Position numbers and translations under genes: made by a program
Notes under the pieces: generated by a model
Told to the model about the DNA's origin: nothing
Database searches by the model: none
The model's input: the letters and a program-made list of their open reading frames with translations, nothing else
Part shown: positions 1 through 64,000 of the stretch, in pieces
How positions within the stretch are numbered: position 1 is the first letter of the stretch
Layout of the letters: each line of letters begins with the position of its first letter
Source: an uncultured Gammaproteobacteria bacterium
GTDB taxonomy: Bacteria; Patescibacteriota; Patescibacteriia; UBA1558; GWA2-36-10
DNA length: 64,000 nt
Direction: 5' to 3'
Assembly: GCA_964515785.1 (NCBI GenBank)
Contig: CAZEWH010000002.1
Location: 30,182 to 94,181 of the forward strand

Positions 1-307
1 AGAAGTGGTCAAAGATGTTATCTGCATTCTTCGTGAAGATGAGTTGGATACTGGTGGTACAGCGTCTTATACTTGTCGTGATCTTATGCGAGCAGGCGCT
101 TACTTTGTAGAGTTGGTAGTAACTCACATGAAGTGTTCACCCACTTGGAAGCGCAAAATAGTTCGTAACAGTCCTTTTCATAGGATCTATGGTGGTGACA
201 CCATATATCGTGAGTACCAGGATCGAACTGGTGGTTTGGTAGTTGATATCAGTACTGATGTCATCATTGCCGAAAAATTGGCTGAGGTTCTTGATTCTCT
301 AGAATAA
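1..307 (+). CDS. C-terminal fragment of a hypothetical protein; the ORF is open to the window start (GTG at 5 is only the first in-frame start codon, codon 2-4 upstream is sense)
   Basis: Open frame from position 2 to TAA at 305-307. About 45% GC against ~30% for core genes. Followed by a hairpin terminator. Product not recognised. Confidence 0.35.
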   Translation, partial: EVVKDVICILREDELDTGGTASYTCRDLMRAGAYFVELVVTHMKCSPTWKRKIVRNSPFHRIYGGDTIYREYQDRTGGLVVDISTDVIIAEKLAEVLDSLE

Positions 308-312
308 AAAAC

Positions 313-343
313 ACCCGTCAAGATAAAACTTGACGGGTTTTTG
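313..343. terminator. Intrinsic terminator hairpin (acccgtcaag-ataaaa-cttgacgggt) with a flanking A-run and T-run; likely bidirectional
   Basis: Perfect 10-bp stem and 6-nt loop, then TTTTT on + and AAAAA upstream. Sits between convergent ORFs 1..307(+) and 347..970(-). Confidence 0.65.
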
Positions 344-346
344 ATT

Positions 347-970
347 TCAATGAACTCTGAAATCAAAAGGTACTGAGGTCGTGGTCTTGACCGGCTGATT
401 GCGTTGTTTACCAGGCTTGAACTTCCATTTCCAAGCAGCTCTGATGGCTTCATCAACCAGCGTTTGTGGAGCAGTAGTGCTCAAGACTTCGACACCAAAG
501 ACTTTGCCTCGTTCATCGACCATGATCAGGACCATGACCAATCCCTCCATGGCAGCTTCTCGAGCCATTTCAGGATAACGGGGTTTGGCCTTGTAGGTGA
601 CAACTGGTGCTTCATCAAAGGCATAAAAGGTTTTGGGACCTTCTAGCTTACCCATGTCTCTTGGCAGAGGCATGTCGTCCAGATTATCCCAGCTGGTGTC
701 TTCGATAGTTTCGTCGTCTGAAGCATCGTCAGAGACTATCATTTGGTATGGCACCTTGGGCATCTTGATTTCCTGCGGCATAGGCGGGATTTCAATGTCG
801 TCAGGAATATCGACCATTTCCATGGTTTCTTGTTCAAGATGATAGGGGGTTGGTCTAAATTCTGGAGTAAAGGTGAAGGCTGATGTTAGCAATAAGACTG
901 CCAACAGACCACAAAAGATCACAATTTTTCTGTAACCTTTTTTGATTTTCTGTTGCTTAGTCATAATCAT
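347..970 (-). CDS. TonB C-terminal domain protein (energy transducer TonB-like): N-terminal membrane anchor, Pro-rich acidic linker, TonB_C-like C-terminus
   Basis: N-terminal hydrophobic anchor (IVIFCGLLAVLLLTSAF). Pro/Glu/Asp-rich spacer (IPPMPQEIKMPKVP). C-terminus YPEMAREAAMEGLVMVLIMVDERGKV...FDFRV, typical of the TonB C-terminal fold. Higher GC than the core. Confidence 0.6.
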   Translation of the reverse strand: MIMTKQQKIKKGYRKIVIFCGLLAVLLLTSAFTFTPEFRPTPYHLEQETMEMVDIPDDIEIPPMPQEIKMPKVPYQMIVSDDASDDETIEDTSWDNLDDMPLPRDMGKLEGPKTFYAFDEAPVVTYKAKPRYPEMAREAAMEGLVMVLIMVDERGKVFGVEVLSTTAPQTLVDEAIRAAWKWKFKPGKQRNQPVKTTTSVPFDFRVH

Positions 971-1040
971 GACTAAACCTCCTTGTAAAGTACGTAGTTG
1001 TGGGACACTTTTAATATGACATTTTTAATATATTTTGTCA

Positions 1041-1087
1041 ACACGTAAAGCCACGTAAAAGTGTTACACACTCACGTGGCCACGTGT
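1041..1087. promoter_or_regulatory. Imperfect inverted repeat acacgtaaagccacgt ... acgtggccacgtgt (CACGTG-containing) upstream of the TonB-like gene; candidate operator
   Basis: Left arm 1041-1056 and right arm 1074-1087 are reverse complements except for a 2-4 nt internal difference. Lies just upstream of a TTGACA-like -35 (minus strand, ~1035-1040) for the gene starting at 970. Confidence 0.3.
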
Positions 1088-1097
1088 TTTAAATAAA

Positions 1098-1128
1098 TAA
1101 AAAACCGGGGCTGCATTGCAGCACCCGG
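1098..1128 (-). terminator. Intrinsic terminator for minus-strand ORF 1148..1459 (ccgggtgctgcaatgcagccccgg + T-run on minus)
   Basis: GC stem of about 11 bp with one bulge, followed on the minus strand by TTTTTTATTTATTT. Confidence 0.6.
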
Positions 1129-1147
1129 CTTGGGAGGGGTTGGAGGA

Positions 1148-1459
1148 TCAGAGCTGTCCTTGCTGACGATCATAGACCATGCAGGGGAAATCTCCGGGCA
1201 GGTCGATTTGCATGTCGATGCCGTTTGTCATCGTGACATGCATAGAGACATGAGTAGGATGGTCGAGCTGCCAGTCACAGAGACTGGCATATCGCAGCCA
1301 GATTTCCTCGTCATTGATATCACCAGATTCTGCCATAGCCACTTTGATGATCATGGATTTGTCAGGGTCCAGATCAAGCTCGGCCAGGGTGGTGATAGTG
1401 AAGAAACCGTCGTCTGTGTTCCTCTGAAGCATTTCGCGAGCCTGATTGTAGGGATACAT
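1148..1459 (-). CDS. Hypothetical protein (103 aa), acidic, no TM segment
   Basis: AGGAGA Shine-Dalgarno 6 nt upstream of the ATG (revcomp of 1462-1472). Its own terminator at 1098-1128. Higher GC. The overlapping + ORF 1130..1489 lacks these signals. Confidence 0.45.
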   Translation of the reverse strand: MYPYNQAREMLQRNTDDGFFTITTLAELDLDPDKSMIIKVAMAESGDINDEEIWLRYASLCDWQLDHPTHVSMHVTMTNGIDMQIDLPGDFPCMVYDRQQGQL

Positions 1460-1678
1460 ATCAGTTCTCCTGTAGTGAATGGTTTGTAGCCATGCACTTT
1501 CAGGAATATTCGTGAATCTTCAGAAGCGTACTTCTTGAAAGCGCATTTCAGTGTGAAATTGGGGTTTAGTTAGATAGTCGAAATTTCCAGCGCATTCTGA
1601 GCCTCCTTGTGGAGTAAAAAAGGGCAATGAATGAATTATTTAATAATAGCATATTTTAGCTATTTTGTCAAGGATAAG

Positions 1679-1707
1679 TTGTTTTTTAGTATTAATTCTG
1701 TTATAAT
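1679..1707 (+). promoter_or_regulatory. Candidate sigma70 promoter (TTGTTT-N17-TATAAT) for the S8 protease gene
   Basis: TATAAT at 1702-1707 and a -35-like hexamer 17 nt upstream, about 30 nt before the GTG start at 1736. Confidence 0.3.
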
Positions 1708-1735
1708 TTAAGCAAATTATTAAACAAAAAAGCCT

Positions 1736-3757
1736 GTGTTATCTATAAAAAAGATAGCTTTATTTAGCATATTTTCTTTGCTAATAGCTAATATAGCGTA
1801 TGGTTTTTCTCAAGACTATACACCAGAAGATCCAAGTTTATATCATCAGACAGCTTATTTTGATTTGATGAATATAAAACCAAGCTGGTCCAATGATCAT
1901 CAAATAAATAAAGAAATAGTTATAGCTGTTTTAGACTCTGGTGTAGATTTAGATCATCCTGATTTGCTCAACAATCTCTGGAAAAATACTGGAGAAATAC
2001 CAGGCGATGGCATAGACAATGACGAAAATAGTTATATTGATGATATAGATGGCTGGGATTTTATGTCCAGTGACAATAGTCCTGAACCAGATTTGACAGA
2101 AGGATATGACAAAACTGCAGTCAATCATGGTACAGTAGTAGCTGGTATTATTGCAGCTACTGCCAATGATCAAGGTATTGTTGGTATTACTCCTCAAGCC
2201 AAAATAATGCCACTCAAAATTTTGGACGAAACAGGTAAAGGAAATACCTTGGTTTTATCTCAAGCAATTGACTATGCTGTAGAAAATGGTGCTGACATTA
2301 TAAATTTGAGTTTAGTAGGAGATACTTTTACTGAGCATTTAAATGAAGCTATTGCTAATGCTTATAATAATGGTGTGATGATTATTGCTGCTTCTGGTAA
2401 TGAAGATGAAGATGGATTAAATTTAGACATTGATCCGCGTTATCCTGTCTGTGATATAGAAGGTATAAATAGAGTTTTGGGAGTAGCAGCTGTAGATCAA
2501 GATCTAAAACTAACTGAATTTTCAAATTTTGGAAAAGAGTGTATTGATATATCTGCTCCTGGTACTGGTTTTTATTCAACAAATTTTCAAAAAGCTAGTA
2601 CTACAGATTTTCAAACTTATTATTCCAATGGTTGGAATGGTACTTCAGTCGCCGCACCAGTGATTTCTGCAACCGCTGCTCTTATCAAAATGAATTATCC
2701 TGAGCTACGACCTTTTGATATTTATAATATTTTGACAGACAGTACTAAAAGTTTGCAAGCTGCCAATCCTACTCATTATCTTGAGATGGGTACTGGTTTG
2801 ATAGATATTGGTGCAGCTTTAAACTTGGCAAATGATTATGCAAATCAAGCTATTAGGATAGTGGTGGCACCACAAAAGGATCTGGCTCCTGAGATTTTGG
2901 TCATGGATACCAAAGGAAATTTACAGAATTCTTGGCTAGCTTATAGTGAACATTTCAAAGGCGGCGTAAATGTAGCTATAGGTGATGTACATGGAGATGA
3001 TGCTCAAGAGGTTGTTACTGCTCCCAAAAAAGGCGGCGGACCACATATTAGAGTTTTTGATAGTAGGGGCAATATGATTTCAGAATTTTTTGCCTATATG
3101 GCTAGTTTTCATGGAGGAGTCAATATTGCTGTAGCTGATGTAAACAATGACGGTATAGACGAAATTATTACTGCTCCAGGGCCAGGCGGCGGACCACATA
3201 TAAAAGTTTTTGATAAATCTGGTAAAATGTTGACAGAATTTTTTGCTTATAGTGCTAGCTTTGATGGAGGAGTAAATGTAGCCACTGGTGATGTCAACAA
3301 TGACGGTGTTGATGAAATAGTTTTGGCACCTTATAGTAATTATAGCCCACATATAAAAGTTTTTAATAATAAACGTGAACTAAAAGGTAGTTTTATGGCT
3401 TTTGATAGATCTATGACTAGTGGTATAAATATTACTATTGGTGATGTCAACAATGATCAATGGCCAGAGATTGTAGCTACTCCACGTACAGGTCATGCTC
3501 CTGACATAAAATTATTTAGTCTCAAAGGTCGAGACAAAGGAGGATTTTTACCTTATAGTCAATATTTGACAAGTGGTATTGAAATTGTAGCTAGTGATAT
3601 TACTGGTGATGGACGACCAGAGATTATTGCTTTGCCAAACAAAGGCGGAGCTGCTCTACTAAAAGTTTATGATTATAATGGTTTAGAAAAAAATAGTCTT
3701 TATTTACGTAGTCCAGAAGACAAAAATGGTTACAATTTTGGTATCTTAGGTAAATAA
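1736..3757 (+). CDS. Secreted subtilisin-like serine protease (peptidase S8) fused to a C-terminal FG-GAP/beta-propeller repeat region
   Basis: GTG start. Signal peptide (IALFSIFSLLIANIAYG). Catalytic D (VLDSGVDLDHPDL), H (NHGTVVAGIIAA) and S (GTSVAAPVISATAAL) motifs. Six to seven repeats of GGVNVAxGDVNNDGxDEIVxAP...PHIKVFD typical of FG-GAP. Confidence 0.85.
   Translation: MLSIKKIALFSIFSLLIANIAYGFSQDYTPEDPSLYHQTAYFDLMNIKPSWSNDHQINKEIVIAVLDSGVDLDHPDLLNNLWKNTGEIPGDGIDNDENSYIDDIDGWDFMSSDNSPEPDLTEGYDKTAVNHGTVVAGIIAATANDQGIVGITPQAKIMPLKILDETGKGNTLVLSQAIDYAVENGADIINLSLVGDTFTEHLNEAIANAYNNGVMIIAASGNEDEDGLNLDIDPRYPVCDIEGINRVLGVAAVDQDLKLTEFSNFGKECIDISAPGTGFYSTNFQKASTTDFQTYYSNGWNGTSVAAPVISATAALIKMNYPELRPFDIYNILTDSTKSLQAANPTHYLEMGTGLIDIGAALNLANDYANQAIRIVVAPQKDLAPEILVMDTKGNLQNSWLAYSEHFKGGVNVAIGDVHGDDAQEVVTAPKKGGGPHIRVFDSRGNMISEFFAYMASFHGGVNIAVADVNNDGIDEIITAPGPGGGPHIKVFDKSGKMLTEFFAYSASFDGGVNVATGDVNNDGVDEIVLAPYSNYSPHIKVFNNKRELKGSFMAFDRSMTSGINITIGDVNNDQWPEIVATPRTGHAPDIKLFSLKGRDKGGFLPYSQYLTSGIEIVASDITGDGRPEIIALPNKGGAALLKVYDYNGLEKNSLYLRSPEDKNGYNFGILGK
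2918..3686 (+). repeat. Tandem coding repeats (~150 nt unit) of the FG-GAP propeller blades inside the S8 protease gene
   Basis: Near-identical DNA stretches, e.g. ggcggcggaccacatattagagtttttgat (about 3036) and ggcggcggaccacatataaaagtttttgat (about 3186). Protein blades 2 and 3 are >70% identical. Confidence 0.6.
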
Positions 3758-3758
3758 T

Positions 3759-4457
3759 ATGCAAATTTCTGTGGTGATTCCTTGTTATAATGAATCTCAG
3801 GTTATAGTAGAGACAGTAAAAAAAATAAAAAGTTTTTTAATCAAAAATTATTCAGATTTTGAGATTATAGTTGTAGACGACAAATCTACTGATAATACTT
3901 TAGAGATTGTAAGCCAGATAAATAATATAAAAGTTTTACGCAATCTAAAAAACCATGGCAAAGGTTATTCTGTCAAAAAAGGAGTAAGAGCCGCAAGAGG
4001 AGAATGGATTTTATTTATGGATGCTGATAGCTCTACAGATATTAGTGAATTAAATAAATTATCAAAATATCAAGATAAATATAAATTAATAATCGGCTCC
4101 CGAGCTCTACCTGATTCTGATGTAAAAATAAAACAGTCACTATTTAAAATATTATTAGGCAAATTAGGTAATTTATTAGTTAGAACAATATTAGTAACAG
4201 ATATTCGTGATACACAATGTGGTTTTAAATTATTTCATACAGATTTGAAAAATTTGTTTAATAAATTGACTATTTCAGATTGGGGATTTGATTTTGAACT
4301 TATTTGGTTAGCTAAAAAAAATAATTTTAAAATCAAAGAAGTAGGTATAATTTGGTACAATCATCAAGATTCCAAAGTTAAATGGTATGCTTATCTGATT
4401 ACTTTAACCCAAGTATTTAAAGTAAGATTAAATATTTTAATAAATAAATATAAATAA
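3759..4457 (+). CDS. GT2 family glycosyltransferase, polyprenol-phosphate (Dpm1/GtrB-like) sugar transferase
   Basis: VVIPCYNE ... VVDDKSTDNT ... FMDADSS(TD) GT2 A-fold motifs; 232 aa, soluble. Confidence 0.8.
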   Translation: MQISVVIPCYNESQVIVETVKKIKSFLIKNYSDFEIIVVDDKSTDNTLEIVSQINNIKVLRNLKNHGKGYSVKKGVRAARGEWILFMDADSSTDISELNKLSKYQDKYKLIIGSRALPDSDVKIKQSLFKILLGKLGNLLVRTILVTDIRDTQCGFKLFHTDLKNLFNKLTISDWGFDFELIWLAKKNNFKIKEVGIIWYNHQDSKVKWYAYLITLTQVFKVRLNILINKYK

Positions 4458-4463
4458 AATTAT

Positions 4464-5498
4464 ATGACAACAAAAGTTTATTTTGAAAACAAAAACGTTT
4501 TGGTATTAGGAGGAGCTGGATTCATCGGATCATATTTGTGTGAAGAATTGGTCAAAAATGGTGATCAAGTGATTTGTGTTGATAATTTTGTTTCTTCTGA
4601 TGTAGAAAATATTCGTTCTTTATTAGAGTATCCAAATTTTGAATTTATCAAACATGATATTACTGAAGATATAGATTATGAGACTTTGCCTGGTTTGAGA
4701 AAATTTAAAGTTGATGGTCAAGGTATTCAAGAAATTTATAATTTGGCTTGTCCAACTGCACCAAAAGATTTTACAAAGTTTCCTATCAAAACAGCCATGG
4801 CCAATTCTATAGGTGTGATAAAGAGTTTGGAGACTGCCAAACAATACAAAGCTCGTTATTTGTTGGCTTCTACTTCAGCTGTCTATGGTGAGCCACCAAA
4901 AGATGGTTCTGCTATCAAAGAGAATTATTATGGTTTACTTGATTATTTAGGACCACGAGCTTGTTACAATGAAGGTAAACGTTTTGCTGAAACATTGATC
5001 ATGACTTATCGTGATACTTATCAGCTCAATACTAGTATTGCTCGTATTTTTGGTACTTATGGACCAAGGATGCTGCAGCATTCTGGTCGTCAAATCCCTG
5101 ATTTTATTAGATCAGCTGTAGACAATCAAGATATAGAAATTGCTGGTGATGACAAAGCTGCATCTACTTTTTGTTATGTCAAAGATATAGTTGAAGGTAT
5201 GATATCATTGATGGCTTCTGAGGTATCTGATCCTATCAATTTAGGTAGTCCTCATACAAGTACTTATACAGCCATGGCTAATACAATTATTGCTTTGACA
5301 AATTCAACCTCTAAGATTACTTATACTGAGGGTCTGAAGTTTGCTAGTCAGCGTCCTACACCAGATATTTCCAAAGCCAAAGAAGAGCTTAATTGGTTAC
5401 CATTGGTGTCCAATGAGGATGGGCTTAAAGAAGCTATTGATTATTTTAAAGCTACTGCTATATTACATGGTCCGCGTTTAGATCAAGACGAAGAATAA
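4464..5498 (+). CDS. NAD-dependent epimerase/dehydratase (SDR), UDP-glucuronate decarboxylase (UXS)-like
   Basis: GGAGFIGSYLCEEL Rossmann motif, VDNF motif, YxxxK region (YNEGKRFAE). Size and layout match the UXS/ArnA C-terminal family. Confidence 0.65.
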   Translation: MTTKVYFENKNVLVLGGAGFIGSYLCEELVKNGDQVICVDNFVSSDVENIRSLLEYPNFEFIKHDITEDIDYETLPGLRKFKVDGQGIQEIYNLACPTAPKDFTKFPIKTAMANSIGVIKSLETAKQYKARYLLASTSAVYGEPPKDGSAIKENYYGLLDYLGPRACYNEGKRFAETLIMTYRDTYQLNTSIARIFGTYGPRMLQHSGRQIPDFIRSAVDNQDIEIAGDDKAASTFCYVKDIVEGMISLMASEVSDPINLGSPHTSTYTAMANTIIALTNSTSKITYTEGLKFASQRPTPDISKAKEELNWLPLVSNEDGLKEAIDYFKATAILHGPRLDQDEE

Positions 5499-5499
5499 A

Positions 5500-6162
5500 A
5501 TGAAAATATTTATTATCATCCCAGCCTGGAATGAGGAGGAGAGGATTGCTGTAGTTTTAGAGCAACTTTGTGCTTTAGATTATAAAATAATTGTAGTGGA
5601 TGATGGTTCTAGTGATCAGACATACAAGATAGCTAGTAGCTATCCAGTTACTTTGTTGCGTCATAAAATAAATCGTATTCAAGGAGCTGCTTTGCAAACA
5701 GGTAATGATTATGCTCTAGCAAGAGGAGCTGATATTATTGTTCATTTTGATGCTGATGGACAATTTTTAGTTGATGAAATAAAAGATGTTGTTCAACCGA
5801 TTTTAGATAATCAAGCTGATATTGTTTTTGGCTCTAGATTTTTGGACAAGAAATCTGAAATTCCTTGGCTCAAAGAAAAAATTTATTTTCCGATTGGTAG
5901 AATTATAAATAGAGTTTTGTTTGGCATCAAATCTTCAGATCCACAGAGTGGTTTTCGAGCTATGACTGGTCAAACTGCTCGCAAAATCAGGATAGAACAG
6001 GACGATTTTTCTCATTGTACTGAGATTATGGCCAAAGCTTTTGAATATAAATTACGCATCAAAGAAGTACCGATCACAGTTGTTTATCATCGTTTTGGTC
6101 AAAATTTAGCTGGCGGTATTAAGATTGTCAAAGATTTATTGTTTAGTAAAATAATCAAATAA
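5500..6162 (+). CDS. GT2 family glycosyltransferase (GtrB/ArnC-like polyprenol-phosphate glycosyltransferase)
   Basis: IIIPAWNEEERI ... VVDDGSSDQT ... HFDADGQ motifs. Confidence 0.8.
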   Translation: MKIFIIIPAWNEEERIAVVLEQLCALDYKIIVVDDGSSDQTYKIASSYPVTLLRHKINRIQGAALQTGNDYALARGADIIVHFDADGQFLVDEIKDVVQPILDNQADIVFGSRFLDKKSEIPWLKEKIYFPIGRIINRVLFGIKSSDPQSGFRAMTGQTARKIRIEQDDFSHCTEIMAKAFEYKLRIKEVPITVVYHRFGQNLAGGIKIVKDLLFSKIIK

Positions 6163-6165
6163 ATT

Positions 6166-6498
6166 ATGCTGTATTTACAAATTTTAGTTAGTCTATTTAT
6201 AGTCATTATTCTTTTTAAGTTATTTAAACAGCGGCAAGCAAGTAAAATATCTACCAAATCTTTTTTATTATGGATTATTTTATGGTTGATAATAGCTGTA
6301 GTTTTTTGGCAACCAGATACAACTAGTTATTTAGCAAATCTTTTTGGTGTACAACGAGGAGCTGATTTAGCTATCTATGTGTCTATTATAGTTATTTTGT
6401 ATCTATTATTTAGAATTTTTGTCAGATTAAATAAGATCGATTCAGATATTACCAAGCTTGTCAGAGAGGACGCTATCAAGCATGCCAAAGAAAAATAA
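6166..6498 (+). CDS. Small 3-TM membrane protein, DUF2304-like partner of GT2 enzymes
   Basis: 110 aa with three hydrophobic helices and a charged amphipathic C-terminal tail, immediately downstream of a GtrB-like GT2. This arrangement is typical of DUF2304. Confidence 0.45.
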   Translation: MLYLQILVSLFIVIILFKLFKQRQASKISTKSFLLWIILWLIIAVVFWQPDTTSYLANLFGVQRGADLAIYVSIIVILYLLFRIFVRLNKIDSDITKLVREDAIKHAKEK

Positions 6499-7534
6499 AA
6501 TAATTATTATTATACCTTCTTATAATGGCCAAAAATATTGGCCTGATTTATTGCCCACTTTAGTTAAAGAAGACTATGCTGATTTTGATTTAGAAATTGT
6601 AATAGTTGATAATAACTCTCAAGACAATTCAGCTGATTATATAGAACAAAAATTTCCAAGTATTACAGTTATTCGTAATCAAGAAAATACTGGTTATGTA
6701 GGAGCCAACAATATTGGCTATGATTATGCCAAAGATAAAAACGCAGATTTTATTTATTTACTCAATCAAGATACAGAAGTTACTCCAGGCTGGTTACAGC
6801 CTCTCTACAACTTTGCAACTACACATAAGTTTGGCAGTCTGCAATCTAAACTTTTATTACACTCAGATAAAAACAAAATAAATACTCTAGGAAATATAAT
6901 TCACTTTTTAGGTTTTGGTTATGGTCAAGATTCAGACAAGCCAGATAAAAAAAATCAAAGTATTAGTAAAATAAACTATGCTTCCGGAGCTGGAGATTTT
7001 ATTTCTATGCAGGCTTTAAAAAAGCGAGGATACTTGTTTGACGAAACAATGTTTATGTATATAGAAGATTTGGATCTTGGTTGGTCATTAAATTTATTGG
7101 GTTATGACAATTATCTTATTCCTGATTCTGTAGTTTATCATAAATATGAATTTGAGCGATCAATGAAACATGTTTATTGGTTTGAAAGAAACAGACTATG
7201 GGTGATGATAAAAAATTATAAATTATTAAGTTTAATAATTATTCTTCCGGCCTGGATTTTGATGGAACTAGGACAAATATTGTTTGCAATTAAGAATAAA
7301 TATTTAAGTCAAAAGCTAAAAGCTTATACTTGGCTATTTTCTATCAAACAATGGCGTATTTTACTCAAGAAAAGACGTTTGATACAATCATCTAGACAGA
7401 GGAGTGATAGACAAGTAGTAAAGAATTTTAGTGGTCAGATTTTATTTCAGCCACTAAATAGTGGTTTATTAAACATTGCTAATATTATTTTTGGTTTATA
7501 TTGGCAAATTATTAAATTATTTATTTTTTGGTAA
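6482..7534 (+). CDS. GT2 family glycosyltransferase with C-terminal membrane segments. The ORF track starts at 6458; MPKKNKIIIIIPSYNG at 6482 is the more likely start.
   Basis: IIIIIPSYNG ... IVIVDNNSQDNS ... YLLNQDT GT2 motifs; hydrophobic C-terminus. Confidence 0.7.
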   Translation: MPKKNKIIIIIPSYNGQKYWPDLLPTLVKEDYADFDLEIVIVDNNSQDNSADYIEQKFPSITVIRNQENTGYVGANNIGYDYAKDKNADFIYLLNQDTEVTPGWLQPLYNFATTHKFGSLQSKLLLHSDKNKINTLGNIIHFLGFGYGQDSDKPDKKNQSISKINYASGAGDFISMQALKKRGYLFDETMFMYIEDLDLGWSLNLLGYDNYLIPDSVVYHKYEFERSMKHVYWFERNRLWVMIKNYKLLSLIIILPAWILMELGQILFAIKNKYLSQKLKAYTWLFSIKQWRILLKKRRLIQSSRQRSDRQVVKNFSGQILFQPLNSGLLNIANIIFGLYWQIIKLFIFW

Positions 7535-8685
7535 TGCGTATTGCAGTAGTAACATCTACATTTCCTCCTTATAAAGCTGGCATTGGTAATGTGGCTTATT
7601 ATAATGCTTGGTCTTTGACCACGCTTGGTCATGAAGTAACCGTTTTTACACCACAATACAAAAAGATTTCTAGTCAGCATGTAGACGAATATCCTTTTAA
7701 AGTCCAACGTCTTCGTCCTTGGTTTAAATATGGCAATGCTGGTATTTTGCCACAATTGATTTGGAAGTTGTGGAATTTTGATATTATTCATTTGCATTAT
7801 CCTTTTTTTGGCGGCGCTGAGCTTATTTATTTTCTAGACAAAATAAAAGACTTTAAATTAATAGTGACTTATCACATGGATGTAGTAGGTACTGGTTTAT
7901 TGTCAAAGTTTTTCAAGTGGCACACTTCACATGTTTTACCAAAGATCTTAGATAAAGCCAATAAAGTAATTGTTACTTCTTGGGATTATGCTCGTTGTTC
8001 AAACATCAAAGACAGAGTAGAAGATGAGCCAGAAAAATTTGTAGCTATCCCTTGCGGAGTCAATCATTTGATTTATAAACCACGTTATCGTGATAAGACA
8101 TTATTAAACAAACATGATCTACATGGTAAAAAGATTGCTCTATTTGTTGGTGCTTTGGATAAAGCACATTATTTCAAGGGACTTAATATTTTGATACAAG
8201 CTATCAAAAAAATATCTGACAATGATGATTTTCGAGTATTAATAGTAGGTGATGGTGATCTTAAACAATCTTATATGAGTTTGGTAGATAGTCTTGGTTT
8301 GGGCAAAAAAATATTATTTTTGGGTTATATTCCGGATAATCTTTTACCAAAGTATTATAACTTAGCTGATATTTTAGTTTTACCATCTATAGATAAATCA
8401 GAAGCTTTTGGTATTGTATCTTTGGAAGCTATGTCTTCAGGTGTGCCTGTTATTACTTCTGATTTGGCTGGAGTACGTTCTGTGGTTAGCAAAAAGAAAA
8501 CAGGTCTACTAGTCAAACCAAGTAATGTTCAAAATCTAGCTGATATGATTCAATATTTATTAAATAATCCAAAGCTAGCTAAAGAATATGGTAAAGCTGG
8601 TCGAGCCAAGGTTTTGGAAAATTATACCTGGGAACAAATTGGTTATCAATTAGATAATTTGATAAGAAGTATTGCTAAAAAATGA
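7528..8685 (+). CDS. GT4 family (group 1) glycosyltransferase
   Basis: C-terminal E-x7-E region EAFGIVSLEAMSSGVPVITSDLAGVRSVV; GT-B architecture. Confidence 0.8.
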   Translation: MVMRIAVVTSTFPPYKAGIGNVAYYNAWSLTTLGHEVTVFTPQYKKISSQHVDEYPFKVQRLRPWFKYGNAGILPQLIWKLWNFDIIHLHYPFFGGAELIYFLDKIKDFKLIVTYHMDVVGTGLLSKFFKWHTSHVLPKILDKANKVIVTSWDYARCSNIKDRVEDEPEKFVAIPCGVNHLIYKPRYRDKTLLNKHDLHGKKIALFVGALDKAHYFKGLNILIQAIKKISDNDDFRVLIVGDGDLKQSYMSLVDSLGLGKKILFLGYIPDNLLPKYYNLADILVLPSIDKSEAFGIVSLEAMSSGVPVITSDLAGVRSVVSKKKTGLLVKPSNVQNLADMIQYLLNNPKLAKEYGKAGRAKVLENYTWEQIGYQLDNLIRSIAKK

Positions 8686-9908
8686 AAATTGCTATTATTT
8701 CCAATTTATATTCTCCATTTTTACGGGGAGGAGCAGAAATAATTGCTCAAGTAGAAGCAGAGGGTTTGAAAAAAGCCTGGCAGCATGTTTTTGTAATCAG
8801 TACTCGGCCACGCAATGTAAAGATACATGGCAAATCTATAATCAAGCCAGTTCATAATACTGTATCGCATGATGAAATCAATGAAGTACCAATATGGCGT
8901 TTTACTCCTATTAATATTTTTTATTACCTTAATGACTTCAAACACCCTAGTTTTATTAGATTAATCTGGCATTTGCTAGATACTTTTAATATTTTTTCTT
9001 ATTGGACTGTCAAAAAAATCTTACTAAAGCAAAAACCAGATGTGGTTATTACTCACAACATGATGGGTATTGGATTTTTATTGCCAAAACTTTTTCGTAA
9101 ACTAAAAATAAAACATGTTCATACTTTGCATGATGTGCAGTTAGTAACACCCTCTGGTTTGATTATTAAAGATAAAGAAAATAATCTAGAACATAAATTT
9201 TTTAAATTTATTGGCTATATCAAAACCATGCGTTCACTGATGGGTTCTCCAGATATTATTATTTCGCCGTCCAAGTTTTTATTAGATTTTTATAATAAAA
9301 ATAAATTTTTTCCAAAATCAAAAAAGGTTGTACTGCCCAACCCAATAAAAGATTCACTAAATATTCATAAACAATCTTCTTATAATCTTGAATTAGTTTT
9401 TTTGGGACAAGTCAATAAGTCTAAGGGTGTTTTGGATTTGATAACTAATTTCAAAAAGTTGAAACACAAATATATTCGTTTACATATAGTGGGAGTGGGA
9501 GCGGATCTTGCCAAGGCCAAAAAATTGGCAGGCAAAGACAAGCGAATTATTTGGCATGGTTGGTTGCCAAGTGCTCAACTTTTACCATTACTTGCTAAGA
9601 TGGATGTTTTGATTGTACCTTCCTTGTGCTATGAAAATTCTCCAACTGTTATTTATGAATCATTGAGTCTTGGTGTACCAGTTCTAGCTTCTGATATTGG
9701 CGGAGTAGCTGAACTTATTCAAGAAGGACATAATGGTTGGATTTTCCCAGCTGGAGATTTTGATATTATGAATCAAAAAATAAACAATATTTATAAACAA
9801 CGTGATAAATTAAAAAGTTTGAAAACAAATTGTCAACAATCTGTAGCTAAACATCATATAGATAAATATAGCAAAAAAATATTAGAACTTATCGATGAAA
9901 TTAAATAA
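8682..9908 (+). CDS. GT4 family (group 1) glycosyltransferase
   Basis: ENSPTVIYESLSLGVPVLASDIGGVAELIQEGHNGWIF motif; start overlaps the previous stop by 4 nt. Confidence 0.8.
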   Translation: MKIAIISNLYSPFLRGGAEIIAQVEAEGLKKAWQHVFVISTRPRNVKIHGKSIIKPVHNTVSHDEINEVPIWRFTPINIFYYLNDFKHPSFIRLIWHLLDTFNIFSYWTVKKILLKQKPDVVITHNMMGIGFLLPKLFRKLKIKHVHTLHDVQLVTPSGLIIKDKENNLEHKFFKFIGYIKTMRSLMGSPDIIISPSKFLLDFYNKNKFFPKSKKVVLPNPIKDSLNIHKQSSYNLELVFLGQVNKSKGVLDLITNFKKLKHKYIRLHIVGVGADLAKAKKLAGKDKRIIWHGWLPSAQLLPLLAKMDVLIVPSLCYENSPTVIYESLSLGVPVLASDIGGVAELIQEGHNGWIFPAGDFDIMNQKINNIYKQRDKLKSLKTNCQQSVAKHHIDKYSKKILELIDEIK

Positions 9909-11478
9909 ACACAAAAAATTTAATATTATTATAATTATACTATGTATATTATTTTTTGGCCTATATAGTTTTTTAGTATTATCTACTTGGCTACCAAATT
10001 GGCAAGAATTCCAGCATTTGATATTCAATTGGCCTGATGCAAATGCTAATTATTTTTTTAGTATTATTTTTGCTGAGTACAATATTTTTCAATGGTTAGA
10101 ACCTCTCAATGATTTGACTGACAATTTATTGCATACTCGTAGTATCAATGTAATAGATAATAGTCTGGTACCCATGACTTGGCTACCAGCTATTGCTATT
10201 TGGGGTTGGCTAGCCAAATTATTTGGTAGTTTTGGAGCATTATTTATTACGCCAGCTTTGGCTAGTATTAGCGTATATATAGTTTATAAATTAGTATTTT
10301 ATATATTCAAAGACATACATTTAGCATTTTTAGTAGCTTTATTATTATTGCCACTGGCTCCTTGGCTATATTTTGCCAATATTACTATGCTACCGCATAT
10401 ATTGTTTATTTTTTTATTATTAGCAGGCTGGTTGTTGATAATAAAACATTGGCAAAATAATAAAATTTTATATTGGATCTTAGGTAGTTTATTACTTAGT
10501 TTGGCTGTAGTTGTTAGGCCAACAGAAATAATCTGGTTAGCATTGATTAGTATTTTGATTTTATTATGGCAGCGTCAGCATATTAATTTCAAAAAAATAT
10601 TAATATCTTTATTAATATTTACTTTAATAATAGCCTGGTTCTTGTATTTAAATAAATTTACTTACGGAAGTATATTTAGTTTTGGTTATTTGAATTTACA
10701 AACTGGTGGCACAACCAGTGAGCTGACTAATAGCTGGCTGCCTTTTGGTTTTAATTTCAAATTAATTTTAACAAATTTTTTCAAATATTTTATTAGCTTG
10801 CAAAGCTTTCATTTTACTTTTGCTGTGGCTGGATTTATTTTGATGTGGTTTAAAATAAAAAAAGGCACTCATAATGCCACAACACATATTTGGCAAAAAT
10901 ATTTTAAATTAAGTTTAATAATTTTTGTTGTTATATTATTATTCTATGGATCCTGGGATATTGCAGATCCTTTAGTCAAAGAACTAAATACTATTAGTAT
11001 TTCTTATGTCAGGTATTTTTTGCCTTTGTATATTTGGATCTTGCCTTTGGTAGCTCTAGGTATCAAAGTTTTGTTTTATAATAGAGACAAACTAAATTAT
11101 ACAGCTTATTTGATAATGATAATTGGTTTGAGTATTTTTAGTTTTAAAACTGCTTTTTTTGCAAAGCACGATGGCTTGCTGGCCACTAGAGATAATATAA
11201 ATATTTATTATCAACAATTTGCTGCAGTCAAAGATATTGCTCCGCAAAATTCTGTGATGATTACTGATCGCAGTGACAAAATATTTTTTCCTTATTATAA
11301 AGTCGTAGTTCCTCAAGGAGATTTGCCTTTATTTGAACGCTTAGATAATATTGTAGTATATGCCAATATTTATTATTTTACTGATAAAAAATTTGAAGAC
11401 ATAGATCTTAGCCCATTACAAATCACAGAAGAACATATAATAAATAATAATTTTAAATTATATAAAGTAAGTAAGTAA
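9895..11478 (+). CDS. Polytopic membrane protein, putative GT-C fold glycosyltransferase (PMT/ArnT, GT39/GT83-like)
   Basis: About 12 predicted TM helices in the N-terminal 400 aa plus a C-terminal soluble domain. Sits in a glycosyltransferase operon. Family assignment comes from topology only. Confidence 0.5.
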   Translation: MKLNKHKKFNIIIIILCILFFGLYSFLVLSTWLPNWQEFQHLIFNWPDANANYFFSIIFAEYNIFQWLEPLNDLTDNLLHTRSINVIDNSLVPMTWLPAIAIWGWLAKLFGSFGALFITPALASISVYIVYKLVFYIFKDIHLAFLVALLLLPLAPWLYFANITMLPHILFIFLLLAGWLLIIKHWQNNKILYWILGSLLLSLAVVVRPTEIIWLALISILILLWQRQHINFKKILISLLIFTLIIAWFLYLNKFTYGSIFSFGYLNLQTGGTTSELTNSWLPFGFNFKLILTNFFKYFISLQSFHFTFAVAGFILMWFKIKKGTHNATTHIWQKYFKLSLIIFVVILLFYGSWDIADPLVKELNTISISYVRYFLPLYIWILPLVALGIKVLFYNRDKLNYTAYLIMIIGLSIFSFKTAFFAKHDGLLATRDNINIYYQQFAAVKDIAPQNSVMITDRSDKIFFPYYKVVVPQGDLPLFERLDNIVVYANIYYFTDKKFEDIDLSPLQITEEHIINNNFKLYKVSK

Positions 11479-11488
11479 ATATAAACAT

Positions 11489-11896
11489 ATGGACTGCATT
11501 TTTTGTAAAATAATCAACAAAGAAATTCCAAGCTCAATTATCTATGAAGATGATAATTATTTATGCTTTTTAGATATTGCACCAAATACTAGAGGGCATA
11601 GTTTGGTAATTCCAAAACAACATACAAATAATTTTACTGCTCTAGACAATGATAAAGCTGGTGAGCTTGCTAAAACAGTGCATAAATTGGCCCCACAAAT
11701 TGCCAAAGCTCTAGATGCTGATGGTTATAATTTGGGTCTAAACAACGGCGCTGCAGCTGGTCAGATAGTTGACCATGTACACTGGCATATTATTCCACGT
11801 TATGATGGTGACGATCTCAAACATTGGGGTGCTAATGCCAGCGAAGCTGAAAAACTAGATAAAGTTTTTGATATTTTAAAAAATAAAATAAACTAA
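11489..11896 (+). CDS. HIT family (histidine triad) nucleotide hydrolase/transferase
   Basis: HSLVIPKQH and the HVHWHIIPR histidine-triad motif. Confidence 0.8.
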   Translation: MDCIFCKIINKEIPSSIIYEDDNYLCFLDIAPNTRGHSLVIPKQHTNNFTALDNDKAGELAKTVHKLAPQIAKALDADGYNLGLNNGAAAGQIVDHVHWHIIPRYDGDDLKHWGANASEAEKLDKVFDILKNKIN

Positions 11897-12843
11897 TGAA
11901 TATACTTATCACAGGTGGAGCTGGATTTATCGGCTCTAATTTAATTCATTATCTAGCTGAGAAGTATGAAGATTATAATATTATTAATCTTGATTTATTG
12001 ACTTACGCTGGTAATCCAGATAATTTGAAAGATCTTGAAAAAAATAAAAATTATAAATTTTATAAAAGTGATATAAATAATGAAAAACTAGTTGATGAAA
12101 TTATTAGAAATGATAAAATAGATATTATTATTCATCTAGCAGCAGAATCTCATGTAGATAAATCCATAACAGGTCCTGATCAGTTTATAACTACTAATAT
12201 AATTGGTACACACACTTTACTTAAACTTGCCTTAGTAAATGATAAAATAAGATTTCATCATGTTTCGACAGATGAGGTATTTGGATCTTTAAAAGAAGAT
12301 GATCCAAAGTTTATTGAAAGCTCTGCTTATGATCCGCGTAGTCCTTATTCTGCTTCTAAGGCAGCTTCTGATCATCTGGTACGAGCTTATTATCATACTT
12401 TTGATTTACCAATTACAATTAGTAATTGTTCCAATAATTATGGACCATATCAGCATTTAGAAAAAATGATTCCACTATTTATAAATAATTTATTAAATAA
12501 TAAACAGGTGCCAGTCTATGGCGATGGTCGTAATATCAGAGATTGGCTCTATGTGACAGATCATTGTCGGGCTATTGACTTGATTATTCATAAAGGTAAA
12601 ATAGGTGAGACCTATCTGATAGGCGGAGATAGTGAAATACGTAATATCAAGATTGCCAAAATTTTGGCTGACAAGCTTGGTCATAGTGATAATATGATAG
12701 AATTTGTCAAAGATAGACCTGGTCATGATTGGCGTTATGCTATTGATGCTTCCAAGATAAAAAAAGAACTAGGTTGGGAACCACAAGTAAATTTTGAACA
12801 AGGAATAAATAAAACTATTGAATGGTATAAAAATAATTTATGA
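11896..12843 (+). CDS. rfbB: dTDP-glucose 4,6-dehydratase
   Basis: ILITGGAGFIGSN, YSASKAASDHL (YxxxK), NNYGPYQHLEKMIP, GDGRNIRDWLYVTDH. Classic RmlB signatures. Confidence 0.85.
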   Translation: MNILITGGAGFIGSNLIHYLAEKYEDYNIINLDLLTYAGNPDNLKDLEKNKNYKFYKSDINNEKLVDEIIRNDKIDIIIHLAAESHVDKSITGPDQFITTNIIGTHTLLKLALVNDKIRFHHVSTDEVFGSLKEDDPKFIESSAYDPRSPYSASKAASDHLVRAYYHTFDLPITISNCSNNYGPYQHLEKMIPLFINNLLNNKQVPVYGDGRNIRDWLYVTDHCRAIDLIIHKGKIGETYLIGGDSEIRNIKIAKILADKLGHSDNMIEFVKDRPGHDWRYAIDASKIKKELGWEPQVNFEQGINKTIEWYKNNL

Positions 12844-13673
12844 AAATATTGATAATTGGAAATGGATTTATAGGAGGACGTTGTGCTGCCAAATGGGACA
12901 ATGTAGTTTTGTTTGACAAAATGATAGAAGGTGTAGCTGATATTTTACAATTATTGGATCAACACAAACCAGATGTAGTCCTCAACGCGGCTGGTATAGT
13001 CGGCAAACCAAACGTAGATTGGTGTGAGACACATCCAGTCGAAACTTGGCGCGGCAACACTATTTTGCCTTTACAGATTGCCGAAGCTTGCAAGCAACAT
13101 GACATTTATATGTTACATATTGGGACTGGTTGTATTTTTTATGGCGAAGCACCACATGGTCAGCCCTGGAAAGAAGATGATCTAGCCAATCCTTTGGCTG
13201 TTTATACTCGTTGTAAATACGCAGCTGATTTGGTCCTGTCTACTCTAGATAAGGTCGGGATTGCTAGAATACGTATGCCAATAGATAGTAAGCCACATCC
13301 AGCCAATTTAATAGATAAGTTGGTAGCTTTTGATAAAGTCGTTGATGTAGAAAATAGTGTGACTATTGTTGAGGATATGATAGATGTTTTTTATAGCTTA
13401 TTAGAAGAGCAAGCTTCTGGTATTTTTCATGTCACCAATCCTGGTTCTATCAAACATATGGAAATACTATCTATGTACAAAGAGATTGTAGATCCTCAAC
13501 ATCATAACAAATGGATTTCTGCCAAAGATTTGGTTGAACAAGGTTTAGCTGATAAAACCAGGTCAAATAATATTATGCAATCAACAAATTTGGAGAAATA
13601 TAATATTTCTATGCGTCCAGTTAGAGAAGCTTTGCGTGACACTTTAATCAAATATAAAAATTTTAAGAAGTAG
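12840..13673 (+). CDS. dTDP-4-dehydrorhamnose reductase-like (RmlD family) NAD(P)-dependent 4-ketoreductase
   Basis: GNGFIGG glycine motif, YTRCKYAAD (YxxxK), 277 aa, translationally coupled after rfbB. Substrate stereochemistry is uncertain because no rmlC is in the window. Confidence 0.55.
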   Translation: MKILIIGNGFIGGRCAAKWDNVVLFDKMIEGVADILQLLDQHKPDVVLNAAGIVGKPNVDWCETHPVETWRGNTILPLQIAEACKQHDIYMLHIGTGCIFYGEAPHGQPWKEDDLANPLAVYTRCKYAADLVLSTLDKVGIARIRMPIDSKPHPANLIDKLVAFDKVVDVENSVTIVEDMIDVFYSLLEEQASGIFHVTNPGSIKHMEILSMYKEIVDPQHHNKWISAKDLVEQGLADKTRSNNIMQSTNLEKYNISMRPVREALRDTLIKYKNFKK

Positions 13674-13721
13674 TTTTATTATGCCGTTCCGCCGAAGGCG
13701 GAACGGCTAACACACACTTTT

Positions 13722-14450
13722 ATGAAAGGAATTATTTTAGCAGGTGGAGCTGGTACTAGATTGCATCCCTTGACTCGCGTGACTAGCAAACAATTATTAC
13801 CGATCTATGATCAGCCGATGATTTATTATCCTTTACAGACTTTGATTCAAGGAGGTATTTCAGATATTTTGATAATTTCTGATCCAGTCAATATTGGTAA
13901 TTTTGTAAAATTACTAGGCAGTGGTAGAGAATTTGATGTCAAAATAAGTTATGAAATTCAAGATAAACCAGAAGGTCTAGCTCAAGCTTTTTTGATCGGT
14001 GAAAATTTTATTGGATCAGATAATGTTACTATGATTTTGGGTGACAATCTTTTTGTAGGAGATGGAGAGTTTTTGAAACAAGCTATTGTTAGTTTTCAAG
14101 ATGGTGCTAGAATTTTTGCTAAACAAGTAAAAGACCCACATCGTTTTGGTGTAGTAGAGTTTGATGCCAACAAACAAGCAATTAGTATTGAAGAAAAACC
14201 AGATAAGCCAAAGAGTAATTATGCTGTAACGGGTCTTTATATTTATGATAATTCTGTAATAAATAAATCTAAAAATCTCAAACCCTCAAGTAGAGGAGAG
14301 TTGGAAATTACTGATATAAATAATTTGTATTTACAAGAGGCCAAGCTTAATGTTGCAATTTATGAAAATTATTGGTTGGATACTGGGACTTTTGATGCTT
14401 TATTGGAAGCTAGTAACAAAATTGCTAATTTAAAAAATGAACAAAAATAA
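13722..14450 (+). CDS. rfbA: Glucose-1-phosphate thymidylyltransferase
   Basis: [18 protein letters not shown] ... [17 protein letters not shown]-terminal nucleotidyltransferase signature. Confidence 0.8.
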
Positions 14451-14673
14451 TTTAGATAAATTAAATAAAATACTGGACGAAGTTCGTCCAGCTTTACAGC
14501 GAGATGGAGGAGATTTGGATCTAGTAGAATTTGATCAAGACAATGGTATTGTCAAGATTCATTTTACTGGTGCTTGTGCTCAATGTCCTTTGGCTGATGT
14601 GACTCTACATCAGTTGATAGAACAACAGATCAAAGAACAGATGCCAGATGTCAAACAAGTCATGGCAGTCTAA
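14437..14673 (+). CDS. NifU-like (Nfu) Fe-S cluster scaffold domain protein
   Basis: [17 protein letters not shown] ... [11 protein letters not shown] (CxxC) NifU C-terminal domain; overlaps the rfbA stop. Confidence 0.75.
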
Positions 14674-15614
14674 GATTGCTTTTTCATCCAGTCAATTGTA
14701 AATTTTAGACCTTGAACAAAGTCAATGTCTGTTTTGTAATTTAATAATTTTTTAGCTTTGCTTATATCAGCCAGAGAATGTTTGATATCACCAGGTCTTG
14801 GGTTAGACAAAATTGGCTTTATATCTTTTCCTAGAGCTTTATTTATACCAGCTACTAGATCAAGTAAAGAAAAAGCTTGACCACAGGCAATATTGATAGT
14901 TTCGCCTTTACCTACTTTGTCAGAATGCATAGCTAGTATATTTGCTTGGACATTGTTGCTAACATAAGTAAAATCTCGACTCTGAGTACCATCACCAAAG
15001 ATAGTTGGTTGCTGGTCTTCAAGAATAGCTTTTATAAAAAGTGGAATAACAGCAGCATAGTCAGAGACAGGATCTTGTTGAGGACCAAAGACATTAAAAT
15101 ATCTGAGACAAACTGTTTCTATATCATATAGTTCTGCAAAAACTCGGCAGTATTCTTCACCAACAAGTTTGGTAACTGCATAAGGAGATAGAGGGTTGGT
15201 TGTTAAGTCTTCTGATTTATATTTTTCTGATGAGTCACCATAGACAGCTGAAGATGAGGCAAAAACTACTCGCTTTACTTTAGCTAGACGAGCAGCATCC
15301 AAAATATTTATAATACCAGTAGCATTGTTATCATGACTATCTACAGGACTATCTATAGAGCGTGGTACAGATGGCAAGGCAGCTTGATGTAAGACAAAAT
15401 CAATACCAGGCATTATTTTATTTAATAAATCATAATCTGTAATACTGCCTTGTATAAAATTAATCTTATCTTTGATAGTGTCTAAGTTTTTTAGATATCC
15501 AGTGCTCAAGTCATCCAAGATTGTTACTTGATAGCCATCTTTGACAAGTTGGATAGCAATATTGGAGCCAATAAATCCAGCTCCACCGGTTACTAATACA
15601 TGATAATCTTGCAT
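14670..15614 (-). CDS. NAD-dependent epimerase (UDP-glucose/UDP-GlcNAc 4-epimerase family, GalE/WbpP-like)
   Basis: VLVTGGAGFIGSN, YAVTKLVGEEY (YxxxK), 314 aa. Convergent with the end of glycan locus A. Confidence 0.75.
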   Translation of the reverse strand: MQDYHVLVTGGAGFIGSNIAIQLVKDGYQVTILDDLSTGYLKNLDTIKDKINFIQGSITDYDLLNKIMPGIDFVLHQAALPSVPRSIDSPVDSHDNNATGIINILDAARLAKVKRVVFASSSAVYGDSSEKYKSEDLTTNPLSPYAVTKLVGEEYCRVFAELYDIETVCLRYFNVFGPQQDPVSDYAAVIPLFIKAILEDQQPTIFGDGTQSRDFTYVSNNVQANILAMHSDKVGKGETINIACGQAFSLLDLVAGINKALGKDIKPILSNPRPGDIKHSLADISKAKKLLNYKTDIDFVQGLKFTIDWMKKQS

Positions 15615-15638
15615 TTGTCTTTTATTTTATATAATTAA

Positions 15639-15914
15639 GTGATATCATTATTATGTTGCTTTATTAAATTTTTGTCAATTAAAATTATGAAAAAATTAAT
15701 TACTAGTCAGTTTATTATTTTGCTATTAGGCACTTTGTTTGCCTGGGGAAATTTTGCTTATGAATTATTTATTTGGTTACAAGACAAAAATTCAGAGTTA
15801 GGCTGTACTCCTGGGATTACCAATCCGTTTTTAACACCTTGTTTTTTTGGAGCCTTATTTTTTACAGCTGCTTTTGTGTTTAGTGCTATAATACTCAAAA
15901 AATATAAGAAATAA
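15639..15914 (+). CDS. Small membrane protein (91 aa, 3 hydrophobic segments), hypothetical
   Basis: AT-rich; hydrophobic helices; followed by a terminator hairpin. Confidence 0.4.
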   Translation: MISLLCCFIKFLSIKIMKKLITSQFIILLLGTLFAWGNFAYELFIWLQDKNSELGCTPGITNPFLTPCFFGALFFTAAFVFSAIILKKYKK

Positions 15915-15920
15915 AAAGAA

Positions 15921-15946
15921 CCCCTCAAAAGATTTGAGGGGTTATA
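15921..15946. terminator. Bidirectional intrinsic terminator (cccctcaaa-agat-ttgagggg)
   Basis: 8-9 bp GC stem with an A-run upstream and T-rich downstream. Lies between convergent genes 15639..15914(+) and 15950..16723(-). Confidence 0.6.
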
Positions 15947-15949
15947 GAA

Positions 15950-16723
15950 TCAAGAGCGCTGACGAGCAGGTACTAGCTTGAGTAGCTTGACCGAGATCAG
16001 CCAGTAGTTGAGTGCACCCCAGACAGCGCCAATAGTAGCGCCGAGTAGAGGATTGATCGTAAAGTAGCCGATAGCCGCACCAATGGCAGCGTCAATGCCG
16101 CAGAGCAGGCGCAGATCCGAGTGGATCAACTTGAAGAGTGTGACAGTGAACTTGACGGCAAACTTGACGAGCAAGATTGTGCCAAAGAAAATGCCACGTG
16201 GCAGTGAGTAGAAAAAGACGCGAAAAGGATTGCTGTATTTGATCATGGCTTTGAATAATTTGGTGGCGCTTTCATCAGCAGTAGCAAACAGACTACCAAA
16301 AAGTTGGCTAAACAATAAAATGATACATGCTATTGAAATAAGCATGGCTTTGAGTGACATAAACTGCGAGGTAGCTGAGACATCAAAGTCAGACATGATA
16401 TAGCCTAAACCGTATAGCCACATGCAGATTACGAGCATAAGCTGCACACCACGCAGGAAGCTACGCCATTCCTTGATCATGAACTTAAAGTACATAATCA
16501 AGCCACCGAGGCTGTATTTCCAGGTTTCGCGTCTGGCCGTGCGCCAGGCAGTCGGAATATTGCGGATGACCTCTGCAGGATCGTAGGCTAAATAGCCGGC
16601 CAATCCGCCAGCTAACAAGCCGATCCACCAGAAATTGGCAGTGAACTGCAGAGCCACCATAGCCCCGATAAAGGCGCCAGCAAAGACTGCTAGCATGACT
16701 TTAATTACGTTTCGTGTGTGCAC
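15950..16723 (-). CDS. Polytopic membrane protein (257 aa), hypothetical, in a compositionally distinct island
   Basis: GTG start preceded by an AAGGAGG SD. About 50% GC (against ~30% for neighbours). At least 6 hydrophobic helices. No recognisable family. Confidence 0.5.
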   Translation of the reverse strand: MHTRNVIKVMLAVFAGAFIGAMVALQFTANFWWIGLLAGGLAGYLAYDPAEVIRNIPTAWRTARRETWKYSLGGLIMYFKFMIKEWRSFLRGVQLMLVICMWLYGLGYIMSDFDVSATSQFMSLKAMLISIACIILLFSQLFGSLFATADESATKLFKAMIKYSNPFRVFFYSLPRGIFFGTILLVKFAVKFTVTLFKLIHSDLRLLCGIDAAIGAAIGYFTINPLLGATIGAVWGALNYWLISVKLLKLVPARQRS

Positions 16724-16862
16724 AACGTGCCTCCTTTGTGAAAGTACAGATTTCGAACTATGCTGAAATTAACATAATATGCTTATTTTGTCAATTTATA
16801 TAGATTTAGCTGCTCTAGATTTTTTTATTGGATTATGTTAAAATAACTACACATTATCAGCT

Positions 16863-17222
16863 ATGAAGCTACTAAAAACAGCTAAAATATTTTATAAAGA
16901 CAGATTAGCTGCTATTTTGCTTAATATCTCAATTTTGGTTATATTGGCAACTTGGCTGCTTTTTATCTTCTATAAAACAGCCCCAGATCCTTTGACTGCC
17001 TTGCATTACAATATTTATGCTGGGATTGATACTTTGGGTAGCTGGCGTTGGTTATATGTTATTCCAGGTATTGCTTTAGCTATTTCCATCATAGATGTAG
17101 TATTAGCTGTCCTATTTTGGACAAAACAAAGAATGTGGAGTTATTTCTTGTTAATTACTATTTTATTGATAAACGCCGGTGTATTTTATTACTTATATAA
17201 TATTCTTAATTATAATTTCTAA
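16863..17222 (+). CDS. Small membrane protein (119 aa), hypothetical, immediately upstream of and coupled to mraY
   Basis: Three TM segments. Its stop overlaps the mraY start (TAATG). Confidence 0.4.
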   Translation: MKLLKTAKIFYKDRLAAILLNISILVILATWLLFIFYKTAPDPLTALHYNIYAGIDTLGSWRWLYVIPGIALAISIIDVVLAVLFWTKQRMWSYFLLITILLINAGVFYYLYNILNYNF

Positions 17223-18271
17223 TGCCTTATCTTGAAATCATCAAAATATTTGTCCTAACAACCTTTAGCTTTGTGTTAGCTTTTGCTTTGACACCTGCTT
17301 GGACTCATGTTCTCTACAAATACAGATTAGTAAAAAATATTCGTAATGACGGTTCTACACCTTTATTTTCTCGTTTACACAAAGCCAAGGCTGGTACGCC
17401 AGTCATGGGCGGAGTTTTAATCTGGATGACAGTTTTGATTTTGTCTTTGGCGTTTTTCTTTATTTATAAAATTTGGCCTGATTCTTTTCTAGCTACTTTT
17501 AATTTTTTGACTAGAGAAAAAACATTATTACCTCTTGGTGCTTTGATTGCTTCTGCTTTGGTAGGATTACTTGATGATTGGTTCAATGTCAAACGACAGG
17601 GTGGTGGCAAAGGTGGCGGCCTCAATGTCAAGCATCGTTTATTGATTTATACTTTGATTGCTATCTTTGGTGCTTGGTGGTTTTATTTCAAACTTGACTG
17701 GGATATTATTCGTGTACCTTTTGTTGGTGCTTTTAATATGGGTTGGTGGTTTATCCCATTTTTTATTTTTATTTTGGTAGGCACTGCCTTTTCAGTCAAT
17801 GAAGCTGATGGTTTAGATGGTTTAGCTGGTGGCATTGTATTAGCAGCTTTTGCTTCATTTGGAGTGATTGCTTTTATGCAAGGCAATTATAATCTAGCTG
17901 CTTTTTGTGGAGTGATCAGTGGCGCTTTACTGGCATTTTTGTGGTTCAATATTACACCTGCTCGATTTTTTATGGGTGATACAGGATCGATGTCCCTGGG
18001 TATTGCCTTGGGTATTGTAGCTATGCTGACAGGCTATCCTTTATTACTTCCGATTATTGGTTTTTTATTATTATTAGAATCATTATCAGTTATTATTCAA
18101 TTACTTTCCAAAAAATTTCGTAAGAAAAAAGTATTTTTGTCAGCTCCTATTCATCATCATTTTGAAGCCAAGGGTTGGTCTGAAGCTAAGGTAGTTATGC
18201 GTTTTTGGATTATTGCTGCTGTTTTGTCTGTCATGGGTTTGATCATTGCAGTGATTGATCTTAGTTTATGA
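17222..18271 (+). CDS. mraY: Phospho-N-acetylmuramoyl-pentapeptide transferase
   Basis: NEADGLDGLAGG and MGDTGS motifs; 10-TM topology. Confidence 0.9.
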   Translation: MPYLEIIKIFVLTTFSFVLAFALTPAWTHVLYKYRLVKNIRNDGSTPLFSRLHKAKAGTPVMGGVLIWMTVLILSLAFFFIYKIWPDSFLATFNFLTREKTLLPLGALIASALVGLLDDWFNVKRQGGGKGGGLNVKHRLLIYTLIAIFGAWWFYFKLDWDIIRVPFVGAFNMGWWFIPFFIFILVGTAFSVNEADGLDGLAGGIVLAAFASFGVIAFMQGNYNLAAFCGVISGALLAFLWFNITPARFFMGDTGSMSLGIALGIVAMLTGYPLLLPIIGFLLLLESLSVIIQLLSKKFRKKKVFLSAPIHHHFEAKGWSEAKVVMRFWIIAAVLSVMGLIIAVIDLSL

Positions 18272-19671
18272 TAAATAATTTTAAAGACAAAAAAGTTTTG
18301 GTCATGGGTCTAGGGCTCCAGGGCGGAGCTTTGTCAGTTGTAAAATGGCTCCTTAAAAATAAAGCTATTATTACTATTACTGATATCAAAAATAGACAGC
18401 AGCTAAAAGTCACGCTAGACAAAATAAAAAAATTGCCAAGATCAAAAACTATAAAATATACTCTAAATAAACATGATTTAGCAGATTTTGAAGATCAGGA
18501 TTTGATTGTCCAAAATCCTGGAGTACCCAAAGAATCAAAGTATCTTGCCAAAGCAAGGCGTTTGGGTATCCCGATTGTCAATGAAGCTGTCATGTTTTTT
18601 GGTTTGTATAAAGGAAAAGTAATTGGTGTCACCGGCACACGCGGCAAATCAACTACAACTACTTTGATTCATAAGATATTAAAAATTAAAATCAAGCATA
18701 ATCAATTAGCAGGCAATATTGCTGTTAACCCTATGCTCAAAGCTTTAGATACTCTGAAGCCAACTAGTTGGCCAGTAATTGAATTGTCTTCTTGGCATTT
18801 AGAAAATTTGGCAGAATATAATCGCTCTCCCCATATTGCTGTGATTACCAATGTAATGATGGATCATCTAAATAGATATAAAAATTTTAACGAATATAAA
18901 CAAGCTAAGATTTTTAATATTCAGCATCAAAAATCTTCTGACTATGCAGTGCTTAACGCTGACAATAAATATACCAAAAATTTTGGCAAATATACTAAAG
19001 CAAAAACTTATTATTTTTCTTTAACAAAAAAAGTAAAGGGCTGTTATTTACAAAATAATTTTATTTATTTTAATAATAAGCCAGTCATGTCTACTAATAA
19101 AATAAAATTATTAGGCCAACATAATTTAGCCAATATTTTAGCAGCAGTGACGGTCGCCAAAATAATTGGTATTTCTAATACTAATATTGCCAAAGCAATA
19201 AATAATTTTCGAGGCGTAGATTATAGATTGCAATATATCAAAAAATATAAGCACGCTAAAATATATAATGATTCTACTTCTACAACTCCAGATGCAGGCC
19301 GAGCTGCTTTGCTAGCAGTACCTGCCAAAACTATTTTGATCACTGGCGGAGTAGATAAAGGTCTAGATTATTCATCTATGACCAAAGCTATAAAACAAAA
19401 AGCAAGTCTAGTAATTATTTTGTCTGGTAGTGTTAGCAAAAAATTGTTGCCAGAATTAAATAAAATTAAATTTAATAAAAAAAATATTATTTCTAATATA
19501 AGCTCGCTTAATAAAGCTTGGCAACTAGCTAAGAAAAATTTGAGCGACAAAGACAAGAGTATTTTATTTTCGCCAGCTGGTGCTAGCTTTAATATGTTTG
19601 ATAATGAATTTGATCGTGCTCGTCAATTTGATAAATTAGTCAATGGTACGCAGAAGAAAAAAAAGAAATAA
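18268..19671 (+). CDS. murD: UDP-N-acetylmuramoyl-L-alanine--D-glutamate ligase
   Basis: GVTGTRGKSTTTTLI P-loop; Mur ligase middle and C-terminal domains. Confidence 0.9.
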   Translation: MINNFKDKKVLVMGLGLQGGALSVVKWLLKNKAIITITDIKNRQQLKVTLDKIKKLPRSKTIKYTLNKHDLADFEDQDLIVQNPGVPKESKYLAKARRLGIPIVNEAVMFFGLYKGKVIGVTGTRGKSTTTTLIHKILKIKIKHNQLAGNIAVNPMLKALDTLKPTSWPVIELSSWHLENLAEYNRSPHIAVITNVMMDHLNRYKNFNEYKQAKIFNIQHQKSSDYAVLNADNKYTKNFGKYTKAKTYYFSLTKKVKGCYLQNNFIYFNNKPVMSTNKIKLLGQHNLANILAAVTVAKIIGISNTNIAKAINNFRGVDYRLQYIKKYKHAKIYNDSTSTTPDAGRAALLAVPAKTILITGGVDKGLDYSSMTKAIKQKASLVIILSGSVSKKLLPELNKIKFNKKNIISNISSLNKAWQLAKKNLSDKDKSILFSPAGASFNMFDNEFDRARQFDKLVNGTQKKKKK

Positions 19672-20803
19672 TTTATTAGCTTGGCTACTAGAGCCTTTTA
19701 TTTACCGTCGTGGCTTGGTGCAACCGCCTGATATGGCTCTGCTTATTATCATTGGCTTGTTATTGTTTTTGGGTTTGGTTTTTTTATCTTCAGCTTCTTC
19801 TTCATTGGCTTTTTTTAGCTATGGCGATACCTATTATTTTGTCAAACAACAATTATTTGCAATTTTTGTTGGTTTGATCGTTTTTTATATTTTGTTAAGA
19901 ATAAACTATAAACATTATCAAAAGCTTACGCCATTATTATTGATTGTATCTATTATAGTTTTATTATTACCATTGTTTGGACCTTTGCAAGGTGAGTTTG
20001 GTACTGCTCAATCTTGGATTGTGATTGGTGGACATAGTTTTCAGACCAGTGAAATAGCCAAATTATTTTTTATTTTATATTTAGCTGGTACTTTAAGTAA
20101 AAAAGGTACAGCTATCAAAAGTTTCAAAAACGGTACTTTGCCATTTATAATCATATTAGGGATTATTAGCGCTTTGATTGTAATGCAGCCAGATATTGGT
20201 ACTTTGAGTATTGTGGCCTTGACATCTTTGGCTTTGTTTTTTGCAGCTGGTGCTAAATTAAGCCATGTTTTTGCTATTATTATGGCTGGTTTAGCTGGTT
20301 TTTTTGCCCTTATTAAGATGGCCTCTTATCGTTTAGCTCGTATTACTGCTTGGTTGGACCCCAATGCCGATCCACAGGGTATTGGTTATCAGATCAAACA
20401 ATCTTTGATAGCTATTGGCTCAGGTGGTTGGTTTGGTATGGGTTTGGGTAGTTCACGACAAAAGTCTTATTTACCACATCCGGCAAATGATTCTATTTTT
20501 GCTGTTATTGCTGAAGAAATTGGTTTTATTTTTACTATTCTATTTATTATTTTGTTTTTTATCTTGATGTACCGCGGTTTTATTATCGTCAAAAATTCTA
20601 ATGATAATTTTGCTAAATTGATAGCTTTGGGCATCACAATCTGGATTTCTATTCAGTTTTTTATAAATGTAGCTGGTATTATAAAACTTTTACCTTTGAC
20701 GGGTGTGCCATTGCCTTTTGTATCTTTGGGGGGATCCAATCTAGTAGCAACGCTAGCAGCTATGGGCATCTTGGCAAATATTTCTAGATTAGCTAAACAA
20801 TAA
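19643..20803 (+). CDS. ftsW: SEDS-family peptidoglycan glycosyltransferase FtsW/RodA. The true start is possibly downstream of the track start.
   Basis: 10-TM SEDS pattern and a conserved PLP(L/F)VS(Y/L)GGSS-like C-terminal motif (LPLTGVPLPFVSLGGSNL). Confidence 0.85.
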   Translation: MVRRRKKRNNLLAWLLEPFIYRRGLVQPPDMALLIIIGLLLFLGLVFLSSASSSLAFFSYGDTYYFVKQQLFAIFVGLIVFYILLRINYKHYQKLTPLLLIVSIIVLLLPLFGPLQGEFGTAQSWIVIGGHSFQTSEIAKLFFILYLAGTLSKKGTAIKSFKNGTLPFIIILGIISALIVMQPDIGTLSIVALTSLALFFAAGAKLSHVFAIIMAGLAGFFALIKMASYRLARITAWLDPNADPQGIGYQIKQSLIAIGSGGWFGMGLGSSRQKSYLPHPANDSIFAVIAEEIGFIFTILFIILFFILMYRGFIIVKNSNDNFAKLIALGITIWISIQFFINVAGIIKLLPLTGVPLPFVSLGGSNLVATLAAMGILANISRLAKQ

Positions 20804-20805
20804 TT

Positions 20806-21834
20806 ATGAAAACACGTAAACCAAAAATTCTATTAGTTGGTGGAGGGACCTTAGGGTCAGTTAGTCCACTTTTGGCTATTGCTCAAAAATGTGAAGCTGA
20901 TTATTTGTTTGTAGGATCTGAGACTGGCCCTGAAAAGAAAATAGTTGAAGCTCATAATATCGATTTTAAAACCATCAAGAGTGGTAAATTACGACGTTAT
21001 TGGTCATGGCAAAATTTTGTAGATCTTTTTAGAATTAGAATTGCTTTTTGGCAATCTATGCTTATTATTTTAAAATTTAAACCAGATATTATTTTGACAG
21101 CCGGTAGTTTTGTAGCAGTACCGATGGCTTGGGCTGGCAAGTTAATGTATGTACCTGTCATTGTCCATCAACAAGATATTGTAGTTGGTCTAGCCAATAA
21201 ACTTATGGCGCCCTTTGCAAAAAAAATTACAGTTTCATTTCCACAACAACAAACAGATTTTAAGCGTAAAAAAGTAGTAGTAACTGGCAACCCAGTTCGT
21301 AGTTTAGAAACCAATGTCATAGAATATCGCCCGATCGTTGTGATCACTGGTGGCGGACAAGGTGCACGTGGTATGAATGAATTTATTATGCAATTTATTC
21401 CTAAGTTGACTGAGCATTATGAGGTACATCATATTTTGGGACATAATAATTATGATCAAAAACTTAATTTAGAAAATTATTTTGCTTATAAAGAAGTGGC
21501 AGGAAGTATGATGACTCTATTGGCTCGCTCTGAGATTATTATTTCTCGGGCCGGTATGTCGCTAATTACTGAAGCAGCCTCACTCAAAAAAGCTTTAGTA
21601 TTGATTCCTATGCCTGATAGTCATCAGGAGCGCAATGCAGCCTTTTTTGCCAAGAATAATGCGGCTATTATGGTCAAACAAGGTTCTGATAAGATTATGG
21701 AGCGCTATCTAGACAAATTGATACAAGGTGCTAATCTAAGAAAAGCTTTAGCAGAGAATTTATATAATCTTTACCCACATAATGCAGTTAATGACTATAT
21801 TATATTGATTAATAAAATATTAGGTAGAAAATGA
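20806..21834 (+). CDS. murG: Undecaprenyldiphospho-muramoylpentapeptide beta-N-acetylglucosaminyltransferase
   Basis: KILLVGGGTLGSVSPLLAIA N-terminal G-loop; GT28 architecture. Confidence 0.9.
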   Translation: MKTRKPKILLVGGGTLGSVSPLLAIAQKCEADYLFVGSETGPEKKIVEAHNIDFKTIKSGKLRRYWSWQNFVDLFRIRIAFWQSMLIILKFKPDIILTAGSFVAVPMAWAGKLMYVPVIVHQQDIVVGLANKLMAPFAKKITVSFPQQQTDFKRKKVVVTGNPVRSLETNVIEYRPIVVITGGGQGARGMNEFIMQFIPKLTEHYEVHHILGHNNYDQKLNLENYFAYKEVAGSMMTLLARSEIIISRAGMSLITEAASLKKALVLIPMPDSHQERNAAFFAKNNAAIMVKQGSDKIMERYLDKLIQGANLRKALAENLYNLYPHNAVNDYIILINKILGRK

Positions 21835-23198
21835 AGCTAGATTTTGACCAAATAAATAAAGTCTATTTAGCAGGTATTGGTGGCATTGGTTTGTCAGCAA
21901 TAGCTTATTATTTTTTGAATCTAGAAAAACAAGTTCTTGGATCTGATTTATTAGAAACTGAGATTACGCAAAGACTGACAGAAAAACATGTAGATATTTT
22001 TTTCCAACAAGTTGCTAAAAATTTGACAGCAGATATTGATTTGTTTATTTATTCTTCTGCTTTACCGGCTGACCATCCAGAAATAGCTAGGGCTCGGGAA
22101 ATGAAGATCCCAGTATTTAGTTATTTTGAATTTCTTGGCTTGTTGAGTAAGCAATACAAAACTATTGCTGTGACTGGTACCAACGGCAAAACAAGTGTGA
22201 CTGCTATGCTAGGACTGGCTTTGGAAAAAGCTGGGCTTGATCCAACAGTAATTGTCGGCAGTCTAGTACCTGCTTGGAATAGTAATTTTCGTTTGGGCAA
22301 ATCCAATATCTTAGTAGTCGAGGCTTGTGAATGGCAAGCTCATATGTTGGAAATAGATCCAAACATAATTGTCTTGACTAATATTGCTGAAGATCATTTA
22401 GATTTTTATAAAAATCTTGATGATATCAAGAATCATTTTCAAAAGTTTGTAGATAAATTACCTCAAGATGGTATTTTGTTTAAAAACATAGACGATGTAA
22501 ATAGTATTGATATAAAATCTAAAACTAAAATTATAAGTTTTGCTAAAGACAAACAAGCTGATTATTATTTTGATAATTTAGAAATCAGTAAAGCTGAACA
22601 AAAGTTTGATATATTTAAACATCAAGAATTATTTAATAATTTTAGTATAATTATTCCTGGTGAATATAATATTTATAATGCATTAGCTTGCGTTGCAGTA
22701 GCTGACACAGTCGGCGCTAATAAACATCAGATTTGGAATAGCTTGCATGAGTTTAATGGTACTTGGCGGCGTTTTGAAACTTTAGGTGAATACAAATCTA
22801 ATCTTGTAATTTCTGATTATGCTCATCATCCTGATTCTATCAAAGGCTTGCTCAAAGCCACTAAAGACTTTTATCCTGACAAAAAATTGATTGCAATTTT
22901 TCAGCCACATCATCACAATCGGACTCAGACTTTGTTGGATGATTTTGCTCTTAGTTTTGATTTAGCTGATCAAGCTATTATCTCTGAGATTTATCAGGTC
23001 TCTGGTCGTGAGGATCAAAAACACGAAGATGTATCTAGTAAAGATTTGGTAGATAAAATAAAAAACACCAAAGCTTGGTATGCCAAAGACTTTGCTGAAG
23101 TAAAAAATGTTTTTAAAAAAACAAATCCCGTTGATTCTGTGCTATTATTCATCGGAGCAGGGGATATAGATGATTTAGCTAGAGAATTAGTGAAATAA
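21831..23198 (+). CDS. murC: UDP-N-acetylmuramate--L-alanine ligase
   Basis: VYLAGIGGIGLSAIA and IAVTGTNGKTSVTAML motifs. Confidence 0.9.
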   Translation: MKLDFDQINKVYLAGIGGIGLSAIAYYFLNLEKQVLGSDLLETEITQRLTEKHVDIFFQQVAKNLTADIDLFIYSSALPADHPEIARAREMKIPVFSYFEFLGLLSKQYKTIAVTGTNGKTSVTAMLGLALEKAGLDPTVIVGSLVPAWNSNFRLGKSNILVVEACEWQAHMLEIDPNIIVLTNIAEDHLDFYKNLDDIKNHFQKFVDKLPQDGILFKNIDDVNSIDIKSKTKIISFAKDKQADYYFDNLEISKAEQKFDIFKHQELFNNFSIIIPGEYNIYNALACVAVADTVGANKHQIWNSLHEFNGTWRRFETLGEYKSNLVISDYAHHPDSIKGLLKATKDFYPDKKLIAIFQPHHHNRTQTLLDDFALSFDLADQAIISEIYQVSGREDQKHEDVSSKDLVDKIKNTKAWYAKDFAEVKNVFKKTNPVDSVLLFIGAGDIDDLARELVK

Positions 23199-23202
23199 AT
23201 TT

Positions 23203-23808
23203 ATGAGTAAAAGAATTTGTATTTGGGGGGATAGTATTGTTTATGGTGGTGGTGATGTAGAAGAAGGTGGTTGGGTAAATAGACTAGCATTATATTTACG
23301 CAGAGAAGATCGTGACCATCGAGTTTATAATTTGGGTATTTCTGGTGAAATTACAACTGAGACCTTGGTAAGGTTTGAAGTAGAAGCAGCTGCTAGAGAT
23401 TTGGAGCAGGTAGTTTTTGCAATAGGTATAAATGACACCCAACACCTAGTTGCAGAAAATGAGACAAGAGTATTATTAAATGATTTTTCTAATAATATAA
23501 AAGAGCTTATTACAAAAGCTAGAAAATTTTCTAACAAAATAACATTTATAAATTTGACTCCAGTTGACGAAGATAAAACCAATCCGATTCCTTGGCACAC
23601 AAACAGAAGTTATAATAATGAGAGAATAGAAAATTATAATAAGGAGTTAGAAAAAATTTGTCAGAAAGAAAAAATAGAGCATATTGATATTTATAGTAAA
23701 TTTTTAGAAAAAGATGATTATAAAATTTTATTATTTGATGGACTCCATCCCAACGCTGAAGGGCATCAATTAATTTTTGAAGTAGTAAAAGATAATTTGA
23801 AACTATAA
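23203..23808 (+). CDS. SGNH/GDSL-family hydrolase (esterase/lipase-like)
   Basis: ICIWGDSIVYGG (GDS block), GINDT (block III) and DGLHP (block V, catalytic His). Confidence 0.75.
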   Translation: MSKRICIWGDSIVYGGGDVEEGGWVNRLALYLRREDRDHRVYNLGISGEITTETLVRFEVEAAARDLEQVVFAIGINDTQHLVAENETRVLLNDFSNNIKELITKARKFSNKITFINLTPVDEDKTNPIPWHTNRSYNNERIENYNKELEKICQKEKIEHIDIYSKFLEKDDYKILLFDGLHPNAEGHQLIFEVVKDNLKL

Positions 23809-23809
23809 T

Positions 23810-24586
23810 ATGGAAAAAATATTTATAAAAAATAGAAATAATAAGAAACTGTGTGTTTTGTTAGAAAAATCTGACAAGCAAGTAGGCTTGGTTTTTATTG
23901 AACATGGTTTAGGAGGATTTAAAGAACAAAAACATATCCAAGTAATGGCTGATAGTTTTAAAGAAGCTGGTTATACTGTGGTTAGATTTGATACAACTAG
24001 TACTTTAGGGGATAGTGAAGGAAGCTATGAAGATGCTACACTGACAAATTATTATGAAGATCTAGAAGATGTCATCAAATGGGCTAGTGAACAATCATGG
24101 TATCAAGAACCATTTGTGTTAGCAGGGCATAGTTTGGGTAGTTTTAGTATAATTCTATATACTCAAAAGCATCTTAACAAAGTTAAAGCACTGGCTCCAA
24201 CTTCAACTGTAATTTCTGGTAAAATAAGTAATCAAAGATACGATAAAAATAAAGTCAAAGAGTGGGAAGAAACAGGTTGGCGGATTGAACAAAGTGCTTC
24301 TAAGCCAGGAGTTGTAAAAAAGTTAAAATGGCCAAATTTTAGAGATGATATCATTAAATATGATGTATTGCCAGAAGCTCACAAGATTACTCAGCCGATT
24401 TTATTGATTACTGGCAGCAAGGATTATGGTACACCTTACGAAGATCAGAAGTTGCTCTATGATAAAGTATCTGGTGATAAAGAACTGCATGTTATAGAAG
24501 GCTCTGGTCATAATTTTAGAACACCAGAACACTTACAAGAGCTACGAGAGTATTTTGATAATTGGATTAAAAATAAATTAAAATAA
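23810..24586 (+). CDS. Alpha/beta-fold hydrolase (dienelactone-hydrolase/esterase-like), paralog 1
   Basis: GHSLG nucleophile elbow; C-terminal D and H (GSGHNF). Confidence 0.7.
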   Translation: MEKIFIKNRNNKKLCVLLEKSDKQVGLVFIEHGLGGFKEQKHIQVMADSFKEAGYTVVRFDTTSTLGDSEGSYEDATLTNYYEDLEDVIKWASEQSWYQEPFVLAGHSLGSFSIILYTQKHLNKVKALAPTSTVISGKISNQRYDKNKVKEWEETGWRIEQSASKPGVVKKLKWPNFRDDIIKYDVLPEAHKITQPILLITGSKDYGTPYEDQKLLYDKVSGDKELHVIEGSGHNFRTPEHLQELREYFDNWIKNKLK

Positions 24587-24591
24587 ATAAT

Positions 24592-25371
24592 ATGGAAAAA
24601 CTTTTTATTGACAATAGACATGGAAACAAACTATCTGTTTTGGTAGAACAACCTGAAATAAAAGCTAAGGGTTTGGCTTTTGTGATGCACGGTTTGAGTG
24701 CTCATAAAGAGCAAGTAAGTAAACAAGCCATGGTTGATGTTTTATTGGTGCATGGTTATACAACTGTCCGTTTTGATACTACCAATACTTTTGGAGAAAG
24801 TGATGGAGATTATGCAGCAGCGACCCTGACAAATTATTATGAAGATCTAGAAGATGTCATAAAATGGGCTAGTGAGCAAGATTGGTACCAAGAGCCATTT
24901 GTATTAGCAGGGCGTAGCTTGGGTTCTATTAGTATTGTTTTATATACAATCAATAATCCTGACAAAGTCAAAGCTTTGGTACCGACTTCTTGTATAGTAA
25001 TAGGCTCTGTCATCAATCAAAGATATGAAGGTGCTAGTAGAGAAGATTGGGAAGCATCTGGCTGGGAAATAGAGCCTGGCTTTGACAAACCTGATTTTAT
25101 CAATAGATTGGATTGGGAAAATTTTAGTACTGATCTGGCAAAATATGATATTTTATCAGAAGCTCATAAAATTACGCAGCCGGTTTTGTTGGTGACTGGT
25201 GCCAATGACTTGGTGACTACACCAGCTGATCAACAAGCTTTTCATGATAAACTGCAAGGTGATCGCGAATTGCATATTTTGGAAAATTGCGGCCATAGTT
25301 TTGATGGTCATTTTGTTTTAGAAGAATTTAAAAAGATTCTTGACAAATGGTTGAGAAATAAAGTCAAATAA
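24592..25371 (+). CDS. Alpha/beta-fold hydrolase, tandem paralog 2
   Basis: About 50% identical to the previous gene (ATLTNYYEDLEDVIKWASEQ.WYQEPFVLAG.SLGS conserved). GRSLG elbow; CGHSF. Confidence 0.7.
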   Translation: MEKLFIDNRHGNKLSVLVEQPEIKAKGLAFVMHGLSAHKEQVSKQAMVDVLLVHGYTTVRFDTTNTFGESDGDYAAATLTNYYEDLEDVIKWASEQDWYQEPFVLAGRSLGSISIVLYTINNPDKVKALVPTSCIVIGSVINQRYEGASREDWEASGWEIEPGFDKPDFINRLDWENFSTDLAKYDILSEAHKITQPVLLVTGANDLVTTPADQQAFHDKLQGDRELHILENCGHSFDGHFVLEEFKKILDKWLRNKVK

Positions 25372-25372
25372 A

Positions 25373-26293
25373 ATGAAATTACAAAAAAATATACAACTCA
25401 AAGATTATACTACTTTCAAGATAGGCGGGCCGGCTCAGTTTTTTGTTGAAGCTAATAGTATTGATGATGTCAAAGAAGCTCTTGATTATGCAAAAAATAA
25501 TAATCTCAAAATTTTGATATTAGGCGGCGGCAGTAATTTGCTTATTGCAGATTATGGTTTTGCTGGTTTGGTATTAAAATTAAATCTAATCAAACTTGAG
25601 TTTGATAAAAATATAATAACTATTGGTGCTGGTGTACAACTAGCCTTGTTGTTGGACGAAGCTTTGAACAAAAAATTAACTGGTCTAGAATTTGTGGCTG
25701 GCATTCCTGGCACAGTCGGAGGAGCAGTCAGGGGCAATGCTGGTACTTATGGATTGGGTATAGCTGATGTTGTACAAAATATAATTTATCTAGATGAAGA
25801 TAATGAAATTAAAACTATGGATGCCAAGCAAGCTAAATTTGCTTATCGTCATAGTATTTTTAAAGAAAAAAAATATATTATTTTGGAAACAAGTATAAAA
25901 TTAGAATCTGGTGATGCAGCAGCTGCCAGAGCTCTGATCCAAGAAAGATTGCAATATCGCAAAGATACTCAACCAAACCAAGCATCAGCTGGCTGTACTT
26001 TTAAAAATGTTTTATTTAAAGATGTAGATTTGGTTGATTTAAAGAAAAAAGGCTTAGATCTTGATAAATTTTCCAAATTTGAAAAAATTCCAGTAGGATT
26101 TTTGATAGAACAAGCCAATCTTAAGGGTCACAAGATAGGTGGCGCTGAGATTTCTAAGCTTCATGCTAATTATATAGTTAATACTGGAAATGCTAGTGCT
26201 GATGATGTAGTAATGCTTATTAGCTTTATCAAGCAACAAATTCGGGATAAATACGGTATTCAATTGCAAGAAGAAATTCAGATTATCGCCTAA
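25373..26293 (+). CDS. murB: UDP-N-acetylenolpyruvoylglucosamine reductase
   Basis: LKDYTTFKIGGPA ... ILGGGSNLL FAD-binding N-terminus; C-terminal MurB domain. Confidence 0.85.
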   Translation: MKLQKNIQLKDYTTFKIGGPAQFFVEANSIDDVKEALDYAKNNNLKILILGGGSNLLIADYGFAGLVLKLNLIKLEFDKNIITIGAGVQLALLLDEALNKKLTGLEFVAGIPGTVGGAVRGNAGTYGLGIADVVQNIIYLDEDNEIKTMDAKQAKFAYRHSIFKEKKYIILETSIKLESGDAAAARALIQERLQYRKDTQPNQASAGCTFKNVLFKDVDLVDLKKKGLDLDKFSKFEKIPVGFLIEQANLKGHKIGGAEISKLHANYIVNTGNASADDVVMLISFIKQQIRDKYGIQLQEEIQIIA

Positions 26294-26393
26294 AAATAGG
26301 GATAAATAACGATTTATAGTGAATAAAAAATAGCTATTGCCCGCCTTCGCTAAAGCTACGGTGGGCAACATTCGTAGCCTTTGGCGTAGAATG

Positions 26394-26421
26394 TTGACAA
26401 AACAAAAAAAATCTGTATAAT
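26394..26421 (+). promoter_or_regulatory. Consensus sigma70-type promoter TTGACA-N16-TATAAT upstream of infA
   Basis: Exact TTGACA (26394-26399) and TATAAT (26416-26421), about 100 nt upstream of the infA ATG. Confidence 0.5.
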
Positions 26422-26524
26422 ATAGGGGAGCTTATTTTTAAGAGATCTATTAGTAATTTTATCTAATTTAAGCTTAATTCTTATATAATTATAGATTATA
26501 TAAAGAATTTTAGTTTTTGTATAA

Positions 26525-26761
26525 ATGAGTGAAAACGAATCAAAAGTAAACAAAAAAGGATTTTTAGAAACGGAGGGTGAGGTAATAGAGTTATTACCTA
26601 ATGCTTCTTTTAAAGTCATGTTAGACAATGAAGTAGAAATCCTAGCTCATTTGTCTGGTAAAATGCGTATGTACAAAATCCGTATTTTACCTGGTGACAG
26701 AGTCACTGTAGAAATTAGTCCTTATGATATGACTAAGGGTAGAATTACTTATCGTAAATGA
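26525..26761 (+). CDS. infA: Translation initiation factor IF-1
   Basis: S1-like OB fold; [16 protein letters not shown]...EISPYD signature. Confidence 0.9.
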
Positions 26762-26847
26762 CGTAGTCATCCTGAGCGAAGTCGAAGGATCTAGCTAGAT
26801 TTCTCCACTCACTTTGTTTGGTCGAAATGACAAAAATGAAAAACTAT

Positions 26848-26961
26848 ATGAAAGTTCGAGCATCAGTTAAAAAAATGTGTAAAGATTGTAAAATAATCCG
26901 ACGTAAAAATCGGGTTGTTTGTATATGTAAAAATCCTAAACATAAACAAAGACAAGGCTAA
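26848..26961 (+). CDS. rpmJ: 50S ribosomal protein L36 (37 aa). Not in the ORF track because it is under 60 aa.
   Basis: Hand translation gives [37 protein letters not shown] with the Zn-ribbon C-x2-C...C-x-C pattern. Canonical position between infA and rpsM. Confidence 0.85.
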
Positions 26962-26967
26962 ATCAGT

Positions 26968-27046
26968 AACAAGTATAAAGTAAAAAGTAAAATATTTAAA
27001 AATAAATTAACTAACTTTCTACTTTATACTTTAAACTTTTTACTAA
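26968..27046 (+). promoter_or_regulatory. AT-rich long inverted repeat in the rpsM leader; candidate translational-feedback structure for the alpha operon
   Basis: aagtataaagtaaaaagt (about 26970) pairs with actttttac...tttatactt (about 27017-27045). Confidence 0.25.
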
Positions 27047-27052
27047 AAACAT

Positions 27053-27442
27053 ATGGCAAGAATTTCAGGTGTAAACATTCCCAATGACAAGAGAGTAGAA
27101 ATATCATTGACTTATATTCATGGTATTGGTTTAGCTACTGCTCAAAAACTTTTACGTGAGTTAAATATTGACTTTAATACTCGTGTCAAAGATTTGTCTG
27201 ATGAAGATGTCAATAAATTAAGAGTAAGAATTGAAAAAGATATTTATGTTGAGGGTACTTTGCGTCGCAATAAAGCCGCCAATATAAAACGTCTTAAAGA
27301 AATTCGTTCTTATCGTGGTAGTAGACATAGTCGTGCTTTACCAGCTCGTGGCCAACGTAGTAAGACCAACTCCCGTACAGTTCGTGGTAACAAACGTGTG
27401 ACTATGGGTAGTGGTAAAGTTTCAGCCGCTCAAAAGACCTAA
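27053..27442 (+). CDS. rpsM: 30S ribosomal protein S13
   Basis: [26 protein letters not shown]. Confidence 0.95.
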
Positions 27443-27456
27443 TCTGATATTTAGAT

Positions 27457-27840
27457 ATGAAAAAAGTTAAATCAAAAAAGAAAGTAAAGAAAACAATCAA
27501 AAAAGGTAGAGCTACTATCAAAGCTACTTATAATAATACGATTGTGTCTATTGCAGATCAACAAGGCAATGTCCTAGCTTGGTCTTCAGCTGGAGTTAAT
27601 GGTTTTAAAGGACCAAAAAAAGCTACTCCATATGCAGCTGGTGTTATTGTTCGTAATATAGCGGAAAAAGTAAAAGATTTTGGTATAGAAGAAGTCGAGG
27701 TCTTTGTAAAAGGAGTCGGCGCCGGTCGAGAAGCCGCTGTCCGTGCTTTGCATGGCAATGGTATCAAAGTATCATCTATCAAAGACATGACCCCAATTCC
27801 ACATGGTGGATGTCGTCCTAAAAAAACTAGAAGAGTATAA
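27457..27840 (+). CDS. rpsK: 30S ribosomal protein S11
   Basis: ATYNNTIVSIADQQGNVLAWSSAG ... PHGGCRPKK. Confidence 0.95.
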   Translation: MKKVKSKKKVKKTIKKGRATIKATYNNTIVSIADQQGNVLAWSSAGVNGFKGPKKATPYAAGVIVRNIAEKVKDFGIEEVEVFVKGVGAGREAAVRALHGNGIKVSSIKDMTPIPHGGCRPKKTRRV

Positions 27841-27846
27841 AAATAT

Positions 27847-28461
27847 ATGGGTAGAAATTTAAAACCAAGACATAAAGCAAGTCGTAGATTCGGTGAAAAT
27901 ATTGCTGATACTATCAAATCTCCAGTAGATAAAAAAGCTTATCCATCTGGTGCTCATGGCCAAAAAAAGACTTTTGCTAAAGTTTCTGAATATGGTCGTC
28001 AGCTCAAAGAAAAGCAAAAAGCTAAAGCTATCTATGGTTTGCTAGAAAAACAGTTTAAATTGACTTTTGAAAAAGCTAGCAAATTACCAGGTGACTTAGG
28101 TCAAAATCTTTTGATTTTGTTGGAAAGTCGTTTGGACAATGTAGTTTATCGAGCAGGTATGGCTCAGACTAGACGTTTAGCTAGACAATTGGTCAATCAT
28201 GGTCATTTTTTAGTAGACGATACCAAGACCAATATTCCTTCTTATAAGATCAAACCTGGTCAAGTTATCAAAGTAAAGGAAAATAAAGTATCTAAAGGCT
28301 ATTGGAAAGAAATGAGTGAAAAGTTAGCTAAAGCTAATCCAGCTGGCTGGTTGTCATTAGATGCCAAAAATTTTACTGTAACAGTCAATGGTCTACCAAA
28401 TAAAGACGAGTTACCACAAAATATAGAAACTCATTTGATCGTTGAATTTTATTCACGATAA
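27847..28461 (+). CDS. rpsD: 30S ribosomal protein S4
   Basis: N-terminal K/R-rich rRNA-binding region; S4 domain (RLDNVVYRAGMAQTRRLARQLVNHGHFLV). Confidence 0.95.
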   Translation: MGRNLKPRHKASRRFGENIADTIKSPVDKKAYPSGAHGQKKTFAKVSEYGRQLKEKQKAKAIYGLLEKQFKLTFEKASKLPGDLGQNLLILLESRLDNVVYRAGMAQTRRLARQLVNHGHFLVDDTKTNIPSYKIKPGQVIKVKENKVSKGYWKEMSEKLAKANPAGWLSLDAKNFTVTVNGLPNKDELPQNIETHLIVEFYSR

Positions 28462-28487
28462 TTAAAATAAAAAATAATCGCAAATTT

Positions 28488-29261
28488 ATGACAAAAATTA
28501 CATTACCAGACAAAATATCTGTCAAAGATCTCAAAGACAACAAGTATCAAGTGGTCATCGAACCGCTTTATCCTGGTTTTGGGGTCAATTTAGGTAATAC
28601 ATTACGTCGCGTATTATTGTCTTCATTACCTGGTGCGGCCGTGACTTCATTTAAAATTGAAGGAGCACAACACGAATTTGATTCTGTTACTCATGTCAAA
28701 GAAGATTTGGTTGAAATCATGTTAAACCTCAAGCAACTAAGACTCAAAGTTTTTTCTGAAGAACCAGTTAAACTTACTTTAGATACCAAAGGTGAAAAAG
28801 TTGTTACTGCGAAAGATATTGCTAAAAATGCTGATGTAGAGGTAATTAATACAGATTTAGTAATTGCTAATCTTACCGACAAATCTGCCAAATTTAATAT
28901 GGAATTAATGGTAGCTCAAGGTTTGGGTTATGTAACTGTTGAACAACAAGATAATCAAGAAAAATTAGAAATTGGTAATATTGCCATTGATGCCAATTAT
29001 TCTCCTATTTTAAATGTTGGTTATAAAGTGACCAATGTTCGTGTTGGTAAAATGACCAATTATGAAAAATTGACTATGGAAATTTTGACTGACGGCACTA
29101 CAGACGCTGGCAGTGCTATAAGTCAAGCTGCTACTATTTTGCGTGATCATTTTGCTTTATTGATAAATGAAGAAGCTATTGTAGAAGAAAAACCAGCTAA
29201 AAAAGCCGTTAAAAAAACTACCAAAAAAACTAAGAAAGAAGATAAAAAAGAAGAAGAATAA
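28488..29261 (+). CDS. rpoA: DNA-directed RNA polymerase alpha subunit, N-terminal domain only; the alphaCTD is replaced by a Lys/Glu-rich tail
   Basis: LYPGFGVNLGNTLRRVLLSSLPGAAV alphaNTD signature. 257 aa versus about 330 typical. Ends ...PAKKAVKKTTKKTKKEDKKEEE. Confidence 0.9.
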   Translation: MTKITLPDKISVKDLKDNKYQVVIEPLYPGFGVNLGNTLRRVLLSSLPGAAVTSFKIEGAQHEFDSVTHVKEDLVEIMLNLKQLRLKVFSEEPVKLTLDTKGEKVVTAKDIAKNADVEVINTDLVIANLTDKSAKFNMELMVAQGLGYVTVEQQDNQEKLEIGNIAIDANYSPILNVGYKVTNVRVGKMTNYEKLTMEILTDGTTDAGSAISQAATILRDHFALLINEEAIVEEKPAKKAVKKTTKKTKKEDKKEEE

Positions 29262-29273
29262 ATAATAATAATC

Positions 29274-29627
29274 ATGAGACACCGAAAATCCCACAAAATA
29301 TTGGATCGTGCTAAAGCGCCACGAGAAGCTATGCTAAATAATTTAGCTACTTCTTTGATTTTGTATGAAAAGGTTGTAACGACAGAAGCAAAAGCCAAAG
29401 CAGTCCGTCCAGTTGTTGAAAAGTTGATTAGTAAAGGACGAATAAAATCAGTCCACACTAAACAACAGTTAAATAGATTTCTTCAAGATAAAAAAGCTGT
29501 TCAGAAAACATTGGACGTCTTGGGTCCAAAATACAAAGATAGAAAAGGTGGTTATACTCGGATTATCAAGATTGGTGGTCAAAGAGTTGGTGATGGTGCT
29601 AAAATGGCTCAGATTGAATTAGTATAA
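29274..29627 (+). CDS. rplQ: 50S ribosomal protein L17
   Basis: MRHRKSHKILDRAKAPREAMLNNLATSLILYEKVVTT. Confidence 0.95.
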   Translation: MRHRKSHKILDRAKAPREAMLNNLATSLILYEKVVTTEAKAKAVRPVVEKLISKGRIKSVHTKQQLNRFLQDKKAVQKTLDVLGPKYKDRKGGYTRIIKIGGQRVGDGAKMAQIELV

Positions 29628-29631
29628 AATT

Positions 29632-29979
29632 ATGAAAAGAGAAACACATAAAATTGATGCAGTAGATAAAATTGGTGGTCGTTTGGCCTCTGAGATTGCT
29701 GTATTGCTACAAGGTAAACACAAAGTTTCTTATCAATCTCATATTGATGGTGGTGATTTTGTTGAAGTAACAAATGTCAAAGACATGAAATTTTCTGGTA
29801 AAAAATTGGACCAAAAACTTTATCATCGCAATACTGGATATCCAAGTGGTATTCGTACAAAACAGCTCAAAGATATGATGATCAATGATCCGTCTGAAGT
29901 TTTACATAAGATGGTTTATAATATGCTTCCAAAAAATAGACTGAGAGCTAATATGATTAAACGTTTAATTATCAAATAA
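29632..29979 (+). CDS. rplM: 50S ribosomal protein L13 (short form, 115 aa)
   Basis: [24 protein letters not shown]...NMLPKNRL L13 motifs. Confidence 0.9.
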
Positions 29980-29981
29980 AT

Positions 29982-30395
29982 ATGGCACAAAAGAAAACCA
30001 ATAAAGATTATATTCCAGCTGTTGGCAAACGCAAGACTTCTATTGCTCGTGTTCGTCTTTTGCATGACAAAGTCAATAGCATTAAGATAGTTATTAATAA
30101 TAAAGATTATACAGAGTATTTACCATACTTTGAATTACAAAATATTGTCTTAGAGCCTTTGAAAAAAGTAGGTCAAGACAAAGTATCTATTTCTGTCAAA
30201 GTACATGGTGGTGGTCCAAAAGGCCAAGCTGAAGCTATCCGACATGGTATTTCTCGTGCTTTACTCAAACTAGACGAAGAATTACGTCCAACTTTGAAAA
30301 AAGAAGGATTCTTAACTCGCGATGCTCGTCGTAAAGAACGTAAGAAACCAGGTTTGAAAAAAGCCCGCAAAGCCCCACAGTGGAGCAAACGTTAA
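29982..30395 (+). CDS. rpsI: 30S ribosomal protein S9
   Basis: [19 protein letters not shown]...[11 protein letters not shown]-terminus. Confidence 0.95.
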
Positions 30396-30410
30396 ATTTT
30401 TATATAATCA

Positions 30411-30436
30411 AAACCCCAGAGATGGGGTTTTTTGTT
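30411..30436 (+). terminator. Intrinsic terminator of the rplM-rpsI unit (aacccca-gaga-tggggtt + TTTTTT)
   Basis: 7-bp GC stem with a GAGA loop, followed by a T-run. Confidence 0.6.
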
Positions 30437-30439
30437 TTA

Positions 30440-30497
30440 TACCCCCACTGTCCTTCGGACATCTCCCCCTAGATTAGGGGGAGACAGAGAGGGGGTA
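30440..30497. other. GC-rich multi-hairpin element (~58 nt): outer stem taccccc/gggggta enclosing a UUCG-tetraloop hairpin gtccttcggac and a hairpin ctcccccta-gat-tagggggag. Possible small RNA or attachment-site structure.
   Basis: All three stems verified by reverse complement. GC-rich in an AT-rich spacer. Immediately abuts the 22-bp direct repeat. Confidence 0.3.
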
Positions 30498-30513
30498 TTA
30501 TTTTAATAAAAAA
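30492..30513. repeat. Direct repeat copy 1 (ggggtattattttaataaaaaa, 22 nt)
   Basis: Exact 22-mer also present at 30998-31019; overlaps the 3' end of the structured element. Confidence 0.7.
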
Positions 30514-30540
30514 ATCCCTCACACAATTGTGTGAGGGAAA
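30508..30540 (-). terminator. Intrinsic terminator for the minus-strand 107-aa gene (gggttttccctcacacaattgtgtgagggattttttt on minus)
   Basis: Perfect 8-bp stem ccctcaca/tgtgaggg followed by a T-run on the minus strand, directly after the stop at 30545. Confidence 0.6.
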
Positions 30541-30544
30541 ACCC

Positions 30545-30868
30545 TTAGGTTGTTGTAGGGAAGGCGAAGACGCCGATTGTTTGGAAGAGCGCTTCGATGA
30601 TTTCAAAGGGAACTGGTTTCTTTTGACCACTTTCCCAGTCGGGGGTGTACAGCTCTTTGACCTCCAGGGTCACCTCATATGTCGGTAAGGCCGTTTCCTT
30701 GCCGTGGGGTTGCTTATTGGGGTTGCTTTTTGAACTGACGATCTTGATGATATAGCGTTGATGATTTTTTTCAGCAGACTCTGGTTCATGGTATAGATTC
30801 CAATTGCCTTGCAAAAAAACATGAAGATCGTTGAGTTGTGCGACCGAAAGACTGGTTTTTAGCAACAT
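30545..30868 (-). CDS. Hypothetical protein (107 aa from the ATG at 30868; the ORF track extends to a TTG at 30919), cargo of a direct-repeat-flanked mini-island
   Basis: Perfect AGGAGG SD 6 nt upstream of the ATG (MLLKTSLSVAQL...). About 45% GC. Own terminator. No recognisable family. Confidence 0.5.
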   Translation of the reverse strand: MLLKTSLSVAQLNDLHVFLQGNWNLYHEPESAEKNHQRYIIKIVSSKSNPNKQPHGKETALPTYEVTLEVKELYTPDWESGQKKPVPFEIIEALFQTIGVFAFPTTT

Positions 30869-30928
30869 GATTTTCCTCCTGATTACAGGCACCGCCTGCG
30901 GTTGTCTTGGCACCGCCAAGATCAGGTT

Positions 30929-30953
30929 ATGAAGCCTTAAAAAGGCTTCATAG
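30929..30953. other. Perfect hairpin tatgaagcc-ttaaaaa-ggcttcata upstream of the 107-aa gene, next to a ggcaccgcc x2 direct repeat
   Basis: 9-bp perfect inverted repeat. ggcaccgcctgcggttgtcttggcaccgcc sits immediately 5' (plus coordinates 30888-30917). Confidence 0.3.
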
Positions 30954-30997
30954 TATTATATGATACATCTTTTATTATGTCAATTTTGCTAACAGTA

Positions 30998-31019
30998 GGG
31001 GTATTATTTTAATAAAAAA
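30998..31019. repeat. Direct repeat copy 2 (ggggtattattttaataaaaaa, 22 nt)
   Basis: Exact match to 30492-30513. The two copies bracket about 485 bp containing the 107-aa gene. Confidence 0.7.
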
Positions 31020-31066
31020 GAGACCCGTTGATTCGGATCTCAGTTAGGACGGCAGACATGCCAGAC

Positions 31067-31282
31067 CTAAGATTTGAGGAGCTTGAGGAGCTGCTCGCGT
31101 TGGAGATGCGTATTCAGCATGGCAGTGAATGTGGCTAGGAAAATCAGGGCAATTGCCATGAAGGCGATAGTCAGCCAGAGATTGACGTCATTTTGCATAT
31201 CCATCCAGACGTCCAGTTGTATGATCGCCATGAAGACGAAAAATAGAAAAGCGAATATCACGATGGTCATGTTGGCTTTCAT
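31067..31282 (-). CDS. Small 2-TM membrane protein (71 aa from the SD-preceded ATG; the track starts at 31303)
   Basis: GGGAGGG SD 5 nt upstream of the ATG (MKANMTIVIFAFLFF...). Two hydrophobic helices. Higher GC. Confidence 0.45.
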   Translation of the reverse strand: MKANMTIVIFAFLFFVFMAIIQLDVWMDMQNDVNLWLTIAFMAIALIFLATFTAMLNTHLQREQLLKLLKS

Positions 31283-31406
31283 TTTTGCCCTCCCACGGGC
31301 CATTAGAATTGAAGAACGGATGAATTATTCTATAATAGCACATATTTAGTGTTTTGTCAATAGTAGTAAACTATTATTTTATAGGCTATTTTGCTATAAT
31401 TAGAGC

Positions 31407-32846
31407 ATGGTTACAGCTCGTAGGATCACTGCAAATACCTCATTTTTTATGGTAGCTTTGATATTTCAAAAGCTGCTATCTTTTGTTTATTTCACTATTT
31501 TGGCAAGATCTTTAGGAGCAGAAGGGATTGGTCAATACTTTTTTGCTATTTCGTTTGCTACTATGTTTTCAGTATTGATAGATCTAGGATTGTCGCCAGT
31601 TTTGATCAGAGAAGTATCTAAAGATGAAGGAAACGGCCAGCGTTGGTTTTCTCAAGTATTTACTCTAAAAATATGGCTAGCTTTAGGTACTGCTTTGCTG
31701 ATGATAATTTTAAACTCCTGGCTTTTTTATAGTGATGCAGTTAGAAATTTAATATATCTTACTACTTTAATAATTATAATAGACAGTTTTACTTTATTAT
31801 TTTATGCTTATATTCGAGGACGACAAAGCCTCAAATTTGAATCATGGGGTGTAATAATTTTTCAAATCATTGTCTTAGCAATGGGTCTAGGCCTGTTGCA
31901 GGTTACTAAAAATATTTTTGTTTTATTAACTGTCTTATTAGTAGCCAGTGCTTTCAACATGTTTTTTTCTGGCTTTATTTTAAGACTCAAATACAAAGTT
32001 AAGTTCAAATTATTTTATTCCAAAGAGTTTGTCAAAAAAATATTTATTATTACCTTACCCTTTGCTTTATCAGCTATCTTTGCTAGAGTCTATGGCTATA
32101 TAGATACTTTTATGCTCAAAATGTTTTTAGGTGATGCTCAGGTAGGATTTTATGGAGTAGCTTATAAGGTGACTTTTGCTTTACAGTTTATACCATTGGC
32201 TTTTGTAGCAGCTCTGTATCCAGCTTTTTCCAACTTTTTCAAAGAAAAAAGTGCAAAACTTGAAAGTACTTTTGTAAAATCATTTAATTATTTGTCTTTT
32301 ATTGCTATACCAGTCACCTTTGGTGTGATTGCTCTAGCCAATGAAGTGGTTTCCAAGCTTTATACTTCTGAATTTAGTATGTCTATTTTCCCATTACAAG
32401 TTTTGATTGCTAGTATTCCGTTTTTGTTTGTAAATTTTTCTTTATCTAGTTTTTTGAATGCCACTAATAGACAAAAAATAAATACTCGCAATCTTGGTAT
32501 TATTATGGTCTTTAATATTATTTTAAATTTAATATTAATTCCAAAATTAGGCGTTTGGGGGGCTAGTTTATCTTCTACTATTAGTACTGTATTGTTATTT
32601 ACTATGAACTTAAAAGCTGTCTTAAATATAGTAAAACTCAAATCTAGAATGTTTAAGCCACTGATAGGCACTATTTTGTCTAGTATTATTATGTTTTTGC
32701 TAGTATTTTGGGTCAAAGATTATATTCATTGGACATTAGCTATGTTAGTTGGTATTGTAATTTATTTTGTATTAATGCTGATTACTAAGACACTCAAAAA
32801 AGAAGATATATTATTTGTAAAAAATTCTGTATTTAAAGCCCAATAA
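31407..32846 (+). CDS. Polysaccharide biosynthesis protein / oligosaccharide flippase (Wzx-like, MOP superfamily)
   Basis: 479 aa, about 12-14 TM helices, Wzx-type layout. First gene of a GT-rich operon. Confidence 0.7.
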   Translation: MVTARRITANTSFFMVALIFQKLLSFVYFTILARSLGAEGIGQYFFAISFATMFSVLIDLGLSPVLIREVSKDEGNGQRWFSQVFTLKIWLALGTALLMIILNSWLFYSDAVRNLIYLTTLIIIIDSFTLLFYAYIRGRQSLKFESWGVIIFQIIVLAMGLGLLQVTKNIFVLLTVLLVASAFNMFFSGFILRLKYKVKFKLFYSKEFVKKIFIITLPFALSAIFARVYGYIDTFMLKMFLGDAQVGFYGVAYKVTFALQFIPLAFVAALYPAFSNFFKEKSAKLESTFVKSFNYLSFIAIPVTFGVIALANEVVSKLYTSEFSMSIFPLQVLIASIPFLFVNFSLSSFLNATNRQKINTRNLGIIMVFNIILNLILIPKLGVWGASLSSTISTVLLFTMNLKAVLNIVKLKSRMFKPLIGTILSSIIMFLLVFWVKDYIHWTLAMLVGIVIYFVLMLITKTLKKEDILFVKNSVFKAQ

Positions 32847-32847
32847 T

Positions 32848-33933
32848 ATGAGAAAAACTTTATTACTTACTCACGAATATTATCCTTTCAAAGGTGGTGT
32901 AGCAAATTATTGTTATAATTTGTTTAAACATCTTCATAAAAAAGATTATTTAGTCATTAGTGATAATGAACAGGTCAAAACTCAAGAAAATATTTACAAT
33001 ATAAAATTAACAAATCATTTAATCAGGCCTAGTTGGATAAGTGGGTATTTTAAAATTAAAAAAATAATCAAGCTGCAAAATATTAAAGTTATTTTTACAC
33101 CAAATATTTTGCCTTTAGGTACTATGGCTTATTTTCTTAAAATCCCATATGTTATTTCTCTACATGGTCTGGATATAAATCTAGCTTTGAAAAATAGACC
33201 AAGATTGACTCGTAAGATTCTCAATAAAGCTGAGCGAGTAATAGTCAATAGCCGTTATACTTATGAGATTGTTAAAAAATTAAAAATAGATTCCAAAAAA
33301 ATTCATTTACTTTATCCTACTACACAGATAGATACTTATATTATTCCAGAAAAAACCCAGCAACTCAAAAGAGACTTATCATTGGGATCTGAAGATAAGA
33401 TTTTATTGACTGTTGGTCGTTTGAGTAGGCGCAAAGCTCAGGATTTAGTTATCCAAGCTGTAGCCAAACTAAACAATCCTCATCTTAAATATTTTATTGT
33501 AGGTAGTGGTCCTATGGAAAAAAATTTACGCAAGATGATAAAGGATTATAATTTGGAAAAACAAGTTTTTGTTTTGACTGATGTTGCTGACAATAATTTG
33601 CCATATTATTATAATTTGGCTGATATTTTTGTTTTACCACATCGTCATGAAAAAGAAGATATAGAGGGTTTTGGAATTGTTTTTTTGGAAGCAGCTATGT
33701 TTGGTTTACCAATTATTGCAGGATCCAGTGGAGGAGTGACTGATATTTTGACTGATCAAAAAAATGCTTTGTTAGTAAAAAATGATGATTTAGACGGCTT
33801 GACAAGGCAAGTAGATTCTTTGTTGAATAATACTGAACTTTCTGCTAAACTGGGCTCACAAGCCAAAGCTAGGACAAGTGATTTTCCTACTGCTAAAGAA
33901 CAGAGCTTAATGTTAAAAGAAATATTATCATGA
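32848..33933 (+). CDS. GT4 family glycosyltransferase
   Basis: EGFGIVFLEAAMFGLPIIAGSSGGVTDIL E-x7-E region. Confidence 0.8.
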   Translation: MRKTLLLTHEYYPFKGGVANYCYNLFKHLHKKDYLVISDNEQVKTQENIYNIKLTNHLIRPSWISGYFKIKKIIKLQNIKVIFTPNILPLGTMAYFLKIPYVISLHGLDINLALKNRPRLTRKILNKAERVIVNSRYTYEIVKKLKIDSKKIHLLYPTTQIDTYIIPEKTQQLKRDLSLGSEDKILLTVGRLSRRKAQDLVIQAVAKLNNPHLKYFIVGSGPMEKNLRKMIKDYNLEKQVFVLTDVADNNLPYYYNLADIFVLPHRHEKEDIEGFGIVFLEAAMFGLPIIAGSSGGVTDILTDQKNALLVKNDDLDGLTRQVDSLLNNTELSAKLGSQAKARTSDFPTAKEQSLMLKEILS

Positions 33934-35099
33934 AAAAATTTGATCTTATATTGTTTAATATGTCCAATTATTCTGAATGGGATGAAGGTGTTTCCAATCG
34001 GAATTATCATGTTTTAAAGCAATTATTACAACGTGAAGAAATTGGCAAAATTTTGGCGATTGATTATTTGCCATTGACTTTTAAAAGAGCTGTTCGTAAC
34101 TATAAAGAAGATTTAGTTCTTAATGTAGAAGATAGTAAAATAATCAAACGTAGTTTGACTCATAAGGTTAGTCAGGTTTCTGACAAGCTTTATGTTTATT
34201 CTGATGTCAATTTTTTCTTGCGTCCCAAACAAGCACTTAAAAATATAAAAAAAACAGCTCTTGATCTCAATTTTGGTGATTTTGTTGTCTGGTCTTTTTA
34301 TCCTTTTGTAGCTCCATATTGGCAAAGCTTGGGACAAAAATTAACTGTTTTTGATGCTGTTGATAATTGGCTTTTACATTCTTCTTATGACAAGTACAAA
34401 GCCAAACTGCAAGAAGCTTATGATGTTATAAAAAATGATACTGATTTGATTTTTACTGTTTCCAATAATTTATTAACTTTTTTTGATAATCAACCAAATG
34501 TATATTGGATACCCAACGGTGTTGATGTCAAACATTATAATCAAAAATTTTCTTTAGTAAATCGTGATATTGCAGATATTCCCAAGCCAATTATTGGTTA
34601 TATTGGAGTAATTCAGGAAAAAGTAGATATTGATTTGGTAAAATATTTGGCTCGCCAAAATCCTAAAAAATCTTTTGTTCTGGTAGGACCTGTTTGGAAT
34701 GAACAAGACAGAGCTAAAACTGAATTAGACAAAGAAGATAATGTTTATTTTCTTGGTTACAAAAAATATAGTGAAGCTCCTATGTACATACAGCAATTTG
34801 ATGTTGGTATTATTCCTCACAAACAAGAAGCATTTGCAGCTTCTACCAATCCTATGAAAATGTACGAATATTTAGCTTGTGGTAAACCGGTTGTAACAAG
34901 TCAAGGGGCTGGTACTGAAAATATTTCTGACATGCTAGCTGTTGCTGAGAGTCATGAAGATTGGCATGATAAAATAAACGAAGCTTTAAAAAATAATAGT
35001 CAAGAAGTGAAAGTATCTAGACAAGAGTTTGTAAAACAATATTCTTGGCTCAACACTGTCAATAAAATGATGGATTTGATAAATAATAAATTATCTTAA
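33930..35099 (+). CDS. GT-B fold glycosyltransferase (GT4-like)
   Basis: C-terminal PMKMYEYLACGKPVVTS motif typical of the group 1 GT C-domain. Confidence 0.65.
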   Translation: MKKFDLILFNMSNYSEWDEGVSNRNYHVLKQLLQREEIGKILAIDYLPLTFKRAVRNYKEDLVLNVEDSKIIKRSLTHKVSQVSDKLYVYSDVNFFLRPKQALKNIKKTALDLNFGDFVVWSFYPFVAPYWQSLGQKLTVFDAVDNWLLHSSYDKYKAKLQEAYDVIKNDTDLIFTVSNNLLTFFDNQPNVYWIPNGVDVKHYNQKFSLVNRDIADIPKPIIGYIGVIQEKVDIDLVKYLARQNPKKSFVLVGPVWNEQDRAKTELDKEDNVYFLGYKKYSEAPMYIQQFDVGIIPHKQEAFAASTNPMKMYEYLACGKPVVTSQGAGTENISDMLAVAESHEDWHDKINEALKNNSQEVKVSRQEFVKQYSWLNTVNKMMDLINNKLS

Positions 35100-35102
35100 G
35101 AT

Positions 35103-35969
35103 ATGTCTAGACCAGATTTTTCTATTATTATTGTTAATTGGAAAGTTAGAGCATTATTAGAAAAATGCTTAGATTCTATATATAAAAATAGTCAGGATAT
35201 CAATCTAGAAATAATTGTAGTAGACAATGATTCTCGTGATGGCACTTCAGAAATGATGATGATGCAATATCCTGATGCTAAAATGATTGCTTTGGCACAC
35301 AACTCTGGTTTTGCCAAGGCCAATAATTTGGCTATTAATCAAGCTAAAGGAAAATATTTATTTATATTAAATCCTGATACTGAAGTTTTACCAGATTTTT
35401 TTAGTATTACTAAACAATATCTGGATAATCATCCAGATGTATCTATAATGGGTCCGAAGATATTGAACCCTGACAAGACTTTGCAATTGTCTATTCGTAA
35501 ATTTCCAAATCTATTGTCACAGGTTTTTATTATGTTGAAATTACGTAATATTTTGGTAGATAGCAAGTTGTTGGCCAATTATTTATTGTTTGATTTTGAT
35601 TATGACAAAGAACAAGATGTAGAGCAGATTATGGGGGCAGCTATGGTAATCCGTCGTGAAACTTTTGATAAGATCGGTTTGTTTGATGAAAGGTTTTTCG
35701 TATGGTTTGAAGAAATTGATTTATGTAAACGAACTCATCAAGCTGGATTTAGGATTAGATATTTTCCTGGAGCACAGATTATTCATCATGGTGGCTCTAG
35801 TTTTAATAAATCAAAAGTATTTTATAAGCAGTTGATTTTTGATAGTAGTTTGATTAAATATTTTTTCAAGCACAAGCCAATTTGGCAATTGTTAGTAATT
35901 TTATTAATAGTGCCTATTAATTTATTTTTGACTTTATTGTATGTTATTTTTCTCTACAACAAAGAATAA
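35103..35969 (+). CDS. GT2 family glycosyltransferase
   Basis: FSIIIVNW ... VVDNDSRDGT ... ILNPDT GT2 motifs. Confidence 0.8.
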   Translation: MSRPDFSIIIVNWKVRALLEKCLDSIYKNSQDINLEIIVVDNDSRDGTSEMMMMQYPDAKMIALAHNSGFAKANNLAINQAKGKYLFILNPDTEVLPDFFSITKQYLDNHPDVSIMGPKILNPDKTLQLSIRKFPNLLSQVFIMLKLRNILVDSKLLANYLLFDFDYDKEQDVEQIMGAAMVIRRETFDKIGLFDERFFVWFEEIDLCKRTHQAGFRIRYFPGAQIIHHGGSSFNKSKVFYKQLIFDSSLIKYFFKHKPIWQLLVILLIVPINLFLTLLYVIFLYNKE

Positions 35970-37374
35970 ATTTTTATTTTGGACTAGTATATTTTTGTTA
36001 GCTGAAATTTTTTCTTGGCTAGCTTTTTATTTTAATTGGTTAAATTTATTTGTTTTATTAATTATAGCTTTTCTTACTATTATACTAATTTGGCGGAAAC
36101 CAATTTTTATGATTTATATTCCCTTGGCAGAAATTGTTTGGGGTTCACTAGGACATAGTTTTGATTATGGGTTTTTTAGTATTAGATTAGTTATTTTTTT
36201 AATAGTTGTTTTAATTTGGTTTGGTAGAAACATTTTTAAAATTAAAAAATGGCGAATTGTTAATGACACTAGATTGTGGCCAGTTTATTTATTAATTATT
36301 TTTTTGATTATATTAGGTATAGCGTCTGGATATTATAAAGGTTTTTCAAAGCTTGATATTTTCTTGGATGTTAATGCTTATTTTTATTTATTATATTTAC
36401 CAATTTGGCATCAAGTTTATGATAAAAAATATTTAAAAAATATTTTTATTATTATCAAAGCAGCTGTTTTAGTTATTACCCTCAAGACTTTAATAGTTTT
36501 CAATATTTTTAGTCAGTATTTGCATGGTATAGATAATGATTTTTATCGCTGGATTAGAGATACACGCACAGGAGAAATTACAGATATGGGTAATAATTTT
36601 TATAGAATATTTTTTCAATCACAATTTTATTTGTTGATAGCTTGGTTTTGGTTGTTTATAAAAAATTGGCAAAAATTTATTTGGCCAAGATTTATTTTCT
36701 TAAGTTTGATATCAGCCGCTTTATTAATAAGTCTATCGCGTAGTTTTTGGTTAGGTGGAGCAGTGGCTTTAGTGTTTTTATTTATTAATTTATTGATTTT
36801 AAATAAACAAAAATTTTGGCTGCATGTTTTGCGAGTATTAGCTATAGGCTGTAGTGCTTTTTTGCTAGTTCAGATTTTTTATAATGTTCCCCATATAAAT
36901 ACTATAAATGTTTTACAGCAACGCCCTACAAATATTGATGAACCAGCAGTCAATAGTCGTCTGCAATTATGGAATCCTATATTGCAGGGGATAAAGCAAT
37001 ATCCTGTTACTGGTCATGGTTTTGGTAAACAAATTACTTATTATTCTCAAGATCCTCGTATAAATGGCTCACATTCAGTCTATGCTTTTGAATGGGGTTG
37101 GTTGGATATGTGGCTCAAAGGTGGCTTTATTTTTGTCTTGTCTTTTCTTTATTGGTTGTATTTGCTTTATAAGCGATCCTATGGCATCATAAAGCATGAT
37201 ATTCAAACTAGTTTATTTGTATTATCTAGTATTACTAGTTTGATAGTTATTCATTTTTTTACACCATATCTCAATCATCCACTTGGATTTGCTTTATTAA
37301 TTTTAGTTACCATTTTACTTATCTATGAACAAACAACCGATCATCACTATAAGTCTTTTAACTTGGAACGGTGA
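35941..37374 (+). CDS. O-antigen ligase/polymerase-like polytopic membrane protein (Wzy/WaaL family)
   Basis: 477 aa, at least 10 TM helices, with a large loop containing R/H residues (SLSRSFWLGG...HGFG) as in the Wzy_C family. Family call is from topology and context. Confidence 0.5.
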   Translation: MLFFSTTKNKFLFWTSIFLLAEIFSWLAFYFNWLNLFVLLIIAFLTIILIWRKPIFMIYIPLAEIVWGSLGHSFDYGFFSIRLVIFLIVVLIWFGRNIFKIKKWRIVNDTRLWPVYLLIIFLIILGIASGYYKGFSKLDIFLDVNAYFYLLYLPIWHQVYDKKYLKNIFIIIKAAVLVITLKTLIVFNIFSQYLHGIDNDFYRWIRDTRTGEITDMGNNFYRIFFQSQFYLLIAWFWLFIKNWQKFIWPRFIFLSLISAALLISLSRSFWLGGAVALVFLFINLLILNKQKFWLHVLRVLAIGCSAFLLVQIFYNVPHINTINVLQQRPTNIDEPAVNSRLQLWNPILQGIKQYPVTGHGFGKQITYYSQDPRINGSHSVYAFEWGWLDMWLKGGFIFVLSFLYWLYLLYKRSYGIIKHDIQTSLFVLSSITSLIVIHFFTPYLNHPLGFALLILVTILLIYEQTTDHHYKSFNLER

Positions 37375-38320
37375 GCGCTATTTACCATGGCTGCTCAAGA
37401 GTCTAAAAGCCCAGACATTTAGTGACTGGAAGCTTTTGGTATTGGATAATGCTTCTTCTGATAGGTCTTTGGATATTGTTAAAGAAGAAGTACCACAAGC
37501 CAAAATTATTCAACAAAAGAAAAACATTGGTTTTGACAAAGGTCATAATATGTTGATCAATTGGTCTAATTCTGAATATGTTTTAGTTTTGAATCAAGAT
37601 ATTATTTTGGATAAAGATTATCTATCTAAGTTGGTTACTTTTATGGAAGTCAATAAAAAAGTAGCTTCTTGTGCGGGTAAAATTATGCATTGGGATTTTG
37701 ACGAAGGTCTAAAAACAAAAATCATTGATTCCTTTGGCATCAAGGTTGATCGCAAAAGATCTGCTGTTGATATTGCTCAGGGTAAGCAAGATTATAAAGT
37801 AGGTAATCGGGAAGTTTTTGGTTTATCAGCAGCTGCGACCCTATATCGTCGTCAGGCTTTAGATCTTGTAGCTTTTAGTCATGGTAGTGGTAATCTAGAA
37901 TATTTTGATGAAGATTATTTTGCTTATAAAGAAGATATAGATTTGTCTTGGAGATTACGTCTTTGTGGTTGGGAAAATTGGATGGTCTCTAGTACCAAGG
38001 CTTATCATCATCGGACTGTTTCTGGTAATGGATCTTTACGTGCCAAACGTAAACTAAGAACTACAGTCAACAAATTGTCATATCGTAATCACCTTATGAC
38101 TATTTATAAAAATAGTTTTTTCAAGAATTATATTAAAGATTATTGGTATATAAAATTTTATGAATTCAAAAAATTTATTTATTTCTTAATTTTTGAAAGG
38201 TCAACTCTAAGTGGTCTGACAGAATTTATAAAATCAATTCCTAGATTAAATAAAAAAAGAAAATATATAAAAAAACATCGTCGTGTCAAAGCAGACGATA
38301 TTTATCGGTGGTTTGCCTAA
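37325..38320 (+). CDS. GT2 family glycosyltransferase (the start is probably an internal Met downstream of the track start)
   Basis: ITISLLTWNGERYL ... LVLDNASSDRS ... VLNQDI motifs. Confidence 0.75.
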   Translation: MNKQPIITISLLTWNGERYLPWLLKSLKAQTFSDWKLLVLDNASSDRSLDIVKEEVPQAKIIQQKKNIGFDKGHNMLINWSNSEYVLVLNQDIILDKDYLSKLVTFMEVNKKVASCAGKIMHWDFDEGLKTKIIDSFGIKVDRKRSAVDIAQGKQDYKVGNREVFGLSAAATLYRRQALDLVAFSHGSGNLEYFDEDYFAYKEDIDLSWRLRLCGWENWMVSSTKAYHHRTVSGNGSLRAKRKLRTTVNKLSYRNHLMTIYKNSFFKNYIKDYWYIKFYEFKKFIYFLIFERSTLSGLTEFIKSIPRLNKKRKYIKKHRRVKADDIYRWFA

Positions 38321-38323
38321 AAT

Positions 38324-39151
38324 ATGGATTTATCAATTGTTATATTAAATTATAAAAACAAAAACCTTATCAAAGAATTATTAAAAAACTTTGCTGAGTT
38401 AAAATTGCATTATAATTATGAAATTATTGTAGTTGATAATAATTCTAGAGACGGAGTAGAGGAGATAGCCAAAAAATTTAATGTAAAATTTATCCAGAGC
38501 AAAAAAAACAAAGGTTTTGCTGCTGGCAATAATATTGGTATTAAGCAAGCTTTAGGAAAATATATTATAATTTGTAATCCTGATTTGGCTATTTTGTCTG
38601 ATGCTATTCAGGTCATGTATAATTATATGGAAATTCATCCAGAAGTAGGTCTAGCTGGCCCACGACTGATCAATGCTGACAAATCAATCCAATATTCTTG
38701 TACCCGATTTCCTGATTGGCATTTGCCCATCTATCGTCGTACAAGTTTGGGTAAGGGTCGCCGTGGCCAGGCTTGGCTGGATAATTATTTGATGAAAGAT
38801 ATTAATCATAAACAAAATTTTTATACTCCAGCTTTATTTGGTGCTTGTATGATTATTAGACAATCTGCCTTAGAAAAAGTTGGCTTATTAGACGAACGTT
38901 ATTTTATGTATATGGAAGATCTTGATTGGTCACGAAGATTTTGGGAAAATAATTATAAAGTAGCTTATATTGGACAAGCTGAGATTATTCATTTGCATCG
39001 TCGCGAATCTGCAGAGTCAAATATCTTCAAATCTTTATTTGCTAAATCTGCTCGCTATCATATTTTTAGTTTTATAAAATATCTCAAAAAATTTAAAGGT
39101 AAACAATTACCTCGTGTCATCTCTACTGAAACGGAGAGATCTGAAAGATAG
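38324..39151 (+). CDS. GT2 family glycosyltransferase
   Basis: LSIVILNYKN ... VVDNNSRDG ... ICNPDL motifs. Confidence 0.8.
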   Translation: MDLSIVILNYKNKNLIKELLKNFAELKLHYNYEIIVVDNNSRDGVEEIAKKFNVKFIQSKKNKGFAAGNNIGIKQALGKYIIICNPDLAILSDAIQVMYNYMEIHPEVGLAGPRLINADKSIQYSCTRFPDWHLPIYRRTSLGKGRRGQAWLDNYLMKDINHKQNFYTPALFGACMIIRQSALEKVGLLDERYFMYMEDLDWSRRFWENNYKVAYIGQAEIIHLHRRESAESNIFKSLFAKSARYHIFSFIKYLKKFKGKQLPRVISTETERSER

Positions 39152-39188
39152 ATTTTTCGACTTTGCTTGAAATGACAATAAAAATAAA

Positions 39189-39209
39189 AAACTCCTCGTT
39201 GTGAGGAGT
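39189..39209. terminator. Hairpin aactcctc-gttg-gaggagtt; terminator of the minus-strand small-protein pair and probably also of the + GT operon
   Basis: 8-bp stem with a T-rich tract on the minus side (revcomp of 39170-39188). Confidence 0.5.
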
Positions 39210-39409
39210 TAATACAAAGGCTTTCTGGATATCCATTGCTTTTGGAATAATTTCCAAAATTTTTTGACAGGTTCACCAAATAAGATAACAGCTCCTATGA
39301 TTGGTAATACTATCTTATACATCCACCACAGTGGTTCAAAGAGGAAACTGAGGAACATCAGAAAAAGTAAAGTAGTTATGATCAGGGCTGGCAAGAAGTG
39401 TTTGAACAT
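39209..39409 (-). CDS. Small 2-TM membrane protein (66 aa), hypothetical
   Basis: Hydrophobic helices ALIITTLLFLMFLSFLF and IVLPIIGAVILFG. Higher GC than the core. Confidence 0.45.
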   Translation of the reverse strand: MFKHFLPALIITTLLFLMFLSFLFEPLWWMYKIVLPIIGAVILFGEPVKKFWKLFQKQWISRKPLY

Positions 39410-39412
39410 ATA

Positions 39413-39580
39413 TCAATCCCTTCCAAGTTGAGTAGCCAAATATGGCGGTGTGAATATAATCCCAAGGACTGCTAAGATTATTAAACCAACTACCCAAGTA
39501 GCTAGTATGCCTACAGTTAAGAAGGCAAAAAGACTAGAGATCATAAAGAATGCTTTGAACAGAGACAGTATGGCACGCAT
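39413..39580 (-). CDS. Small 2-TM membrane protein (55 aa); not in the ORF track. Co-transcribed upstream partner of the 66-aa protein.
   Basis: Hand translation gives MRAILSLFKAFFMISSLFAFLTVGILATWVVGLIILAVLGIIFTPPYLATQLGRD. AGGGGGG SD upstream. Its stop lies 3 nt before the next ATG. Confidence 0.4.
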   Translation of the reverse strand: MRAILSLFKAFFMISSLFAFLTVGILATWVVGLIILAVLGIIFTPPYLATQLGRD

Positions 39581-39618
39581 TTTGCCCCCCTTTCAGTGAA
39601 GAGAACTAAGAACAAAAT

Positions 39619-39647
39619 AAGCCTAGCAAGCTATAGATTTTTTGTCA
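39619..39647 (-). promoter_or_regulatory. Candidate promoter TTGACA-N17-TAGGCT for the small-protein pair (minus strand)
   Basis: Exact TTGACA (revcomp of 39642-39647) overlapping the T-run of the upstream terminator; 17-nt spacer. Confidence 0.35.
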
Positions 39648-39680
39648 AAAAAATCCCCCGACCAAGTTTCAGTCGAGGGG
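39648..39680 (-). terminator. Intrinsic terminator of the 141-aa gene (cccctcgac...gtcggggg + TTTTTTT on minus)
   Basis: GC stem with one bulge followed by a 7-nt T-run on the minus strand. Confidence 0.55.
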
Positions 39681-40094
39681 TTTGTATATTCTGCGTAGCC
39701 TAGATATTAGCGCTACGCTAGGAACTTTCTTAGATATTAATTCCCAGTCTTCTAGGGAACAATCACCCAAGTGAAGTAATTCACGAGCAGCTTGCTCGCG
39801 TAATTCTGGTACTAGGTCAATAATACATCTTAAATGTAATTTGATCGGGCAATCTTGTAGAAGAACTAGGGCTGCATCCTTGCGAAAATCTGGAACAGTT
39901 TCGATAATAGCACCGATTTGCCGAAAATTAGGTTTACGCAGCTTTTGATGATGATAGCGGCGCAAAAGCTCTTTGGCAGATTGGCGAGCATGAAATCTGT
40001 TTCCGTAGACCAATTTCTTGAGATAGAAATTGGAGTAAAAGTGGTGTAACCTCCAGTTTTGCCACCAGTCTCGAAGTTTTTCGAGTGTGTACAT
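39669..40094 (-). CDS. Hypothetical basic protein (141 aa)
   Basis: AGGGAG SD 7 nt upstream of the ATG. About 45% GC. No TM segment. Rich in R/H/L. No family recognised. Confidence 0.5.
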   Translation of the reverse strand: MYTLEKLRDWWQNWRLHHFYSNFYLKKLVYGNRFHARQSAKELLRRYHHQKLRKPNFRQIGAIIETVPDFRKDAALVLLQDCPIKLHLRCIIDLVPELREQAARELLHLGDCSLEDWELISKKVPSVALISRLRRIYKPLD

Positions 40095-40243
40095 GGTGAA
40101 CTCCCTATTTGTAGACGAAAAGAATGTGCTAGAGAATACTTATTAGTATATCATATTTATAGCGTTTTGTCAACGTATAGTGTTTTGTGGTTGATTTTTA
40201 GCCCAAAATTAGCTATCATTATTGTATAATTTAATTAGATTTT

Positions 40244-41740
40244 ATGCCGCAAACAAAACAAAACAGCACTGATATTAACGACGAATATCAGCAAAGATTA
40301 GCTAAAATGGAACAATTACAAGACAGTATAGACCCTTATCCTGCTCGTACAAAGCGTAGTTTATTAGTGGCTGATTTTTTATCTAAATTTAAAGATTTAC
40401 TCAAATCCCAGAAAAAACAAGTTTTAGCTGGTCGGATTATTAGTATTCGCTTGCAAGGCGGTTCTTGTTTTCTTAATTTTGTAGATGAATCTGGTAAATT
40501 ACAAGCTTTTTTACGTAAAGATAATTTAGGTGAAGATAAATTTAAAGATTTTAAAAAGAATTTTGATCAAGGTGATTTTGTAGAATTTACAGGTACTGCT
40601 TTTGAAACTAAGACTAAAGAATCAAGTATTTTGGTATCTGATATCAAAATGTTGTCAAAGACTTTGATGCCTTTACCAGATGAATATTATGGCCTCAAAG
40701 ATCCTGATCTTAGATATAGAAAACGTTATCTTGATTTACTAGTTAATCCCGAAGTTAAGAAAATTTTTGACTTACGTAGTCAGATTTTCAAGTTTATTAG
40801 AAATTATTTTGATAAACAAGGTTTTACAGAAGTAGATACTCCTATTTTGCAATCTGTAGCAGGAGGCGCTACTGCTCAACCTTTTATTACTCATCACAAA
40901 GCTTTAGATATTGATTTGTATTTACGGGTAGCCCCAGAACTTTATCTCAAAAGACTTATAATCGGCGGTTATGAAAAAGTCTATGAAATGGCTCGCTGTT
41001 TTCGTAATGAAGGCATAGATTATCAACACAATCCAGAATTTACCCAGATTGAATTTTATTGGGCTTACAAAGATTATGAATTTTTGATGGGCTTTATGGA
41101 AAAATTTATGGCCGCTCTAGTCAAAGAAGTGAATGGCGGCAAACTCAAAGTCAAAAATGGCAAAGATATTTTAGATTTTACTCCGCCATATCCTCGGATA
41201 GATTTTAAAGAAGCTTTAGATAAAGCTCTAAACATAGACATTGACAAGACTAGTGATAAAGATCTAGCTGATTTAGCCAAAAAAGCTAAACTGCCAATAG
41301 ATAAAACTTGGGGTAGAGGAAAGTTGCTTGATGAACTTTACAAAAAATATGTTCGCCAAGATATTATACAGCCAGCGTTTTTGATCAATCATCCTCTTGA
41401 GTTATCGCCATTATCTAAAAAGATTCCAGACAGACCAAACTATGTAGAGCGTTTTCAACTCTTGGTCAAAACCGCTGAAGTTTGTAATGCTTTTTCAGAG
41501 CTAAATGATCCTATTGATCAGGAAGAACGATTTAAAGAACAAAAGAAACTTCGTGAAGCAGGGGATGAAGAAGCTCAAGGTGCTGATGCAGAGTTTGTCG
41601 AAGCTCTCAAACATGGTATGCCACCAACCGCTGGGCTTGGTATGGGCATTGATAGATTAGTGATGTTATTGGGTGATATAGAAAATATCAAAGAAGTTAT
41701 TTTATTTCCAACTATGAGACCTAAAAATGAGAATAAATAA
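40244..41740 (+). CDS. lysS: Lysine--tRNA ligase (class II)
   Basis: N-terminal OB anticodon-binding domain. Class II motifs (FRNEG..., GGLGMGIDRLVMLL). Confidence 0.9.
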   Translation: MPQTKQNSTDINDEYQQRLAKMEQLQDSIDPYPARTKRSLLVADFLSKFKDLLKSQKKQVLAGRIISIRLQGGSCFLNFVDESGKLQAFLRKDNLGEDKFKDFKKNFDQGDFVEFTGTAFETKTKESSILVSDIKMLSKTLMPLPDEYYGLKDPDLRYRKRYLDLLVNPEVKKIFDLRSQIFKFIRNYFDKQGFTEVDTPILQSVAGGATAQPFITHHKALDIDLYLRVAPELYLKRLIIGGYEKVYEMARCFRNEGIDYQHNPEFTQIEFYWAYKDYEFLMGFMEKFMAALVKEVNGGKLKVKNGKDILDFTPPYPRIDFKEALDKALNIDIDKTSDKDLADLAKKAKLPIDKTWGRGKLLDELYKKYVRQDIIQPAFLINHPLELSPLSKKIPDRPNYVERFQLLVKTAEVCNAFSELNDPIDQEERFKEQKKLREAGDEEAQGADAEFVEALKHGMPPTAGLGMGIDRLVMLLGDIENIKEVILFPTMRPKNENK

Positions 41741-42320
41741 ATTATTAATAGCTAGTCAAAATCCAGGAAAGTTTGCAGAAATATCAGAACATTTGGCCAA
41801 GACAGGTATTGATTTGGTATCTTTGCATGATTTGAATATTACTCAAGACTATGAAGAAACTGGTACTACTTTTGAGGAAAATGCTGTAGCTAAAGCTAGA
41901 TTTTACCATCAATTATCGGGATTACCCACTTTGGCCGATGATTCTGGTTTATCTGTTGATGCTTTAAACGGAGAGCCTGGCATACATTCTCGCCGTTGGC
42001 CTGGCTATGCGGCTTCTGATCAAGAATTATTAGATATGTTGATGTCTAAGCTTGAAAGCACACCATTAGAAGATAGAACAGCTAAATTTAGAACTGTAAC
42101 TGCTATTGTCGATGAACAAAATATGTGGATTGGACAAGGACAAATAGCTGGGACTATTTTAGAAAAACCAGCTTCTGAAATAGAAGAAGGCTTGCCATTT
42201 AGCTGTGTTTTTCAACCCGATGGTTATAACAAAGTTTTTTCCCAACTAACAAACCAAGAAAAAAATAGTATTAGCCATCGTGGCCATGCTATCGAAGAAT
42301 TAATTAAACAATTATTTTAA
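41727..42320 (+). CDS. rdgB: Non-canonical purine NTP pyrophosphatase (RdgB/Ham1 family)
   Basis: [13 protein letters not shown] ... SHRGHA Ham1 signatures. Confidence 0.85.
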
Positions 42321-42324
42321 AAAT

Positions 42325-42885
42325 ATGAGAAACGCAATTTTACTTATTTTATCTATAATTATTGTCATTTTAGGTTATTATTTTTTAATTAAAACAAACG
42401 ATATGAAAACAGCTATTATCAAAACAAACAAAGGTGATATAGAACTAGAACTTTACCATGATAAAGTTCCTAAGACAGTAGAAAATTTTGTCAAACTTGC
42501 CAAAGAAGGATTTTATGATGGAGTATATTTTCATCGTGTTATTCCTAATTTTATGATCCAGACTGGTGATCCTCAAGCCAAAGGAGTAGAGGGTCAAGAT
42601 TTTGTTTATGAGCCAGATGGTAGTAGTCTACCAATTGCAGGTACTGGCGGACCAGATTACAAATTTGCTGACGAATTTCATCCAGAGCTAAAACATGATG
42701 TTCCTGGTATTTTGTCCATGGCAAATTCAGGACCAAATACCAATGGTTCGCAATTTTTTATTACTCATGTAGCTACTCCATGGCTTGATAACAAGCACTC
42801 TGTCTTTGGCAAAGTTGTCGTGGGTATGGAAGTAGTTAATAATATTATTAGAGGAGATAAAATAGAAACAATTATTATAAAATAA
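42325..42885 (+). CDS. Membrane-anchored cyclophilin-type peptidyl-prolyl cis-trans isomerase
   Basis: N-terminal TM helix followed by [15 protein letters not shown] ... [17 protein letters not shown] cyclophilin motifs. Confidence 0.85.
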
Positions 42886-42889
42886 TTAT

Positions 42890-44128
42890 ATGTTGGATAT
42901 AAATTTGATCCGTAATAATAAAAAAGAAATTACCAAAGCTTTATTGAAACGGGTCGACAAAAAAGATCTTGATCTTGATAAAATTATCAAGCTAGATGAT
43001 GAGCGTAAAAAAATATTGCAACAAGTAGAAGAATTAAAGTCTCAGCGCAATAAATCATCAAAAACAAAACCAGATGCCAAGACTATCAAAATGATGAAAA
43101 AACTTGGTGATGATATCAAAGATCTTGATACTAAATTATCAAAAATAGAGGATGATCTAAATACTCACTTATCTGCTTTACCAAATGTTCCAGCTGATGA
43201 TGTTGCAGCTGGTGGAAAAGAAAATAATAAAGTTATCAAGACTTTTGGATCAAAACCTGGTTTTGAGTTTAAACCTAAAGATCATGTTGAATTAGCGACT
43301 GATTTGGGCTTGATTGATTACAAACGAGGTGCCAAGATGTCAGGAGCTGGATTTTGGGTATACATAGGTGATGGAGCTTTGCTTGAATGGGCTTTATTAA
43401 ATTATTTTGTAGATTTTCATAAGCAAAATAATTATCAATTTATGATTCCGCCGTATTTGTTATCAGAAAAATCTGCTTATATCTCTGGGCATTTGCCAAA
43501 GTTTAGAGATGATCTTTATTGGACACAAGATAAGCTTTGTCTCAATGCTACTAGTGAAATGATGTTAGGCAATTATCATGTGGATGAAATTTTAAATGAT
43601 TTGCCCAAAAAGTATTTTGCTTTTTCTCCTTGCTTTCGTCGTGAAGCTGGAGCTTATCGCAAAGAAGAAAGAGGTATGATTCGTGGTCATCAATTTAATA
43701 AGATCGAAATGTTCCAGTTGACTACTCCTGACAAATCATGGGATGCTTTTGCAGAATTACAAGACAATACTGAAAAATTAGTAGAAGGCCTAGGCTTGCA
43801 TTATACTAGTGTGCAGCTTGCAGCTAAAGATGCTAGTGCTGCTATGGCCAAAACTATTGATATTGAAATCTGGCTACCAAGTATGAATACCTATAAAGAA
43901 GTATCTAGTGTATCCAATGCTTTGGATTATCAGGCTCGCCGAGGTAATATAAAATTCAAAGACGAGGATGGTCAAAATAAATTTGTTCATACACTCAATG
44001 CTTCTGGTCTAGCTACTAGCCGTGTTTTACCAGCTATTTTAGAACAATTTCAACAAGCTGATGGTTCTGTGATTATCCCTAAAGTTTTACAAAAGTACAT
44101 GGGGGGTCAAAAAATCTTAAAACCATAA
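42890..44128 (+). CDS. serS: Serine--tRNA ligase
   Basis: N-terminal coiled-coil arm and a class II core (FRREAGAYRKEERGMIRGHQFNKIE, GLATSRVL). Confidence 0.9.
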   Translation: MLDINLIRNNKKEITKALLKRVDKKDLDLDKIIKLDDERKKILQQVEELKSQRNKSSKTKPDAKTIKMMKKLGDDIKDLDTKLSKIEDDLNTHLSALPNVPADDVAAGGKENNKVIKTFGSKPGFEFKPKDHVELATDLGLIDYKRGAKMSGAGFWVYIGDGALLEWALLNYFVDFHKQNNYQFMIPPYLLSEKSAYISGHLPKFRDDLYWTQDKLCLNATSEMMLGNYHVDEILNDLPKKYFAFSPCFRREAGAYRKEERGMIRGHQFNKIEMFQLTTPDKSWDAFAELQDNTEKLVEGLGLHYTSVQLAAKDASAAMAKTIDIEIWLPSMNTYKEVSSVSNALDYQARRGNIKFKDEDGQNKFVHTLNASGLATSRVLPAILEQFQQADGSVIIPKVLQKYMGGQKILKP

Positions 44129-44131
44129 ACA

Positions 44132-45220
44132 ATGCTAACTTGGATAGAGCTTAATAAAAAAAATCTCTTACATAATATTCAGCAATTTAAAAATATAGCT
44201 CCGCAGTCTGCTATTTGGCCGGTAGTCAAATCTAATGCTTATGGTCATGGGGTCAAAGAAGTTGTTGAAATTTTAAACAAAGACAAAAATACTACTGGGT
44301 TTATGGTAGTAAATTTAGATGAGGCTTTAGAATTATCAGATTATACTAGCAAGCCTATCATGGTATTGAGTTATTTTACTAGAGCAGGGGAGAGTCTAAA
44401 AATAGCAGCTGAAAAAAATATATCTTTGCCACTTTGTAGTCTAGAGTGTGCAGATTATTTGGATAGTTTGAATAAAAACTTTTTAGTAAATATAAAAATA
44501 GATACTGGTACTTCGCGACTTGGTTTTACAGTAGAGGAGAGTGAAGAAGCTATCAAATATATTCAAAACAAAAAAAATCTAAAAATAAATAGCATTTATA
44601 CTCATTATGCTGAATCAGAAAGTGCTGATCTAGATTTTACTAAGCAGCAATTTAAAATTTTTAAAAATATTACTAATCAATATTCTGATATTAAAAGCCA
44701 TTCTGTATGTTCAGCAGCTGCTATTTCTTTACCACAAGCCCAGAGTGATATAGTCAGATTAGGTATATCATTGTATGGTTTATGGCCAAGTCAAGAAACC
44801 AAAGATAGAAATAGTATTGATCTTAGGCCAGTATTATCTTGGCAGACAAAAATTATTCAAATCAAAGATATTAAAGCTGGTCAGACTATCGGCTATAATA
44901 GAACATATAAATGCGAGCAGGATTGTAAAATTGCCATCTTACCTGTTGGATATTATGAAGGTTACTCGCGTAGTTTATCTAATAAATCTCAAGTTATTAT
45001 CAAAAATAAAAAATATAATATCAAAGGTAATATTTGTATGAACCTAATGATGATAGAATTGCCTCAAGATACAAATATCAAAGTAGGGGAAGTAGCTACA
45101 CTCTTGGGTAAGCAAGGAGATCAAAAAATTACTGCTGAAGACTTAGCTAGTTTATCTCAGACTATAAATTATGAAATAATTACAAAAATAAATTATAATT
45201 TACCCCGTGTGATTGTTTAA
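44132..45220 (+). CDS. alr: Alanine racemase
   Basis: PVVKSNAYGHGV PLP-binding Lys motif; 362 aa. Confidence 0.85.
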   Translation: MLTWIELNKKNLLHNIQQFKNIAPQSAIWPVVKSNAYGHGVKEVVEILNKDKNTTGFMVVNLDEALELSDYTSKPIMVLSYFTRAGESLKIAAEKNISLPLCSLECADYLDSLNKNFLVNIKIDTGTSRLGFTVEESEEAIKYIQNKKNLKINSIYTHYAESESADLDFTKQQFKIFKNITNQYSDIKSHSVCSAAAISLPQAQSDIVRLGISLYGLWPSQETKDRNSIDLRPVLSWQTKIIQIKDIKAGQTIGYNRTYKCEQDCKIAILPVGYYEGYSRSLSNKSQVIIKNKKYNIKGNICMNLMMIELPQDTNIKVGEVATLLGKQGDQKITAEDLASLSQTINYEIITKINYNLPRVIV

Positions 45221-45273
45221 TATTAAATATTTAACGACACATATATAAACTAAAGAAATCAGAGAGTAGAGTA

Positions 45274-46101
45274 ATGTCAAGAATTAAGACAAAAACTACC
45301 TGGCAACGTCACTTACCACAAAAACCCCGTAGGGTGTACCGTGGCTATTATCAGGCACAGAAAAAAAAATCAAACAAAAAAATTATTCGTATTATTTGGT
45401 TGATAGTTTTTATTTTTTTGTTGCAAAGTATATGGCAATTGCCGTTTTTACGTATAGATAATATAAATATTCATAACAATCAAGATACAACTATTCAAGA
45501 GATCAAAGAATCTATTGAACCTGAGCTTACAGTCAGTCGTTGGTTGATATTCAAAAACAATAATTACTTTTTATTTGATAGTCAGTCCATGAAAGACATA
45601 CTGATACTTGAATATAATCTGGATGATGTTGTTATTACAAAAAAATTTCCAAATACTATTGATGTTACTGTTCATGAAAAAGTTTCTCATTTTATTTGGC
45701 AAAAAGATGATACTTTATACCTTTTGGATAGCAATGGGGCCTTAAATCGCCAAATAAGAGCTTTGGATAATAAATACCTTATTTTACGGGACCTAAGAAC
45801 ATCTACATCTAATAATGATATAAAATTTAGTCCCGAAGAGATAAATATTATTCATCAAATATATCTGAAGTGGTTTGAACTAGTTGGCTCCAAAGCCAAA
45901 CTTGTTAGAATTGATATAGACGATGACTGGAATTTATTAGAATTGTATACTGAAGTTGGTTATTATGTAAAACTAGATGCTAGTGAAGATATTACAGAAC
46001 AATTAGATAACTTAAATAAAATATTATTTGCCGGCAATATAACTGGAGTAGATATAGACTATATTGATATACGCTTTGGTGATAAGGTCTTTTTTAAATA
46101 A
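45274..46101 (+). CDS. Cell division protein FtsQ/DivIB-like (N-terminal TM + POTRA)
   Basis: Basic N-terminus, one TM helix (IIWLIVFIFLLQSIW), then a ...KFPNTIDVTVHEK POTRA-like segment. Confidence 0.55.
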   Translation: MSRIKTKTTWQRHLPQKPRRVYRGYYQAQKKKSNKKIIRIIWLIVFIFLLQSIWQLPFLRIDNINIHNNQDTTIQEIKESIEPELTVSRWLIFKNNNYFLFDSQSMKDILILEYNLDDVVITKKFPNTIDVTVHEKVSHFIWQKDDTLYLLDSNGALNRQIRALDNKYLILRDLRTSTSNNDIKFSPEEINIIHQIYLKWFELVGSKAKLVRIDIDDDWNLLELYTEVGYYVKLDASEDITEQLDNLNKILFAGNITGVDIDYIDIRFGDKVFFK

Positions 46102-46199
46102 TAAGCTATTATTGCTTATTATTTTTTATTACACTAATTGAGTATAATATCTCTTACACTCAGTTTGACATAGTATATTTTATTATATATACTTAAAAC

Positions 46200-47165
46200 A
46201 TGGCTAAAACAAAGCAAAGCAAACAAAAGCATCATCTTCCCCTCTTGGACGAGTTCTTGGAGAATATTCAGTCTAATAACTACTCCCCAGAGACTGTTTA
46301 CAATTATGAACGGGACTTAAATACTTTTGCCAATTTTTTGAACGAAGATATTAAGACAGCTTTTAATAAACTTACTAAGCGATCAATTATAAAGTTTAAG
46401 GCTTACCTCTCCTCTACTTCCAGACGGACAGCCCTACATGAAGCTGGTCAAAGAAAATTATCAAGTTATAGTATCAATAGAATTTTGTCGGCTTTGAGGT
46501 CTTATCTCAAATTTTTGGTTGATATGGATCAACATCCACCTATTACAGCTGATGCAGTCAAGATGCTTAAAACAGAAAAGAAGTATGGTCAGGTACCAGA
46601 GATGACTGAACTTATCAAACTTATAGAAGCACCAAATAAATTTGAAAAAGATTCAAATATAGCTTTACGTAATCGAGCTATGTTAGAAACTTTATTTGCT
46701 ACTGGTATGCGTATTTCTGAATTATTATCTCTCAAGCGTCAGCAACTTGATCAATCTGGTCGGATTTATGTGATGGGTAAAGGTAAAAAACAACGTTTTG
46801 TTTATTTGACTCCTCGCGCTATCAAACATATTTCTGCTTATCTTAAGACTAGACATGATGATTCACCTTTTTTGTTTATTCCTTATCGTGGTCGCAACAA
46901 TGCTAATAAAAACAAAAAAATATCAACTAATTATTTGCAATACAAAATAAAACGCTATCGTGAGTTGTTGTCTATAAATATTCCAATTTCAGCTCACTCT
47001 ATTAGACATAGTTTTGCTACTTATTTGGCAGAGTCAGGTGCTAATCCAGCTGCTATCCAGATTTTACTTGGTCACGAGTCTTTGGATACTACCACTCGTT
47101 ATGTACATGCTTCTGATAGATATGCAGAAAAAAGTCATACTAAATATCATCCACTTAAATCATAA
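46200..47165 (+). CDS. Tyrosine site-specific recombinase (XerC/XerD family)
   Basis: R...HxxR...Y catalytic set: RNRAMLETLFATGMRISEL, HSIRHSFATYL, LLGHESLDTTTRYVH. Confidence 0.8.
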   Translation: MAKTKQSKQKHHLPLLDEFLENIQSNNYSPETVYNYERDLNTFANFLNEDIKTAFNKLTKRSIIKFKAYLSSTSRRTALHEAGQRKLSSYSINRILSALRSYLKFLVDMDQHPPITADAVKMLKTEKKYGQVPEMTELIKLIEAPNKFEKDSNIALRNRAMLETLFATGMRISELLSLKRQQLDQSGRIYVMGKGKKQRFVYLTPRAIKHISAYLKTRHDDSPFLFIPYRGRNNANKNKKISTNYLQYKIKRYRELLSINIPISAHSIRHSFATYLAESGANPAAIQILLGHESLDTTTRYVHASDRYAEKSHTKYHPLKS

Positions 47166-47178
47166 AATAAAAACCCCG

Positions 47179-47268
47179 CTAGTTGGCAGGGTTGTAGATC
47201 CAGAGCACATAAGCTGATCTGATCAGGATCAGCGAAGCTGCTAGGATAAAAGCTATGGCTGGAACCAT
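47179..47268 (-). CDS. Tiny hydrophobic ORF (29 aa), weakest of three
   Basis: MVPAIAFILAASLILIRSAYVLWIYNPAN. No clear SD. Listed for completeness. Confidence 0.2.
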   Translation of the reverse strand: MVPAIAFILAASLILIRSAYVLWIYNPAN

Positions 47269-47335
47269 AATTTTTTTGGATACTTTGATGTCAATGCATT
47301 TGACTTTGTTGTGTTGCTCCAAAATGTTTCTCCGT

Positions 47336-47440
47336 TTATTTGAATGTAATTAAGATCATAGCTACTATAGCTAGAGCTATCAGGATGACCGTTGCTCTTG
47401 GTTTTATTAGCCACCTGAGCAGTTCTCCTAAGAGATACAT
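47336..47440 (-). CDS. Tiny hydrophobic peptide (34 aa) with a strong SD
   Basis: AAGGAGAT SD 6 nt upstream of the ATG; MYLLGELLRWLIKPRATVILIALAIVAMILITFK (single TM helix). Confidence 0.35.
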   Translation of the reverse strand: MYLLGELLRWLIKPRATVILIALAIVAMILITFK

Positions 47441-47483
47441 GTGATTATCTCCTTGTGCAAGGAACAGTGAACTAAAGTAGTTT

Positions 47484-47512
47484 AAATAAAAAAGGGAGTC
47501 TTGTCAACTCCC
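47484..47512 (-). terminator. Intrinsic terminator after the 26-aa peptide gene (gggagt-tgacaag-actccc + TTTTTTATTT on minus)
   Basis: 6-bp perfect stem followed by a T-run on the minus strand, 12 nt after the stop codon. Confidence 0.45.
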
Positions 47513-47524
47513 AGGAAAAAGGGC

Positions 47525-47605
47525 TTAGACAGCAGTGAAATGGGCTGCCAGAGCCATGACTATGAAAAAACCGAGCCAAGATAAGAAAAAGATTCTGCGA
47601 AACAT
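47525..47605 (-). CDS. Tiny hydrophobic peptide (26 aa) with its own consensus promoter, SD and terminator
   Basis: TAGGAGAA SD 6 nt upstream of the ATG; MFRRIFFLSWLGFFIVMALAAHFTAV. TTGACA-N17-TATACT promoter 55-80 nt upstream. Confidence 0.4.
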   Translation of the reverse strand: MFRRIFFLSWLGFFIVMALAAHFTAV

Positions 47606-47658
47606 GTTGTGTTCTCCTAAGGTTGTGGTGCAGTTTCTCCCTGTTATCAATGATATTA

Positions 47659-47687
47659 AGTATAGCATATTTTATATATTTTGTCAA
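47659..47687 (-). promoter_or_regulatory. Consensus sigma70-type promoter TTGACA-N17-TATACT (minus strand) driving the 26-aa peptide gene
   Basis: TTGACA is the revcomp of 47682-47687; TATACT is the revcomp of 47659-47664; exact 17-nt spacer. Confidence 0.45.
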
Positions 47688-47693
47688 GGATAT

Positions 47694-47735
47694 AAAACAA
47701 CCTCGAAGGTTTTTAAACCTTCGAGGTTGTTTAGT
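47694..47735. terminator. Strong hairpin (16-bp perfect stem aacaacctcgaaggtt/aaccttcgaggttgtt), terminator of the M23 peptidase gene
   Basis: Verified perfect inverted repeat with a 4-nt loop, directly downstream of the minus-strand stop at 47741. Confidence 0.7.
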
Positions 47736-47740
47736 AGATT

Positions 47741-49012
47741 TTATGGCAAATAGTTTAAAGGATTAACTGGTACACCATTAACACGTGTTTCAAAGTGTAA
47801 ATGAGGTCCAGATGATAATGGGCCAGCTCCTCTAGTACCAGGCATACCACCACTATAAGCAATTATTTGACCCTTAGAAACAAATTGGTCAGTAGATACT
47901 GAAAATTGATTAACATGACCATAAACAGTAGATAAATTATTGGCATGAACAACCATAATATAACTATAACCAGTTTGTCCTCCATCTTTTATTTTAGCCA
48001 CATAACCAGATTCTGCAGCCCTGAGAGGTGTGCCTTGTGGTACAGCAATATCTATAGCTGGATGTTCAAATATCCATCTGTATGGATAATCTGGATCATG
48101 GAAATAAGCAGTAATAGTTCGAGCTGATACTGGCCACATCAAACCATTACTTTCCAAACCAACTTGTTGTAATTCTCGATTAAGTTTTTCTCTAGCAATT
48201 TTTTCTAAATAAACTATGTCGTTGTTGATTTGTTCTTGTTCTTCTTTTGTTTGCTGGAGTAAAGCTTGAAAATTTGCTTCTTGACCTTCAGTAATAGACA
48301 TTAGATTGTATTTGGCAGATTTTTGTGAATCTAGTGTACCTTTTTTACCCTCTAGGACACTTTCTAAAATATCAAGCTCGCTTATTTCTGTTTTTAAATT
48401 ATCTTTGTCATTGTTCAGGGCCAATTTTATTTCATTTAGATCTTCGACTTCTTTGACTAGACTATCTTGCATGTTTTCTAGATGATCTATCTCAGCTAAA
48501 AAGTCAGAAAAATTATCATTGAGCAATAGGATTTCTACCATATTACTATCTTGTTGTTTACGATGTAGAGTACGGATAATTTCTGCAACAATTTCTTTTT
48601 GATCTTCAATTTCTCTTTCTTTGGCTTGGATTTTGAGTTCTGTGTTTTCTATTTTAAGATCTAGAGTTTCCATTTCTAATCCTACTTTGTCTACTTCCAG
48701 ATTGATCTTACCAATACTTTCATTCAAAGTACTGACTTGATTGGAAAGACTAGTCAACTCTCGTTGTTTAGCACTAATATTTTTTTTATAAACATCAATT
48801 TGGCGAGTAAGTTCTTGGATCTCTGACCTCTTTTCATTGATATCTTGGTTGATTTGCCAGGTTTCAACACTATTTAGATCATCTATAGTATATTCAGTAG
48901 CTTGAGTGGGGAGAGTATAAAAAACAGCACTAATAAAAGTGCTAATTAAGAAGATGTTTATAAATTTATTTGTTTTTGTTTTAACTAACATGTATAAGAG
49001 TATTTTTAGCAT
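47741..49012 (-). CDS. M23-family metallopeptidase with N-terminal coiled-coil (EnvC/murein-hydrolase-activator-like)
   Basis: N-terminal anchor, long coiled-coil (QxxLxxL heptads), C-terminal LytM domain (HANNLSTVYGHVN ... GPHLHFETRVNGVPVNP). Confidence 0.85.
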   Translation of the reverse strand: MLKILLYMLVKTKTNKFINIFLISTFISAVFYTLPTQATEYTIDDLNSVETWQINQDINEKRSEIQELTRQIDVYKKNISAKQRELTSLSNQVSTLNESIGKINLEVDKVGLEMETLDLKIENTELKIQAKEREIEDQKEIVAEIIRTLHRKQQDSNMVEILLLNDNFSDFLAEIDHLENMQDSLVKEVEDLNEIKLALNNDKDNLKTEISELDILESVLEGKKGTLDSQKSAKYNLMSITEGQEANFQALLQQTKEEQEQINNDIVYLEKIAREKLNRELQQVGLESNGLMWPVSARTITAYFHDPDYPYRWIFEHPAIDIAVPQGTPLRAAESGYVAKIKDGGQTGYSYIMVVHANNLSTVYGHVNQFSVSTDQFVSKGQIIAYSGGMPGTRGAGPLSSGPHLHFETRVNGVPVNPLNYLP

Positions 49013-49135
49013 ATATTATTATACCATAAAATATAAATTATAGCAAGTTATAACTTATCCACATACCTACGCTACCGTGCTTCGCCATAGCGGCTACGCG
49101 ACGGCAAGAAGCTTCGGCAATGCAGACAGCTAATA

Positions 49136-50530
49136 TTATAGCTTATCAATGGCTTGTTTTATTCTTTTTAAGCTTTCTTCTTTTCCTAAAAACTCAAGTA
49201 TTTCTACTGGAGAGGGAGATTTTTCTAGACCAGATAAAGCCATACGTAATGGCCAAAAAACATCGCCAGGGTTGAGTTTATTTTTTTCAACTACTTCAGT
49301 TATGACTATATTTAGATTATCTTGTGTCCAATCATCTGTTGTTTCCAGAATTTGATAAGAAGAATTTAGACCTAGTTTAGTTTTTTTCTCATCACTTTTT
49401 TTGAAAATCAATAATTTACCAGGATATTCTGGTAATTGCCACAAAAAAGCAGACAGCTCTTTGAGCTCAGCTAAATTATTTATTCTAGAGCCAAAAAGTT
49501 TTAATATTTCTTCTGGTTTATTATCTACAAAATTGCTAGTAAGTTTTATTAGATTATTATAATCGTCTCCTCTACTCTTTAAAATTTGTCGGATATATTC
49601 AGCATTAAACCAATTTAGTTTTTGTAAATCAAAAACCGCGCCAGCTTTATTTATTTGTTTAGTGTTAAATGCTTTCATTAATTCTTCTAAAGAAAACAAC
49701 TCTTGGTCATTGCCAGGATTCCAGCCCAGAAGAGCTACATAATTGAGTAAAGCTTGAGGTAAATAGCCTTTAGCCAAAAAGTCTTCAACTGCTACATCAC
49801 CTTGGCGTTTGGATAATTTTGATTTATCTGGATTTAATAATAGTGGAAGATGTATAAATACAGGCAATTTATAATCTAAAGCATCGTATAATAGTTTATG
49901 TTTAGGTAGAGATGGTAGCCATTCTTCACCTCTGATCACATGAGAGATTTTCATGGCATAATCATCTATAACATTGGCTAGATGATAAGTTGGCCAGCCA
50001 TCAGATTTAAGAATTACAAAATCATCCAAGTCTTCAGACTTTACAGAAATTTTACCATGAACACTATCCTCTACTTCGATAATTTGATTGGCAGGAATTT
50101 TGAATCTAATTACAAATTTGTTTTTATTATCTGGTTCTGCTTCCAAATCACGGCAATGATTGTCATATTTTGGTACTTGTTTATTGGCTTGTTGTTTTTC
50201 TCGTAATTCTTTGAGTCTTTCAGAAGAACAGTAGCACTTATAAGCTATTTTTTTATTGACTAATTCTTCAGCAATTGCCTGATAAGTTTTTAGTCTATCT
50301 GATTGCTTGATAATTTTGTTATCATGTTCAAGATTTAAATCAACTAGAGTTTTGATAAGTTTTTTTTCAGCGCCAGCTACCAGACGGGCTTGGTCTGTGT
50401 CCTCTATTCGTAAAACAAATTCACCTTTGTTTTGTTTGGCAAATAAATAGTTAAACAAGGCTGTCCGTAAACCGCCAATATGCAAATATCCTGTTGGACT
50501 GGGAGCAAATCTAGTTTTTATTTTTGACAT
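49136..50530 (-). CDS. gltX: Glutamate--tRNA ligase
   Basis: FAPSPTGYLHIGGLRTALFNY (HIGH region) and KLSKRQG (KMSKS-like). Confidence 0.9.
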   Translation of the reverse strand: MSKIKTRFAPSPTGYLHIGGLRTALFNYLFAKQNKGEFVLRIEDTDQARLVAGAEKKLIKTLVDLNLEHDNKIIKQSDRLKTYQAIAEELVNKKIAYKCYCSSERLKELREKQQANKQVPKYDNHCRDLEAEPDNKNKFVIRFKIPANQIIEVEDSVHGKISVKSEDLDDFVILKSDGWPTYHLANVIDDYAMKISHVIRGEEWLPSLPKHKLLYDALDYKLPVFIHLPLLLNPDKSKLSKRQGDVAVEDFLAKGYLPQALLNYVALLGWNPGNDQELFSLEELMKAFNTKQINKAGAVFDLQKLNWFNAEYIRQILKSRGDDYNNLIKLTSNFVDNKPEEILKLFGSRINNLAELKELSAFLWQLPEYPGKLLIFKKSDEKKTKLGLNSSYQILETTDDWTQDNLNIVITEVVEKNKLNPGDVFWPLRMALSGLEKSPSPVEILEFLGKEESLKRIKQAIDKL

Positions 50531-51248
50531 ATCTATTTTTAAATATTAAAAAAGGGAAAATAACTACAGCTTTATAAATTCTAATGATCCTATGTGGCTT
50601 TGGTCTACAAAGTAAACGCCAAAACCATTCCATTCCCAAACTACGTATTATTTTTGGGGCTCTTTTAATTGTACCAGATAAAAAATCAAAAGTCCCGCCT
50701 ACTCCGACTGCTATTTTGACACTAGGTAGTTTATTTATATTTTCATAAATCCACATATCCTGATAAGGTGCACCAAAGCCTACCAACAAAATATCTGGTT
50801 TAAAAATATCACATTTTTCTTGAGCTGTACTTTCAGTAGCTACTTGAAAGTCTAATTGAGGATATTTTTCTTTGATACCAATAAAGAAGTTGTCAGGATT
50901 AGTCAAACCATATTCGTTTAATAAAAAAAGTATTTTGTGATTATTGGCTACACTAAATTTTATGAGTATTTTACTCAATGAAACGCCGGTCATGCGGTCA
51001 TCTAAAGTGACTTTGTGACCCATTGTTTGTAAGGCTTTGATAATACCAGCACCATCTATAGTAGCTAGACTAGCTTCATTGATGACATTGAGAAATTTTT
51101 TATCTTTTTGAGCACCAACTACAAATTCAGGATTGACTGTTACTACTTGATGTTGGTTATCTGACTGTAAAAAAGTCCGCAATAGTTGTTTTACTATATG
51201 GCGGGGAAGAGTTTGAACTTTGACATTTAAGATTCTGTATTCTTTCAT
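50511..51248 (-). CDS. WecB/TagA/CpsF family glycosyltransferase (GT26, N-acetylmannosaminyl/glucosyl transferase-like)
   Basis: GFGAPYQDMWI and GMEWFWRLLCRPKPH family signatures. Confidence 0.8.
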   Translation of the reverse strand: MKEYRILNVKVQTLPRHIVKQLLRTFLQSDNQHQVVTVNPEFVVGAQKDKKFLNVINEASLATIDGAGIIKALQTMGHKVTLDDRMTGVSLSKILIKFSVANNHKILFLLNEYGLTNPDNFFIGIKEKYPQLDFQVATESTAQEKCDIFKPDILLVGFGAPYQDMWIYENINKLPSVKIAVGVGGTFDFLSGTIKRAPKIIRSLGMEWFWRLLCRPKPHRIIRIYKAVVIFPFLIFKNRYVKNKN

Positions 51249-51796
51249 AAGTCAAAACTTTGTAAAGTAGTATAATGGGGACCTTTTTTGCTTAGAACAC
51301 TTTCTATTAAAACGAAAGAATTTATACTAAATATTTTGTTTGTTTTAAAATTTTGCCAGTCAGTAAATTCATCCATAGTAGCACTTTGTTTGACACGGGC
51401 TATAGTCAGATGTGGCTTGAAACGACGAACCTCTTTGTGAGCTAGACCAGCGTCAAATAAGCTTTGGTCTATTTTATTATATAATTCTTGTAGTGTTTCA
51501 TTGGTTTGTAGGCCAATACTCAAAACTTGTGGCCTTTTTTCATTAAAAATTTGAGTCTTATCAGTGATAAGTTCTATATTATCTTCAGATAATTTAATTT
51601 TTTGTAAAGCATTAATAATATCTGGAATTTTTTCAATAGGCGTTGGTCCCAAAAATTTGAGAGTCAGGTGCATATTGTCTGGTTCTACTATTTTTAATTT
51701 TTCCCACGGCAAATCTAGAGATTCGAATCCTTTGTGGATATCTCTAGTTAAGGCGCCTTCCAAGGGCAAACTTATAAACAATCTAGCTTGATCCAT
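51245..51796 (-). CDS. RNA 2',3'-cyclic phosphodiesterase / 2'-5' RNA ligase (2H phosphoesterase, LigT/ThpR)
   Basis: Two H-x-T/S-x motifs: HLTLKFLG and HLTIARVK. Confidence 0.8.
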   Translation of the reverse strand: MDQARLFISLPLEGALTRDIHKGFESLDLPWEKLKIVEPDNMHLTLKFLGPTPIEKIPDIINALQKIKLSEDNIELITDKTQIFNEKRPQVLSIGLQTNETLQELYNKIDQSLFDAGLAHKEVRRFKPHLTIARVKQSATMDEFTDWQNFKTNKIFSINSFVLIESVLSKKGPHYTTLQSFDL

Positions 51797-51895
51797 GGCT
51801 TTATTCTATCTGAAAAACAACTAAAAATCAATTGGCGATTTTTTTCATTTTTTGTTATAATATGGATACTAAAAATTAATAATTAACAAAAATAA

Positions 51896-53335
51896 ATGAA
51901 CAAAATTTTTATTATATTTTTATTATTTATTATAGCTTTACCTAGTACTAGTCTAGCAGCTGATTATAATAATATTATATCTGATGAAGATGTTTCTTAT
52001 TATGAATCAATGACTCAAGTTGAGATCAAAGATTTTTTGCGTAGCAATAACAGTTATTTAGCTAATTATTGGTATACTGGTGACAATCCTGGTCCAGTTG
52101 AACTAGCCAATGACCCAGAAGCTGAGGAAGATTATATCAAACAACGTTCAGCTACTGAGATTATTTATAATGCAGCTTATGAATCAAAAATTAATCCTCA
52201 ATTTTTGCTAACTATGTTGCAAAAAGAAATGGGCTTAGTAGAAGACGCTGATCCAGTAGAAAATCAACTGGCCTATGCCATGGGTTATGATTGTCCAGAC
52301 TCTGGTGGTTGTAATTTTCGTACCAAAGGTTTTGGTAAACAAGTTCGGGCTACTGCTCAACAATTTCGTTGGTATATAGACAATATCAATCAGTATAATT
52401 GGCGACCAGGTGTGCCAGCTTGTGCTGATGATCCCAATCCTTTTACTCCTTGTACTTCTCAAGGTACTTTAGTCACCCCAGCCAATGCTATTACAGCTGC
52501 TATGTATCTCTATACTCCTCATATCCATGGTAATACTTTATTCGCTACTCTATGGGATAAATATGGTTTTAGTGGTAGCGTACCTATTGCTAGTCTGACT
52601 GGTATTTTTCCTAGTGGTGCTCTAGTAAAAGCTATTGACGGTGAAGACATTTTCTTGATTTCTGATGGAGTCAAAAGACAATTTGCTTCTATGAGTGCTC
52701 TGATCTCTCGTTATGATCCACAAAAAGTCTTGGCAGTAGATGCTACTGAACTCACCAAATATGAAGATGGTAATGAAATTGCTTTTACCAATTATTCTGT
52801 CCTAGAAAATGCAACTGGTGATCGTTATTTAATAGACGGTTTACAAAAACGTCTAATAGTTTCTGATGAAGCTTTTCGTCAATTAGGATTCAATGTTGCT
52901 GAAGTAGAATCAGCTACTGCTAGTGAATTGGCTAGTTTTTCAGATGGAGCCGATCTTGATGAAGACAGCTCTAGTCCTTTTGCTGAAGTTTGGCAAGATA
53001 GTGCGTCAGAAAAATATTTCTATATCAAAGATGGTACCAAAGCCCCACTTATTGATTTATCTATAGTAGAGTCCAATTTTCCAGATTTTGTAGTAAAAGA
53101 AGTAACTCCTTTTACTCTAGAAAATCTAGACCAGGTTGCTCCTGTCAAATTACTTGATGGTACTTTGATTAAAAAAGCCACTGATTCTCGAGTTTATGTT
53201 ATTTCTGATGGTTTACGCCGCTTGATCCCTGATGAAGCAGTCTTTACAGCTATGGGTTATAGCTGGACCAATATCATAACTATGCCAAACAAAGTCATGA
53301 ATTTTCATGCTTTGGGTCAAGAATTAAGTCTCTAA
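51896..53335 (+). CDS. Secreted hypothetical protein with four C-terminal ~45-aa repeats
   Basis: Signal peptide (IIFLLFIIALPSTSLA). Cys-containing central domain. Repeats of pattern (F/Y)(L/V)I(S/D)DG.(K/R)R.I.......(L/M)G(F/Y) appear four times. Confidence 0.5.
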   Translation: MNKIFIIFLLFIIALPSTSLAADYNNIISDEDVSYYESMTQVEIKDFLRSNNSYLANYWYTGDNPGPVELANDPEAEEDYIKQRSATEIIYNAAYESKINPQFLLTMLQKEMGLVEDADPVENQLAYAMGYDCPDSGGCNFRTKGFGKQVRATAQQFRWYIDNINQYNWRPGVPACADDPNPFTPCTSQGTLVTPANAITAAMYLYTPHIHGNTLFATLWDKYGFSGSVPIASLTGIFPSGALVKAIDGEDIFLISDGVKRQFASMSALISRYDPQKVLAVDATELTKYEDGNEIAFTNYSVLENATGDRYLIDGLQKRLIVSDEAFRQLGFNVAEVESATASELASFSDGADLDEDSSSPFAEVWQDSASEKYFYIKDGTKAPLIDLSIVESNFPDFVVKEVTPFTLENLDQVAPVKLLDGTLIKKATDSRVYVISDGLRRLIPDEAVFTAMGYSWTNIITMPNKVMNFHALGQELSL

Positions 53336-53342
53336 ATAATTT

Positions 53343-54131
53343 ATGATAGTTTTCTCTTGTTTTGTACCACACTCTCCTCTGCTGATTCCTGAAGTTGGTC
53401 AAGACAAACTAACAGATTTAGAACAAACTAGCAAAGCTTATCAGGCTTTGGAGGATGATCTTTATACAGCCAAACCTGATGTGATTGTGGTTATTTCTCC
53501 TCATGCAAATGGACATGAGGATGCTTTTGTTATCAATCAACAGCCCAATTTTAGTGCTGACTTTAAAGATTTTGGTGATCTAGTGACCAAACTTGATTTT
53601 AGCAATGACACAGCTTTGGGTTATAAAATAAAAGAAGCAGCTGAGACTTCTTTGCCGATTTTTTTGACAGCCTCTGATAAACTTGATTATGGAGTGGGAG
53701 TGCCTTTGTATTTTTTGACTCAACATTTACAAAATATAAAAATTGTTCAGATTAGCTATGATGGTATGAAGACTGAAGATTATATCAAATTTGGTGAGTT
53801 ACTTAAAGAAGAAATTCATAAATATGACAAGCGTGTAGCTATAGTTGCTTCTGGTGATCTGTCTCATAGATTATCACAAGATTCTCCGGCTGGGTTTTCT
53901 CCTCAAGGCCAAGACTTTGATGATCAGATCAAAAAATATTTGGATAAAAAAGAGATCAATAAAATTATTGATCTAAAACCCGAGTTTGTAGAAGCGGCTG
54001 GAGAATGCGGCTATCGTTCGCTGTTGATTTTATTGGGAGCTATCAAAAATATAAATTTTGAACCACAGCAACTCAGCTACGAATCCCCTTTTGGTATTGG
54101 TTATTTAGTAGAGAATTTTGATTTAAAATAA
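53343..54131 (+). CDS. MEMO1/LigB-family protein (class III extradiol dioxygenase subunit B-like; AmmeMemoRadiSam system protein B-like)
   Basis: CFVPHSPLLIPEVG ... VISPHANGHED ... SGDLSHRL His-rich metal-site pattern and the size of the family. Confidence 0.5.
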   Translation: MIVFSCFVPHSPLLIPEVGQDKLTDLEQTSKAYQALEDDLYTAKPDVIVVISPHANGHEDAFVINQQPNFSADFKDFGDLVTKLDFSNDTALGYKIKEAAETSLPIFLTASDKLDYGVGVPLYFLTQHLQNIKIVQISYDGMKTEDYIKFGELLKEEIHKYDKRVAIVASGDLSHRLSQDSPAGFSPQGQDFDDQIKKYLDKKEINKIIDLKPEFVEAAGECGYRSLLILLGAIKNINFEPQQLSYESPFGIGYLVENFDLK

Positions 54132-54187
54132 TATATTATATTTTAAACTATCTCACTTTTTGGTGGGGTGTTTTTTGTTAGATTGAC

Positions 54188-54216
54188 AAAATATATATAA
54201 TACATTATAACTATAT
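54188..54216 (+). promoter_or_regulatory. Candidate promoter TTGACA-N17-TATAAC for the 147-aa gene
   Basis: Exact TTGACA at 54188-54193, about 45 nt upstream of an AAAAGGAG SD and the ATG at 54264. Confidence 0.35.
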
Positions 54217-54263
54217 TATAAAAAGTACCTTAACTTTATCCTAGTTTCAAAAAGGAGCGCAAT

Positions 54264-54707
54264 ATGGAGGGACCAGTAGTAGTTTTTTGGTTTTTGGTTG
54301 TCAGCGCTATTCTTTGGATAATTTTTGGCGATTTTATAAAATCGAACAAGAAATCCACTTCATCAGTCAAACAGAAGGAGGAGACTGTGAACAGTAATCA
54401 GTTACCGGTTGTGACACCGGACATTTTGCCAGCTCGTCGGTCTATTCTGGATTCGTATGGTTGGAATAATACGCCAACTGTGATATCATCTCCGGAACCA
54501 GAAGCAGTCTTAGCTAGTCATAATCCGCGTATAGCTCTTAAGGTTTTGAAAACTGCTCAGCAGGGTGAGTTTGCTCGCATTACTGCTCTGCAGATGGCTG
54601 GTGTAGCTAGTCAGGCCTTGCTCGTCAATCCACAGGTTCGTGAGATTGAGTTCAATCTCAAAGTTAGTGGTGGCTTTAAAGCCAAGGGCAAGGTGAGGTT
54701 ACGGTGA
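54264..54707 (+). CDS. Hypothetical protein (147 aa) with an N-terminal TM anchor
   Basis: AAAGGAG SD; N-terminal hydrophobic helix (VVFWFLVVSAILWIIFG). About 44% GC. No family recognised. Confidence 0.45.
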   Translation: MEGPVVVFWFLVVSAILWIIFGDFIKSNKKSTSSVKQKEETVNSNQLPVVTPDILPARRSILDSYGWNNTPTVISSPEPEAVLASHNPRIALKVLKTAQQGEFARITALQMAGVASQALLVNPQVREIEFNLKVSGGFKAKGKVRLR

Positions 54708-54731
54708 AATCCATAACCTTTAACCATATAA

Positions 54732-54772
54732 CCCCCTAAGTCGTTGGTATACGTCTAGGGGGTAATTTTTTT
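54732..54772. terminator. Bidirectional intrinsic terminator (cccccta ... taggggg + TAATTTTTTTA)
   Basis: 7-bp GC stem with a long loop then a T-run. Lies between the convergent 147-aa (+) and 86-aa (-) genes. Confidence 0.5.
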
Positions 54773-55031
54773 ATTTATCACTAATTAATTTAAAAAAGTA
54801 TTTCCACTTTTCTCCACCCTCGGCTAATTCTTTGGTATCATCTAAACATTTTTCTACAAAATTTTTGTCGTTGTCTTTGCAGATTTTAAAAATAGAATTG
54901 CGCTTGAACCCTGGTATACCCAGTTCATCGATAATACGTAAAGCCAAATCCTGCCACTGATAAGCAGGGGGCTTTTTCACAGGCTTTTTGTCTTCTTTTT
55001 TTTCTTGAAATATATCGGCTATTTGTTGCAT
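54771..55031 (-). CDS. Hypothetical small soluble protein (86 aa), K/E-rich
   Basis: AT-rich like the host. No motifs recognised. Confidence 0.35.
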   Translation of the reverse strand: MQQIADIFQEKKEDKKPVKKPPAYQWQDLALRIIDELGIPGFKRNSIFKICKDNDKNFVEKCLDDTKELAEGGEKWKYFFKLISDK

Positions 55032-55050
55032 ATTGTAATTATAGCAGAGA

Positions 55051-55079
55051 TTGACAAAAAATCATAAATATTTTATAAT
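55051..55079 (+). promoter_or_regulatory. Consensus sigma70-type promoter TTGACA-N17-TATAAT upstream of def
   Basis: Exact hexamers at 55051-55056 and 55074-55079. Confidence 0.45.
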
Positions 55080-55086
55080 ATAAGCT

Positions 55087-55584
55087 ATGTTAAAAATAAC
55101 TAAATATCCAGCCGAAATTTTACGTCAAAACGCTAAGCCAATTAGCGAATTTGATGATGCTTTGAAAAAATTGGCTGAAGATATGGCCAAGATCATGTAT
55201 GAAGATGATGGTATTGGTCTGGCTGGGCCACAAGTATCTTTGTCCAAAAATATTATTATAATTGGTGATCAAGACGGCAAATCTTGGCAAGCTTATATAA
55301 ATCCAGTGATTACTTATATTTCTAAAAACACTACTACTACTGAAGAAGGTTGCTTATCTTTACCTGATATATTTGGTAATGTGACTCGTCCCAAAAAGAT
55401 TAGATTCAAATATCAAGATCTTGATGGCAAGACTCATAAGGCTAAAGCTAAAGGTCTAGATGCTATAATTGTCCAACATGAGATAGATCATCTCAACGGC
55501 GTGCTGTTTATTGATAGAGCTGATAAAATAACTAAAGGCCAAGAAATTTTAGATAGTTTAAAAAATAATGCAAACAATAAATAA
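55087..55584 (+). CDS. def: Peptide deformylase
   Basis: GIGLAGPQV, EGCLSLPD and QHEIDHLNG motifs. Confidence 0.9.
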   Translation: MLKITKYPAEILRQNAKPISEFDDALKKLAEDMAKIMYEDDGIGLAGPQVSLSKNIIIIGDQDGKSWQAYINPVITYISKNTTTTEEGCLSLPDIFGNVTRPKKIRFKYQDLDGKTHKAKAKGLDAIIVQHEIDHLNGVLFIDRADKITKGQEILDSLKNNANNK

Positions 55585-56482
55585 AAAAATTATCTTTTGG
55601 GGCACTCCCCTTTTTGCATTGCCAAGTCTCAAAGTTTTGCATGATTTAGATTTAGTAGCTGCTGTAGTTACTCAAGCAGATAAACCAGCTGGCCGTGGAA
55701 AAAAAATATTAGCTAGCCCTGTCAAAGAATTTGCTAAAAATAATAATATAGATATTTTAGAGCCTCTTAAATTAGATGAGGCTTTTATTGATGATTTAGA
55801 AAAATATTTGCCAGCCAATTTTGTGGTAGTAGCTTATGGTAAGATAATTCCTCAAGAAATTTTGGATTTATCTAAGATGCCAGCTATAAATATTCATCCC
55901 TCTATGCTCCCAATTTTGCGTGGGCCATCCCCTATTCAAACTGCCATTTTAAGGGGTTTTGACTCTACTGGAGTATCTTTGATGCAATTGGATAAAAAGA
56001 TGGACCATGGGCCAATTTTAGGCCAAATTCAGGTCAAAATAGGGCCAAATGAGGACTATTTTGACCTATCTGAGCGTTTGGCTAAACTAGGAGCAGATTT
56101 ACTCAAAAATAATATTGTCTCTTATCTAGAGTGTCAGCTCAATGCCAAATTTCAAGATGATACAAAAGCTACTTTTTGTCAGATGATTGCCAAAGCAGAT
56201 GGTCAAATAAGCTGGCAAAAAACCGCTCAAGAATTGCACAATCAAGTACGAGCCTATATAGAATGGCCAGGTAGTTTTGTTAAATTAAATAATTTAGATC
56301 TAAAAATTATTCAAACTAAAATTTCAGATCAAGATTTAGAGCCTGGTAAAATTTTAATAAATAATAATAAATTATTTATAGGTACTAATAATAAATCTCT
56401 AGAAATATTAAAAATTCAACCGGCTGGTAAAAAAGTCATGACAGCTGATGAATTTATACGAGGTTATAAAAATAAATTATAA
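55568..56482 (+). CDS. fmt: Methionyl-tRNA formyltransferase
   Basis: IIFWGTP ... N-terminal formyltransferase domain (HPSMLP...RG) and a C-terminal domain; def-fmt synteny. Confidence 0.9.
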   Translation: MQTINKKIIFWGTPLFALPSLKVLHDLDLVAAVVTQADKPAGRGKKILASPVKEFAKNNNIDILEPLKLDEAFIDDLEKYLPANFVVVAYGKIIPQEILDLSKMPAINIHPSMLPILRGPSPIQTAILRGFDSTGVSLMQLDKKMDHGPILGQIQVKIGPNEDYFDLSERLAKLGADLLKNNIVSYLECQLNAKFQDDTKATFCQMIAKADGQISWQKTAQELHNQVRAYIEWPGSFVKLNNLDLKIIQTKISDQDLEPGKILINNNKLFIGTNNKSLEILKIQPAGKKVMTADEFIRGYKNKL

Positions 56483-56484
56483 TA

Positions 56485-56516
56485 TCAAAAAACCGGGCCT
56501 AGGCCCGGTTTTTTAT
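56485..56516. terminator. Bidirectional intrinsic terminator (A-run, ccgggcc-ta-ggcccgg, T-run)
   Basis: Perfect 7-bp GC palindrome flanked by A7 and T6. Lies between convergent fmt and the S41 peptidase gene. Confidence 0.7.
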
Positions 56517-58063
56517 TTTAATAAATTTTGAGCTTTTTGTAATTGCAGATCAGTTGTTTCACTATTTTCAATAATATAGTCTGGTTCAAAGCCAATTTGT
56601 TCTACAGATAAGCCAGTTGGTGTTAGCCATTCCAAAATAGTATATTTCAAAGATGAGTTATCTGCAAAAGATACTAAAGATTGTCCAGTACCTTTACCTT
56701 GAGTAGTTGCACCAACTACTTGAGCTGCTCCATTTTCAGATAAAGCAGTAGTAAATATTTCTGCAGCTGAAGCAGTATTATTATTTACTAATATAATAGT
56801 TGGTAGATCAAGTACTATACCTAATTTTGATTTATGTTCAATTGTTTTATAAGGATATTTTTCTTGGACTAACATTACATTTCTTGGTACCCAATAATCT
56901 GCCAGATCATAAGCCGCAAAAGTATAACCTCCAGGATTATTTCTCAGATCAATAATAATTCCTTGAGTTGTATCATCAATAATTTCTTGTCTAATTTTAT
57001 CAAACTCATTTCTTAAATTAACAGAAAAAGTATTGATTTTAAAATAAGCAATATTATTGTTTAATTTTTTACCATTGACCATAGGTACAGTAATTTTGTC
57101 TCTGATAATGCTCACGGTAAATTTTTTTTGGCTACTAGGTCGATAAATTTCCAAAACAACTTTGCTACCTCGTGGGCCTTTAATTAAACTAATACTGTCT
57201 TGCAAACTAAAGCCAGTGATACTTATTCCATCTACTGTCCAAACTTCGTCGCCTGGTTTGAGACCAGCTGCTTCAGCTGGACTTTTTGGTAATGGCGCAG
57301 AAATTATTAGTTGTTTGTTTTTTGTTTCTACCATGGCACCAATACCCTCTACTGAACCTTCAAGTTCATTATAAAATTCATTAGTTTTTTGTGGGCTAAA
57401 AAATTGGGTATAAGGATCATCAAAAGCATCGGCCATACCTTTTAAGGAGCTGTAATACATATTAGTAATATCTACTTTGTCAGATTGGAAATAATTGTCT
57501 TTAAGTATATCCCAAGTTTGCCAATAAGTAGAAAAATCTAAATTTTCGTCTGATTTATTTAATCTAAAATTAGGCTGACTAGTAATAGCAATAGTACTTA
57601 ATTTGTCAGCGCGTATTTCTAAAGCTAATTTTTTCAAAGTTTTCAAACCTGCTTTGCCATTGGCTATAAAATAACGGTTGTTATCCAATGGATTTATATA
57701 CCAAGCTTCACCATTTTCTTCTACCTGTAAGAGGAATTTTCCACGCATCTCAAAAGTGAGCTTATAGTCTATGTTATTAATATTATCTTCACTTAAAATA
57801 CTGGCTAAGTTTTTGTTATCAATACCTTGACCAAAATTTTTCAATAAATATGAAACAGCTTTACCGTCTTTTAGTAAAAAACGTTTGTTGGTATCTGGAT
57901 CAACGTACCAATAATTTTGATCTAAATCATCAGCTGAGGTAATTATGCTGCCAGCATATGTCTGAGCAGTAGATTTACCTTCAATAATAATAAGTGCTTT
58001 AGAATTTTCAGCATAAAGAAAAATAGCTACAAAAGCTATTAAAGCAATTAAAATTTTTCGCAT
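56513..58063 (-). CDS. C-terminal processing peptidase (S41, tail-specific protease) with PDZ domain, secreted
   Basis: Signal peptide; PDZ (GLKPGDEVWTVDGISITG); S41 catalytic region (NNNTASAAEIF ... Lys). Confidence 0.85.
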   Translation of the reverse strand: MRKILIALIAFVAIFLYAENSKALIIIEGKSTAQTYAGSIITSADDLDQNYWYVDPDTNKRFLLKDGKAVSYLLKNFGQGIDNKNLASILSEDNINNIDYKLTFEMRGKFLLQVEENGEAWYINPLDNNRYFIANGKAGLKTLKKLALEIRADKLSTIAITSQPNFRLNKSDENLDFSTYWQTWDILKDNYFQSDKVDITNMYYSSLKGMADAFDDPYTQFFSPQKTNEFYNELEGSVEGIGAMVETKNKQLIISAPLPKSPAEAAGLKPGDEVWTVDGISITGFSLQDSISLIKGPRGSKVVLEIYRPSSQKKFTVSIIRDKITVPMVNGKKLNNNIAYFKINTFSVNLRNEFDKIRQEIIDDTTQGIIIDLRNNPGGYTFAAYDLADYWVPRNVMLVQEKYPYKTIEHKSKLGIVLDLPTIILVNNNTASAAEIFTTALSENGAAQVVGATTQGKGTGQSLVSFADNSSLKYTILEWLTPTGLSVEQIGFEPDYIIENSETTDLQLQKAQNLLK

Positions 58064-58081
58064 ATATTTGTTATTATTTAT

Positions 58082-59593
58082 TTAAACTTTCTTTTTTTCT
58101 GTGACCAAAAATCCCATGTATTTACCGAGCATCAAGCGAGTTTGAGCGTCAACTGCTGGGATAGAACCAAAAATAATCATAGTAATAGGGAAAATAATCC
58201 ATTGCAAAAACATTAGTAGATAGCGGACAATTTTGCTCCAAAATTTTGTTTTCATTTTTTTGGGTATAGGTGGTAGTATAATTACACTCATCAAGGCTAC
58301 AATAAATAGACCAATCATACCAAAGCGCATCAAATTTTCTAGTAAGAGTGGAGCATTTTGGGTTAAGACTGTGGTAGCTGTATTTTTTTCTGCCATCCAC
58401 AATGGTAATTGTCCCATGATTAGAATAATAATTGGTGCTGTAGCCCAAGAATAAACACCTTCTGTTTGATTCCAAATATAAACTATTTTCTTTTTAAAAG
58501 GAATTTGTTTATTTTTTTTGAAACGCCAGACCATATAAGGAAAGTGCTCTACTCCCCAAGCCCAACGGCGCATTTGTTTGTATTGATTTTTTAAGCTACG
58601 CCATAAGTTACCAACATAAACAGTATTCATTGAAACTGGAATATGCATCGGAGCTACTTGATAATCACCATTATAATGAATCAAGCATTGTAAAAAAATA
58701 CGAGAATCCTCTGTTACAATATTATTTTGCCAAAAACCAACATCAACTATAGCCTGCCAACTCATACTATGTGAAGAAAAAGTAAAAAGTCTGTCAGGGC
58801 GAGCTAAATCAGTCAACAACCAAAAAGTTGTAGAGTTGGCTACCACTCGAGTGATCATATCTGATTCCCAGACATTGTTATGATAAAAAGCCATAGGCTG
58901 AAAACTAGCTCTGTATGGATTTGGGTGGGATATAAATTTGTGGGTAAGATAAGCAAAATAATCGGGGTGAGTAATAGTATCTATATCAAAAGCTGAAACT
59001 ATTAGTTTTTTGTAATCAATTCCCCAATTGTCAACATATTTTTTTGTCTCATGTCCAGCGTGGTATAGATTAGAACCTTTACCAGGAATTTCATCTGGCA
59101 GTCCACTAGGGTGGACAGTAATTAAAATGTCTTTAAAATATTTACTATATTTTTCTTTTATTTTGTTAGAAATTGATAGGAATTCATCTTTGAATTTTTC
59201 TTCACCAGCTAAAATAATAACTAATTTACTTAGGTCATAATTACTTTTTCTAAAATTATCAAAAGTAATATCAACTATTTCATAAGATTCACCAGCAGTT
59301 GGTAAAAATATAAGATGATAGTATCCAGACCAGGTCTGATGTTTATCTTTTAGATATTGCCACCAATCAGTTTTAGCAGCTTGTCTATATTGCGACCAAG
59401 ATATTAATAAAAAAATTAATAAATATAAAATTCTCAAAATCCAATAAATATCAAAAGCAATAATAATATAAATGCCTGTTAGTGGTTGCCAAATAGAAAT
59501 AAAAATAACTATAGCAAAAGTCAACCAGACAGCCAGTCCTGGAACAATTTCTAAAAATCTATAAAAATAATAATTTTTATGAGTATTGGTCAT
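58082..59593 (-). CDS. Membrane-embedded processive GT2 beta-glycosyltransferase (cellulose/chitin/hyaluronan synthase-like)
   Basis: TM helices flanking a cytoplasmic GT-A domain with DxD (FDID), TED (TEDSRI) and QxxRW (QMRRWAWG) motifs. Confidence 0.7.
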   Translation of the reverse strand: MTNTHKNYYFYRFLEIVPGLAVWLTFAIVIFISIWQPLTGIYIIIAFDIYWILRILYLLIFLLISWSQYRQAAKTDWWQYLKDKHQTWSGYYHLIFLPTAGESYEIVDITFDNFRKSNYDLSKLVIILAGEEKFKDEFLSISNKIKEKYSKYFKDILITVHPSGLPDEIPGKGSNLYHAGHETKKYVDNWGIDYKKLIVSAFDIDTITHPDYFAYLTHKFISHPNPYRASFQPMAFYHNNVWESDMITRVVANSTTFWLLTDLARPDRLFTFSSHSMSWQAIVDVGFWQNNIVTEDSRIFLQCLIHYNGDYQVAPMHIPVSMNTVYVGNLWRSLKNQYKQMRRWAWGVEHFPYMVWRFKKNKQIPFKKKIVYIWNQTEGVYSWATAPIIILIMGQLPLWMAEKNTATTVLTQNAPLLLENLMRFGMIGLFIVALMSVIILPPIPKKMKTKFWSKIVRYLLMFLQWIIFPITMIIFGSIPAVDAQTRLMLGKYMGFLVTEKKKV

Positions 59594-60681
59594 TATAAAT
59601 TATATTTATTTGCTTCAATACCTACAGCTTGTGATATATGACTAAAATTATTTTTTTGTAATAATTTGTCTAGATCTTTGTTTATTTTTTTGATACTACA
59701 TGGGCCGTTATAAATAAAACCAGTAGCAATTTGTAAAAGATGAGCTCCTGCTTTGATTTTGTCATAAGCATCAGTACCTGAAAATATACCACCTACTCCA
59801 ATTATTTTAAATTTATCTTCAGAGTTTTTATATAAATAACTAATAACTTTATTGGCATGTTGAGTAATTACTTGGCCAGATACTCCGCCTGGTTTATTTT
59901 TATTTGCTGATTTTAAATTAAGATGAGATTTTTCTTTAGCCAAATTTACAGCTACAATAGCAGCTATATTATATTGCTTGCTCAGAGAAATTATATCGTC
60001 TAATTGCTGTTTATTCAGGTCATAGCTTATTTTGAGCCAGATAGGTTTATTATTTTTATTAAGTTCAGTAATTTTTTGTAAAATTGGCTCAAGAGTGGCT
60101 CGTTTTTGTAAGCCAGCAAAATCTTCTATATTGGGACAACTTAGATTCAAAGTAATAATATCTCCATGAGATTCTAAAATTTTGAAAGATTCTGCATAAT
60201 CTGCAGCTGCAGCTTGCATGGCTATTTTGCTGGTTTTGGCAATACTAATAGATAACAAACCTCTATAATTTTTTGTTTTAGATAATTTATTAGCTACAGC
60301 TTGAGCGCCAATATTGGGGATGCCATAGTAAACTACTATGCCCTTGTCTTTAGGAAGACGCCAAAGTCTAGGTTTGGGATTACCTGGTTGAGCTTGATGT
60401 GTCACAGAACCAAGCTGGGCCCAAGCAAAATCAAAAGCACTCCAGGCAGTAGCTGCTGTAGCATTTTTATCCATACCAGCTGTCAGACCAATTGGAGTCC
60501 TAAAATACAATCCCCAAATTTTTTGTTTGATTCTGGGTGAAGTAAAATTTTTAGTTCTAAATACTAAATTATTTAAAAATTGGCTTTTGTCTAAAATAGA
60601 CAAAAGCTTGAGAGTAAAATTATGGACTTTTTCTGGATCAAAGCAAAAAAGTATTGGTCTGATAATTTTTTGATAAAGCAT
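59593..60681 (-). CDS. pyrD: Dihydroorotate dehydrogenase (quinone), class 2
   Basis: Membrane-association N-terminal helix (YQKIIRPILFCFDPEKVH), FMN-binding barrel, GGIFSG...ATGFIYNGP. Confidence 0.85.
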   Translation of the reverse strand: MLYQKIIRPILFCFDPEKVHNFTLKLLSILDKSQFLNNLVFRTKNFTSPRIKQKIWGLYFRTPIGLTAGMDKNATAATAWSAFDFAWAQLGSVTHQAQPGNPKPRLWRLPKDKGIVVYYGIPNIGAQAVANKLSKTKNYRGLLSISIAKTSKIAMQAAAADYAESFKILESHGDIITLNLSCPNIEDFAGLQKRATLEPILQKITELNKNNKPIWLKISYDLNKQQLDDIISLSKQYNIAAIVAVNLAKEKSHLNLKSANKNKPGGVSGQVITQHANKVISYLYKNSEDKFKIIGVGGIFSGTDAYDKIKAGAHLLQIATGFIYNGPCSIKKINKDLDKLLQKNNFSHISQAVGIEANKYNL

Positions 60682-60726
60682 AAGTAGCTATAATCTAGCA
60701 GAAAATTGTCTATTTTTCAAGGTCTA

Positions 60727-61389
60727 TTATATAGGGAGTGCTTCTATTACTAGTCGCTGATCAGTAGTATAGACAGGGTGACAGGTAAATAAAGTCAATT
60801 TTTCTTGGCCAGTGTCTTGTAAAATACTAATTTCATCAGGCTCGACAATTCGGATATTGTTTACTTGATATTTATATTCTTGATCTTGCCAAAATACTTG
60901 GATAATGTCCCCTGTTTGGACTTTATCTAGATTGAAAAAAGTATTTGGTCCAGAAGTATAAAGATAGCGATGACCACTAAGTACCATATTTTTGTAGCCA
61001 TCCGGATTATCTGGAGTACCAGAGCCAGGGATGTGCCAAGCACCTTGTAGTAAAGCATTTTTTTCATTATCACCAAAAACTATAGCCATATCAACACCGA
61101 TAGATGAAATAACAACACGATATTGATCTTGGTTAATATTTTCAACTTGATTTTCTTCTTCTGTTTGTTCCTTTACTATTTGTTCTTCTTGATTTTCTTT
61201 GTCTTGAGACAAATCACTTGGCATGTTGTCTGGATTTTTTTGTGAAGTTTCATAATCAATATTAAGACCGGTAGTAGTAGATAATACATCTTGATGGCTA
61301 GTTGTTTGAGTTTGCCAAATAAAAAATAAAGCCACTAGTCCCAAGACTATTAGTAGATAACTTGTTATTTTGGCATTTTTATAAGACAT
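60727..61389 (-). CDS. Sortase-family cysteine transpeptidase
   Basis: N-terminal anchor; catalytic His (VLSGHRY), TLFTCHP cysteine motif, downstream Arg. Confidence 0.75.
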   Translation of the reverse strand: MSYKNAKITSYLLIVLGLVALFFIWQTQTTSHQDVLSTTTGLNIDYETSQKNPDNMPSDLSQDKENQEEQIVKEQTEEENQVENINQDQYRVVISSIGVDMAIVFGDNEKNALLQGAWHIPGSGTPDNPDGYKNMVLSGHRYLYTSGPNTFFNLDKVQTGDIIQVFWQDQEYKYQVNNIRIVEPDEISILQDTGQEKLTLFTCHPVYTTDQRLVIEALPI

Positions 61390-61460
61390 AAATTAATTTT
61401 ATACTATAGGGCTCCGTAAATCTACGGAGCCCAAGTAGTTTTTATTTTGTAACAAAGATT

Positions 61461-64000
61461 TTAAGTCTTGCTATAAAACTTTATTTTTAAATATACGCCA
61501 GACCAAATCATTAAGCAGGCTATCATCCACAAATAATTATAATTTGGCATTTCTGGCCCACCAGTAGCTGGTAATTCTTTAAAACCAAGGACTTCTGGGG
61601 TTGGTTCAATCTTGACACCCAAAACTTCTTCTATTAAACAAAGGCTAGAACAACCATCACCATTACTGATATTACCATCATCACATTGTTCTAGGTCTTG
61701 GTTTATCATATTATCGCCACAATATGGTGATGGAGTTTGATTGCCACTACCATAGAAAAATCCTCCACCACCTCCACCACCTTCAGTGGTACAAGTCGCC
61801 GAACAACCATCACCGTCTTCATTATTGCCGTCATCACATTGTTCACTTGATTGATTTACGTATCCGTCACCACAAAATGGTTCTGGAGGTTCTGTATATT
61901 GGTTTAAGAAATAAATAATTGGATTTTGCATTTCACCATCGATAGTCACGGTCATAGAGCCATCACTTTCCAAGATACCATTACCTTCACCGCCTGTTTG
62001 GTTCCAATTGGCTTGCATTTCTTCAGTAACATTGTATGTGTCATAAGGCAAGTCAATAAATACACAGCCATTTTCAGCTAGATATTCATTATCACCGATA
62101 TAGAACATCCAACCAGGTACAACTGGTTCACCATTATCTAGTATTCCATCACCGTTTAAATCTTCTTGTTTACAAATAGTCAAAGTACCTTCGAGTGGTG
62201 GTTCTTCTTCAATTTGGCATTGAGCAGAACAACCATCACCGTCTTCATTATTGCCGTCATCGCATTGTTCCCATTCTTGATTTATAATACCATCACCACA
62301 ATATGGTTCTTCAATAATTTCTTGATAGTTACCAAAGTTGACTTCTGGGTCTTGGCCGCCTTCTAGGAGGACTTGTTGGCAGATTGGTGTTGTATTTATC
62401 CAATCATCTCTTATTTCTTCACAAACATGATAATAACCATTAGGTACATCTTCAAAACAATAACCATCTTCGCCAGTTTCAGTTTCATAAGTTTCTTCAG
62501 CTAGATTATAACAATGAATAGCTCGGACACCATCAACATCATAGCCATCTGCAACCCTACCTTCAAAGTCATCAGGGTTAGTAATGTCTACTAATTTGAT
62601 ATATTTAGCCCAAGCAAGTGAACCAAGATCAAAAGTACCATCTAGGCAAGAAGTGCCAATATCTTCCCAAGTATTGCCATCTTGTGAAGCATATACCTGA
62701 ACATATTCTGGATAAGCATCACAGCTAGGACTACCATAAGTAGTTTCAATAACTTCGACGTCGTTTCCGTCTCCGTTTTCTATTAGATTATCAAAGCCTA
62801 GGATCAAAGTACCGCCAAAACCTAGAGATACAAAATTGATAGTATCATTGTCTTGAGCCTCACCTAGAGCATTGTTTGGATCACTACGTTCTGGTAAGAC
62901 AGGTGTTCCGTTATTACGGAGACCTTGTTCAAAGTCAACAACAGTGTCAGCCCATTGATCACCCTCTTCACACATTAATTTTTCAGCCATAGTGATTCCC
63001 CAGCCAGCAATATTATAATCATCATTATCATATTCTCCATTTTGATCAGCATCGTAAAATTTCATACCACAAATATTATTTTCGCAATCTTCGACAATTT
63101 CCCATTCTGTATAATATCCGTCATCAGCTGTAGTAGTTGTTAACCAGAAAAATGATTTATTATCATCTTCAGTCCAAACTTCATCATTACCAGCATTATA
63201 TTGGCCAACACCAGTACCATCAAAGCCATTTTCTAATCGATTATTGCCAGGATAATCATTTGATTCATCACTGACTTGTCCAGTGACAGTTGCATTATAA
63301 AATTCTATATTACCATGGACATGTTCTTTGTCGTGTCCTGGGTGTGTACCATACATTACAACTCGCAAACCATCTTCAGATCTTTGGACAGCTAGACCAG
63401 GTACATCTTCATAGCCAGAAATATCTGGATCAAAATAATGGTTACCGTTCCAGTATAAAGCTATCCAAACATTATTTGGAATAACATATGAATCAGAGCC
63501 AAGATAAATATCATCGGTCATATCACTAGCAGGATCAAAGTTAATAACTTCTTCCATGTTTATTTTAGCTACAACTAAATCATTGCATTCTGGGATAACA
63601 TATTGACAGTGTTGAGAACAACCAGGCAGATCAGAGTCACATTGTTCCCATTCTTGATTGATTTCTCCGTCACCACAATATGGATCATATGGTGGTTCTT
63701 CTGGATCAGCAATTTTACAAAGGCGGACATTATCAACATAAGTTCCATAACTATCACTTGGCCCAATATCTTCCAGAGCTATATTTGTATTTGTGCTATC
63801 AGCAATAAATGTATAATTAGATTGTGTCCAATCTTCTTGAGCTAAAGGTGCGCTACCTGTGGCTGGGCCATTGGTAGCTACTTGAGTGCCATCTACTTTG
63901 ACTGCTAGATGATTTTGTTCAGCACCAATATTGTGGCGTGGTGCAAAAGACCAAAATAGTTTGTATTCTGCACCTTCTTCAGTAACTACATCTTGGTGGA
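61461..64000 (-). CDS. Large cell-surface protein with Myxococcus-type cysteine-rich repeats (CGDGxxNQxxEQCDDGNxxxGDGCSxxC) and a C-terminal LPATG sorting signal. The N-terminus lies beyond the window end; the track start at 63557 is an internal Met.
   Basis: The frame stays open from 63557 to 64000 with no stop. It contains a fourth CGDGEINQEWEQCDSDLPGCSQHC repeat and a ...YGTYVDNVRL lectin-like segment. The C-terminus is LPATGG + hydrophobic stretch + KIKFYSKT. Confidence 0.75.
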   Translation of the reverse strand, partial: HQDVVTEEGAEYKLFWSFAPRHNIGAEQNHLAVKVDGTQVATNGPATGSAPLAQEDWTQSNYTFIADSTNTNIALEDIGPSDSYGTYVDNVRLCKIADPEEPPYDPYCGDGEINQEWEQCDSDLPGCSQHCQYVIPECNDLVVAKINMEEVINFDPASDMTDDIYLGSDSYVIPNNVWIALYWNGNHYFDPDISGYEDVPGLAVQRSEDGLRVVMYGTHPGHDKEHVHGNIEFYNATVTGQVSDESNDYPGNNRLENGFDGTGVGQYNAGNDEVWTEDDNKSFFWLTTTTADDGYYTEWEIVEDCENNICGMKFYDADQNGEYDNDDYNIAGWGITMAEKLMCEEGDQWADTVVDFEQGLRNNGTPVLPERSDPNNALGEAQDNDTINFVSLGFGGTLILGFDNLIENGDGNDVEVIETTYGSPSCDAYPEYVQVYASQDGNTWEDIGTSCLDGTFDLGSLAWAKYIKLVDITNPDDFEGRVADGYDVDGVRAIHCYNLAEETYETETGEDGYCFEDVPNGYYHVCEEIRDDWINTTPICQQVLLEGGQDPEVNFGNYQEIIEEPYCGDGIINQEWEQCDDGNNEDGDGCSAQCQIEEEPPLEGTLTICKQEDLNGDGILDNGEPVVPGWMFYIGDNEYLAENGCVFIDLPYDTYNVTEEMQANWNQTGGEGNGILESDGSMTVTIDGEMQNPIIYFLNQYTEPPEPFCGDGYVNQSSEQCDDGNNEDGDGCSATCTTEGGGGGGGFFYGSGNQTPSPYCGDNMINQDLEQCDDGNISNGDGCSSLCLIEEVLGVKIEPTPEVLGFKELPATGGPEMPNYNYLWMIACLMIWSGVYLKIKFYSKT

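Follow-up and report, generated by a model that had tools for sequence, protein, structure and literature searches.

An orphan tonB gene of putative Krumholzibacteriota origin in the genome of a monoderm-like Patescibacteria bacterium

The locus and its host genome

The window, that is, the whole stretch of DNA analysed, comprises 64 kb of the genome of a Patescibacteria (CPR) bacterium with a monoderm-like envelope, in which one membrane is combined with a wall decorated by sortase. The best named matches of its SerRS have 70-75% identity and belong to Patescibacteria (Parcubacteria, Magasanikbacteria, Komeilibacteria and similar); a few of the best matches are labelled just 'bacterium'. The sortase gene is adjoined by a gene for a 698-aa protein whose C-terminus is ordered as LPATG, hydrophobic segment and basic tail, and dcw cluster/Mur genes and many glycosyltransferases are also present. 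Homologues of OEP, TBDR, ExbB and ExbD were searched for in the 64-kb window and none was found. These results agree with the sequence-only reading, which had described monoderm-like surroundings with a sortase/LPXTG protein and no outer-membrane genes. TonB normally powers outer-membrane transport in double-membrane bacteria. A survey covering thousands of genomes reported the TonB, ExbB and ExbD families as missing from CPR, consistent with the reported lack of an outer membrane in this group (PMC6744442), and the tonB gene found here departs from that description. The features of the first 1.7 kb, together with the sortase, are listed below.

2..307 (+): final 101 codons (3' end) of a prs-like gene, divergent ribose-phosphate diphosphokinase-like; the full gene lies on contig L002
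313..338 (either strand): predicted intrinsic terminator separating prs from tonB, a hairpin (ACCCGTCAAG-loop-CTTGACGGGT) that is flanked by A/T runs and would act in both directions
347..970 (-): orphan tonB gene, 207 aa, from Pfam and NCBIfam matches, the AF2 model and Foldseek
350..613 (-): TonB C-terminal domain, residues ~120-207, with the YP motif at Y132-P133; pLDDT >90
614..868 (-): predicted disordered acidic tether, residues ~35-119, with the short Pro-rich stretch IPPMPQEIKMPKVP; pLDDT 50-67
869..958 (-): predicted helix of residues 5-34, anchoring the protein in the membrane; the cytoplasmic N-terminus before it is basic
978..984 (-): putative Shine-Dalgarno site, AAGGAGG, read from the sequence, with a spacing of 7 nt to the ATG
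1013..1041 (-): putative tonB promoter, TTGACA (1041-1036), 17 nt, TG-extended CATATT (1018-1013)
1042..1087 (no strand): ACGTG repeat block, ACGTGGCTTTACGTG, spacer and perfect palindrome CACGTGGCCACGTG; lineage-specific, absent from the sister-lineage loci L017 and L018
1099..1128 (-): predicted intrinsic terminator of ORF103, with a bulged stem of 11 bp and a T run behind it; conserved in L018 (1391-1430)
1148..1459 (-): ORF103, acidic 103-aa ORFan, GC3 0.61, with selection on the coding sequence
1566..1595 (-): putative leader mini-ORF MRWKFRLSN with a strong Shine-Dalgarno sequence, in the ~180-nt 5' leader of ORF103
1643..1671 (-): putative ORF103 promoter, TTGACA, 17 nt, TG-extended TATTAT; conserved in L018
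60727-61389 (-): sortase

The G+C content is 0.438 at positions 1-1700 (0.446 at 1-1640) and 0.330 in the remainder of the window, so that the approximately 45% claimed for the first 1.7 kb is close to the measured value. This corresponds to z=4.2 relative to all other 1.7-kb segments, for which the maximum is 0.399. Upstream of the window, on contig L002, the prs-like gene is complete (5460-6521; 353 aa) and is accompanied by HIT, GH-like and EamA genes. Its product scores 94.7 bits against TIGR01251, below the cut-off of 113; its GC3 is 0.41, compared with a native median of 0.22, and it shares 92% identity with the copy in the sister lineage, at a dS of 0.41 that resembles the flanks. The GC-rich patch stops ~1.1 kb before the start of the window; beyond prs the genes are again native and low in GC, with the G+C content back at ~0.3. 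A bigger Ton island continuing before position 1, of which the patch would be the edge, was consequently rejected, as ExbB, ExbD and TBDR genes are absent from this upstream region.

The abrupt shift in G+C content near 1650 could denote an assembly chimera or binning contamination, in which a diderm fragment was fused to a CPR contig. We consider this extremely improbable. Three assembly sources (ENA, Logan and JGI) together yielded at least 10 contigs with the tonB/ORF103/subtilase/GT2 arrangement, both junctions being identical across the 10 contigs, and a sister lineage is syntenic on contigs of 26 to 269 kb, the locus L017 lying on the 269-kb contig. Because of this recurrence in independent assemblies and the sister-lineage synteny, the join is not an assembly artefact, and the chimeric join near 1.5-1.7 kb that the sequence-only reading had contemplated is excluded. 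The CPR-type promoter and terminator signals carried by tonB, and the return to native low-GC genes upstream of prs, also argue against it.

The genome has several other GC-rich single-gene inserts to which no function was assigned; tblastn searches for their donor loci against all fetched loci gave only self matches. There are no tRNA genes in the window and no integrase within 10 kb of the tonB locus. A phage vector for tonB was rejected, as there was no relative among the IMG/VR viral contigs. Rfam gave no matches at gathering thresholds; a 'sok' match at 1020-1126 (-), with 26.8 bits against a threshold of 59, was dismissed.

The TonB protein, its origin and its expression signals

The tonB product matches Pfam TonB_C (PF03544) with 68.2 bits (curated cut-off 24.6) and TIGR01352 with 51.3 bits (cut-off 27.1), confirming its earlier assignment as a TonB-like protein. 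In the AF2 model residues 5-34 form a helix, residues 35-119 are disordered, and the C-terminal domain is modelled with pLDDT >90 (residues 120-204) and a beta-alpha-beta-beta-alpha-beta layout. The best Foldseek match is the C-terminal domain of Pseudomonas aeruginosa TonB (6i97_D; target-normalised TM-score 0.86, rmsd 1.9 A), and the top 16 matches are all C-terminal domains of TonB or of the TonB homologue FusB, a protein that binds ferredoxin. The membrane anchor, Pro-rich spacer and TonB_C fold proposed from the sequence are therefore all predicted, with a Pro-rich stretch that is short within a tether of ~85 residues for which no secondary structure is predicted.

The protein shares with the TonB of E. 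coli and P. aeruginosa (1u07, 2gsk and 6i97) the C-terminal fold (target-normalised TM-score 0.78-0.86) and the order of N-terminal anchor, spacer and C-terminal domain. However, the identity of the C-terminal domain is just ~26%, the Pro-rich stretch is much shorter than in canonical TonB, and the neighbourhood has neither ExbB/ExbD nor a TonB-dependent transporter. The stator-coupling residues of the E. coli TonB membrane helix are S16 and H20. The CPR helix has no His and no SHLS-type motif, but the donor-clade helices described below also lack His, and thus the motif is not diagnostic in this clade. In TolA domain III and FusB (Foldseek matches 7zc8, 9hi3 and 2x9a) the same small fold, carried by a long tether, serves to bind proteins, although both still cooperate with a stator in the envelopes of diderms; the CPR protein is by its sequence a TonB proper, neither TolA nor FusB.

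The tonB product has 53-68% identity to 22 protein clusters. In a NJ tree the two CPR sequences are monophyletic (100% bootstrap) and fall inside a 22-member clade (100% support) with members labelled Krumholzibacteria or Krumholzibacteriota. Almost all homologues of this clade (~45 non-CPR loci, with G+C content of 0.48-0.70) are part of a TBDR…ExbB-ExbD-ExbD-TonB-OEP operon, whereas the CPR loci have only tonB, with no operon partners alongside. The GC3 of the CPR gene is 0.47, compared with 0.16-0.28 (median 0.22) for native genes and 0.61-0.91 for the donor clade. The nesting and the GC3 together indicate that tonB was acquired horizontally from a Krumholzibacteriota-type diderm. One match assigned to 'Patescibacteria' in GTDB (L046) was set aside: its G+C content of 0.58 and its complete ExbB-ExbD-ExbD-TonB-OEP operon point to an error of labelling or binning as the most likely reason for this assignment.

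Compared with operon-encoded TonB of Krumholzibacteriota (GCA_030748535.1, JASMLU010000001.1; P0020 and P0006), the CPR protein is of equal length (206-210 aa), has 53-62% full-length identity and keeps the same domain order. In the alignment of both groups 49 columns are invariant throughout, including the YP motif (Y132 and P133), which is invariant across the 22-sequence alignment. The differences are that the CPR gene stands alone, with a putative promoter of its own, in a single-membrane genome, and that its product has an accelerated N-terminus and tether and three shared substitutions at otherwise invariant C-terminal sites.

Foreign nesting was found for tonB alone and not for ORF103 or prs. 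ORF103 is a real gene and an ORFan confined to this CPR group: omega relative to the L018 homologue is 0.06-0.08 (dS 0.54-0.61), and the proteins of the two lineages share 92% identity, their genes having a dS equal to that of the flanks. Among 1.84 billion representatives the sole credible match is its own cluster; three further weak matches are to long multi-stretch proteins. Pfam, NCBIfam and PADLOC gave no match, and the AF2 model is poor (pLDDT 59). A homologous mini-ORF, MRWRFK, precedes the gene in L018. As an ORFan limited to the CPR group, with a dS like that of the flanks, ORF103 was rejected as co-transferred diderm cargo. Thus the acquisition from a diderm proposed earlier stands for tonB, but not as a co-transferred block.

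The signals around tonB suggest that in the CPR genome it is a self-contained transcription unit, with a native promoter of the TTGACAAAA type, a strong Shine-Dalgarno sequence and terminators on both sides. The form TTGACAAAA is common among promoters of this genome (14 found against 2.7 expected), and 25 nt across the -10 and start region of tonB (AAAAATGTCATATTAAAAGTGTCCC) are identical in L017. The sister lineage, and only this lineage, has the prs/tonB hairpin twice, as ~42-bp direct repeats bracketing the tonB cassette (L017 9889-9910 and 10632-10653).

A palindromic repressor operator had also been proposed upstream of tonB. The sequence does contain both arms of this repeat, ACACGTAAAGCCACGT (1041-1056) and ACGTGGCCACGTGT (1074-1087), and the adjoining TTGACA -35. 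The block has four ACGT cores, at 1043, 1053, 1074 and 1082, and a perfect 14-bp palindrome, CACGTGGCCACGTG, at 1073-1086; the pattern ACGTG-N(1-12)-ACGTG has three matches against 0.06 expected in 64 kb, all inside the block. It adjoins the -35 (1036-1041) on the upstream side without overlapping it, occupying about -36 to -81. The block is absent from the sister-lineage promoter (L017 and L018) although the core promoter is conserved, and scanning the 64-kb window revealed no second paired ACGTG site and no other copy of the palindrome. Its function as an operator is unsupported, because the block is upstream of the -35, missing from the sister lineage and unique in the window.

Selection pattern and putative role of the orphan TonB

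No stator gene accompanies tonB in the sequence examined. Donor ExbB and ExbD, used as phmmer queries, had no match in the 64-kb window, in the loci L001-L019 (L017 included) or in the 4 kb that precede the window; the Pfam annotation of the window and of the sister locus has no ExbB/ExbD, and TBDR/OEP homologues are also missing from the flanks. Among the best 80 metagenome loci screened there is no Krumholzi-like orphan ExbB in a low-GC context. Every low-GC locus of sufficient length to show its neighbours has an ExbB-ExbD(-TonB) operon that is native to a diderm of low GC, and a solitary donor-like ExbB in CPR surroundings was therefore rejected for these loci.

The tonB ORF is intact in both CPR lineages, with an overall omega of 0.18 that falls to 0.085 for the C-terminal domain. 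This domain is 87% identical between the two lineages, compared with 40% for the membrane helix, and its distance to the outgroup is 0.38, against 0.35±0.03 for donor-clade proteins; it is under strong purifying selection and evolves at the rate of the donor clade. In contrast, the identity of the CPR pair is 0.43 in the cytoplasmic N-terminus, where the donor-clade minimum is 0.71, and 0.56 in the tether, where it is 0.65, both minima being taken from pairs with comparable C-terminal identity. This acceleration of the N-terminus and tether is as expected after losing the coupling to ExbB/ExbD. The basic N-terminus keeps in both CPR copies the family-invariant Q6, Q7, K10 and Y13 despite the 57% divergence of the segment, so that it could still act with a partner. 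At donor-invariant sites of the C-terminal domain, both copies have CPR-specific changes in common (E140A/G, R183K and I198T).

The retained N-terminal residues, and a C-terminal domain as strongly constrained as in donor Ton systems, could be read as signs of a working energy transducer, in which a stator of the ExbB/ExbD, TolQ/R or MotA/B type encoded elsewhere would let TonB drive a wall or surface-layer process; complete Ton systems are reported in monoderm Clostridia (PMC12204202). We regard this as improbable. A stator gene was found neither in the 64 kb plus flanks nor in the sister locus, CPR lack ExbB/ExbD families across thousands of genomes (PMC6744442), and the best 80 metagenome loci gave no orphan donor-like ExbB in a low-GC context. 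Moreover, the membrane helix is just 40% identical between the two copies, and the divergence of the N-terminus and tether greatly exceeds that of any donor-clade pair with comparable C-terminal identity.

Alternatively, tonB could be a non-functional passenger, foreign DNA taken up by a DNA-scavenging CPR cell and awaiting loss. [quoted passage not shown] The intact ORF in two lineages with a flank dS of ~0.5, the low omega of the C-terminal domain with no rate acceleration, and the native-type promoter core, which is conserved, with its strong Shine-Dalgarno sequence and terminators, make this unlikely.

Because the gene is solitary, its C-terminal domain conserved and its N-terminus and tether relaxed, the explanation that we consider probable is a domesticated orphan TonB of Krumholzibacteriota origin, functioning as a membrane-tethered binding module independent of ExbBD. 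Repurposing of a TonB-fold protein was one of the options raised by the sequence-only reading, and it is the one best matched by a gene found alone, without ExbB/ExbD/TBDR. The ancestor of this CPR lineage and its sister lineage would have taken up a lone tonB from a Krumholzibacteriota-type diderm, in whose group tonB closes an ExbB-ExbD-ExbD-TonB motor unit, with the gene of a TonB-dependent receptor upstream and an OEP gene next in line; in CPR it would have turned into a self-contained transcription unit. The N-terminal helix would anchor the protein in the cytoplasmic membrane, and the conserved C-terminal domain would be held outside the cell on the ~85-residue flexible acidic tether. 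As ExbB/ExbD and a transporter are missing from the examined sequence and reportedly from CPR, the protein is most likely not a transducer of proton-motive force. Most likely it is instead a tethered binding module for a 'TonB-box'-like segment or beta-strand of a partner, or for peptidoglycan; the partner might reside in the cell's own envelope or on a partner organism.

The incomplete Ton systems of monoderm phyla (PMC12204202) likewise consist of a Ton component without the remaining machinery or an outer membrane, and were previously dismissed as probably non-functional and of obscure origin. What sets the present case apart is that the source clade can be named, the host is a CPR bacterium, the expression signals are native, and purifying selection is combined with domain-specific relaxation. 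Such a split selection pattern is the expected signature of a force transducer turned into a passive tethered binding domain, and the case provides a testable lead to the ecological partner of this marine CPR lineage, which is uncultured.

With respect to this partner, tonB could be a host-directed factor, if Krumholzibacteriota were the physical host of a CPR episymbiont and the tethered TonB domain engaged envelope proteins of that host. Donor clade and CPR lineage share a sample series (the donor-clade protein P0006 comes from the same series as the CPR contigs), the C-terminal domain is at donor-level constraint although this CPR bacterium has no known TonB-box proteins, and E140A/G, R183K and I198T suggest retuning. 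Nevertheless, this role is doubtful: TonB boxes face the host periplasm and would be unreachable unless the outer membrane were breached, the other GC-rich inserts were not traced to the same donor, and the co-occurrence is at the level of the sample series only. A more specific and quite unlikely version is that a marine CPR episymbiont captured the TonB of its Krumholzibacteriota host, shed the motor constraints and uses the tethered C-terminal domain, where the two cells touch, to seize TonB-box segments of host outer-membrane transporters; equally conjectural is the purpose, which might be docking or forcing open nutrient gates. If true, the acquisition of tonB would also mark, at the molecular level, a pairing of CPR and host that is not otherwise known.

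Finally, the dS of tonB between the two CPR lineages is 1.22, compared with 0.32-0.66 in the flanks, an excess that simple vertical descent does not account for, that counts against the favoured explanation and that may be due to allele exchange.

The tonB product and its genomic context

347-970 (-), tonB, an ORF of 207 aa
2-307 (+), prs-like gene, a divergent ribose-phosphate diphosphokinase; 5460-6521 (-) on L002, a locus extending upstream of the window start

A TonB-like protein had been proposed at the window edge from sequence alone, and the profile and structural evidence bears this out. The product matches Pfam TonB_C with 68.2 bits (cut-off 24.6) and TIGR01352 with 51.3 bits (cut-off 27.1). 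In an AlphaFold2 model built with 22 homologues, residues 5-34 form a helix, residues 35-119 are without structure and the C-terminal domain has a pLDDT >90. The nearest structures are solved TonB C-terminal domains, the first being 6i97_D (TM-score 0.86, normalised to the target; rmsd 1.9 A).

The host organism is a CPR bacterium. The best named relatives of its seryl-tRNA synthetase (42890-44128) are Patescibacteria at 70-75% identity, including Parcubacteria, Magasanikbacteria, Komeilibacteria and Falkowbacteria, with a few records labelled only 'bacterium'. The window also contains ribosomal protein genes, rpoA, aminoacyl-tRNA synthetases, a dcw/Mur cluster and many glycosyltransferases. 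The sortase gene adjoins the gene for a 698-aa protein with LPATG near its end, followed by a hydrophobic segment and a basic tail; no outer-membrane gene was seen in the 64-kb window, in agreement with the monoderm-like genome first suggested. The TonB, ExbB and ExbD families have been reported missing in CPR, in keeping with the lack of an outer membrane (PMC6744442).

The G+C content of the first 1.7 kb, estimated before at about 45%, is 0.438 at 1-1700 (z=4.2) and 0.446 at 1-1640, against 0.330 in the remainder of the window; the highest value among the other 1.7-kb windows is 0.399. That tonB was placed here by an assembly chimera is hardly credible, because the identical protein is encoded on no fewer than 10 contigs assembled from different samples (ENA, Logan and JGI), with the same neighbours on both sides. 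The sister CPR lineage (L017-L019, contigs up to 269 kb) also shares the arrangement: EamA, GH-like, HIT, prs-like, tonB, small cassettes, subtilase, GT2 and epimerase. The join to the CPR contig is real. On L002 the high-GC patch extends for ~1.1 kb before the window start, through the prs-like gene, and then drops to ~0.3; no ExbB, ExbD or receptor gene lies upstream of the window on this locus, which argues against the larger Ton island once suspected before position 1. The prs-like product falls below NCBIfam cut-offs, and precomputed Pfam matches recognise its N-terminal domain only. Its gene has a raised GC3 (0.41) but normal divergence from the sister lineage, and is either an older transfer or native.

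Origin of tonB

Proteins resembling the CPR TonB form only 22 clusters, all of 206-210 aa and 53-68% identity. One genome per species was scanned, giving 57 loci that were then searched with the donor operon proteins. The order ExbB-ExbD-ExbD-TonB-OEP was found at ~45 non-CPR loci (GC 0.48-0.70), mostly with a TonB-dependent receptor gene upstream, and in many cases labelled Krumholzibacteriota, Krumholzibacteria or Krumholzibacteriia; at the CPR loci the same search found tonB without companion Ton genes. One contig labelled Patescibacteria group bacterium (L046, DATKWS010000191.1) is most likely a mislabelled or mis-binned Krumholzibacteriota-type contig, because it has a GC of 0.58 and the complete ExbB-ExbD-ExbD-TonB-OEP operon.

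In a bootstrapped, distance-based NJ tree the two CPR proteins are sisters (100%) inside a 22-member Krumholzibacteriota-type clade (100%), and their nesting above the proteins P0020/P0021 has 60% support. The GC3 of tonB is 0.47, compared with 0.16-0.28 in native window genes and 0.61-0.91 in donor-clade tonB genes, so that codon composition points the same way as the tree, to a foreign origin. Judged from these sequences, the origin of the CPR tonB is resolved to the Krumholzibacteriota-type clade. At the level of sample series, donor clade and CPR lineage co-occur: P0006, a donor-clade protein with a normal operon, and the CPR contigs share the SUTE22-1 ENA set and adjacent JGI/SRA accession numbers. 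A host-directed role against Krumholzibacteriota, as a rival mechanism, is unlikely, and its strong form is slightly more doubtful still.

Selection on tonB and its possible role

Divergence between the window and sister lineages (Nei-Gojobori estimates, one pair)
Eight flanking genes: aa identity 87-96%, dS 0.32-0.66, dN 0.02-0.07
tonB, whole: aa identity 68%, dS 1.22, dN 0.22, ω 0.18
tonB C-terminal domain (111-207): aa identity 87%, dS 0.91, ω 0.085
tonB tether (36-110): aa identity 56%, dS 1.20, ω 0.27
tonB N-terminus and helix (1-35): aa identity 40%, dS saturated, dN 0.50

Nucleotide identity is uneven along tonB (75-92% in the 3' third versus 42-68% in the 5' half) and steady in the adjacent prs-like gene (80-95%), and the dS of tonB exceeds that of both immediate neighbours. 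G+C content alone does not account for this excess, because ORF103, a neighbouring 103-aa ORFan, has a GC3 of 0.61 yet its dS is no higher than 0.54-0.61. The excess may stem from replacement of the 5' part by that of a more distant CPR allele.

Donor pairs with a C-terminal identity of 0.80-0.92 (n=34) were used for comparison. The cytoplasmic N-terminus is 0.43 identical in the CPR pair, against a donor mean of 0.83 and minimum of 0.71; for the tether the values are 0.56, 0.78 and 0.65. Measured to a within-clade outgroup, the C-terminal domain is not accelerated (CPR 0.38, donor ingroup 0.35±0.03); the N-terminus (0.60-0.61, 0.46±0.06) and tether (0.41-0.49, 0.33±0.05) are, the tether lying clearly outside the donor ingroup range only in the window copy. 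Three donor-invariant sites are changed in both CPR copies (E140A/G, R183K and I198T), all in the C-terminal domain. Invariant cytoplasmic Q6, Q7, K10 and Y13 are kept, which speaks against complete decoupling. A stator hidden in another part of the genome is improbable.

These comparisons indicate that the CPR tonB is clearly maintained, and that a neutral passenger, a poor fit to the selection data, is an unlikely explanation. The constraint on the binding domain matches that in functional Ton systems, with the N-terminus and tether relaxed, a pattern expected if the motor-facing end had lost its partner and the binding domain had kept one. Probably, then, the orphan TonB would be a membrane-tethered domain, independent of ExbBD and exposed to the exterior, where it would serve as a binding module. 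Incomplete Ton systems occur occasionally in other monoderm phyla, where they were judged probably non-functional and their origin unknown (PMC12204202); in contrast, the CPR gene is clearly maintained and of resolved origin.

Expression signals and neighbouring cassettes

1041-1036 and 1018-1013 (-), tonB promoter, TTGACA, 17-nt spacer and TG-extended CATATT
7 nt upstream of the ATG (-), tonB Shine-Dalgarno, AAGGAGG
313-338, bidirectional terminator common to tonB and the prs-like gene
1042-1087, ACGTG block, between the ORF103 terminator (1099-1128) and the tonB -35, roughly -36 to -81
1148-1459 (-), ORF103, ω 0.06-0.08 against the sister copy
1643-1671 (-), ORF103's own promoter
1566-1595 (-), leader mini-ORF MRWKFRLSN with a strong Shine-Dalgarno (L018 843-863 (+), MRWRFK)
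15950-16723 (-), GC-rich small gene, GC3 0.57
30545-30919 (-), GC-rich small gene, GC3 0.54
39669-40094 (-), GC-rich small gene, GC3 0.38
54264-54707 (+), GC-rich small gene, GC3 0.41

The usual promoter form of this genome is TTGACAAAA (14 copies versus 2.7 expected). The -10 and start region of the tonB promoter is identical over 25 nt in the sister lineage, where the -35 is TTTACA at unchanged spacing. There, the tonB cassette lies between two direct copies (~42 bp each) of the terminator hairpin (L017 9880-9916 and 10623-10660); the window lineage has the prs-side copy only (308-345), inverted, with its loop flipped and compensatory stem changes. These copies may be the trace of tonB cassette insertion or exchange. 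A 22-nt inverted repeat (992-1013 / 1056-1077; 77% complementary, core ACACTTTTA/TAAAAGTGT) brackets the core promoter; in the sister lineage part of its downstream arm is conserved and its upstream arm is not, and the repeat is not clearly above chance.

The inverted repeat noted upstream of tonB in the sequence-only reading was recovered, more exactly as four ACGT cores (1043, 1053, 1074 and 1082) with a perfect 14-bp palindrome, CACGTGGCCACGTG, at 1073-1086. Paired ACGTG sites number three in the window (0.06 expected), all inside the block. Its interpretation as a repressor operator is unsupported, because the block does not overlap the core promoter, has no similar site elsewhere in the 64-kb window, and is present on every window-lineage contig but not in the sister lineage, where a different small cassette and the second copy of the hairpin take its place. 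The block may serve as an upstream element, bind an activator or be the scar of a deletion. A related 10-bp palindrome, GCCACGTGGC (16193-16202), inside the GC-rich 257-aa ORF, is probably due to chance in a GC-rich patch.

From its ω, ORF103 is a real gene. Its 5' leader of ~180 nt carries the conserved mini-ORF, which may encode a regulatory leader peptide. Credible homologues are confined to this CPR group, and ORF103 gives no evidence of a diderm-derived block. The sister ORF103 has 135 aa, with a 33-residue basic C-terminal tail (…LALKLGVTKRQASKMRR…) that the window copy lacks through an in-frame deletion (window 1148-1165 (-) against L018 1267-1383 (+)). The subtilase-tonB interval is a short array of single-gene cassettes, each independently transcribed, four in the sister lineage versus two in the window lineage.

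The genome seems to be peppered with single-gene GC-rich inserts. The four small genes, none with a family match, have a GC3 of 0.38-0.57 versus 0.16-0.28 in native window genes; they are stand-alone units, each having a hairpin terminator and a TTGACA promoter; three of the four are opposite in strand to their neighbours. The 257-aa product crosses the membrane several times and has a Gly-zipper-like end. The subtilase gene (1736-3757 (+)), which adjoins the cassette array, encodes a secreted-type subtilase of 673 aa that carries FG-GAP/beta-propeller repeats as a fusion; it shares 90% identity with the sister copy and may act as a protease at the surface or in host interaction. A few kb from the sister tonB lie genes for an OLD-family (AAA_15 + TOPRIM) nuclease (L017 14724-16055 (-)) and a type IV pilin-like protein (L017 16058-16615 (-)).

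What the first reader, a model, noticed from the sequence alone, without database searches (positions are those of the whole stretch)
15915..16860. Compositionally distinct GC-rich mini-islands, antisense to host operons, each with its own SD, promoter and terminator (exemplar: 257-aa membrane protein)
The core genes are about 28-33% GC. At least six short segments are 44-50% GC by eye: 1-1700, 15915-16860, 30437-31400, 39150-40240, 47166-47740 and 54130-54770. Each carries only hypothetical or small membrane proteins. Each is bounded by GC-stem intrinsic terminators. Their start codons sit behind near-perfect SDs (AAGGAGG, AGGAGG, GGGAGGG, AGGGAG), which are stronger than those of most core genes. 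Nearly all are on the minus strand inside long plus-strand operons. The exemplar here is a 257-aa polytopic membrane protein with a GTG start and no recognisable family. The segments are interspersed and they use host-type TTGACA promoters. Taken together with the GC, SD and terminator observations, this looks like a family of acquired or selfishly maintained cassettes rather than an assembly chimera.
Basis: partly seen in the sequence, partly recalled or inferred. Interest (0 to 1): 0.75.

Follow-up and report, generated by a model that had tools for sequence, protein, structure and literature searches.

The report
GC-rich, Shine-Dalgarno-led mini-genes in CPR bacterium
A small AT-rich bacterium of the candidate phyla radiation carries short stand-alone genes that differ from all its other genes in both codon composition and translation-start signal, and the example gene belongs to a large uncharacterised membrane-protein family that keeps these two oddities across the whole phylum.

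Summary
Core genes have third-codon-position GC (GC3) of 0.215 ± 0.03. They are not RNA genes, not chimeras, and not related to one another.

A stronger contrast emerged. All 10 GC-rich genes have strong Shine-Dalgarno (SD) sequences. None of the 59 AT-rich genes does (p = 3e-12), and several operon-first core genes look leaderless.

"Acquired cassette" fits island 3, which two sibling genomes lack, and parts of islands 1, 4 and 6. It does not fit the exemplar. That gene belongs to a Patescibacteria-specific family of at least 1,885 clusters and sits at the same locus in three sibling genomes.

Across 46 loci, host GC3 ranges from 0.21 to 0.75 but the family gene stays near 0.49 (slope 0.21; control 0.93). 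In 79 loci, 94% carry a strong SD. In the window's genus the conserved ends co-diverge with the flanking genes, yet fix AT→GC synonymous changes about twice as often.

Elsewhere the gene is mosaic, with conserved ends and an exchangeable middle.

The likely cause is recombinational exchange with GC-biased repair. Selection tied to SD-dependent translation is the close rival. Function is unknown; the fold is weakly channel-like.

The parts
15950..16723 (-). Exemplar CDS: 257 aa, GTG start. Polytopic helical membrane protein with an N-terminal glycine-zipper hairpin, a hypervariable middle, and a conserved C-terminal HSDxRLLCGxDAAIG block plus glycine-zipper hairpin. GC3 0.574.
16730..16736 (-). 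Shine-Dalgarno AAGGAGG, 6 nt upstream of the GTG start. Duplex energy with the anti-SD is -11.3 kcal/mol.
16766..16794 (-). Promoter of the exemplar: -35 TTGACA (16789-16794), 17-nt spacer, TGT-TAATTT extended -10 (16766-16771). The -10 assignment is inferred by reading the sequence.
15919..15943 (.). Bidirectional intrinsic terminator hairpin (11 bp, 5 GC pairs) with T-runs on both strands. It ends the exemplar and the convergent small membrane-protein gene (longest ORF 15639-15914; start as called in public assemblies 15687).
347..970 (-). Island 1: TonB_C-domain protein, 207 aa, with an N-terminal membrane anchor. GC3 0.47, SD AAGGAGGU. 68% identical to the sibling ortholog, against 90% for the flanking S8 peptidase.
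1148..1459 (-). Island 1: 103-aa soluble protein, GC3 0.61. 92% identical to part of a 163-aa gene in sibling 4. Its promoter lies at 1643-1671.
30441..31383 (-). Island 3, a lineage-specific insertion absent from siblings 1 and 3. It holds two tandem units:
- Promoter (~31332-31360), 71-aa two-helix membrane protein (31067-31282), hairpin (31020-31041).
- Consensus promoter TTGACA-17-TATAAT (30955-30983), 106/124-aa protein (30545-30865/30919), hairpin (30516-30537).
Each unit is followed by the exact 22-mer GGGGTATTATTTTAATAAAAAA (30492-30513 and 30998-31019). The island also contains a very stable Y-shaped element at 30441-30497.
39669..40094 (-). Island 4: 141-aa soluble protein, GC3 0.38, SD UAGGGAGU, -35 box at 40168-40173. 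Orthologs in siblings 1 and 3 are 66% and 63% identical, with GC3 0.42 and 0.385.
39209..39580 (-). Island 4: two small membrane proteins, 55 aa (39413-39580, SD AAGGGGGG) and 66 aa (39209-39409). They share a promoter (-35 box at 39643-39648) and a terminator (~39186-39212). Both are absent from sibling 1. The 55-aa gene has a 59%-identical match in sibling 3.
47166..47740 (-). Island 5: three tiny hydrophobic ORFs (47 aa at 47525-47668; 34 aa at 47336-47440; 47 aa at 47179-47322). Two or three promoters and two terminators accompany them. They are conserved at 48-57% identity in sibling 1.
54264..54707 (+). Island 6: 147-aa protein with an N-terminal membrane anchor, GC3 0.41, SD AAAGGAGC, -35 box at 54183-54188. 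The positional ortholog in sibling 1 is only 38% identical and has GC3 0.54.

Best explanation
The window comes from a Patescibacteria (CPR) chromosome.

Shown: its core genes are very AT-rich at synonymous sites and start translation without a Shine-Dalgarno sequence. Operon-first genes look leaderless, and internal genes have A/T-rich start regions.

Shown: scattered between the core operons are short stand-alone transcription units. Each has a consensus promoter, a 30-70-nt leader with a strong SD, one or two small and mostly membrane-protein ORFs, and a hairpin terminator. These are the only GC3-rich genes in the window. They are the fast-evolving, partly gained-and-lost fraction of the genome and are unrelated to one another.

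Shown: the exemplar encodes a member of a large Patescibacteria-specific family of about 250-aa helical membrane proteins. The family has conserved glycine-zipper ends and a hypervariable middle, and its fold is weakly channel-like. The gene has been resident at this locus throughout the genus.

Shown: its GC-rich codons are not a decaying import signature. Synonymous sites in the gene turn over about as fast as in neighbouring genes, but with a GC-favouring fixation bias. Across the phylum the family sits near 50% GC3 whatever the host composition.

Inferred, most likely driver: the gene is a recombination-prone, diversifying locus. Alleles, especially the variable middle, are exchanged between lineages with crossovers in the conserved ends. 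Its composition then reflects the phylum-wide allele pool plus GC-biased repair of recombination heteroduplexes, and not the host's mutational equilibrium.

Inferred: the strong SD, own promoter and own terminator make such units expressible in any genomic context.

Shown: island 3 and parts of islands 1, 4 and 6 are outright gains or losses of units of this kind.
For: Composition:
- Core GC3 is 0.215 ± 0.028, and the islands are the only outliers.

SD dichotomy:
- 10/10 GC-rich genes have a strong SD against 0/59 AT-rich genes, p = 3e-12.
- -10 boxes lie 5-7 nt before the ATG at 31407, 46200, 49012, 51796 and 55087.

Family size and identity:
- 64 word-indexed hits at 29-64% identity, and 1,885 clusters at 50% identity by exhaustive profile search.
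- Conserved ends and variable middle.

Residence at the locus:
- Same locus in three siblings, with flanking proteins 85-92% identical against 57-66% for the target.
- C-terminal dS is 0.73-0.94, matching the flanks' 0.52-1.1, with dN/dS 0.10-0.15.
- mraY adjacency is also seen in L041, whose MraY is only 49% identical.

Not decaying:
- Passive decay would need ancestral GC3 of 0.98, 1.17 and 0.73.
- At strictly synonymous sites of the conserved ends, GC→AT : AT→GC is 20:17. The expected GC→AT fraction is 0.87 on host equilibrium (p = 1e-6) or 0.74 on the flank-derived empirical null (p = 0.013).
- The per-site AT→GC rate is 0.55, against 0.28 in the flanks.

Phylum-wide decoupling:
- Slope 0.17-0.21 and r 0.23-0.26 in 22 and 46 loci, against a control slope of 0.93 and r 0.88.
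- GC3 at conserved fourfold sites is 55% in AT-rich hosts and 54% in GC-rich hosts, with no site-specific codon conservation.

Exchange and mosaicism:
- L057 and L060 have gene ends 93% identical in nucleotides, a divergent middle, and unrelated 7-kb upstream flanks.
- In L029 and L060 the family gene is 65% identical, while two shared neighbours are 58% and 44% identical and host GC3 is 0.25 against 0.43.
- In L097 and L102 the flanks are 92-93% identical and the gene 75%.
- The middle segment's dS is saturated in the window's genus.
- No neighbour is conserved across 69 loci.

Gain and loss:
- Island 3 is absent in two siblings, and island content varies.

Literature:
- Transfer within Patescibacteria is documented (PMC12455944).
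Against: - GC-biased conversion alone cannot explain why the gene is GC-poorer than its neighbours in GC-rich hosts. Allele-pool mixing has to be added.
- The C-terminal end has the same dS as the flanks in the window's genus. That fits plain vertical descent and gives no direct sign of recombination there.
- For the exemplar, the GC elevation stops sharply at the CDS boundary. The leader plus promoter is 0.28 GC, equal to host intergenic DNA. This fits codon-level selection better than conversion tracts.
- No recombination breakpoints were formally mapped. The saturated dS in the middle may partly reflect poor alignment.
- Three-taxon parsimony is biased, as the flanks show.
- The L041 synteny could be a coincidence; I estimate roughly 5% for that pair.
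- No vector was found: no viral contigs, phage families or mobility genes.
- The protein's function is unknown.
Confidence: 0.42

Rival explanations
1. Translation-linked selection. Patescibacteria keep a small class of SD-led genes that are translated by a different initiation route from the leaderless or SD-less bulk. The codon composition of these genes is held near 50% GC by selection on mRNA structure or stability or on elongation kinetics. SD and GC3 are therefore co-selected features of one regulatory class. The logic resembles the single strongly SD-led gene, rpsU, in SD-blind Bacteroidia.
For: - Perfect SD/GC3 association in the window: 10/10 against 0/59.
- The SD is conserved in 94% of 79 family loci, while neighbouring genes mostly lack one. 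The SD is therefore under purifying selection.
- GC3 at conserved fourfold sites is 54-55% in both AT-rich and GC-rich hosts.
- The family's attractor (about 0.52) lies above the mean host GC3 (about 0.41).
- A GC-favouring fixation bias operates in place while the gene descends vertically.
- The GC elevation of the exemplar is confined to the CDS.
- AT-rich accessory genes in siblings lack an SD.
- Precedent: PMC7797042, PMC9976891, PMC13000453.
Against: - No mechanism is known that would demand about 50% GC3.
- No particular codons are conserved.
- Ribosomal-protein genes show no codon shift, so ordinary translational selection looks weak in this organism.
- This model does not explain the mosaic L057/L060 pattern or the similar alleles found in unrelated contexts.
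- The 16S anti-SD and the state of the ribosomal proteins could not be examined.
- The other island genes could not be traced across the phylum, because the protein searches were exhausted.
Confidence: 0.3
2. Classical reading. Each island is a horizontally acquired cassette from a GC-richer, SD-using donor. It is slowly ameliorating toward host composition, and nothing maintains its GC content.
For: - Atypical GC3, a canonical SD, promoter and terminator, and location between operons.
- Island 3 and some small genes are present or absent among siblings.
- The TonB_C protein is an unexpected gene for a CPR bacterium.
- Moderately elevated islands (141 aa, TonB) need only plausible ancestral GC3 of about 0.55-0.7 by the decay factors.
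- Up to 13% of Patescibacteria genomes has been attributed to horizontal transfer (PMC12455944).
Against: For the exemplar:
- The required ancestral GC3 values are 0.98, 1.17 and 0.73, which are mutually inconsistent and partly impossible.
- Sibling 1's copy is gaining GC.
- Synonymous changes in the vertically co-diverged ends are balanced.
- The anomaly recurs in 20 of 21 AT-rich hosts and reverses in GC-rich hosts.
- The best homolog outside the genus is only 39% identical, in a database of about 5.8 billion non-redundant proteins.

More generally:
- All 12 orthologs of 5 island genes examined in siblings remain GC3-elevated.
Confidence: 0.2
3. The GC-rich patches are structured non-coding RNA genes or dual-coding regions, and the ORFs are incidental.
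For: - GC-rich patches in AT-rich genomes are often RNA genes.
- Antisense ORFs occur in islands 1 and 3.
- A very stable structured element exists at 30441-30497.
Against: - No Rfam family and no tRNA in the window.
- The exemplar has protein-level conservation over its full length in more than 1,800 clusters.
- Codon-position GC pattern and dN/dS of 0.1-0.3 are typical of coding sequence.
- Synonymous sites turn over freely, without site-specific conservation.
- No second ORF of at least 60 aa overlaps the exemplar.
Confidence: 0.03
4. Assembly chimera or contaminating reads spliced into the contig.
For: - Abrupt composition changes.
- Several short-read contigs end inside island 3.
Against: - The same junctions recur at 99.8-100% identity in independent assemblies from many samples and sources.
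- Sibling species carry orthologous GC-rich genes at the same positions.
Confidence: 0.01

Closest known systems
Horizontally acquired genomic islets and ORFan cassettes, detected by atypical composition (Lawrence-Ochman amelioration framework; Patescibacteria islands in PMC12455944)
   Same: Atypical GC and codon usage, insertion between core operons, mostly hypothetical proteins, and presence or absence among close relatives (island 3; parts of islands 1, 4 and 6).
   Different: Single-gene size. No integrase, tRNA or att borders. Orthologs persist at the same position with GC3 undiminished. The exemplar is a phylum-wide family whose composition is independent of the host in both directions.
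Phage 'morons': independent promoter-gene-terminator units of deviant GC inserted between prophage genes (own knowledge: Hendrix, Juhala and colleagues, around 2000)
   Same: The same architecture: a self-contained transcription unit with its own promoter and terminator and a different GC content, wedged between co-oriented genes, often on the opposite strand.
   Different: The units lie among chromosomal housekeeping operons (dcw cluster, ribosomal proteins), not in a prophage. There are no PHROG hits and no relatives in 2.9 million viral contigs.
Bacteroidia rpsU/bS21 system: a rare strongly SD-led gene in a lineage whose ribosomes ignore SDs (PMC7797042, PMC9976891, PMC13000453)
   Same: A genome whose bulk genes lack an SD, with a small minority carrying a strong canonical SD that selection maintains.
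   Different: Here the minority is several unrelated small, mostly membrane proteins, not a ribosomal protein. It is coupled to deviant codon composition. Sequestration of the anti-SD and differential translation are untested in Patescibacteria.
Hypervariable surface-protein genes with conserved ends and laterally exchanged central regions, such as flagellin fliC and type IV pilins (own knowledge)
   Same: Conserved N- and C-terminal segments frame a hypervariable middle. Alleles are mosaic (L057/L060). The gene diverges far faster than its flanks, and its composition is decoupled from the host.
   Different: A polytopic membrane protein, not a filament subunit. The conserved ends, not the middle, are the most GC3-rich. 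Recombination is inferred, not mapped.
GC-biased gene conversion in bacteria (own knowledge: Lassalle et al. 2015)
   Same: A GC-favouring fixation bias at synonymous sites of a recombining gene in an AT-rich genome.
   Different: The magnitude is far larger than the few-percent effects reported: GC3 0.57 against 0.22. It also cannot explain the GC-poor state of the gene in GC-rich hosts.
TRIC cation channels (PDB 5wtr, 5h36)
   Different: Only about 40% of the model aligns, at 14-15% identity. There is no sequence-profile match. The internal-repeat and trimer features were not established.

Membership tests
Classical horizontally acquired genomic island | Composition deviates from the host genome | tested here: met
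   GC3 z = 4-13 for all six islands.
Classical horizontally acquired genomic island | Present or absent among close relatives | tested here: inconclusive
   Met for island 3, which is absent in siblings 1 and 3, and for some genes of islands 1, 4 and 6. Not met for the exemplar, the 141-aa gene, the 147-aa gene, TonB or the island 5 ORFs, all of which have positional orthologs.
Classical horizontally acquired genomic island | Mobility hallmarks at the borders (integrase, tRNA, direct repeats) | tested here: not met
   No tRNA in the window. No integrase lies next to islands 1-4 or 6. The Xer-type recombinase gene beside island 5 is conserved at that position in sibling 1. The only repeat is a 22-nt direct repeat inside island 3.
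Classical horizontally acquired genomic island | Composition decaying toward the host (amelioration) | tested here: not met
   For the exemplar, the required ancestral GC3 is 0.73-1.17, and synonymous changes in the co-diverged ends are balanced at 20:17.
Phage moron / prophage cargo | Own promoter and terminator, deviant GC | tested here: met
Phage moron / prophage cargo | Located in a prophage, or has phage homologs | tested here: not met
   Neighbours are dcw-cluster, ribosomal-protein and glycosyltransferase genes. PHROGs gave nothing significant, and no relative was found in the viral contigs.
Integron gene cassette | Promoterless ORF with an attC site, next to an IntI integrase | tested here: not met
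   Each unit has its own promoter. No shared attC-like repeat exists among the islands. No integron integrase is present in the window.
Structured non-coding RNA gene | Match to a known RNA family, or site-specific covariation without coding signal | tested here: not met
   Rfam and ARAGORN found nothing. The exemplar is conserved as a protein, with dN/dS 0.1-0.3 and free synonymous turnover.
SD-led specialised-translation gene (Bacteroidia rpsU type) | Bulk genes of the genome lack an SD | tested here: met
   Median SD duplex energy is 0.0 for 58 core genes, confirmed by reading their upstream sequences. Neighbours in 79 family loci mostly lack an SD.
SD-led specialised-translation gene (Bacteroidia rpsU type) | The gene carries a strong, conserved SD | tested here: met
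   -11.3 kcal/mol in the window. 94% of 79 loci reach -6 kcal/mol or stronger, with a median of -10.8.
SD-led specialised-translation gene (Bacteroidia rpsU type) | Anti-SD sequestered on the ribosome, and the SD-led mRNA translated by a distinct ribosome state | not testable with these tools
   No 16S rRNA in the window, and no expression or structural data.
TRIC channel family | Seven-helix fold with an inverted 3+3 repeat and glycine-kinked pore helices; trimer | tested here: inconclusive
TonB family (island 1, 207-aa protein) | C-terminal TonB_C domain with an N-terminal membrane anchor | tested here: met
   PF03544 E = 8.5e-19 and TIGR01352 E = 1.1e-13. Membrane-like segment at residues 12-36. 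ExbB/ExbD partners were not looked for.

The most novel reading that the evidence does not exclude
Patescibacteria run two translation-initiation regimes in one cell. Bulk genes are leaderless or SD-less. A small, conserved class of stand-alone SD-led genes is exemplified by this membrane-protein family of more than 1,800 clusters. The synonymous composition of that class is held near 50% GC whatever the genome's composition. The SD plus the buffered codon usage would mark a distinct translational regulon, perhaps read by a particular ribosome state, and not foreign DNA.
Probability: 0.3. Interest if true: 0.8.

Novelty: new variant of a known kind. Interest (0 to 1): 0.62.

Why it matters
Atypical GC content is routinely read as evidence of recent horizontal transfer. 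Here a widespread gene family keeps an atypical composition in every host, in both directions, while being inherited vertically within a genus. Composition-based island callers would therefore mislabel it.

I also found no description of the complete coupling between strong SD sequences and GC-rich codons in a genome whose other genes lack SDs. My literature check was limited: only three papers in the held library mention both Shine-Dalgarno and Patescibacteria, and none addresses SD usage.

If the coupling is functional, it gives a directly testable handle on how translation initiation and gene-class regulation work in the uncultivated, ribosome-reduced CPR bacteria. If it reflects recombinational exchange, it identifies a hypervariable membrane protein that is probably exposed to hosts or phages.

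Either way it defines a large uncharacterised membrane-protein family with a clear conserved motif (HSDxRLLCGxDAAIG).

Tried and rejected
1. **RNA-gene explanation.** Rfam at gathering thresholds and ARAGORN found nothing.

2. **Concatenated protein queries.** I joined eight island proteins into one query to save a capped search. The concatenated core-protein query returned only distant subtilase relatives.

3. **Exact-match look-up with ribosomal protein S11 to reach siblings.** It returned only contigs of the same strain. Sibling contigs were reached instead through 90%-identity cluster mates.

4. **Viral origin.** No relative of the family in IMG/VR. No significant PHROG or PADLOC hits; the only ones were weak (phrog_34172, E = 1e-4, for the TonB-like protein; 'E2', E = 1.7e-4, for the 124-aa protein).

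5. **Dual coding or an antisense ORF as the cause of constrained third positions.** No second ORF of at least 60 aa overlaps the exemplar.

6. **Site-specific codon conservation (RNA structure or pause sites).** Codons vary freely at invariant residues.

7. **Ordinary translational selection for high expression.** Ribosomal-protein genes have GC3 of 0.20-0.25, like other core genes.

8. **Strand orientation.** The epimerase gene on the same strand as the exemplar has a normal GC3 of 0.20.

9. **'Island 7' (63603-63845).** This is a wrong-frame artefact of the surface-protein gene that runs off the window.

10. **Within-population variation.** The few differences between same-strain contigs are indels and N-runs in core genes.

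11. **The first three-taxon polarisation over the whole gene.** It was weakened by saturation and parsimony bias. I repeated it on strictly synonymous sites of the unsaturated ends, with an empirical null.

12. **AlphaFold-database fold search.** The library was unavailable.

Full report
**1. The observation**

The window is 33.3% GC. The six named segments measure 0.438, 0.451, 0.427, 0.376, 0.383 and 0.395 GC.

The gene-level signal is much cleaner. Among non-overlapping ORFs, core genes of at least 150 aa have median third-codon-position GC (GC3) of 0.215 with robust sd 0.028. The only ORFs with z > 4 lie in exactly those six segments. A seventh apparent outlier at 63603-63845 is a wrong-frame reading of a large minus-strand surface-protein gene that runs off the window.

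The window has no Rfam family and no tRNA.

The exemplar ORF 15950-16723(-) is present as described:
- 257 aa with a GTG start.
- SD AAGGAGG at 16730-16736.
- -35 TTGACA at 16789-16794.
- An 11-bp bidirectional terminator hairpin at 15919-15943.
- GC3 of 0.574 against 0.19-0.28 for its neighbours.

Independent assemblies from many samples reproduce the island 2 and island 3 junctions at 99.8-100% identity. This rules out a chimera.

**2. What the islands contain**

Island proteins are unrelated to one another by BLASTP. The only DNA similarity between islands is a TTGACA-N17-TATNAT promoter consensus. The -35 motif TTGACAAA occurs 20 times against 6.4 expected and also precedes core genes.

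- Island 1 encodes a true TonB_C-domain protein (PF03544, E = 8.5e-19), a 103-aa protein, and the 3' end of a PRPP-synthetase-like gene.
- The other island proteins have no Pfam, NCBIfam, PHROG or PADLOC family of any significance.
- Eight of the eleven island proteins have membrane-like segments.

**3.

The 58 core genes have a median SD-anti-SD duplex energy of 0.0 kcal/mol. Their upstream regions are simply A/T-rich. Several operon-first genes have a -10 box 5-7 nt before the ATG (31407, 46200, 49012, 51796, 55087), so they look leaderless.

All 10 GC3-rich genes have strong SDs, from -6 to -11.9 kcal/mol. None of the 59 AT-rich genes does (Fisher p = 3e-12). The 71-aa gene's real start is the ATG at 31282.

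AT-rich accessory genes found only in siblings also lack SDs. SD use therefore goes with GC-rich composition, not with being accessory.

**4. Sibling genomes**

I reached four genus-level relatives through exact-protein and 90%-cluster look-ups. Their flanking core proteins are 85-98% identical to the window's.

| Island | Finding in siblings |
|---|---|
| 3 | Absent from two siblings, which have only a 78-nt terminator-promoter spacer. In the window it is two tandem units, each ending in hairpin plus the exact 22-mer GGGGTATTATTTTAATAAAAAA. |
| 4 | The 141-aa gene has orthologs at 63-66% identity (GC3 0.38, 0.42, 0.385). The two small membrane genes are missing or differ. |
| 5 | The tiny ORFs are 48-57% identical. 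|
| 6 | The 147-aa gene is 38% identical to its positional ortholog (GC3 0.41 against 0.54). The sibling carries an extra AT-rich five-gene block there. |
| 1 | TonB is 68% identical, against 90% for the flanking peptidase. The accompanying small genes differ. |

The islands are thus the fast-evolving, partly gained-and-lost fraction of the genome. Every ortholog examined stays GC3-elevated.

**5. The exemplar is not a recent import**

It belongs to a family with 64 word-indexed hits at 29-64% identity, all those named being Patescibacteria. An exhaustive profile search finds 1,885 clusters at 50% identity, of which 833 have E ≤ 1e-30.

In three siblings the gene lies at the same spot, divergent from a 119-aa gene plus mraY and next to an epimerase gene. 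It is 57-66% identical, against 85-92% for the flanks.

By segment:
- C-terminal domain: dS 0.73-0.94, the same as the flanks (0.52-1.1), dN/dS 0.10-0.15, and GC3 0.63-0.81.
- N-terminal domain: dS 1.15-1.48.
- Middle: dS saturated, dN 0.41-0.64.

**6. The GC-richness is not fading**

I used the flanks' fourfold-degenerate sites as a clock. Any GC3 excess should have roughly halved in each lineage. The ancestor would then have needed GC3 of 0.98, 1.17 and 0.73, which are mutually inconsistent and partly impossible.

At strictly synonymous sites of the unsaturated conserved ends, GC→AT against AT→GC changes are 20:17.
- On host equilibrium the expected GC→AT fraction is 0.87 (p = 1e-6).
- On the empirical flank-derived null, which shares the parsimony bias, it is 0.74 (p = 0.013).
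- The per-site AT→GC rate is 0.55, against 0.28 in the flanks.

**7. The anomaly belongs to the family across the whole phylum**

In 22 loci, and then in 46 non-redundant loci with enough flanking sequence, host background GC3 runs from 0.17-0.21 up to 0.75. The family gene stays at 0.49 ± 0.12, with slope 0.17-0.21 and r 0.23-0.26. A random neighbouring gene gives slope 0.93 and r 0.88.

The gene is above its background in 20 of 21 hosts with background below 0.4. It is below its background in 3 of 4 hosts with background above 0.6.

At invariant Gly, Ala and Leu positions the codons vary freely, yet third-position GC is 55% in AT-rich hosts and 54% in GC-rich hosts. Overall composition is held, not particular sites.

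In 79 non-redundant loci, 94% carry an SD of -6 kcal/mol or stronger (median -10.8; AAGGAGGU is the commonest). Only 23% of neighbours do under an equally generous start-choice rule.

**8. Vertical descent or lateral movement? Both**

*Signs of stability:*
- The genus-level synteny.
- A distant relative (L041, MraY 49% identical) also has the gene next to and divergent from mraY-ftsW-murG. I estimate about a 5% chance that this is coincidence.
- No viral relatives.
- No close cross-lineage homolog.

*Signs of exchange:*
- No neighbour is conserved across 69 loci.
- L057 and L060 have gene ends 93% identical in nucleotides, a divergent middle, and unrelated 7-kb upstream regions.
- In L029 and L060 the family proteins are 65% identical, while two shared nearby proteins are 58% and 44% identical and host GC3 is 0.25 against 0.43.
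- In L097 and L102 the flanks are 92-93% identical and the gene 75%.

**9. Interpretation**

The best-supported reading is a recombination-prone, diversifying stand-alone gene. Conserved ends frame an exchangeable middle. Its composition reflects the phylum-wide allele pool plus GC-biased repair, and not the host's mutational equilibrium.

The close rival is selection tied to SD-dependent translation. It is favoured by three results:
- The perfect SD/GC3 coupling.
- The CDS-limited GC elevation of the exemplar: the leader plus promoter is 0.28 GC, equal to the 0.28 of host intergenic DNA.
- The equal GC3 at conserved sites in opposite host types.

Bacteroidia provide a precedent for a rare SD-led gene in an SD-blind background (PMC7797042, PMC9976891, PMC13000453).

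Passive amelioration of an old import fits some of the other islands but not the exemplar. Horizontal transfer and genomic islands in Patescibacteria are already documented (PMC12455944). I found no paper on SD usage in this phylum.

**10. Verdict**

The new elements are three:
- The complete coupling of SD-led initiation with GC-rich codons in an otherwise SD-less genome.
- The host-independent composition of a large uncharacterised membrane-protein family.
- That family's mosaic, hypervariable architecture.

The mechanism is unresolved between two live models, and the protein's function is unknown.

Noticed in passing
window 30441-30497 (minus strand): A GC-rich Y-shaped element lies between the island 3 terminator and the S9 terminator. 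An outer stem UACCCCC/GGGGGUA encloses a CUCCCCC-loop-GGGGGAG hairpin and a GUCC-UUCG-GGAC hairpin. Together with the adjacent terminator it folds at -55.6 kcal/mol (z = -6.7). There is no Rfam match. It is absent from siblings, along with the rest of island 3.
   Followed up: partly
window 30492-30513 and 30998-31019: The exact 22-nt direct repeat GGGGTATTATTTTAATAAAAAA follows the terminator hairpin of each of the two island 3 units (0 expected by chance). A possible 7-nt duplication, TTTTATA, lies at the insertion borders (~30434-30440 and ~31377-31383).
   Followed up: partly
window-wide, e.g. 31407, 46200, 49012, 51796, 55087: Core genes lack Shine-Dalgarno sequences altogether. Several operon-first genes have a -10 box 5-7 nt before the ATG, which implies leaderless mRNAs. 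I found no paper describing this for Patescibacteria.
   Followed up: partly
window 47166-47740: Island 5 holds three tiny hydrophobic ORFs (47, 34 and 47 aa) with two or three promoters and two terminators. They are conserved at 48-57% identity in a sibling. They resemble small membrane peptides or type I toxin-like loci. The adjacent gene 46200-47165 is a Xer-type tyrosine recombinase.
   Followed up: no
window 61461-64000 (minus strand): A large surface-protein gene runs off the window end. Its cluster mate is 1,306 aa, and the sibling version is 1,252 aa with PA14 and DUF4215 domains. It contains 153-nt-spaced Cys-rich repeats. Read in the wrong frame, it mimics a GC-rich island.
   Followed up: yes
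window 2939-3447: Four 153-nt-spaced repeats lie inside the 673-aa S8 peptidase gene (FG-GAP-type repeats).
   Followed up: no
window 23810-24586 and 24592-25371: Two tandem paralogous alpha/beta-hydrolase genes, 78% identical over a 237-nt repeat segment. Gene calls in same-strain contigs are disrupted here by runs of N.
   Followed up: no
L005 2912-4912: Sibling 1 carries a 666-aa gene with no Pfam domain between murG and murC. It is AT-rich (GC3 0.19), lacks an SD, and is absent from the window. This shows that not all variable genes are GC-rich.
   Followed up: partly
L022 7098-9675: At the island 6 position, sibling 1 has an extra AT-rich block of five genes (two NUDIX, a methyltransferase and two unknowns) that the window lacks.
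   Followed up: partly
window 5-307 and L044 6378-7490: The PRPP-synthetase-like gene next to the TonB gene also has raised GC3: 0.34 for the window fragment and 0.39 in sibling 4. It is a metabolic gene sharing the island's composition.
   Followed up: no
L033 7998-8795: In one AT-rich Patescibacterium (host GC3 0.17) the family gene is split into 167-aa and 80-aa ORFs. This could be a pseudogene, a frameshift or a sequencing error.
   Followed up: no
window 30657-30897: Four independent short-read contigs of the same strain end inside island 3 (at 30657, 30840 and 30897 twice). This may reflect coverage or strain heterogeneity at this lineage-specific insertion.
   Followed up: no

Follow-up and report, generated by a model that had tools for sequence, protein, structure and literature searches.

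A foreign two-cassette islet downstream of rpsI in a Patescibacteria genome, possibly assembled at a common boundary module

Introduction

How did a small gene downstream of rpsI come to be bracketed by two exact copies of a 22-mer, one of which runs into a strongly folding GC-rich element? The question arises in a genome of the Patescibacteria, and it touches a wider one: candidate-phyla-radiation bacteria have tiny genomes with few recognisable mobile elements, and their routes of gene acquisition are unclear. The first-pass annotation saw in the arrangement the footprint of site-specific integration, either as a duplicated attB of the tRNA/tmRNA type or as a miniature mobile cassette. Does the repeat represent the end of an RNA gene, a duplicated target, or a joint between imported units? 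The explanation favoured here, whose chances are judged about even, is that two sister foreign cassettes occupy the spacer between rpsI and a flippase gene, and that the 506-bp cassette was added by recombination at a boundary module common to both. The features of the locus are collected in Table 1; 'the window' is the whole stretch of 64 kb that was analysed.

Table 1. Features of the rpsI-flippase interval (positions in the window).
Feature	Position	Strand	Description
rpsI (ribosomal protein S9)	29982-30395	+	host gene, last of the rpoA-rplQ-rplM-rpsI row; GC3 0.24
Native rpsI intrinsic terminator	30410-30438	+	AAAACCCC-agag-ATGGGGTTTT and T-tract; terminator scan
Multi-hairpin (MH) element, C5/G5 palindromic	30439-30498	.	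folds on both strands; arms ATACCCCCACTGT and ACAGAGAGGGGGTAT
22-mer copy 1	30492-30513	-	minus-strand reading TTTTTTATTAAAATAATACCCC
Gene A intrinsic terminator stem-loop	30515-30538	-	TCCCTCACAC-aatt-GTGTGAGGGA
Gene A, 107-aa protein	30545-30868	-	ORF list; GC3 0.52
Gene A Shine-Dalgarno	30875-30880	-	AGGAGG; read from sequence
Tandem 5'-leader hairpins	30885-30923	-	GGC-GGU-GCC tops; second ends 4-5 nt before the Shine-Dalgarno
First leader hairpin	30928-30952	-	TATGAAGCCTT-ttt-AAGGCTTCATA (tatgaagcc/ggcttcata); directly after the -10 box
Promoter A	30955-30983	-	TTGACA-N17-TATAAT; 12/12 consensus positions
22-mer copy 2 and truncated palindrome arm	30992-31019 (22-mer 30998-31019)	-	arm ATACCCCTACTGT, 30992-31004
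Gene B intrinsic terminator stem-loop	31020-31041	-	GAGATCCG-aatcaa-CGGGTCTC
Gene B, 71-aa predicted two-TM protein	31067-31282	-	ORF list; GC3 0.67
Promoter B	31332-31360	-	TTGACA-N17-TATTAT with TG; 11/12 consensus positions
Third, degenerate module copy	31362-31381	-	TAAAATAATA-GTTTA-CTACT, 2 nt upstream of the promoter B -35 box
Polysaccharide flippase (Polysacc_synt/MurJ-like)	31407-32846	+	host gene; GC3 0.235

The host site and the foreign islet

Pfam Ribosomal_S9 is recorded for rpsI in L001, and a hairpin of the form AAA(A)CCCC...GGGGTTTTT follows the gene in four relatives (L010, L011, L013 and L014). Beyond the rpsI terminator lies an islet of about 930 bp (30439-31371) with a GC content of 44-46%, against about 30% in the flanks, and with GC3 values of 0.52 in gene A and 0.67 in gene B, against 0.20-0.25 in host genes. 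The islet is foreign, horizontally acquired DNA. In two relatives, L010 and L014, rpsI is followed after 97-184 nt by the same flippase gene, and when 30439-31371 is removed from the window the remainder aligns to their spacers, including a conserved ATTTTGYTATAAT promoter. What the relatives lack is the whole islet, the structured element included; in L013 and L017 other small genes occupy the rpsI-flippase slot. The spacer would normally be 100-180 nt long in an AT-rich Patescibacteria genome, and it is there that the islet of two cassettes would have been acquired. Comparison of the islet DNA with phage genomes gave no match. Of the integration footprint proposed earlier, the foreign insertion therefore stands, on the evidence of GC3 and of the two relatives without the islet; the attB duplication does not, as neither an RNA gene nor an integrase was found.

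Could the arrangement be an artefact? The 22-mer is rich in A+T, as is the genome, and short-read assemblers may join at common k-mers. Against this, not one match to it appeared in 100 shuffles, and four pipelines and many samples give the identical arrangement. An assembly error is excluded, since over 20 contigs from ENA, JGI, Logan and NCBI, each assembled independently and one of them from a slightly different strain, have that same arrangement; a chance repeat or artefact is left with next to no probability.

An empty site with a single 22-mer had been suggested as a sign of mobility. A precise empty site would read ...GACAGAGAG-22mer-GAGACCCGTTG..., and the junction of a circle or tandem ...TGCTAACAGTA-22mer-ATCCCTCACAC.... 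Same-species contigs showed neither an empty site for cassette A alone nor such a junction, and all carry both 22-mers; L010 and L014 lack the islet entirely. No recombinase is encoded within the islet, and the ORFs at 17-50 kb include only one, a XerC/D-type tyrosine recombinase at 46200-47162, 15 kb away.

Two self-contained units

Each cassette is an autonomous transcription unit on the minus strand, in which a sigma-70 promoter close to consensus and a strong Shine-Dalgarno sequence precede a small ORF that is followed by an intrinsic terminator. The elements described in the first reading of cassette A are all present: the 107-aa minus-strand ORF, the AGGAGG, the terminator, the tatgaagcc/ggcttcata hairpin and the two GGCACCGCC boxes. 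The ORF is the only one with coding support between the repeats, and it has no recombinase domain. A second small membrane-protein gene was correctly placed outside the right repeat; its product has 71 aa and two predicted transmembrane segments (78 aa if an upstream ATG is used), and it is an orphan. Searches of genes A and B and of the homologues against Pfam, PHROGs, PADLOC and NCBIfam gave nothing above noise.

Gene A belongs to an undescribed family of eight members at 25-40% identity, to which a local HMM search of all retrieved loci added no further homologues. Its structure model is alpha/beta, with generic fold matches only. The tandem leader hairpins are conserved in L093, L096, L097 and L101 and they covary: 93% of the cells are paired, nine of the 15 pairs are changed on both sides, none of 500 shuffles reaches the observed level, and slid controls give 30-48%. 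The leader motif had no match in IMG/VR.

In other genomes the family members are single self-contained units flanked by repeats. The L096 homologue has direct repeats of at least 86 nt on both sides (92% identical, period 765 bp), and the L093 homologue is flanked by inverted repeats of about 70 nt, as is a neighbouring cassette there. The sequences of these repeats are unrelated to the 22-mer, which counts against an exchange at the module in the present locus. Around the cassette in L102 there is a 16-nt direct repeat with 13 of 16 positions matching, too weak for use.

The direct repeat and its module

A search of the window confirmed the exact 22-mer pair reported earlier. The sequence, GGGGTATTATTTTAATAAAAAA on the plus strand, has no other copy in the 64 kb, even with up to three mismatches allowed; the two copies are 506 bp apart from start to start, with 484 bp intervening. 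Is it simply a common promoter or terminator word? The databases speak against this: there were no matches in IMG/VR, and in JGI metagenome contigs there were three unrelated chance matches, with no empty site and no alternative junction.

On the coding (minus) strand the 22-mer is made up of a TTTTTT T-tract, ATTAAAATAATA and CCCC. Both copies start directly after minus-strand terminator stems, as located by the terminator scan; ATTAAAATAATA represents an AT spacer or upstream-promoter tract, and CCCC the start of an arm of the form ATACCCC..CTGT. Copy 1 leads from the gene A terminator T-tract through the AT spacer into the first C-run of the MH arm. Copy 2 is the end of the gene B terminator, T-tract and tail together, and the -35 box of promoter A follows 14 nt downstream of it. 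The arm, searched as ATACCCC-N0-5-CTGT, was found three times against 0.09 expected, each time 7-16 nt after a terminator T-tract. The motif TAAAATAATA-N3-5-CTACT occurs twice in the window, once before promoter A, once before promoter B and nowhere else, against an expectation of 0. The second of these is the third, degenerate copy of the module; it aligns with the L010 spacer, and its TATTATTTTA is probably native spacer sequence. Neither module nor palindrome has further copies within the 64 kb, which gives no sign of continuing mobility and is another point against the exchange.

What, then, is the 22-mer? The best reading, put forward with even confidence, is that it is a boundary sequence common to the two cassettes and not the duplicated end of an RNA gene. 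As a module between units, copy 1 links the terminator of gene A with the whole palindrome; copy 2 leads from that of gene B into a palindrome arm that is truncated at the start of the promoter A region; and the third copy stands before promoter B.

The palindromic element

The GC-rich element folds as first described (z -4.7 to -5.6): on either strand an outer 8-bp stem encloses two inner hairpins, with RNA fold energies of -35.3 and -37.3 kcal/mol for the two strands (z -4.7 and -4.9) and a DNA fold energy of -19.7 kcal/mol (z -5.6). The central hairpin is CTCCCCCTA-gat-TAGGGGGAG, beside which stands the mini-hairpin GTCC-TTC-GGAC. The latter had been taken for a UUCG-tetraloop hairpin, but GUCC-UUC-GGAC has a 3-nt loop closed by C-G and not the canonical cUUCGg.

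Is the element an RNA gene? If it were, its 3' end could have been the entry point of an integrase-driven element and could have been duplicated in the process, as happens with tRNA and tmRNA genes. The direct repeats do adjoin a strongly folding element, and the arm by copy 2 (ACAGTAGGGGTAT) is complementary to the left MH arm at 12 of 13 positions, as expected of a displaced original 3' end. However, a scan of Rfam, which had been proposed earlier, matched no family in the whole window at the gathering score and returned only noise for the MH region at E<=10; it gave no matches in the phage loci, homologue loci and relatives, and ARAGORN found no tRNA or tmRNA gene in the window. The terminator scan places the element between two convergent terminators. 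It is GC-rich foreign sequence that is missing from relatives, it contains just 7 nt of the repeat, it is not accompanied by an integrase, and when the copy-2 arm replaces the copy-1 arm the fold energy is equal (-19.5 vs -19.7 kcal/mol). In an unrelated genome it again lies beside a homologue of gene A, and it matches palindromes of phage contigs on both strands. Its place in that genome, directly 3' of this distantly homologous cargo gene, indicates that the element travels with the cargo and is not a host site. On these grounds, and on that of the third, degenerate module copy, the element was rejected as a tRNA/tmRNA-like target or host attB; the structured-RNA model is already largely refuted and is given very little probability.

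The palindrome has relatives. Sequences of the form CTCCCCCT-loop-AGGGGGAG, flanked by CCCCC..CTGT and ACAG..GGGGG, were found as 21 distinct instances in phage contigs, where they are intergenic and often form inverted doublets; one of the 21 carries the same inserted mini-hairpin. In 696 kb made up of the window, Patescibacteria and other loci, the palindrome is present only at this locus and in L102/L103, where the MH architecture follows the terminator of P0009, a distant gene A homologue. Here and there alike it follows the T-tract of the terminator at a distance of 15-18 nt, the gene being in each case a member of the gene A family, and L102 has this homologue and the palindrome without gene B. 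A literature search by sequence words gave irrelevant matches only. The short imperfect palindrome, its two inverted arms and its intergenic position 3' of genes are REP/REPIN-like features, and the element belongs to a C5/G5 palindrome family. That it is a DNA-level intergenic element accompanying the gene A family, and not an RNA gene, is the reading that fits best.

Origin of the arrangement

How was the 506-bp cassette added? Most likely, the arrangement originated by a single reciprocal exchange at the module. A circle of 506 bp, made up of 484 bp and one module, might have entered in the Campbell manner, or cassette arrays might have undergone an unequal exchange. Either route would put cassette A beside cassette B and so necessarily leave a module on both sides. 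A recombinase, if any, would have to act in trans. The exchange may have occurred in this lineage or in a donor, and it is conceivable that a donor in which the repeat was already present supplied both cassettes at once.

A different proposition is that a block of about 930 bp was imported from one donor in a single event, with no mobility at the level of cassettes. The 22-mer would then go back to an earlier duplication, within the locus, of a regulatory tract (a terminator tail or upstream-promoter A+T tract) whose copies chanced to remain identical. The similar GC content of the two cassettes (44-45%) agrees with this, as do the upstream module common to both promoters, the lack of a population variant without cassette A alone and the lack of a nearby recombinase. 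But identity at 22 of 22 positions with sharp edges, beside wholly different terminator stems, is unlike the slow divergence of a duplicated tract. Gene A homologues are individually flanked by repeats in other genomes, L102 has gene A and the palindrome without gene B, and the GC3 values of the two genes are unequal (0.52 vs 0.67). Import of the whole block is possible but rather unlikely.

Was the 22-mer made de novo? A 484-bp piece (30514-30997) could have been inserted via 22-nt staggered cuts, made by a Cas1/casposase-like integrase or by an IS with long variable duplications. The perfect identity and sharp edges would be explained, and so would a repeat that is a mosaic of palindrome end, native-looking AT core and terminator tail. 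Nevertheless the insert is without terminal inverted repeats, and no transposase or casposase is found nearby. There is an inverted pair at 30439-30451 and 30992-31004 (12/13), but both members are palindrome arms, with no accompanying flanking duplication. Similarity does not stop at the end of the 22-mer but resumes with CTGT beyond an indel of 2 nt, promoter B has a third, partial copy in front of it, and the repeats of at least 86 nt in L096 are too long for a target duplication. Such an insertion is highly improbable.

Could the host XerC/D have recombined the 22-mers as dif-like sites, in the manner of IMEX or of the Acinetobacter pdif modules? The XerC/D-type recombinase is encoded in the window, pdif modules are small cassettes without a recombinase, and TTATTTTAATA fits the XerD arm at 8 of 11 positions by eye. 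Yet when compared with four dif/pdif sites and the IUPAC dif consensus, which may not be the dif of this lineage, the 22-mer sites rank only 57th to 4188th in the AT-rich background of the window. Their best fit is 13-17 of 28 to the dif/pdif sites and 19 of 28 to that same, possibly inapplicable consensus, and there is no ATAA-N6-TTAT core. The probability of a Xer-exploiting module is accordingly slight in the extreme. Cassette accretion by exchange at the module is thus retained as the best reading, and the locus regarded, with confidence that goes no further than an even balance, as a modest but real footprint of that process.

Relation to known systems

Integron cassettes with attC come to mind, given single-gene units of about 0.5 kb, a 58-nt imperfect palindrome at the cassette 3' end that folds as a single strand, units arranged head to tail, a repeated boundary and a recombinase outside the cassette. 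The differences are several. The MH element (30439-30498) has no R''/R' cores (RYYYAAC / GTTRRRY), there is no IntI, attI or Pc nearby and no intI among the ORFs scanned at 17-50 kb. Integron cassettes are promoterless and expressed from Pc, whereas each cassette here has its own promoter and terminator; and integron arrays keep complete attC sites, whereas the upstream boundary here is a truncated arm only.

With integrative elements that target tRNA or tmRNA genes the locus shares a foreign insert between direct repeats, one adjoining a structured element. Unlike in those systems, the structured element is itself foreign, is not an RNA gene and moves with the cargo; the integrase is absent, and the repeat is mostly terminator tail. 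REP/REPIN sequences (BIMEs) are similar as short GC-rich imperfect palindromes with two inverted arms, situated in intergenic DNA immediately 3' of terminators, where genes converge, and MH relatives in other genomes occur as inverted doublets. Here, however, 64 kb hold one complete copy and one arm, there is no conserved GTAG, and in two unrelated genomes the element goes with a single protein family.

Both cassettes resemble phage morons in having their own strong promoter and terminator around a small ORF of unassigned function, deviant GC and an orientation opposite to that of their neighbours. They differ in lying outside a prophage, among ribosomal-protein and cell-envelope genes, with no phage DNA or protein match, and in their flanking direct repeats, which are not a defining feature of morons. 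Acinetobacter pdif modules and IMEX are likewise small recombinase-less cassettes bounded by short repeated sites, with a host recombinase presumed, but in pdif modules the bounding sites are XerC/D and XerD/C in inverted orientation, and the 22-mer is not dif-like above background. In contrast to MITEs and IS elements, there are no terminal inverted repeats with target duplication and no other copy within the window.

Significance

Might the system be more general? Patescibacteria, and perhaps other bacteria, could swap self-expressed cassettes of about 0.5 kb as circles that integrate at the C5/G5 palindrome or the adjoining module, with a recombinase in trans. This would be an integron-like exchange without the integron platform, with the 107-aa family as one recurrent passenger, whose protein might recognise the GGCGGUGCC hairpins of its own leader or else the palindrome. 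As a general scheme it is improbable, and is offered as speculation.

The analysis has two by-products. One is an undescribed small-protein family whose genes carry a covarying pair of 5'-leader hairpins beside the Shine-Dalgarno sequence, which may constitute an autoregulatory RNA. The other is a widespread C5/G5 palindrome family that is not in Rfam. If the block arrived whole, the locus would be an ordinary horizontally acquired islet. On the preferred reading of cassette accretion, it represents a concrete route of acquisition, whereby self-contained foreign expression units line up head to tail within a neutral spacer, their joints marked by a common boundary module and a conserved palindrome; and the module, should it be a genuine site of recombination, would define a minimal cassette system without a linked recombinase.

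Foreign DNA in the rpsI-flippase spacer

The window is AT-rich (33% GC), yet from about 30430 to about 31310 GC is 43-48%, up from about 30%. GC3 is 0.52 in gene A (107 aa) and 0.67 in gene B (71 aa, two predicted transmembrane segments), against 0.20-0.25 in the adjoining host genes. The closest genomes belong to Patescibacteria (RpsI identity 61-74%), among them a Candidatus Komeilibacteria MAG. At the rpsI loci L010 and L014, the gap between rpsI and the orthologous flippase and glycosyltransferase genes is 184 and 97 nt, respectively; when 30439-31371 is removed from the window, the remaining spacer aligns with both, and the flippase promoter ATTTTGYTATAAT is conserved in this alignment. 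Conservation in the relatives shows that the hairpin of the rpsI terminator (AAAACCCC...GGGGTTTT) is native. The deviant GC and GC3 and the short spacers of the relatives therefore identify the ~930 bp (the islet) as foreign DNA, inserted in a spacer that takes insertions in relatives too. An assembly artefact is ruled out, since more than 20 independently assembled contigs (ENA, JGI, Logan and NCBI submitters) have the same arrangement, one of them from a strain whose flippase gene differs by a 12-nt indel; the observation is thus real.

The slot holds different genes at other rpsI loci: in L013 a gene for 164 aa (4610-5104, minus; opposite strand) and in L017 one for 195 aa (4638-5225, plus; same strand). 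In Patescibacteria, small genes appear to have entered this spacer repeatedly. The end of rpsI (AAGCGTTAA or AAACGTTAA) is also repeated 40-130 nt downstream in three relatives, with a different sequence between the repeats in each; these regions have no Rfam match and no significant folding. Small pieces of DNA inserted at the stop codon of rpsI could account for them.

Two cassettes and their boundary module

Genes A and B are both complete minus-strand transcription units (see table). Promoter B (TTGACAAAACACTAAATATGTGCTATTAT, 31332-31360) is similar, spacer included, to the promoter of a 141-aa minus-strand unit (TTGACAAAACGCTATAAATATGATATACT, 40145-40173), a hint that the two may be sister cassettes or share an operator.

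The first-pass annotation reported an exact 22-bp direct repeat, and this is borne out: GGGGTATTATTTTAATAAAAAA is present at 30492-30513 and 30998-31019, with no further match in the window at up to three mismatches and none in 100 shuffles. What is this repeat? Read on the minus strand (TTTTTTATTAAAATAATACCCC), both copies begin at the base right after a terminator stem; the 22-mer thus runs from a T-tract through an AT spacer into the first C-run of the motif ATACCCC-N0-5-CTGT. The window has three copies of this motif (0.09 expected), each 7-16 nt past a terminator T-tract, those of rpsI (plus), gene A (minus) and gene B (minus). The first two copies are the arms of the GC-rich multi-hairpin; the copy on the gene B side (30992-31004) is a single arm and ends at the start of the promoter A region. 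Upstream of the promoter B -35 box, at a distance of 2 nt, the AT part is present in a third, degenerate copy, and within the window TAAAATAATA-N3-5-CTACT precedes promoters A and B but occurs nowhere else (0 expected). The repeat is a boundary module present at every islet joint, exact at two; at the joint with native DNA it is degenerate, and TATTATTTTA there aligns to the spacer of the relatives.

The two GGCACCGCC boxes of the first-pass annotation are present, and each forms the top of a hairpin in the gene A leader (30885-30923, minus strand). The tandem hairpins are conserved at four gene A homologue loci, with GGC-GGU-GCC tops in three family members; 93% of cells are paired, a value reached by no shuffle (slid controls, 30-48%), and 9 of 15 pairs show double-sided changes. 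There is no Rfam match. The hairpins are a candidate cis-regulatory leader RNA; the gap from the second hairpin to the SD is 0-5 nt, which makes an element that controls translation plausible.

Features of the islet, the window and related loci
Feature	Sequence or remark	Position	Strand
rpoA, rplQ, rplM, rpsI	then polysaccharide flippase and glycosyltransferases		+
Promoter B	TTGACA-N17-TATTAT	31360-31332	-
Gene B SD	GGAGGG		-
Gene B ORF		31282-31067	-
Gene B terminator	GAGATCCG/CGGGTCTC	31041-31020	-
Promoter A	TTGACA-N17-TATAAT, 12/12	30983-30955	-
Gene A leader	structured, ~85 nt		-
Gene A SD	AGGAGG		-
Gene A ORF		30868-30545	-
Gene A terminator	TCCCTCACAC/GTGTGAGGGA	30538-30515	-
Tyrosine recombinase, XerC/D-type	321 aa; Phage_int_SAM_1 + Phage_integrase	46200-47162	+
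Further GC-rich ORFs		15950-16723 (-); 39190-40173 (-); 54190-54770 (+); 347-970 (-); 1148-1459 (-)	
Repeated rpsI ends		L013 4405-4460; L017 4380-4515; L010 4385-4490	
Leader hairpins		L093 150-205; L097 2945-3000; L096 2935-2990; L101 115-172	
L096 direct repeats	contig ends within second repeat	2646-2731 and 3411-3496	
MEIK/MQIK-subgroup promoter		L094 1180-1210; L095 1118-1150; L102 1613-1642	
C5/G5 palindromes (L104-L157)	examples	L104 1437, 5627; L116 2600, 9689; L121 5414; L120 1244; L128 1592	

The multi-hairpin and the C5/G5 palindromes

The multi-hairpin (30439-30498) folds on either strand into an outer 8-bp stem around two hairpins (z-scores -4.7 and -4.9 as RNA, -5.6 as DNA). The stem architecture first proposed thus holds, but the small hairpin closes on a 3-nt loop (UUC) rather than forming a cUUCGg tetraloop. 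The element was also read as RNA-like, with a 3' end duplicated as in tRNA/tmRNA-type attB integration. It matches no Rfam family or tRNA/tmRNA and lies between convergent terminators; it is neither an RNA gene nor a host site, and tRNA-type integration, having failed its own defining tests, is a weak model.

A scan of IMG/VR with CTCCCCCT-N3-9-AGGGGGAG-N0-20-ACAG finds 54 contigs. In 21 distinct instances a C5 run, not required by the pattern, lies just beyond CTGT, giving CCCCC(ACC|TCT)(C)TGT-CTCCCCCT-loop-AGGGGGAG. These palindromes are often 110-130-nt inverted doublets, intergenic in HK97/GTA-like phage head modules; some are directly upstream of an SD in contigs of 46-56% GC. One (L121) carries the same inserted mini-hairpin with other stem bases (AT-GTCAC-GAA-GTGAC-AG vs AT-GTCC-GAAG-GAC-AG). 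Given the shared C5 run and mini-hairpin, the multi-hairpin is a member of this widespread C5/G5 palindrome family, which has no Rfam match and whose nearest likeness is to REP/REPIN elements. AGTCCGCnGGA upstream is also common to the alphaproteobacterial-like palindromes.

The gene A family

At 90% clustering gene A matches only itself; exhaustive HMMER and profile searches give seven relatives of 25-40% identity. No family member is in Pfam, NCBIfam, PHROGs or PADLOC, and the AF2 model (pLDDT 78.6) has only generic alpha/beta matches. The relatives are all single small genes, each equipped with a promoter and terminator of its own and set in a different neighbourhood. In L096, the homologue P0006 with its promoter and terminator lies between two direct repeats that are at least 86 nt long and 92% identical (period 765 bp). 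The L093 unit has ~70-nt inverted repeats on either side (8-75/570-656), and a neighbouring single-gene unit has related ones of 26-41 nt (1370-1403/1906-1956). The L094 and L095 homologues adjoin hrcA, divergently, with no obvious repeats. Repeat-bracketing is recurrent in the family, but the repeats are lineage-specific. Along the L093 contig the repeats alternate in orientation, and one unit carries the closest homologue of gene A. A MEIK/MQIK subgroup has a conserved promoter, spacer included: TTGAC(A/G)-N-CTTTTT(T)CTG(C/T)T(A)AAAT.

A relaxed palindrome pattern, scanned over the 696 kb that make up the window, 80 rpsI loci and every homologue locus, is found only in the window and in L102/L103. 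There, as in the window, it lies 15-18 nt past the terminator T-tract of a gene A family member, here P0009, the most distant one, and its orientation is the same. The palindrome therefore travels with the gene A family or is recruited by it.

Formation of the islet

How did the islet form? The best explanation, with about an even chance of being right, is a single reciprocal exchange at the boundary module. A circular or tandem copy would recombine with a resident module, by site-specific or short-homology exchange, to yield 484 bp plus one module, with identical modules on either side. Counted against such an exchange are the failure to find a circle or empty-site junction, the lack of a recombinase in cis to the islet and the lack of extra module or palindrome copies within the window; the XerC/D-type gene is the only recombinase among ORFs scanned at 17-50 kb. 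Folding with either palindrome arm does not discriminate the original arm. The main rival, rather unlikely, is that the whole block arrived at once, the repeat being a donor-side duplication. A 22-nt target duplication is a weak alternative: transposon ends are absent, and the third module copy and the 86-nt L096 repeats would be left unexplained. Also weak is a dif-like site, as the likeness of the 22-mer to dif is not above background.

Of the integration first proposed, the foreign insertion is real and the tRNA-like attB is wrong, while a "miniature cassette" is plausible only. The known kind to which the islet belongs is that of horizontally acquired cassettes with boundary repeats. Besides the islet, the window contains four or more GC-rich units, each marked by promoter-like and terminator-like sequences of its own or by a deviant orientation. 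Their ORFs have GC3 values of 0.38-0.61 (host genes, ~0.22); one encodes a TonB_C protein, and the other products have no assigned function. Those at 15950, 39190 and 54190 each have a TTGACA-N17-TATAAT-like promoter, a strong SD and a G/C-run terminator, and three of the ORFs are on the strand opposite to that of the operons around them. Small units of foreign origin seem to recur in this genome.
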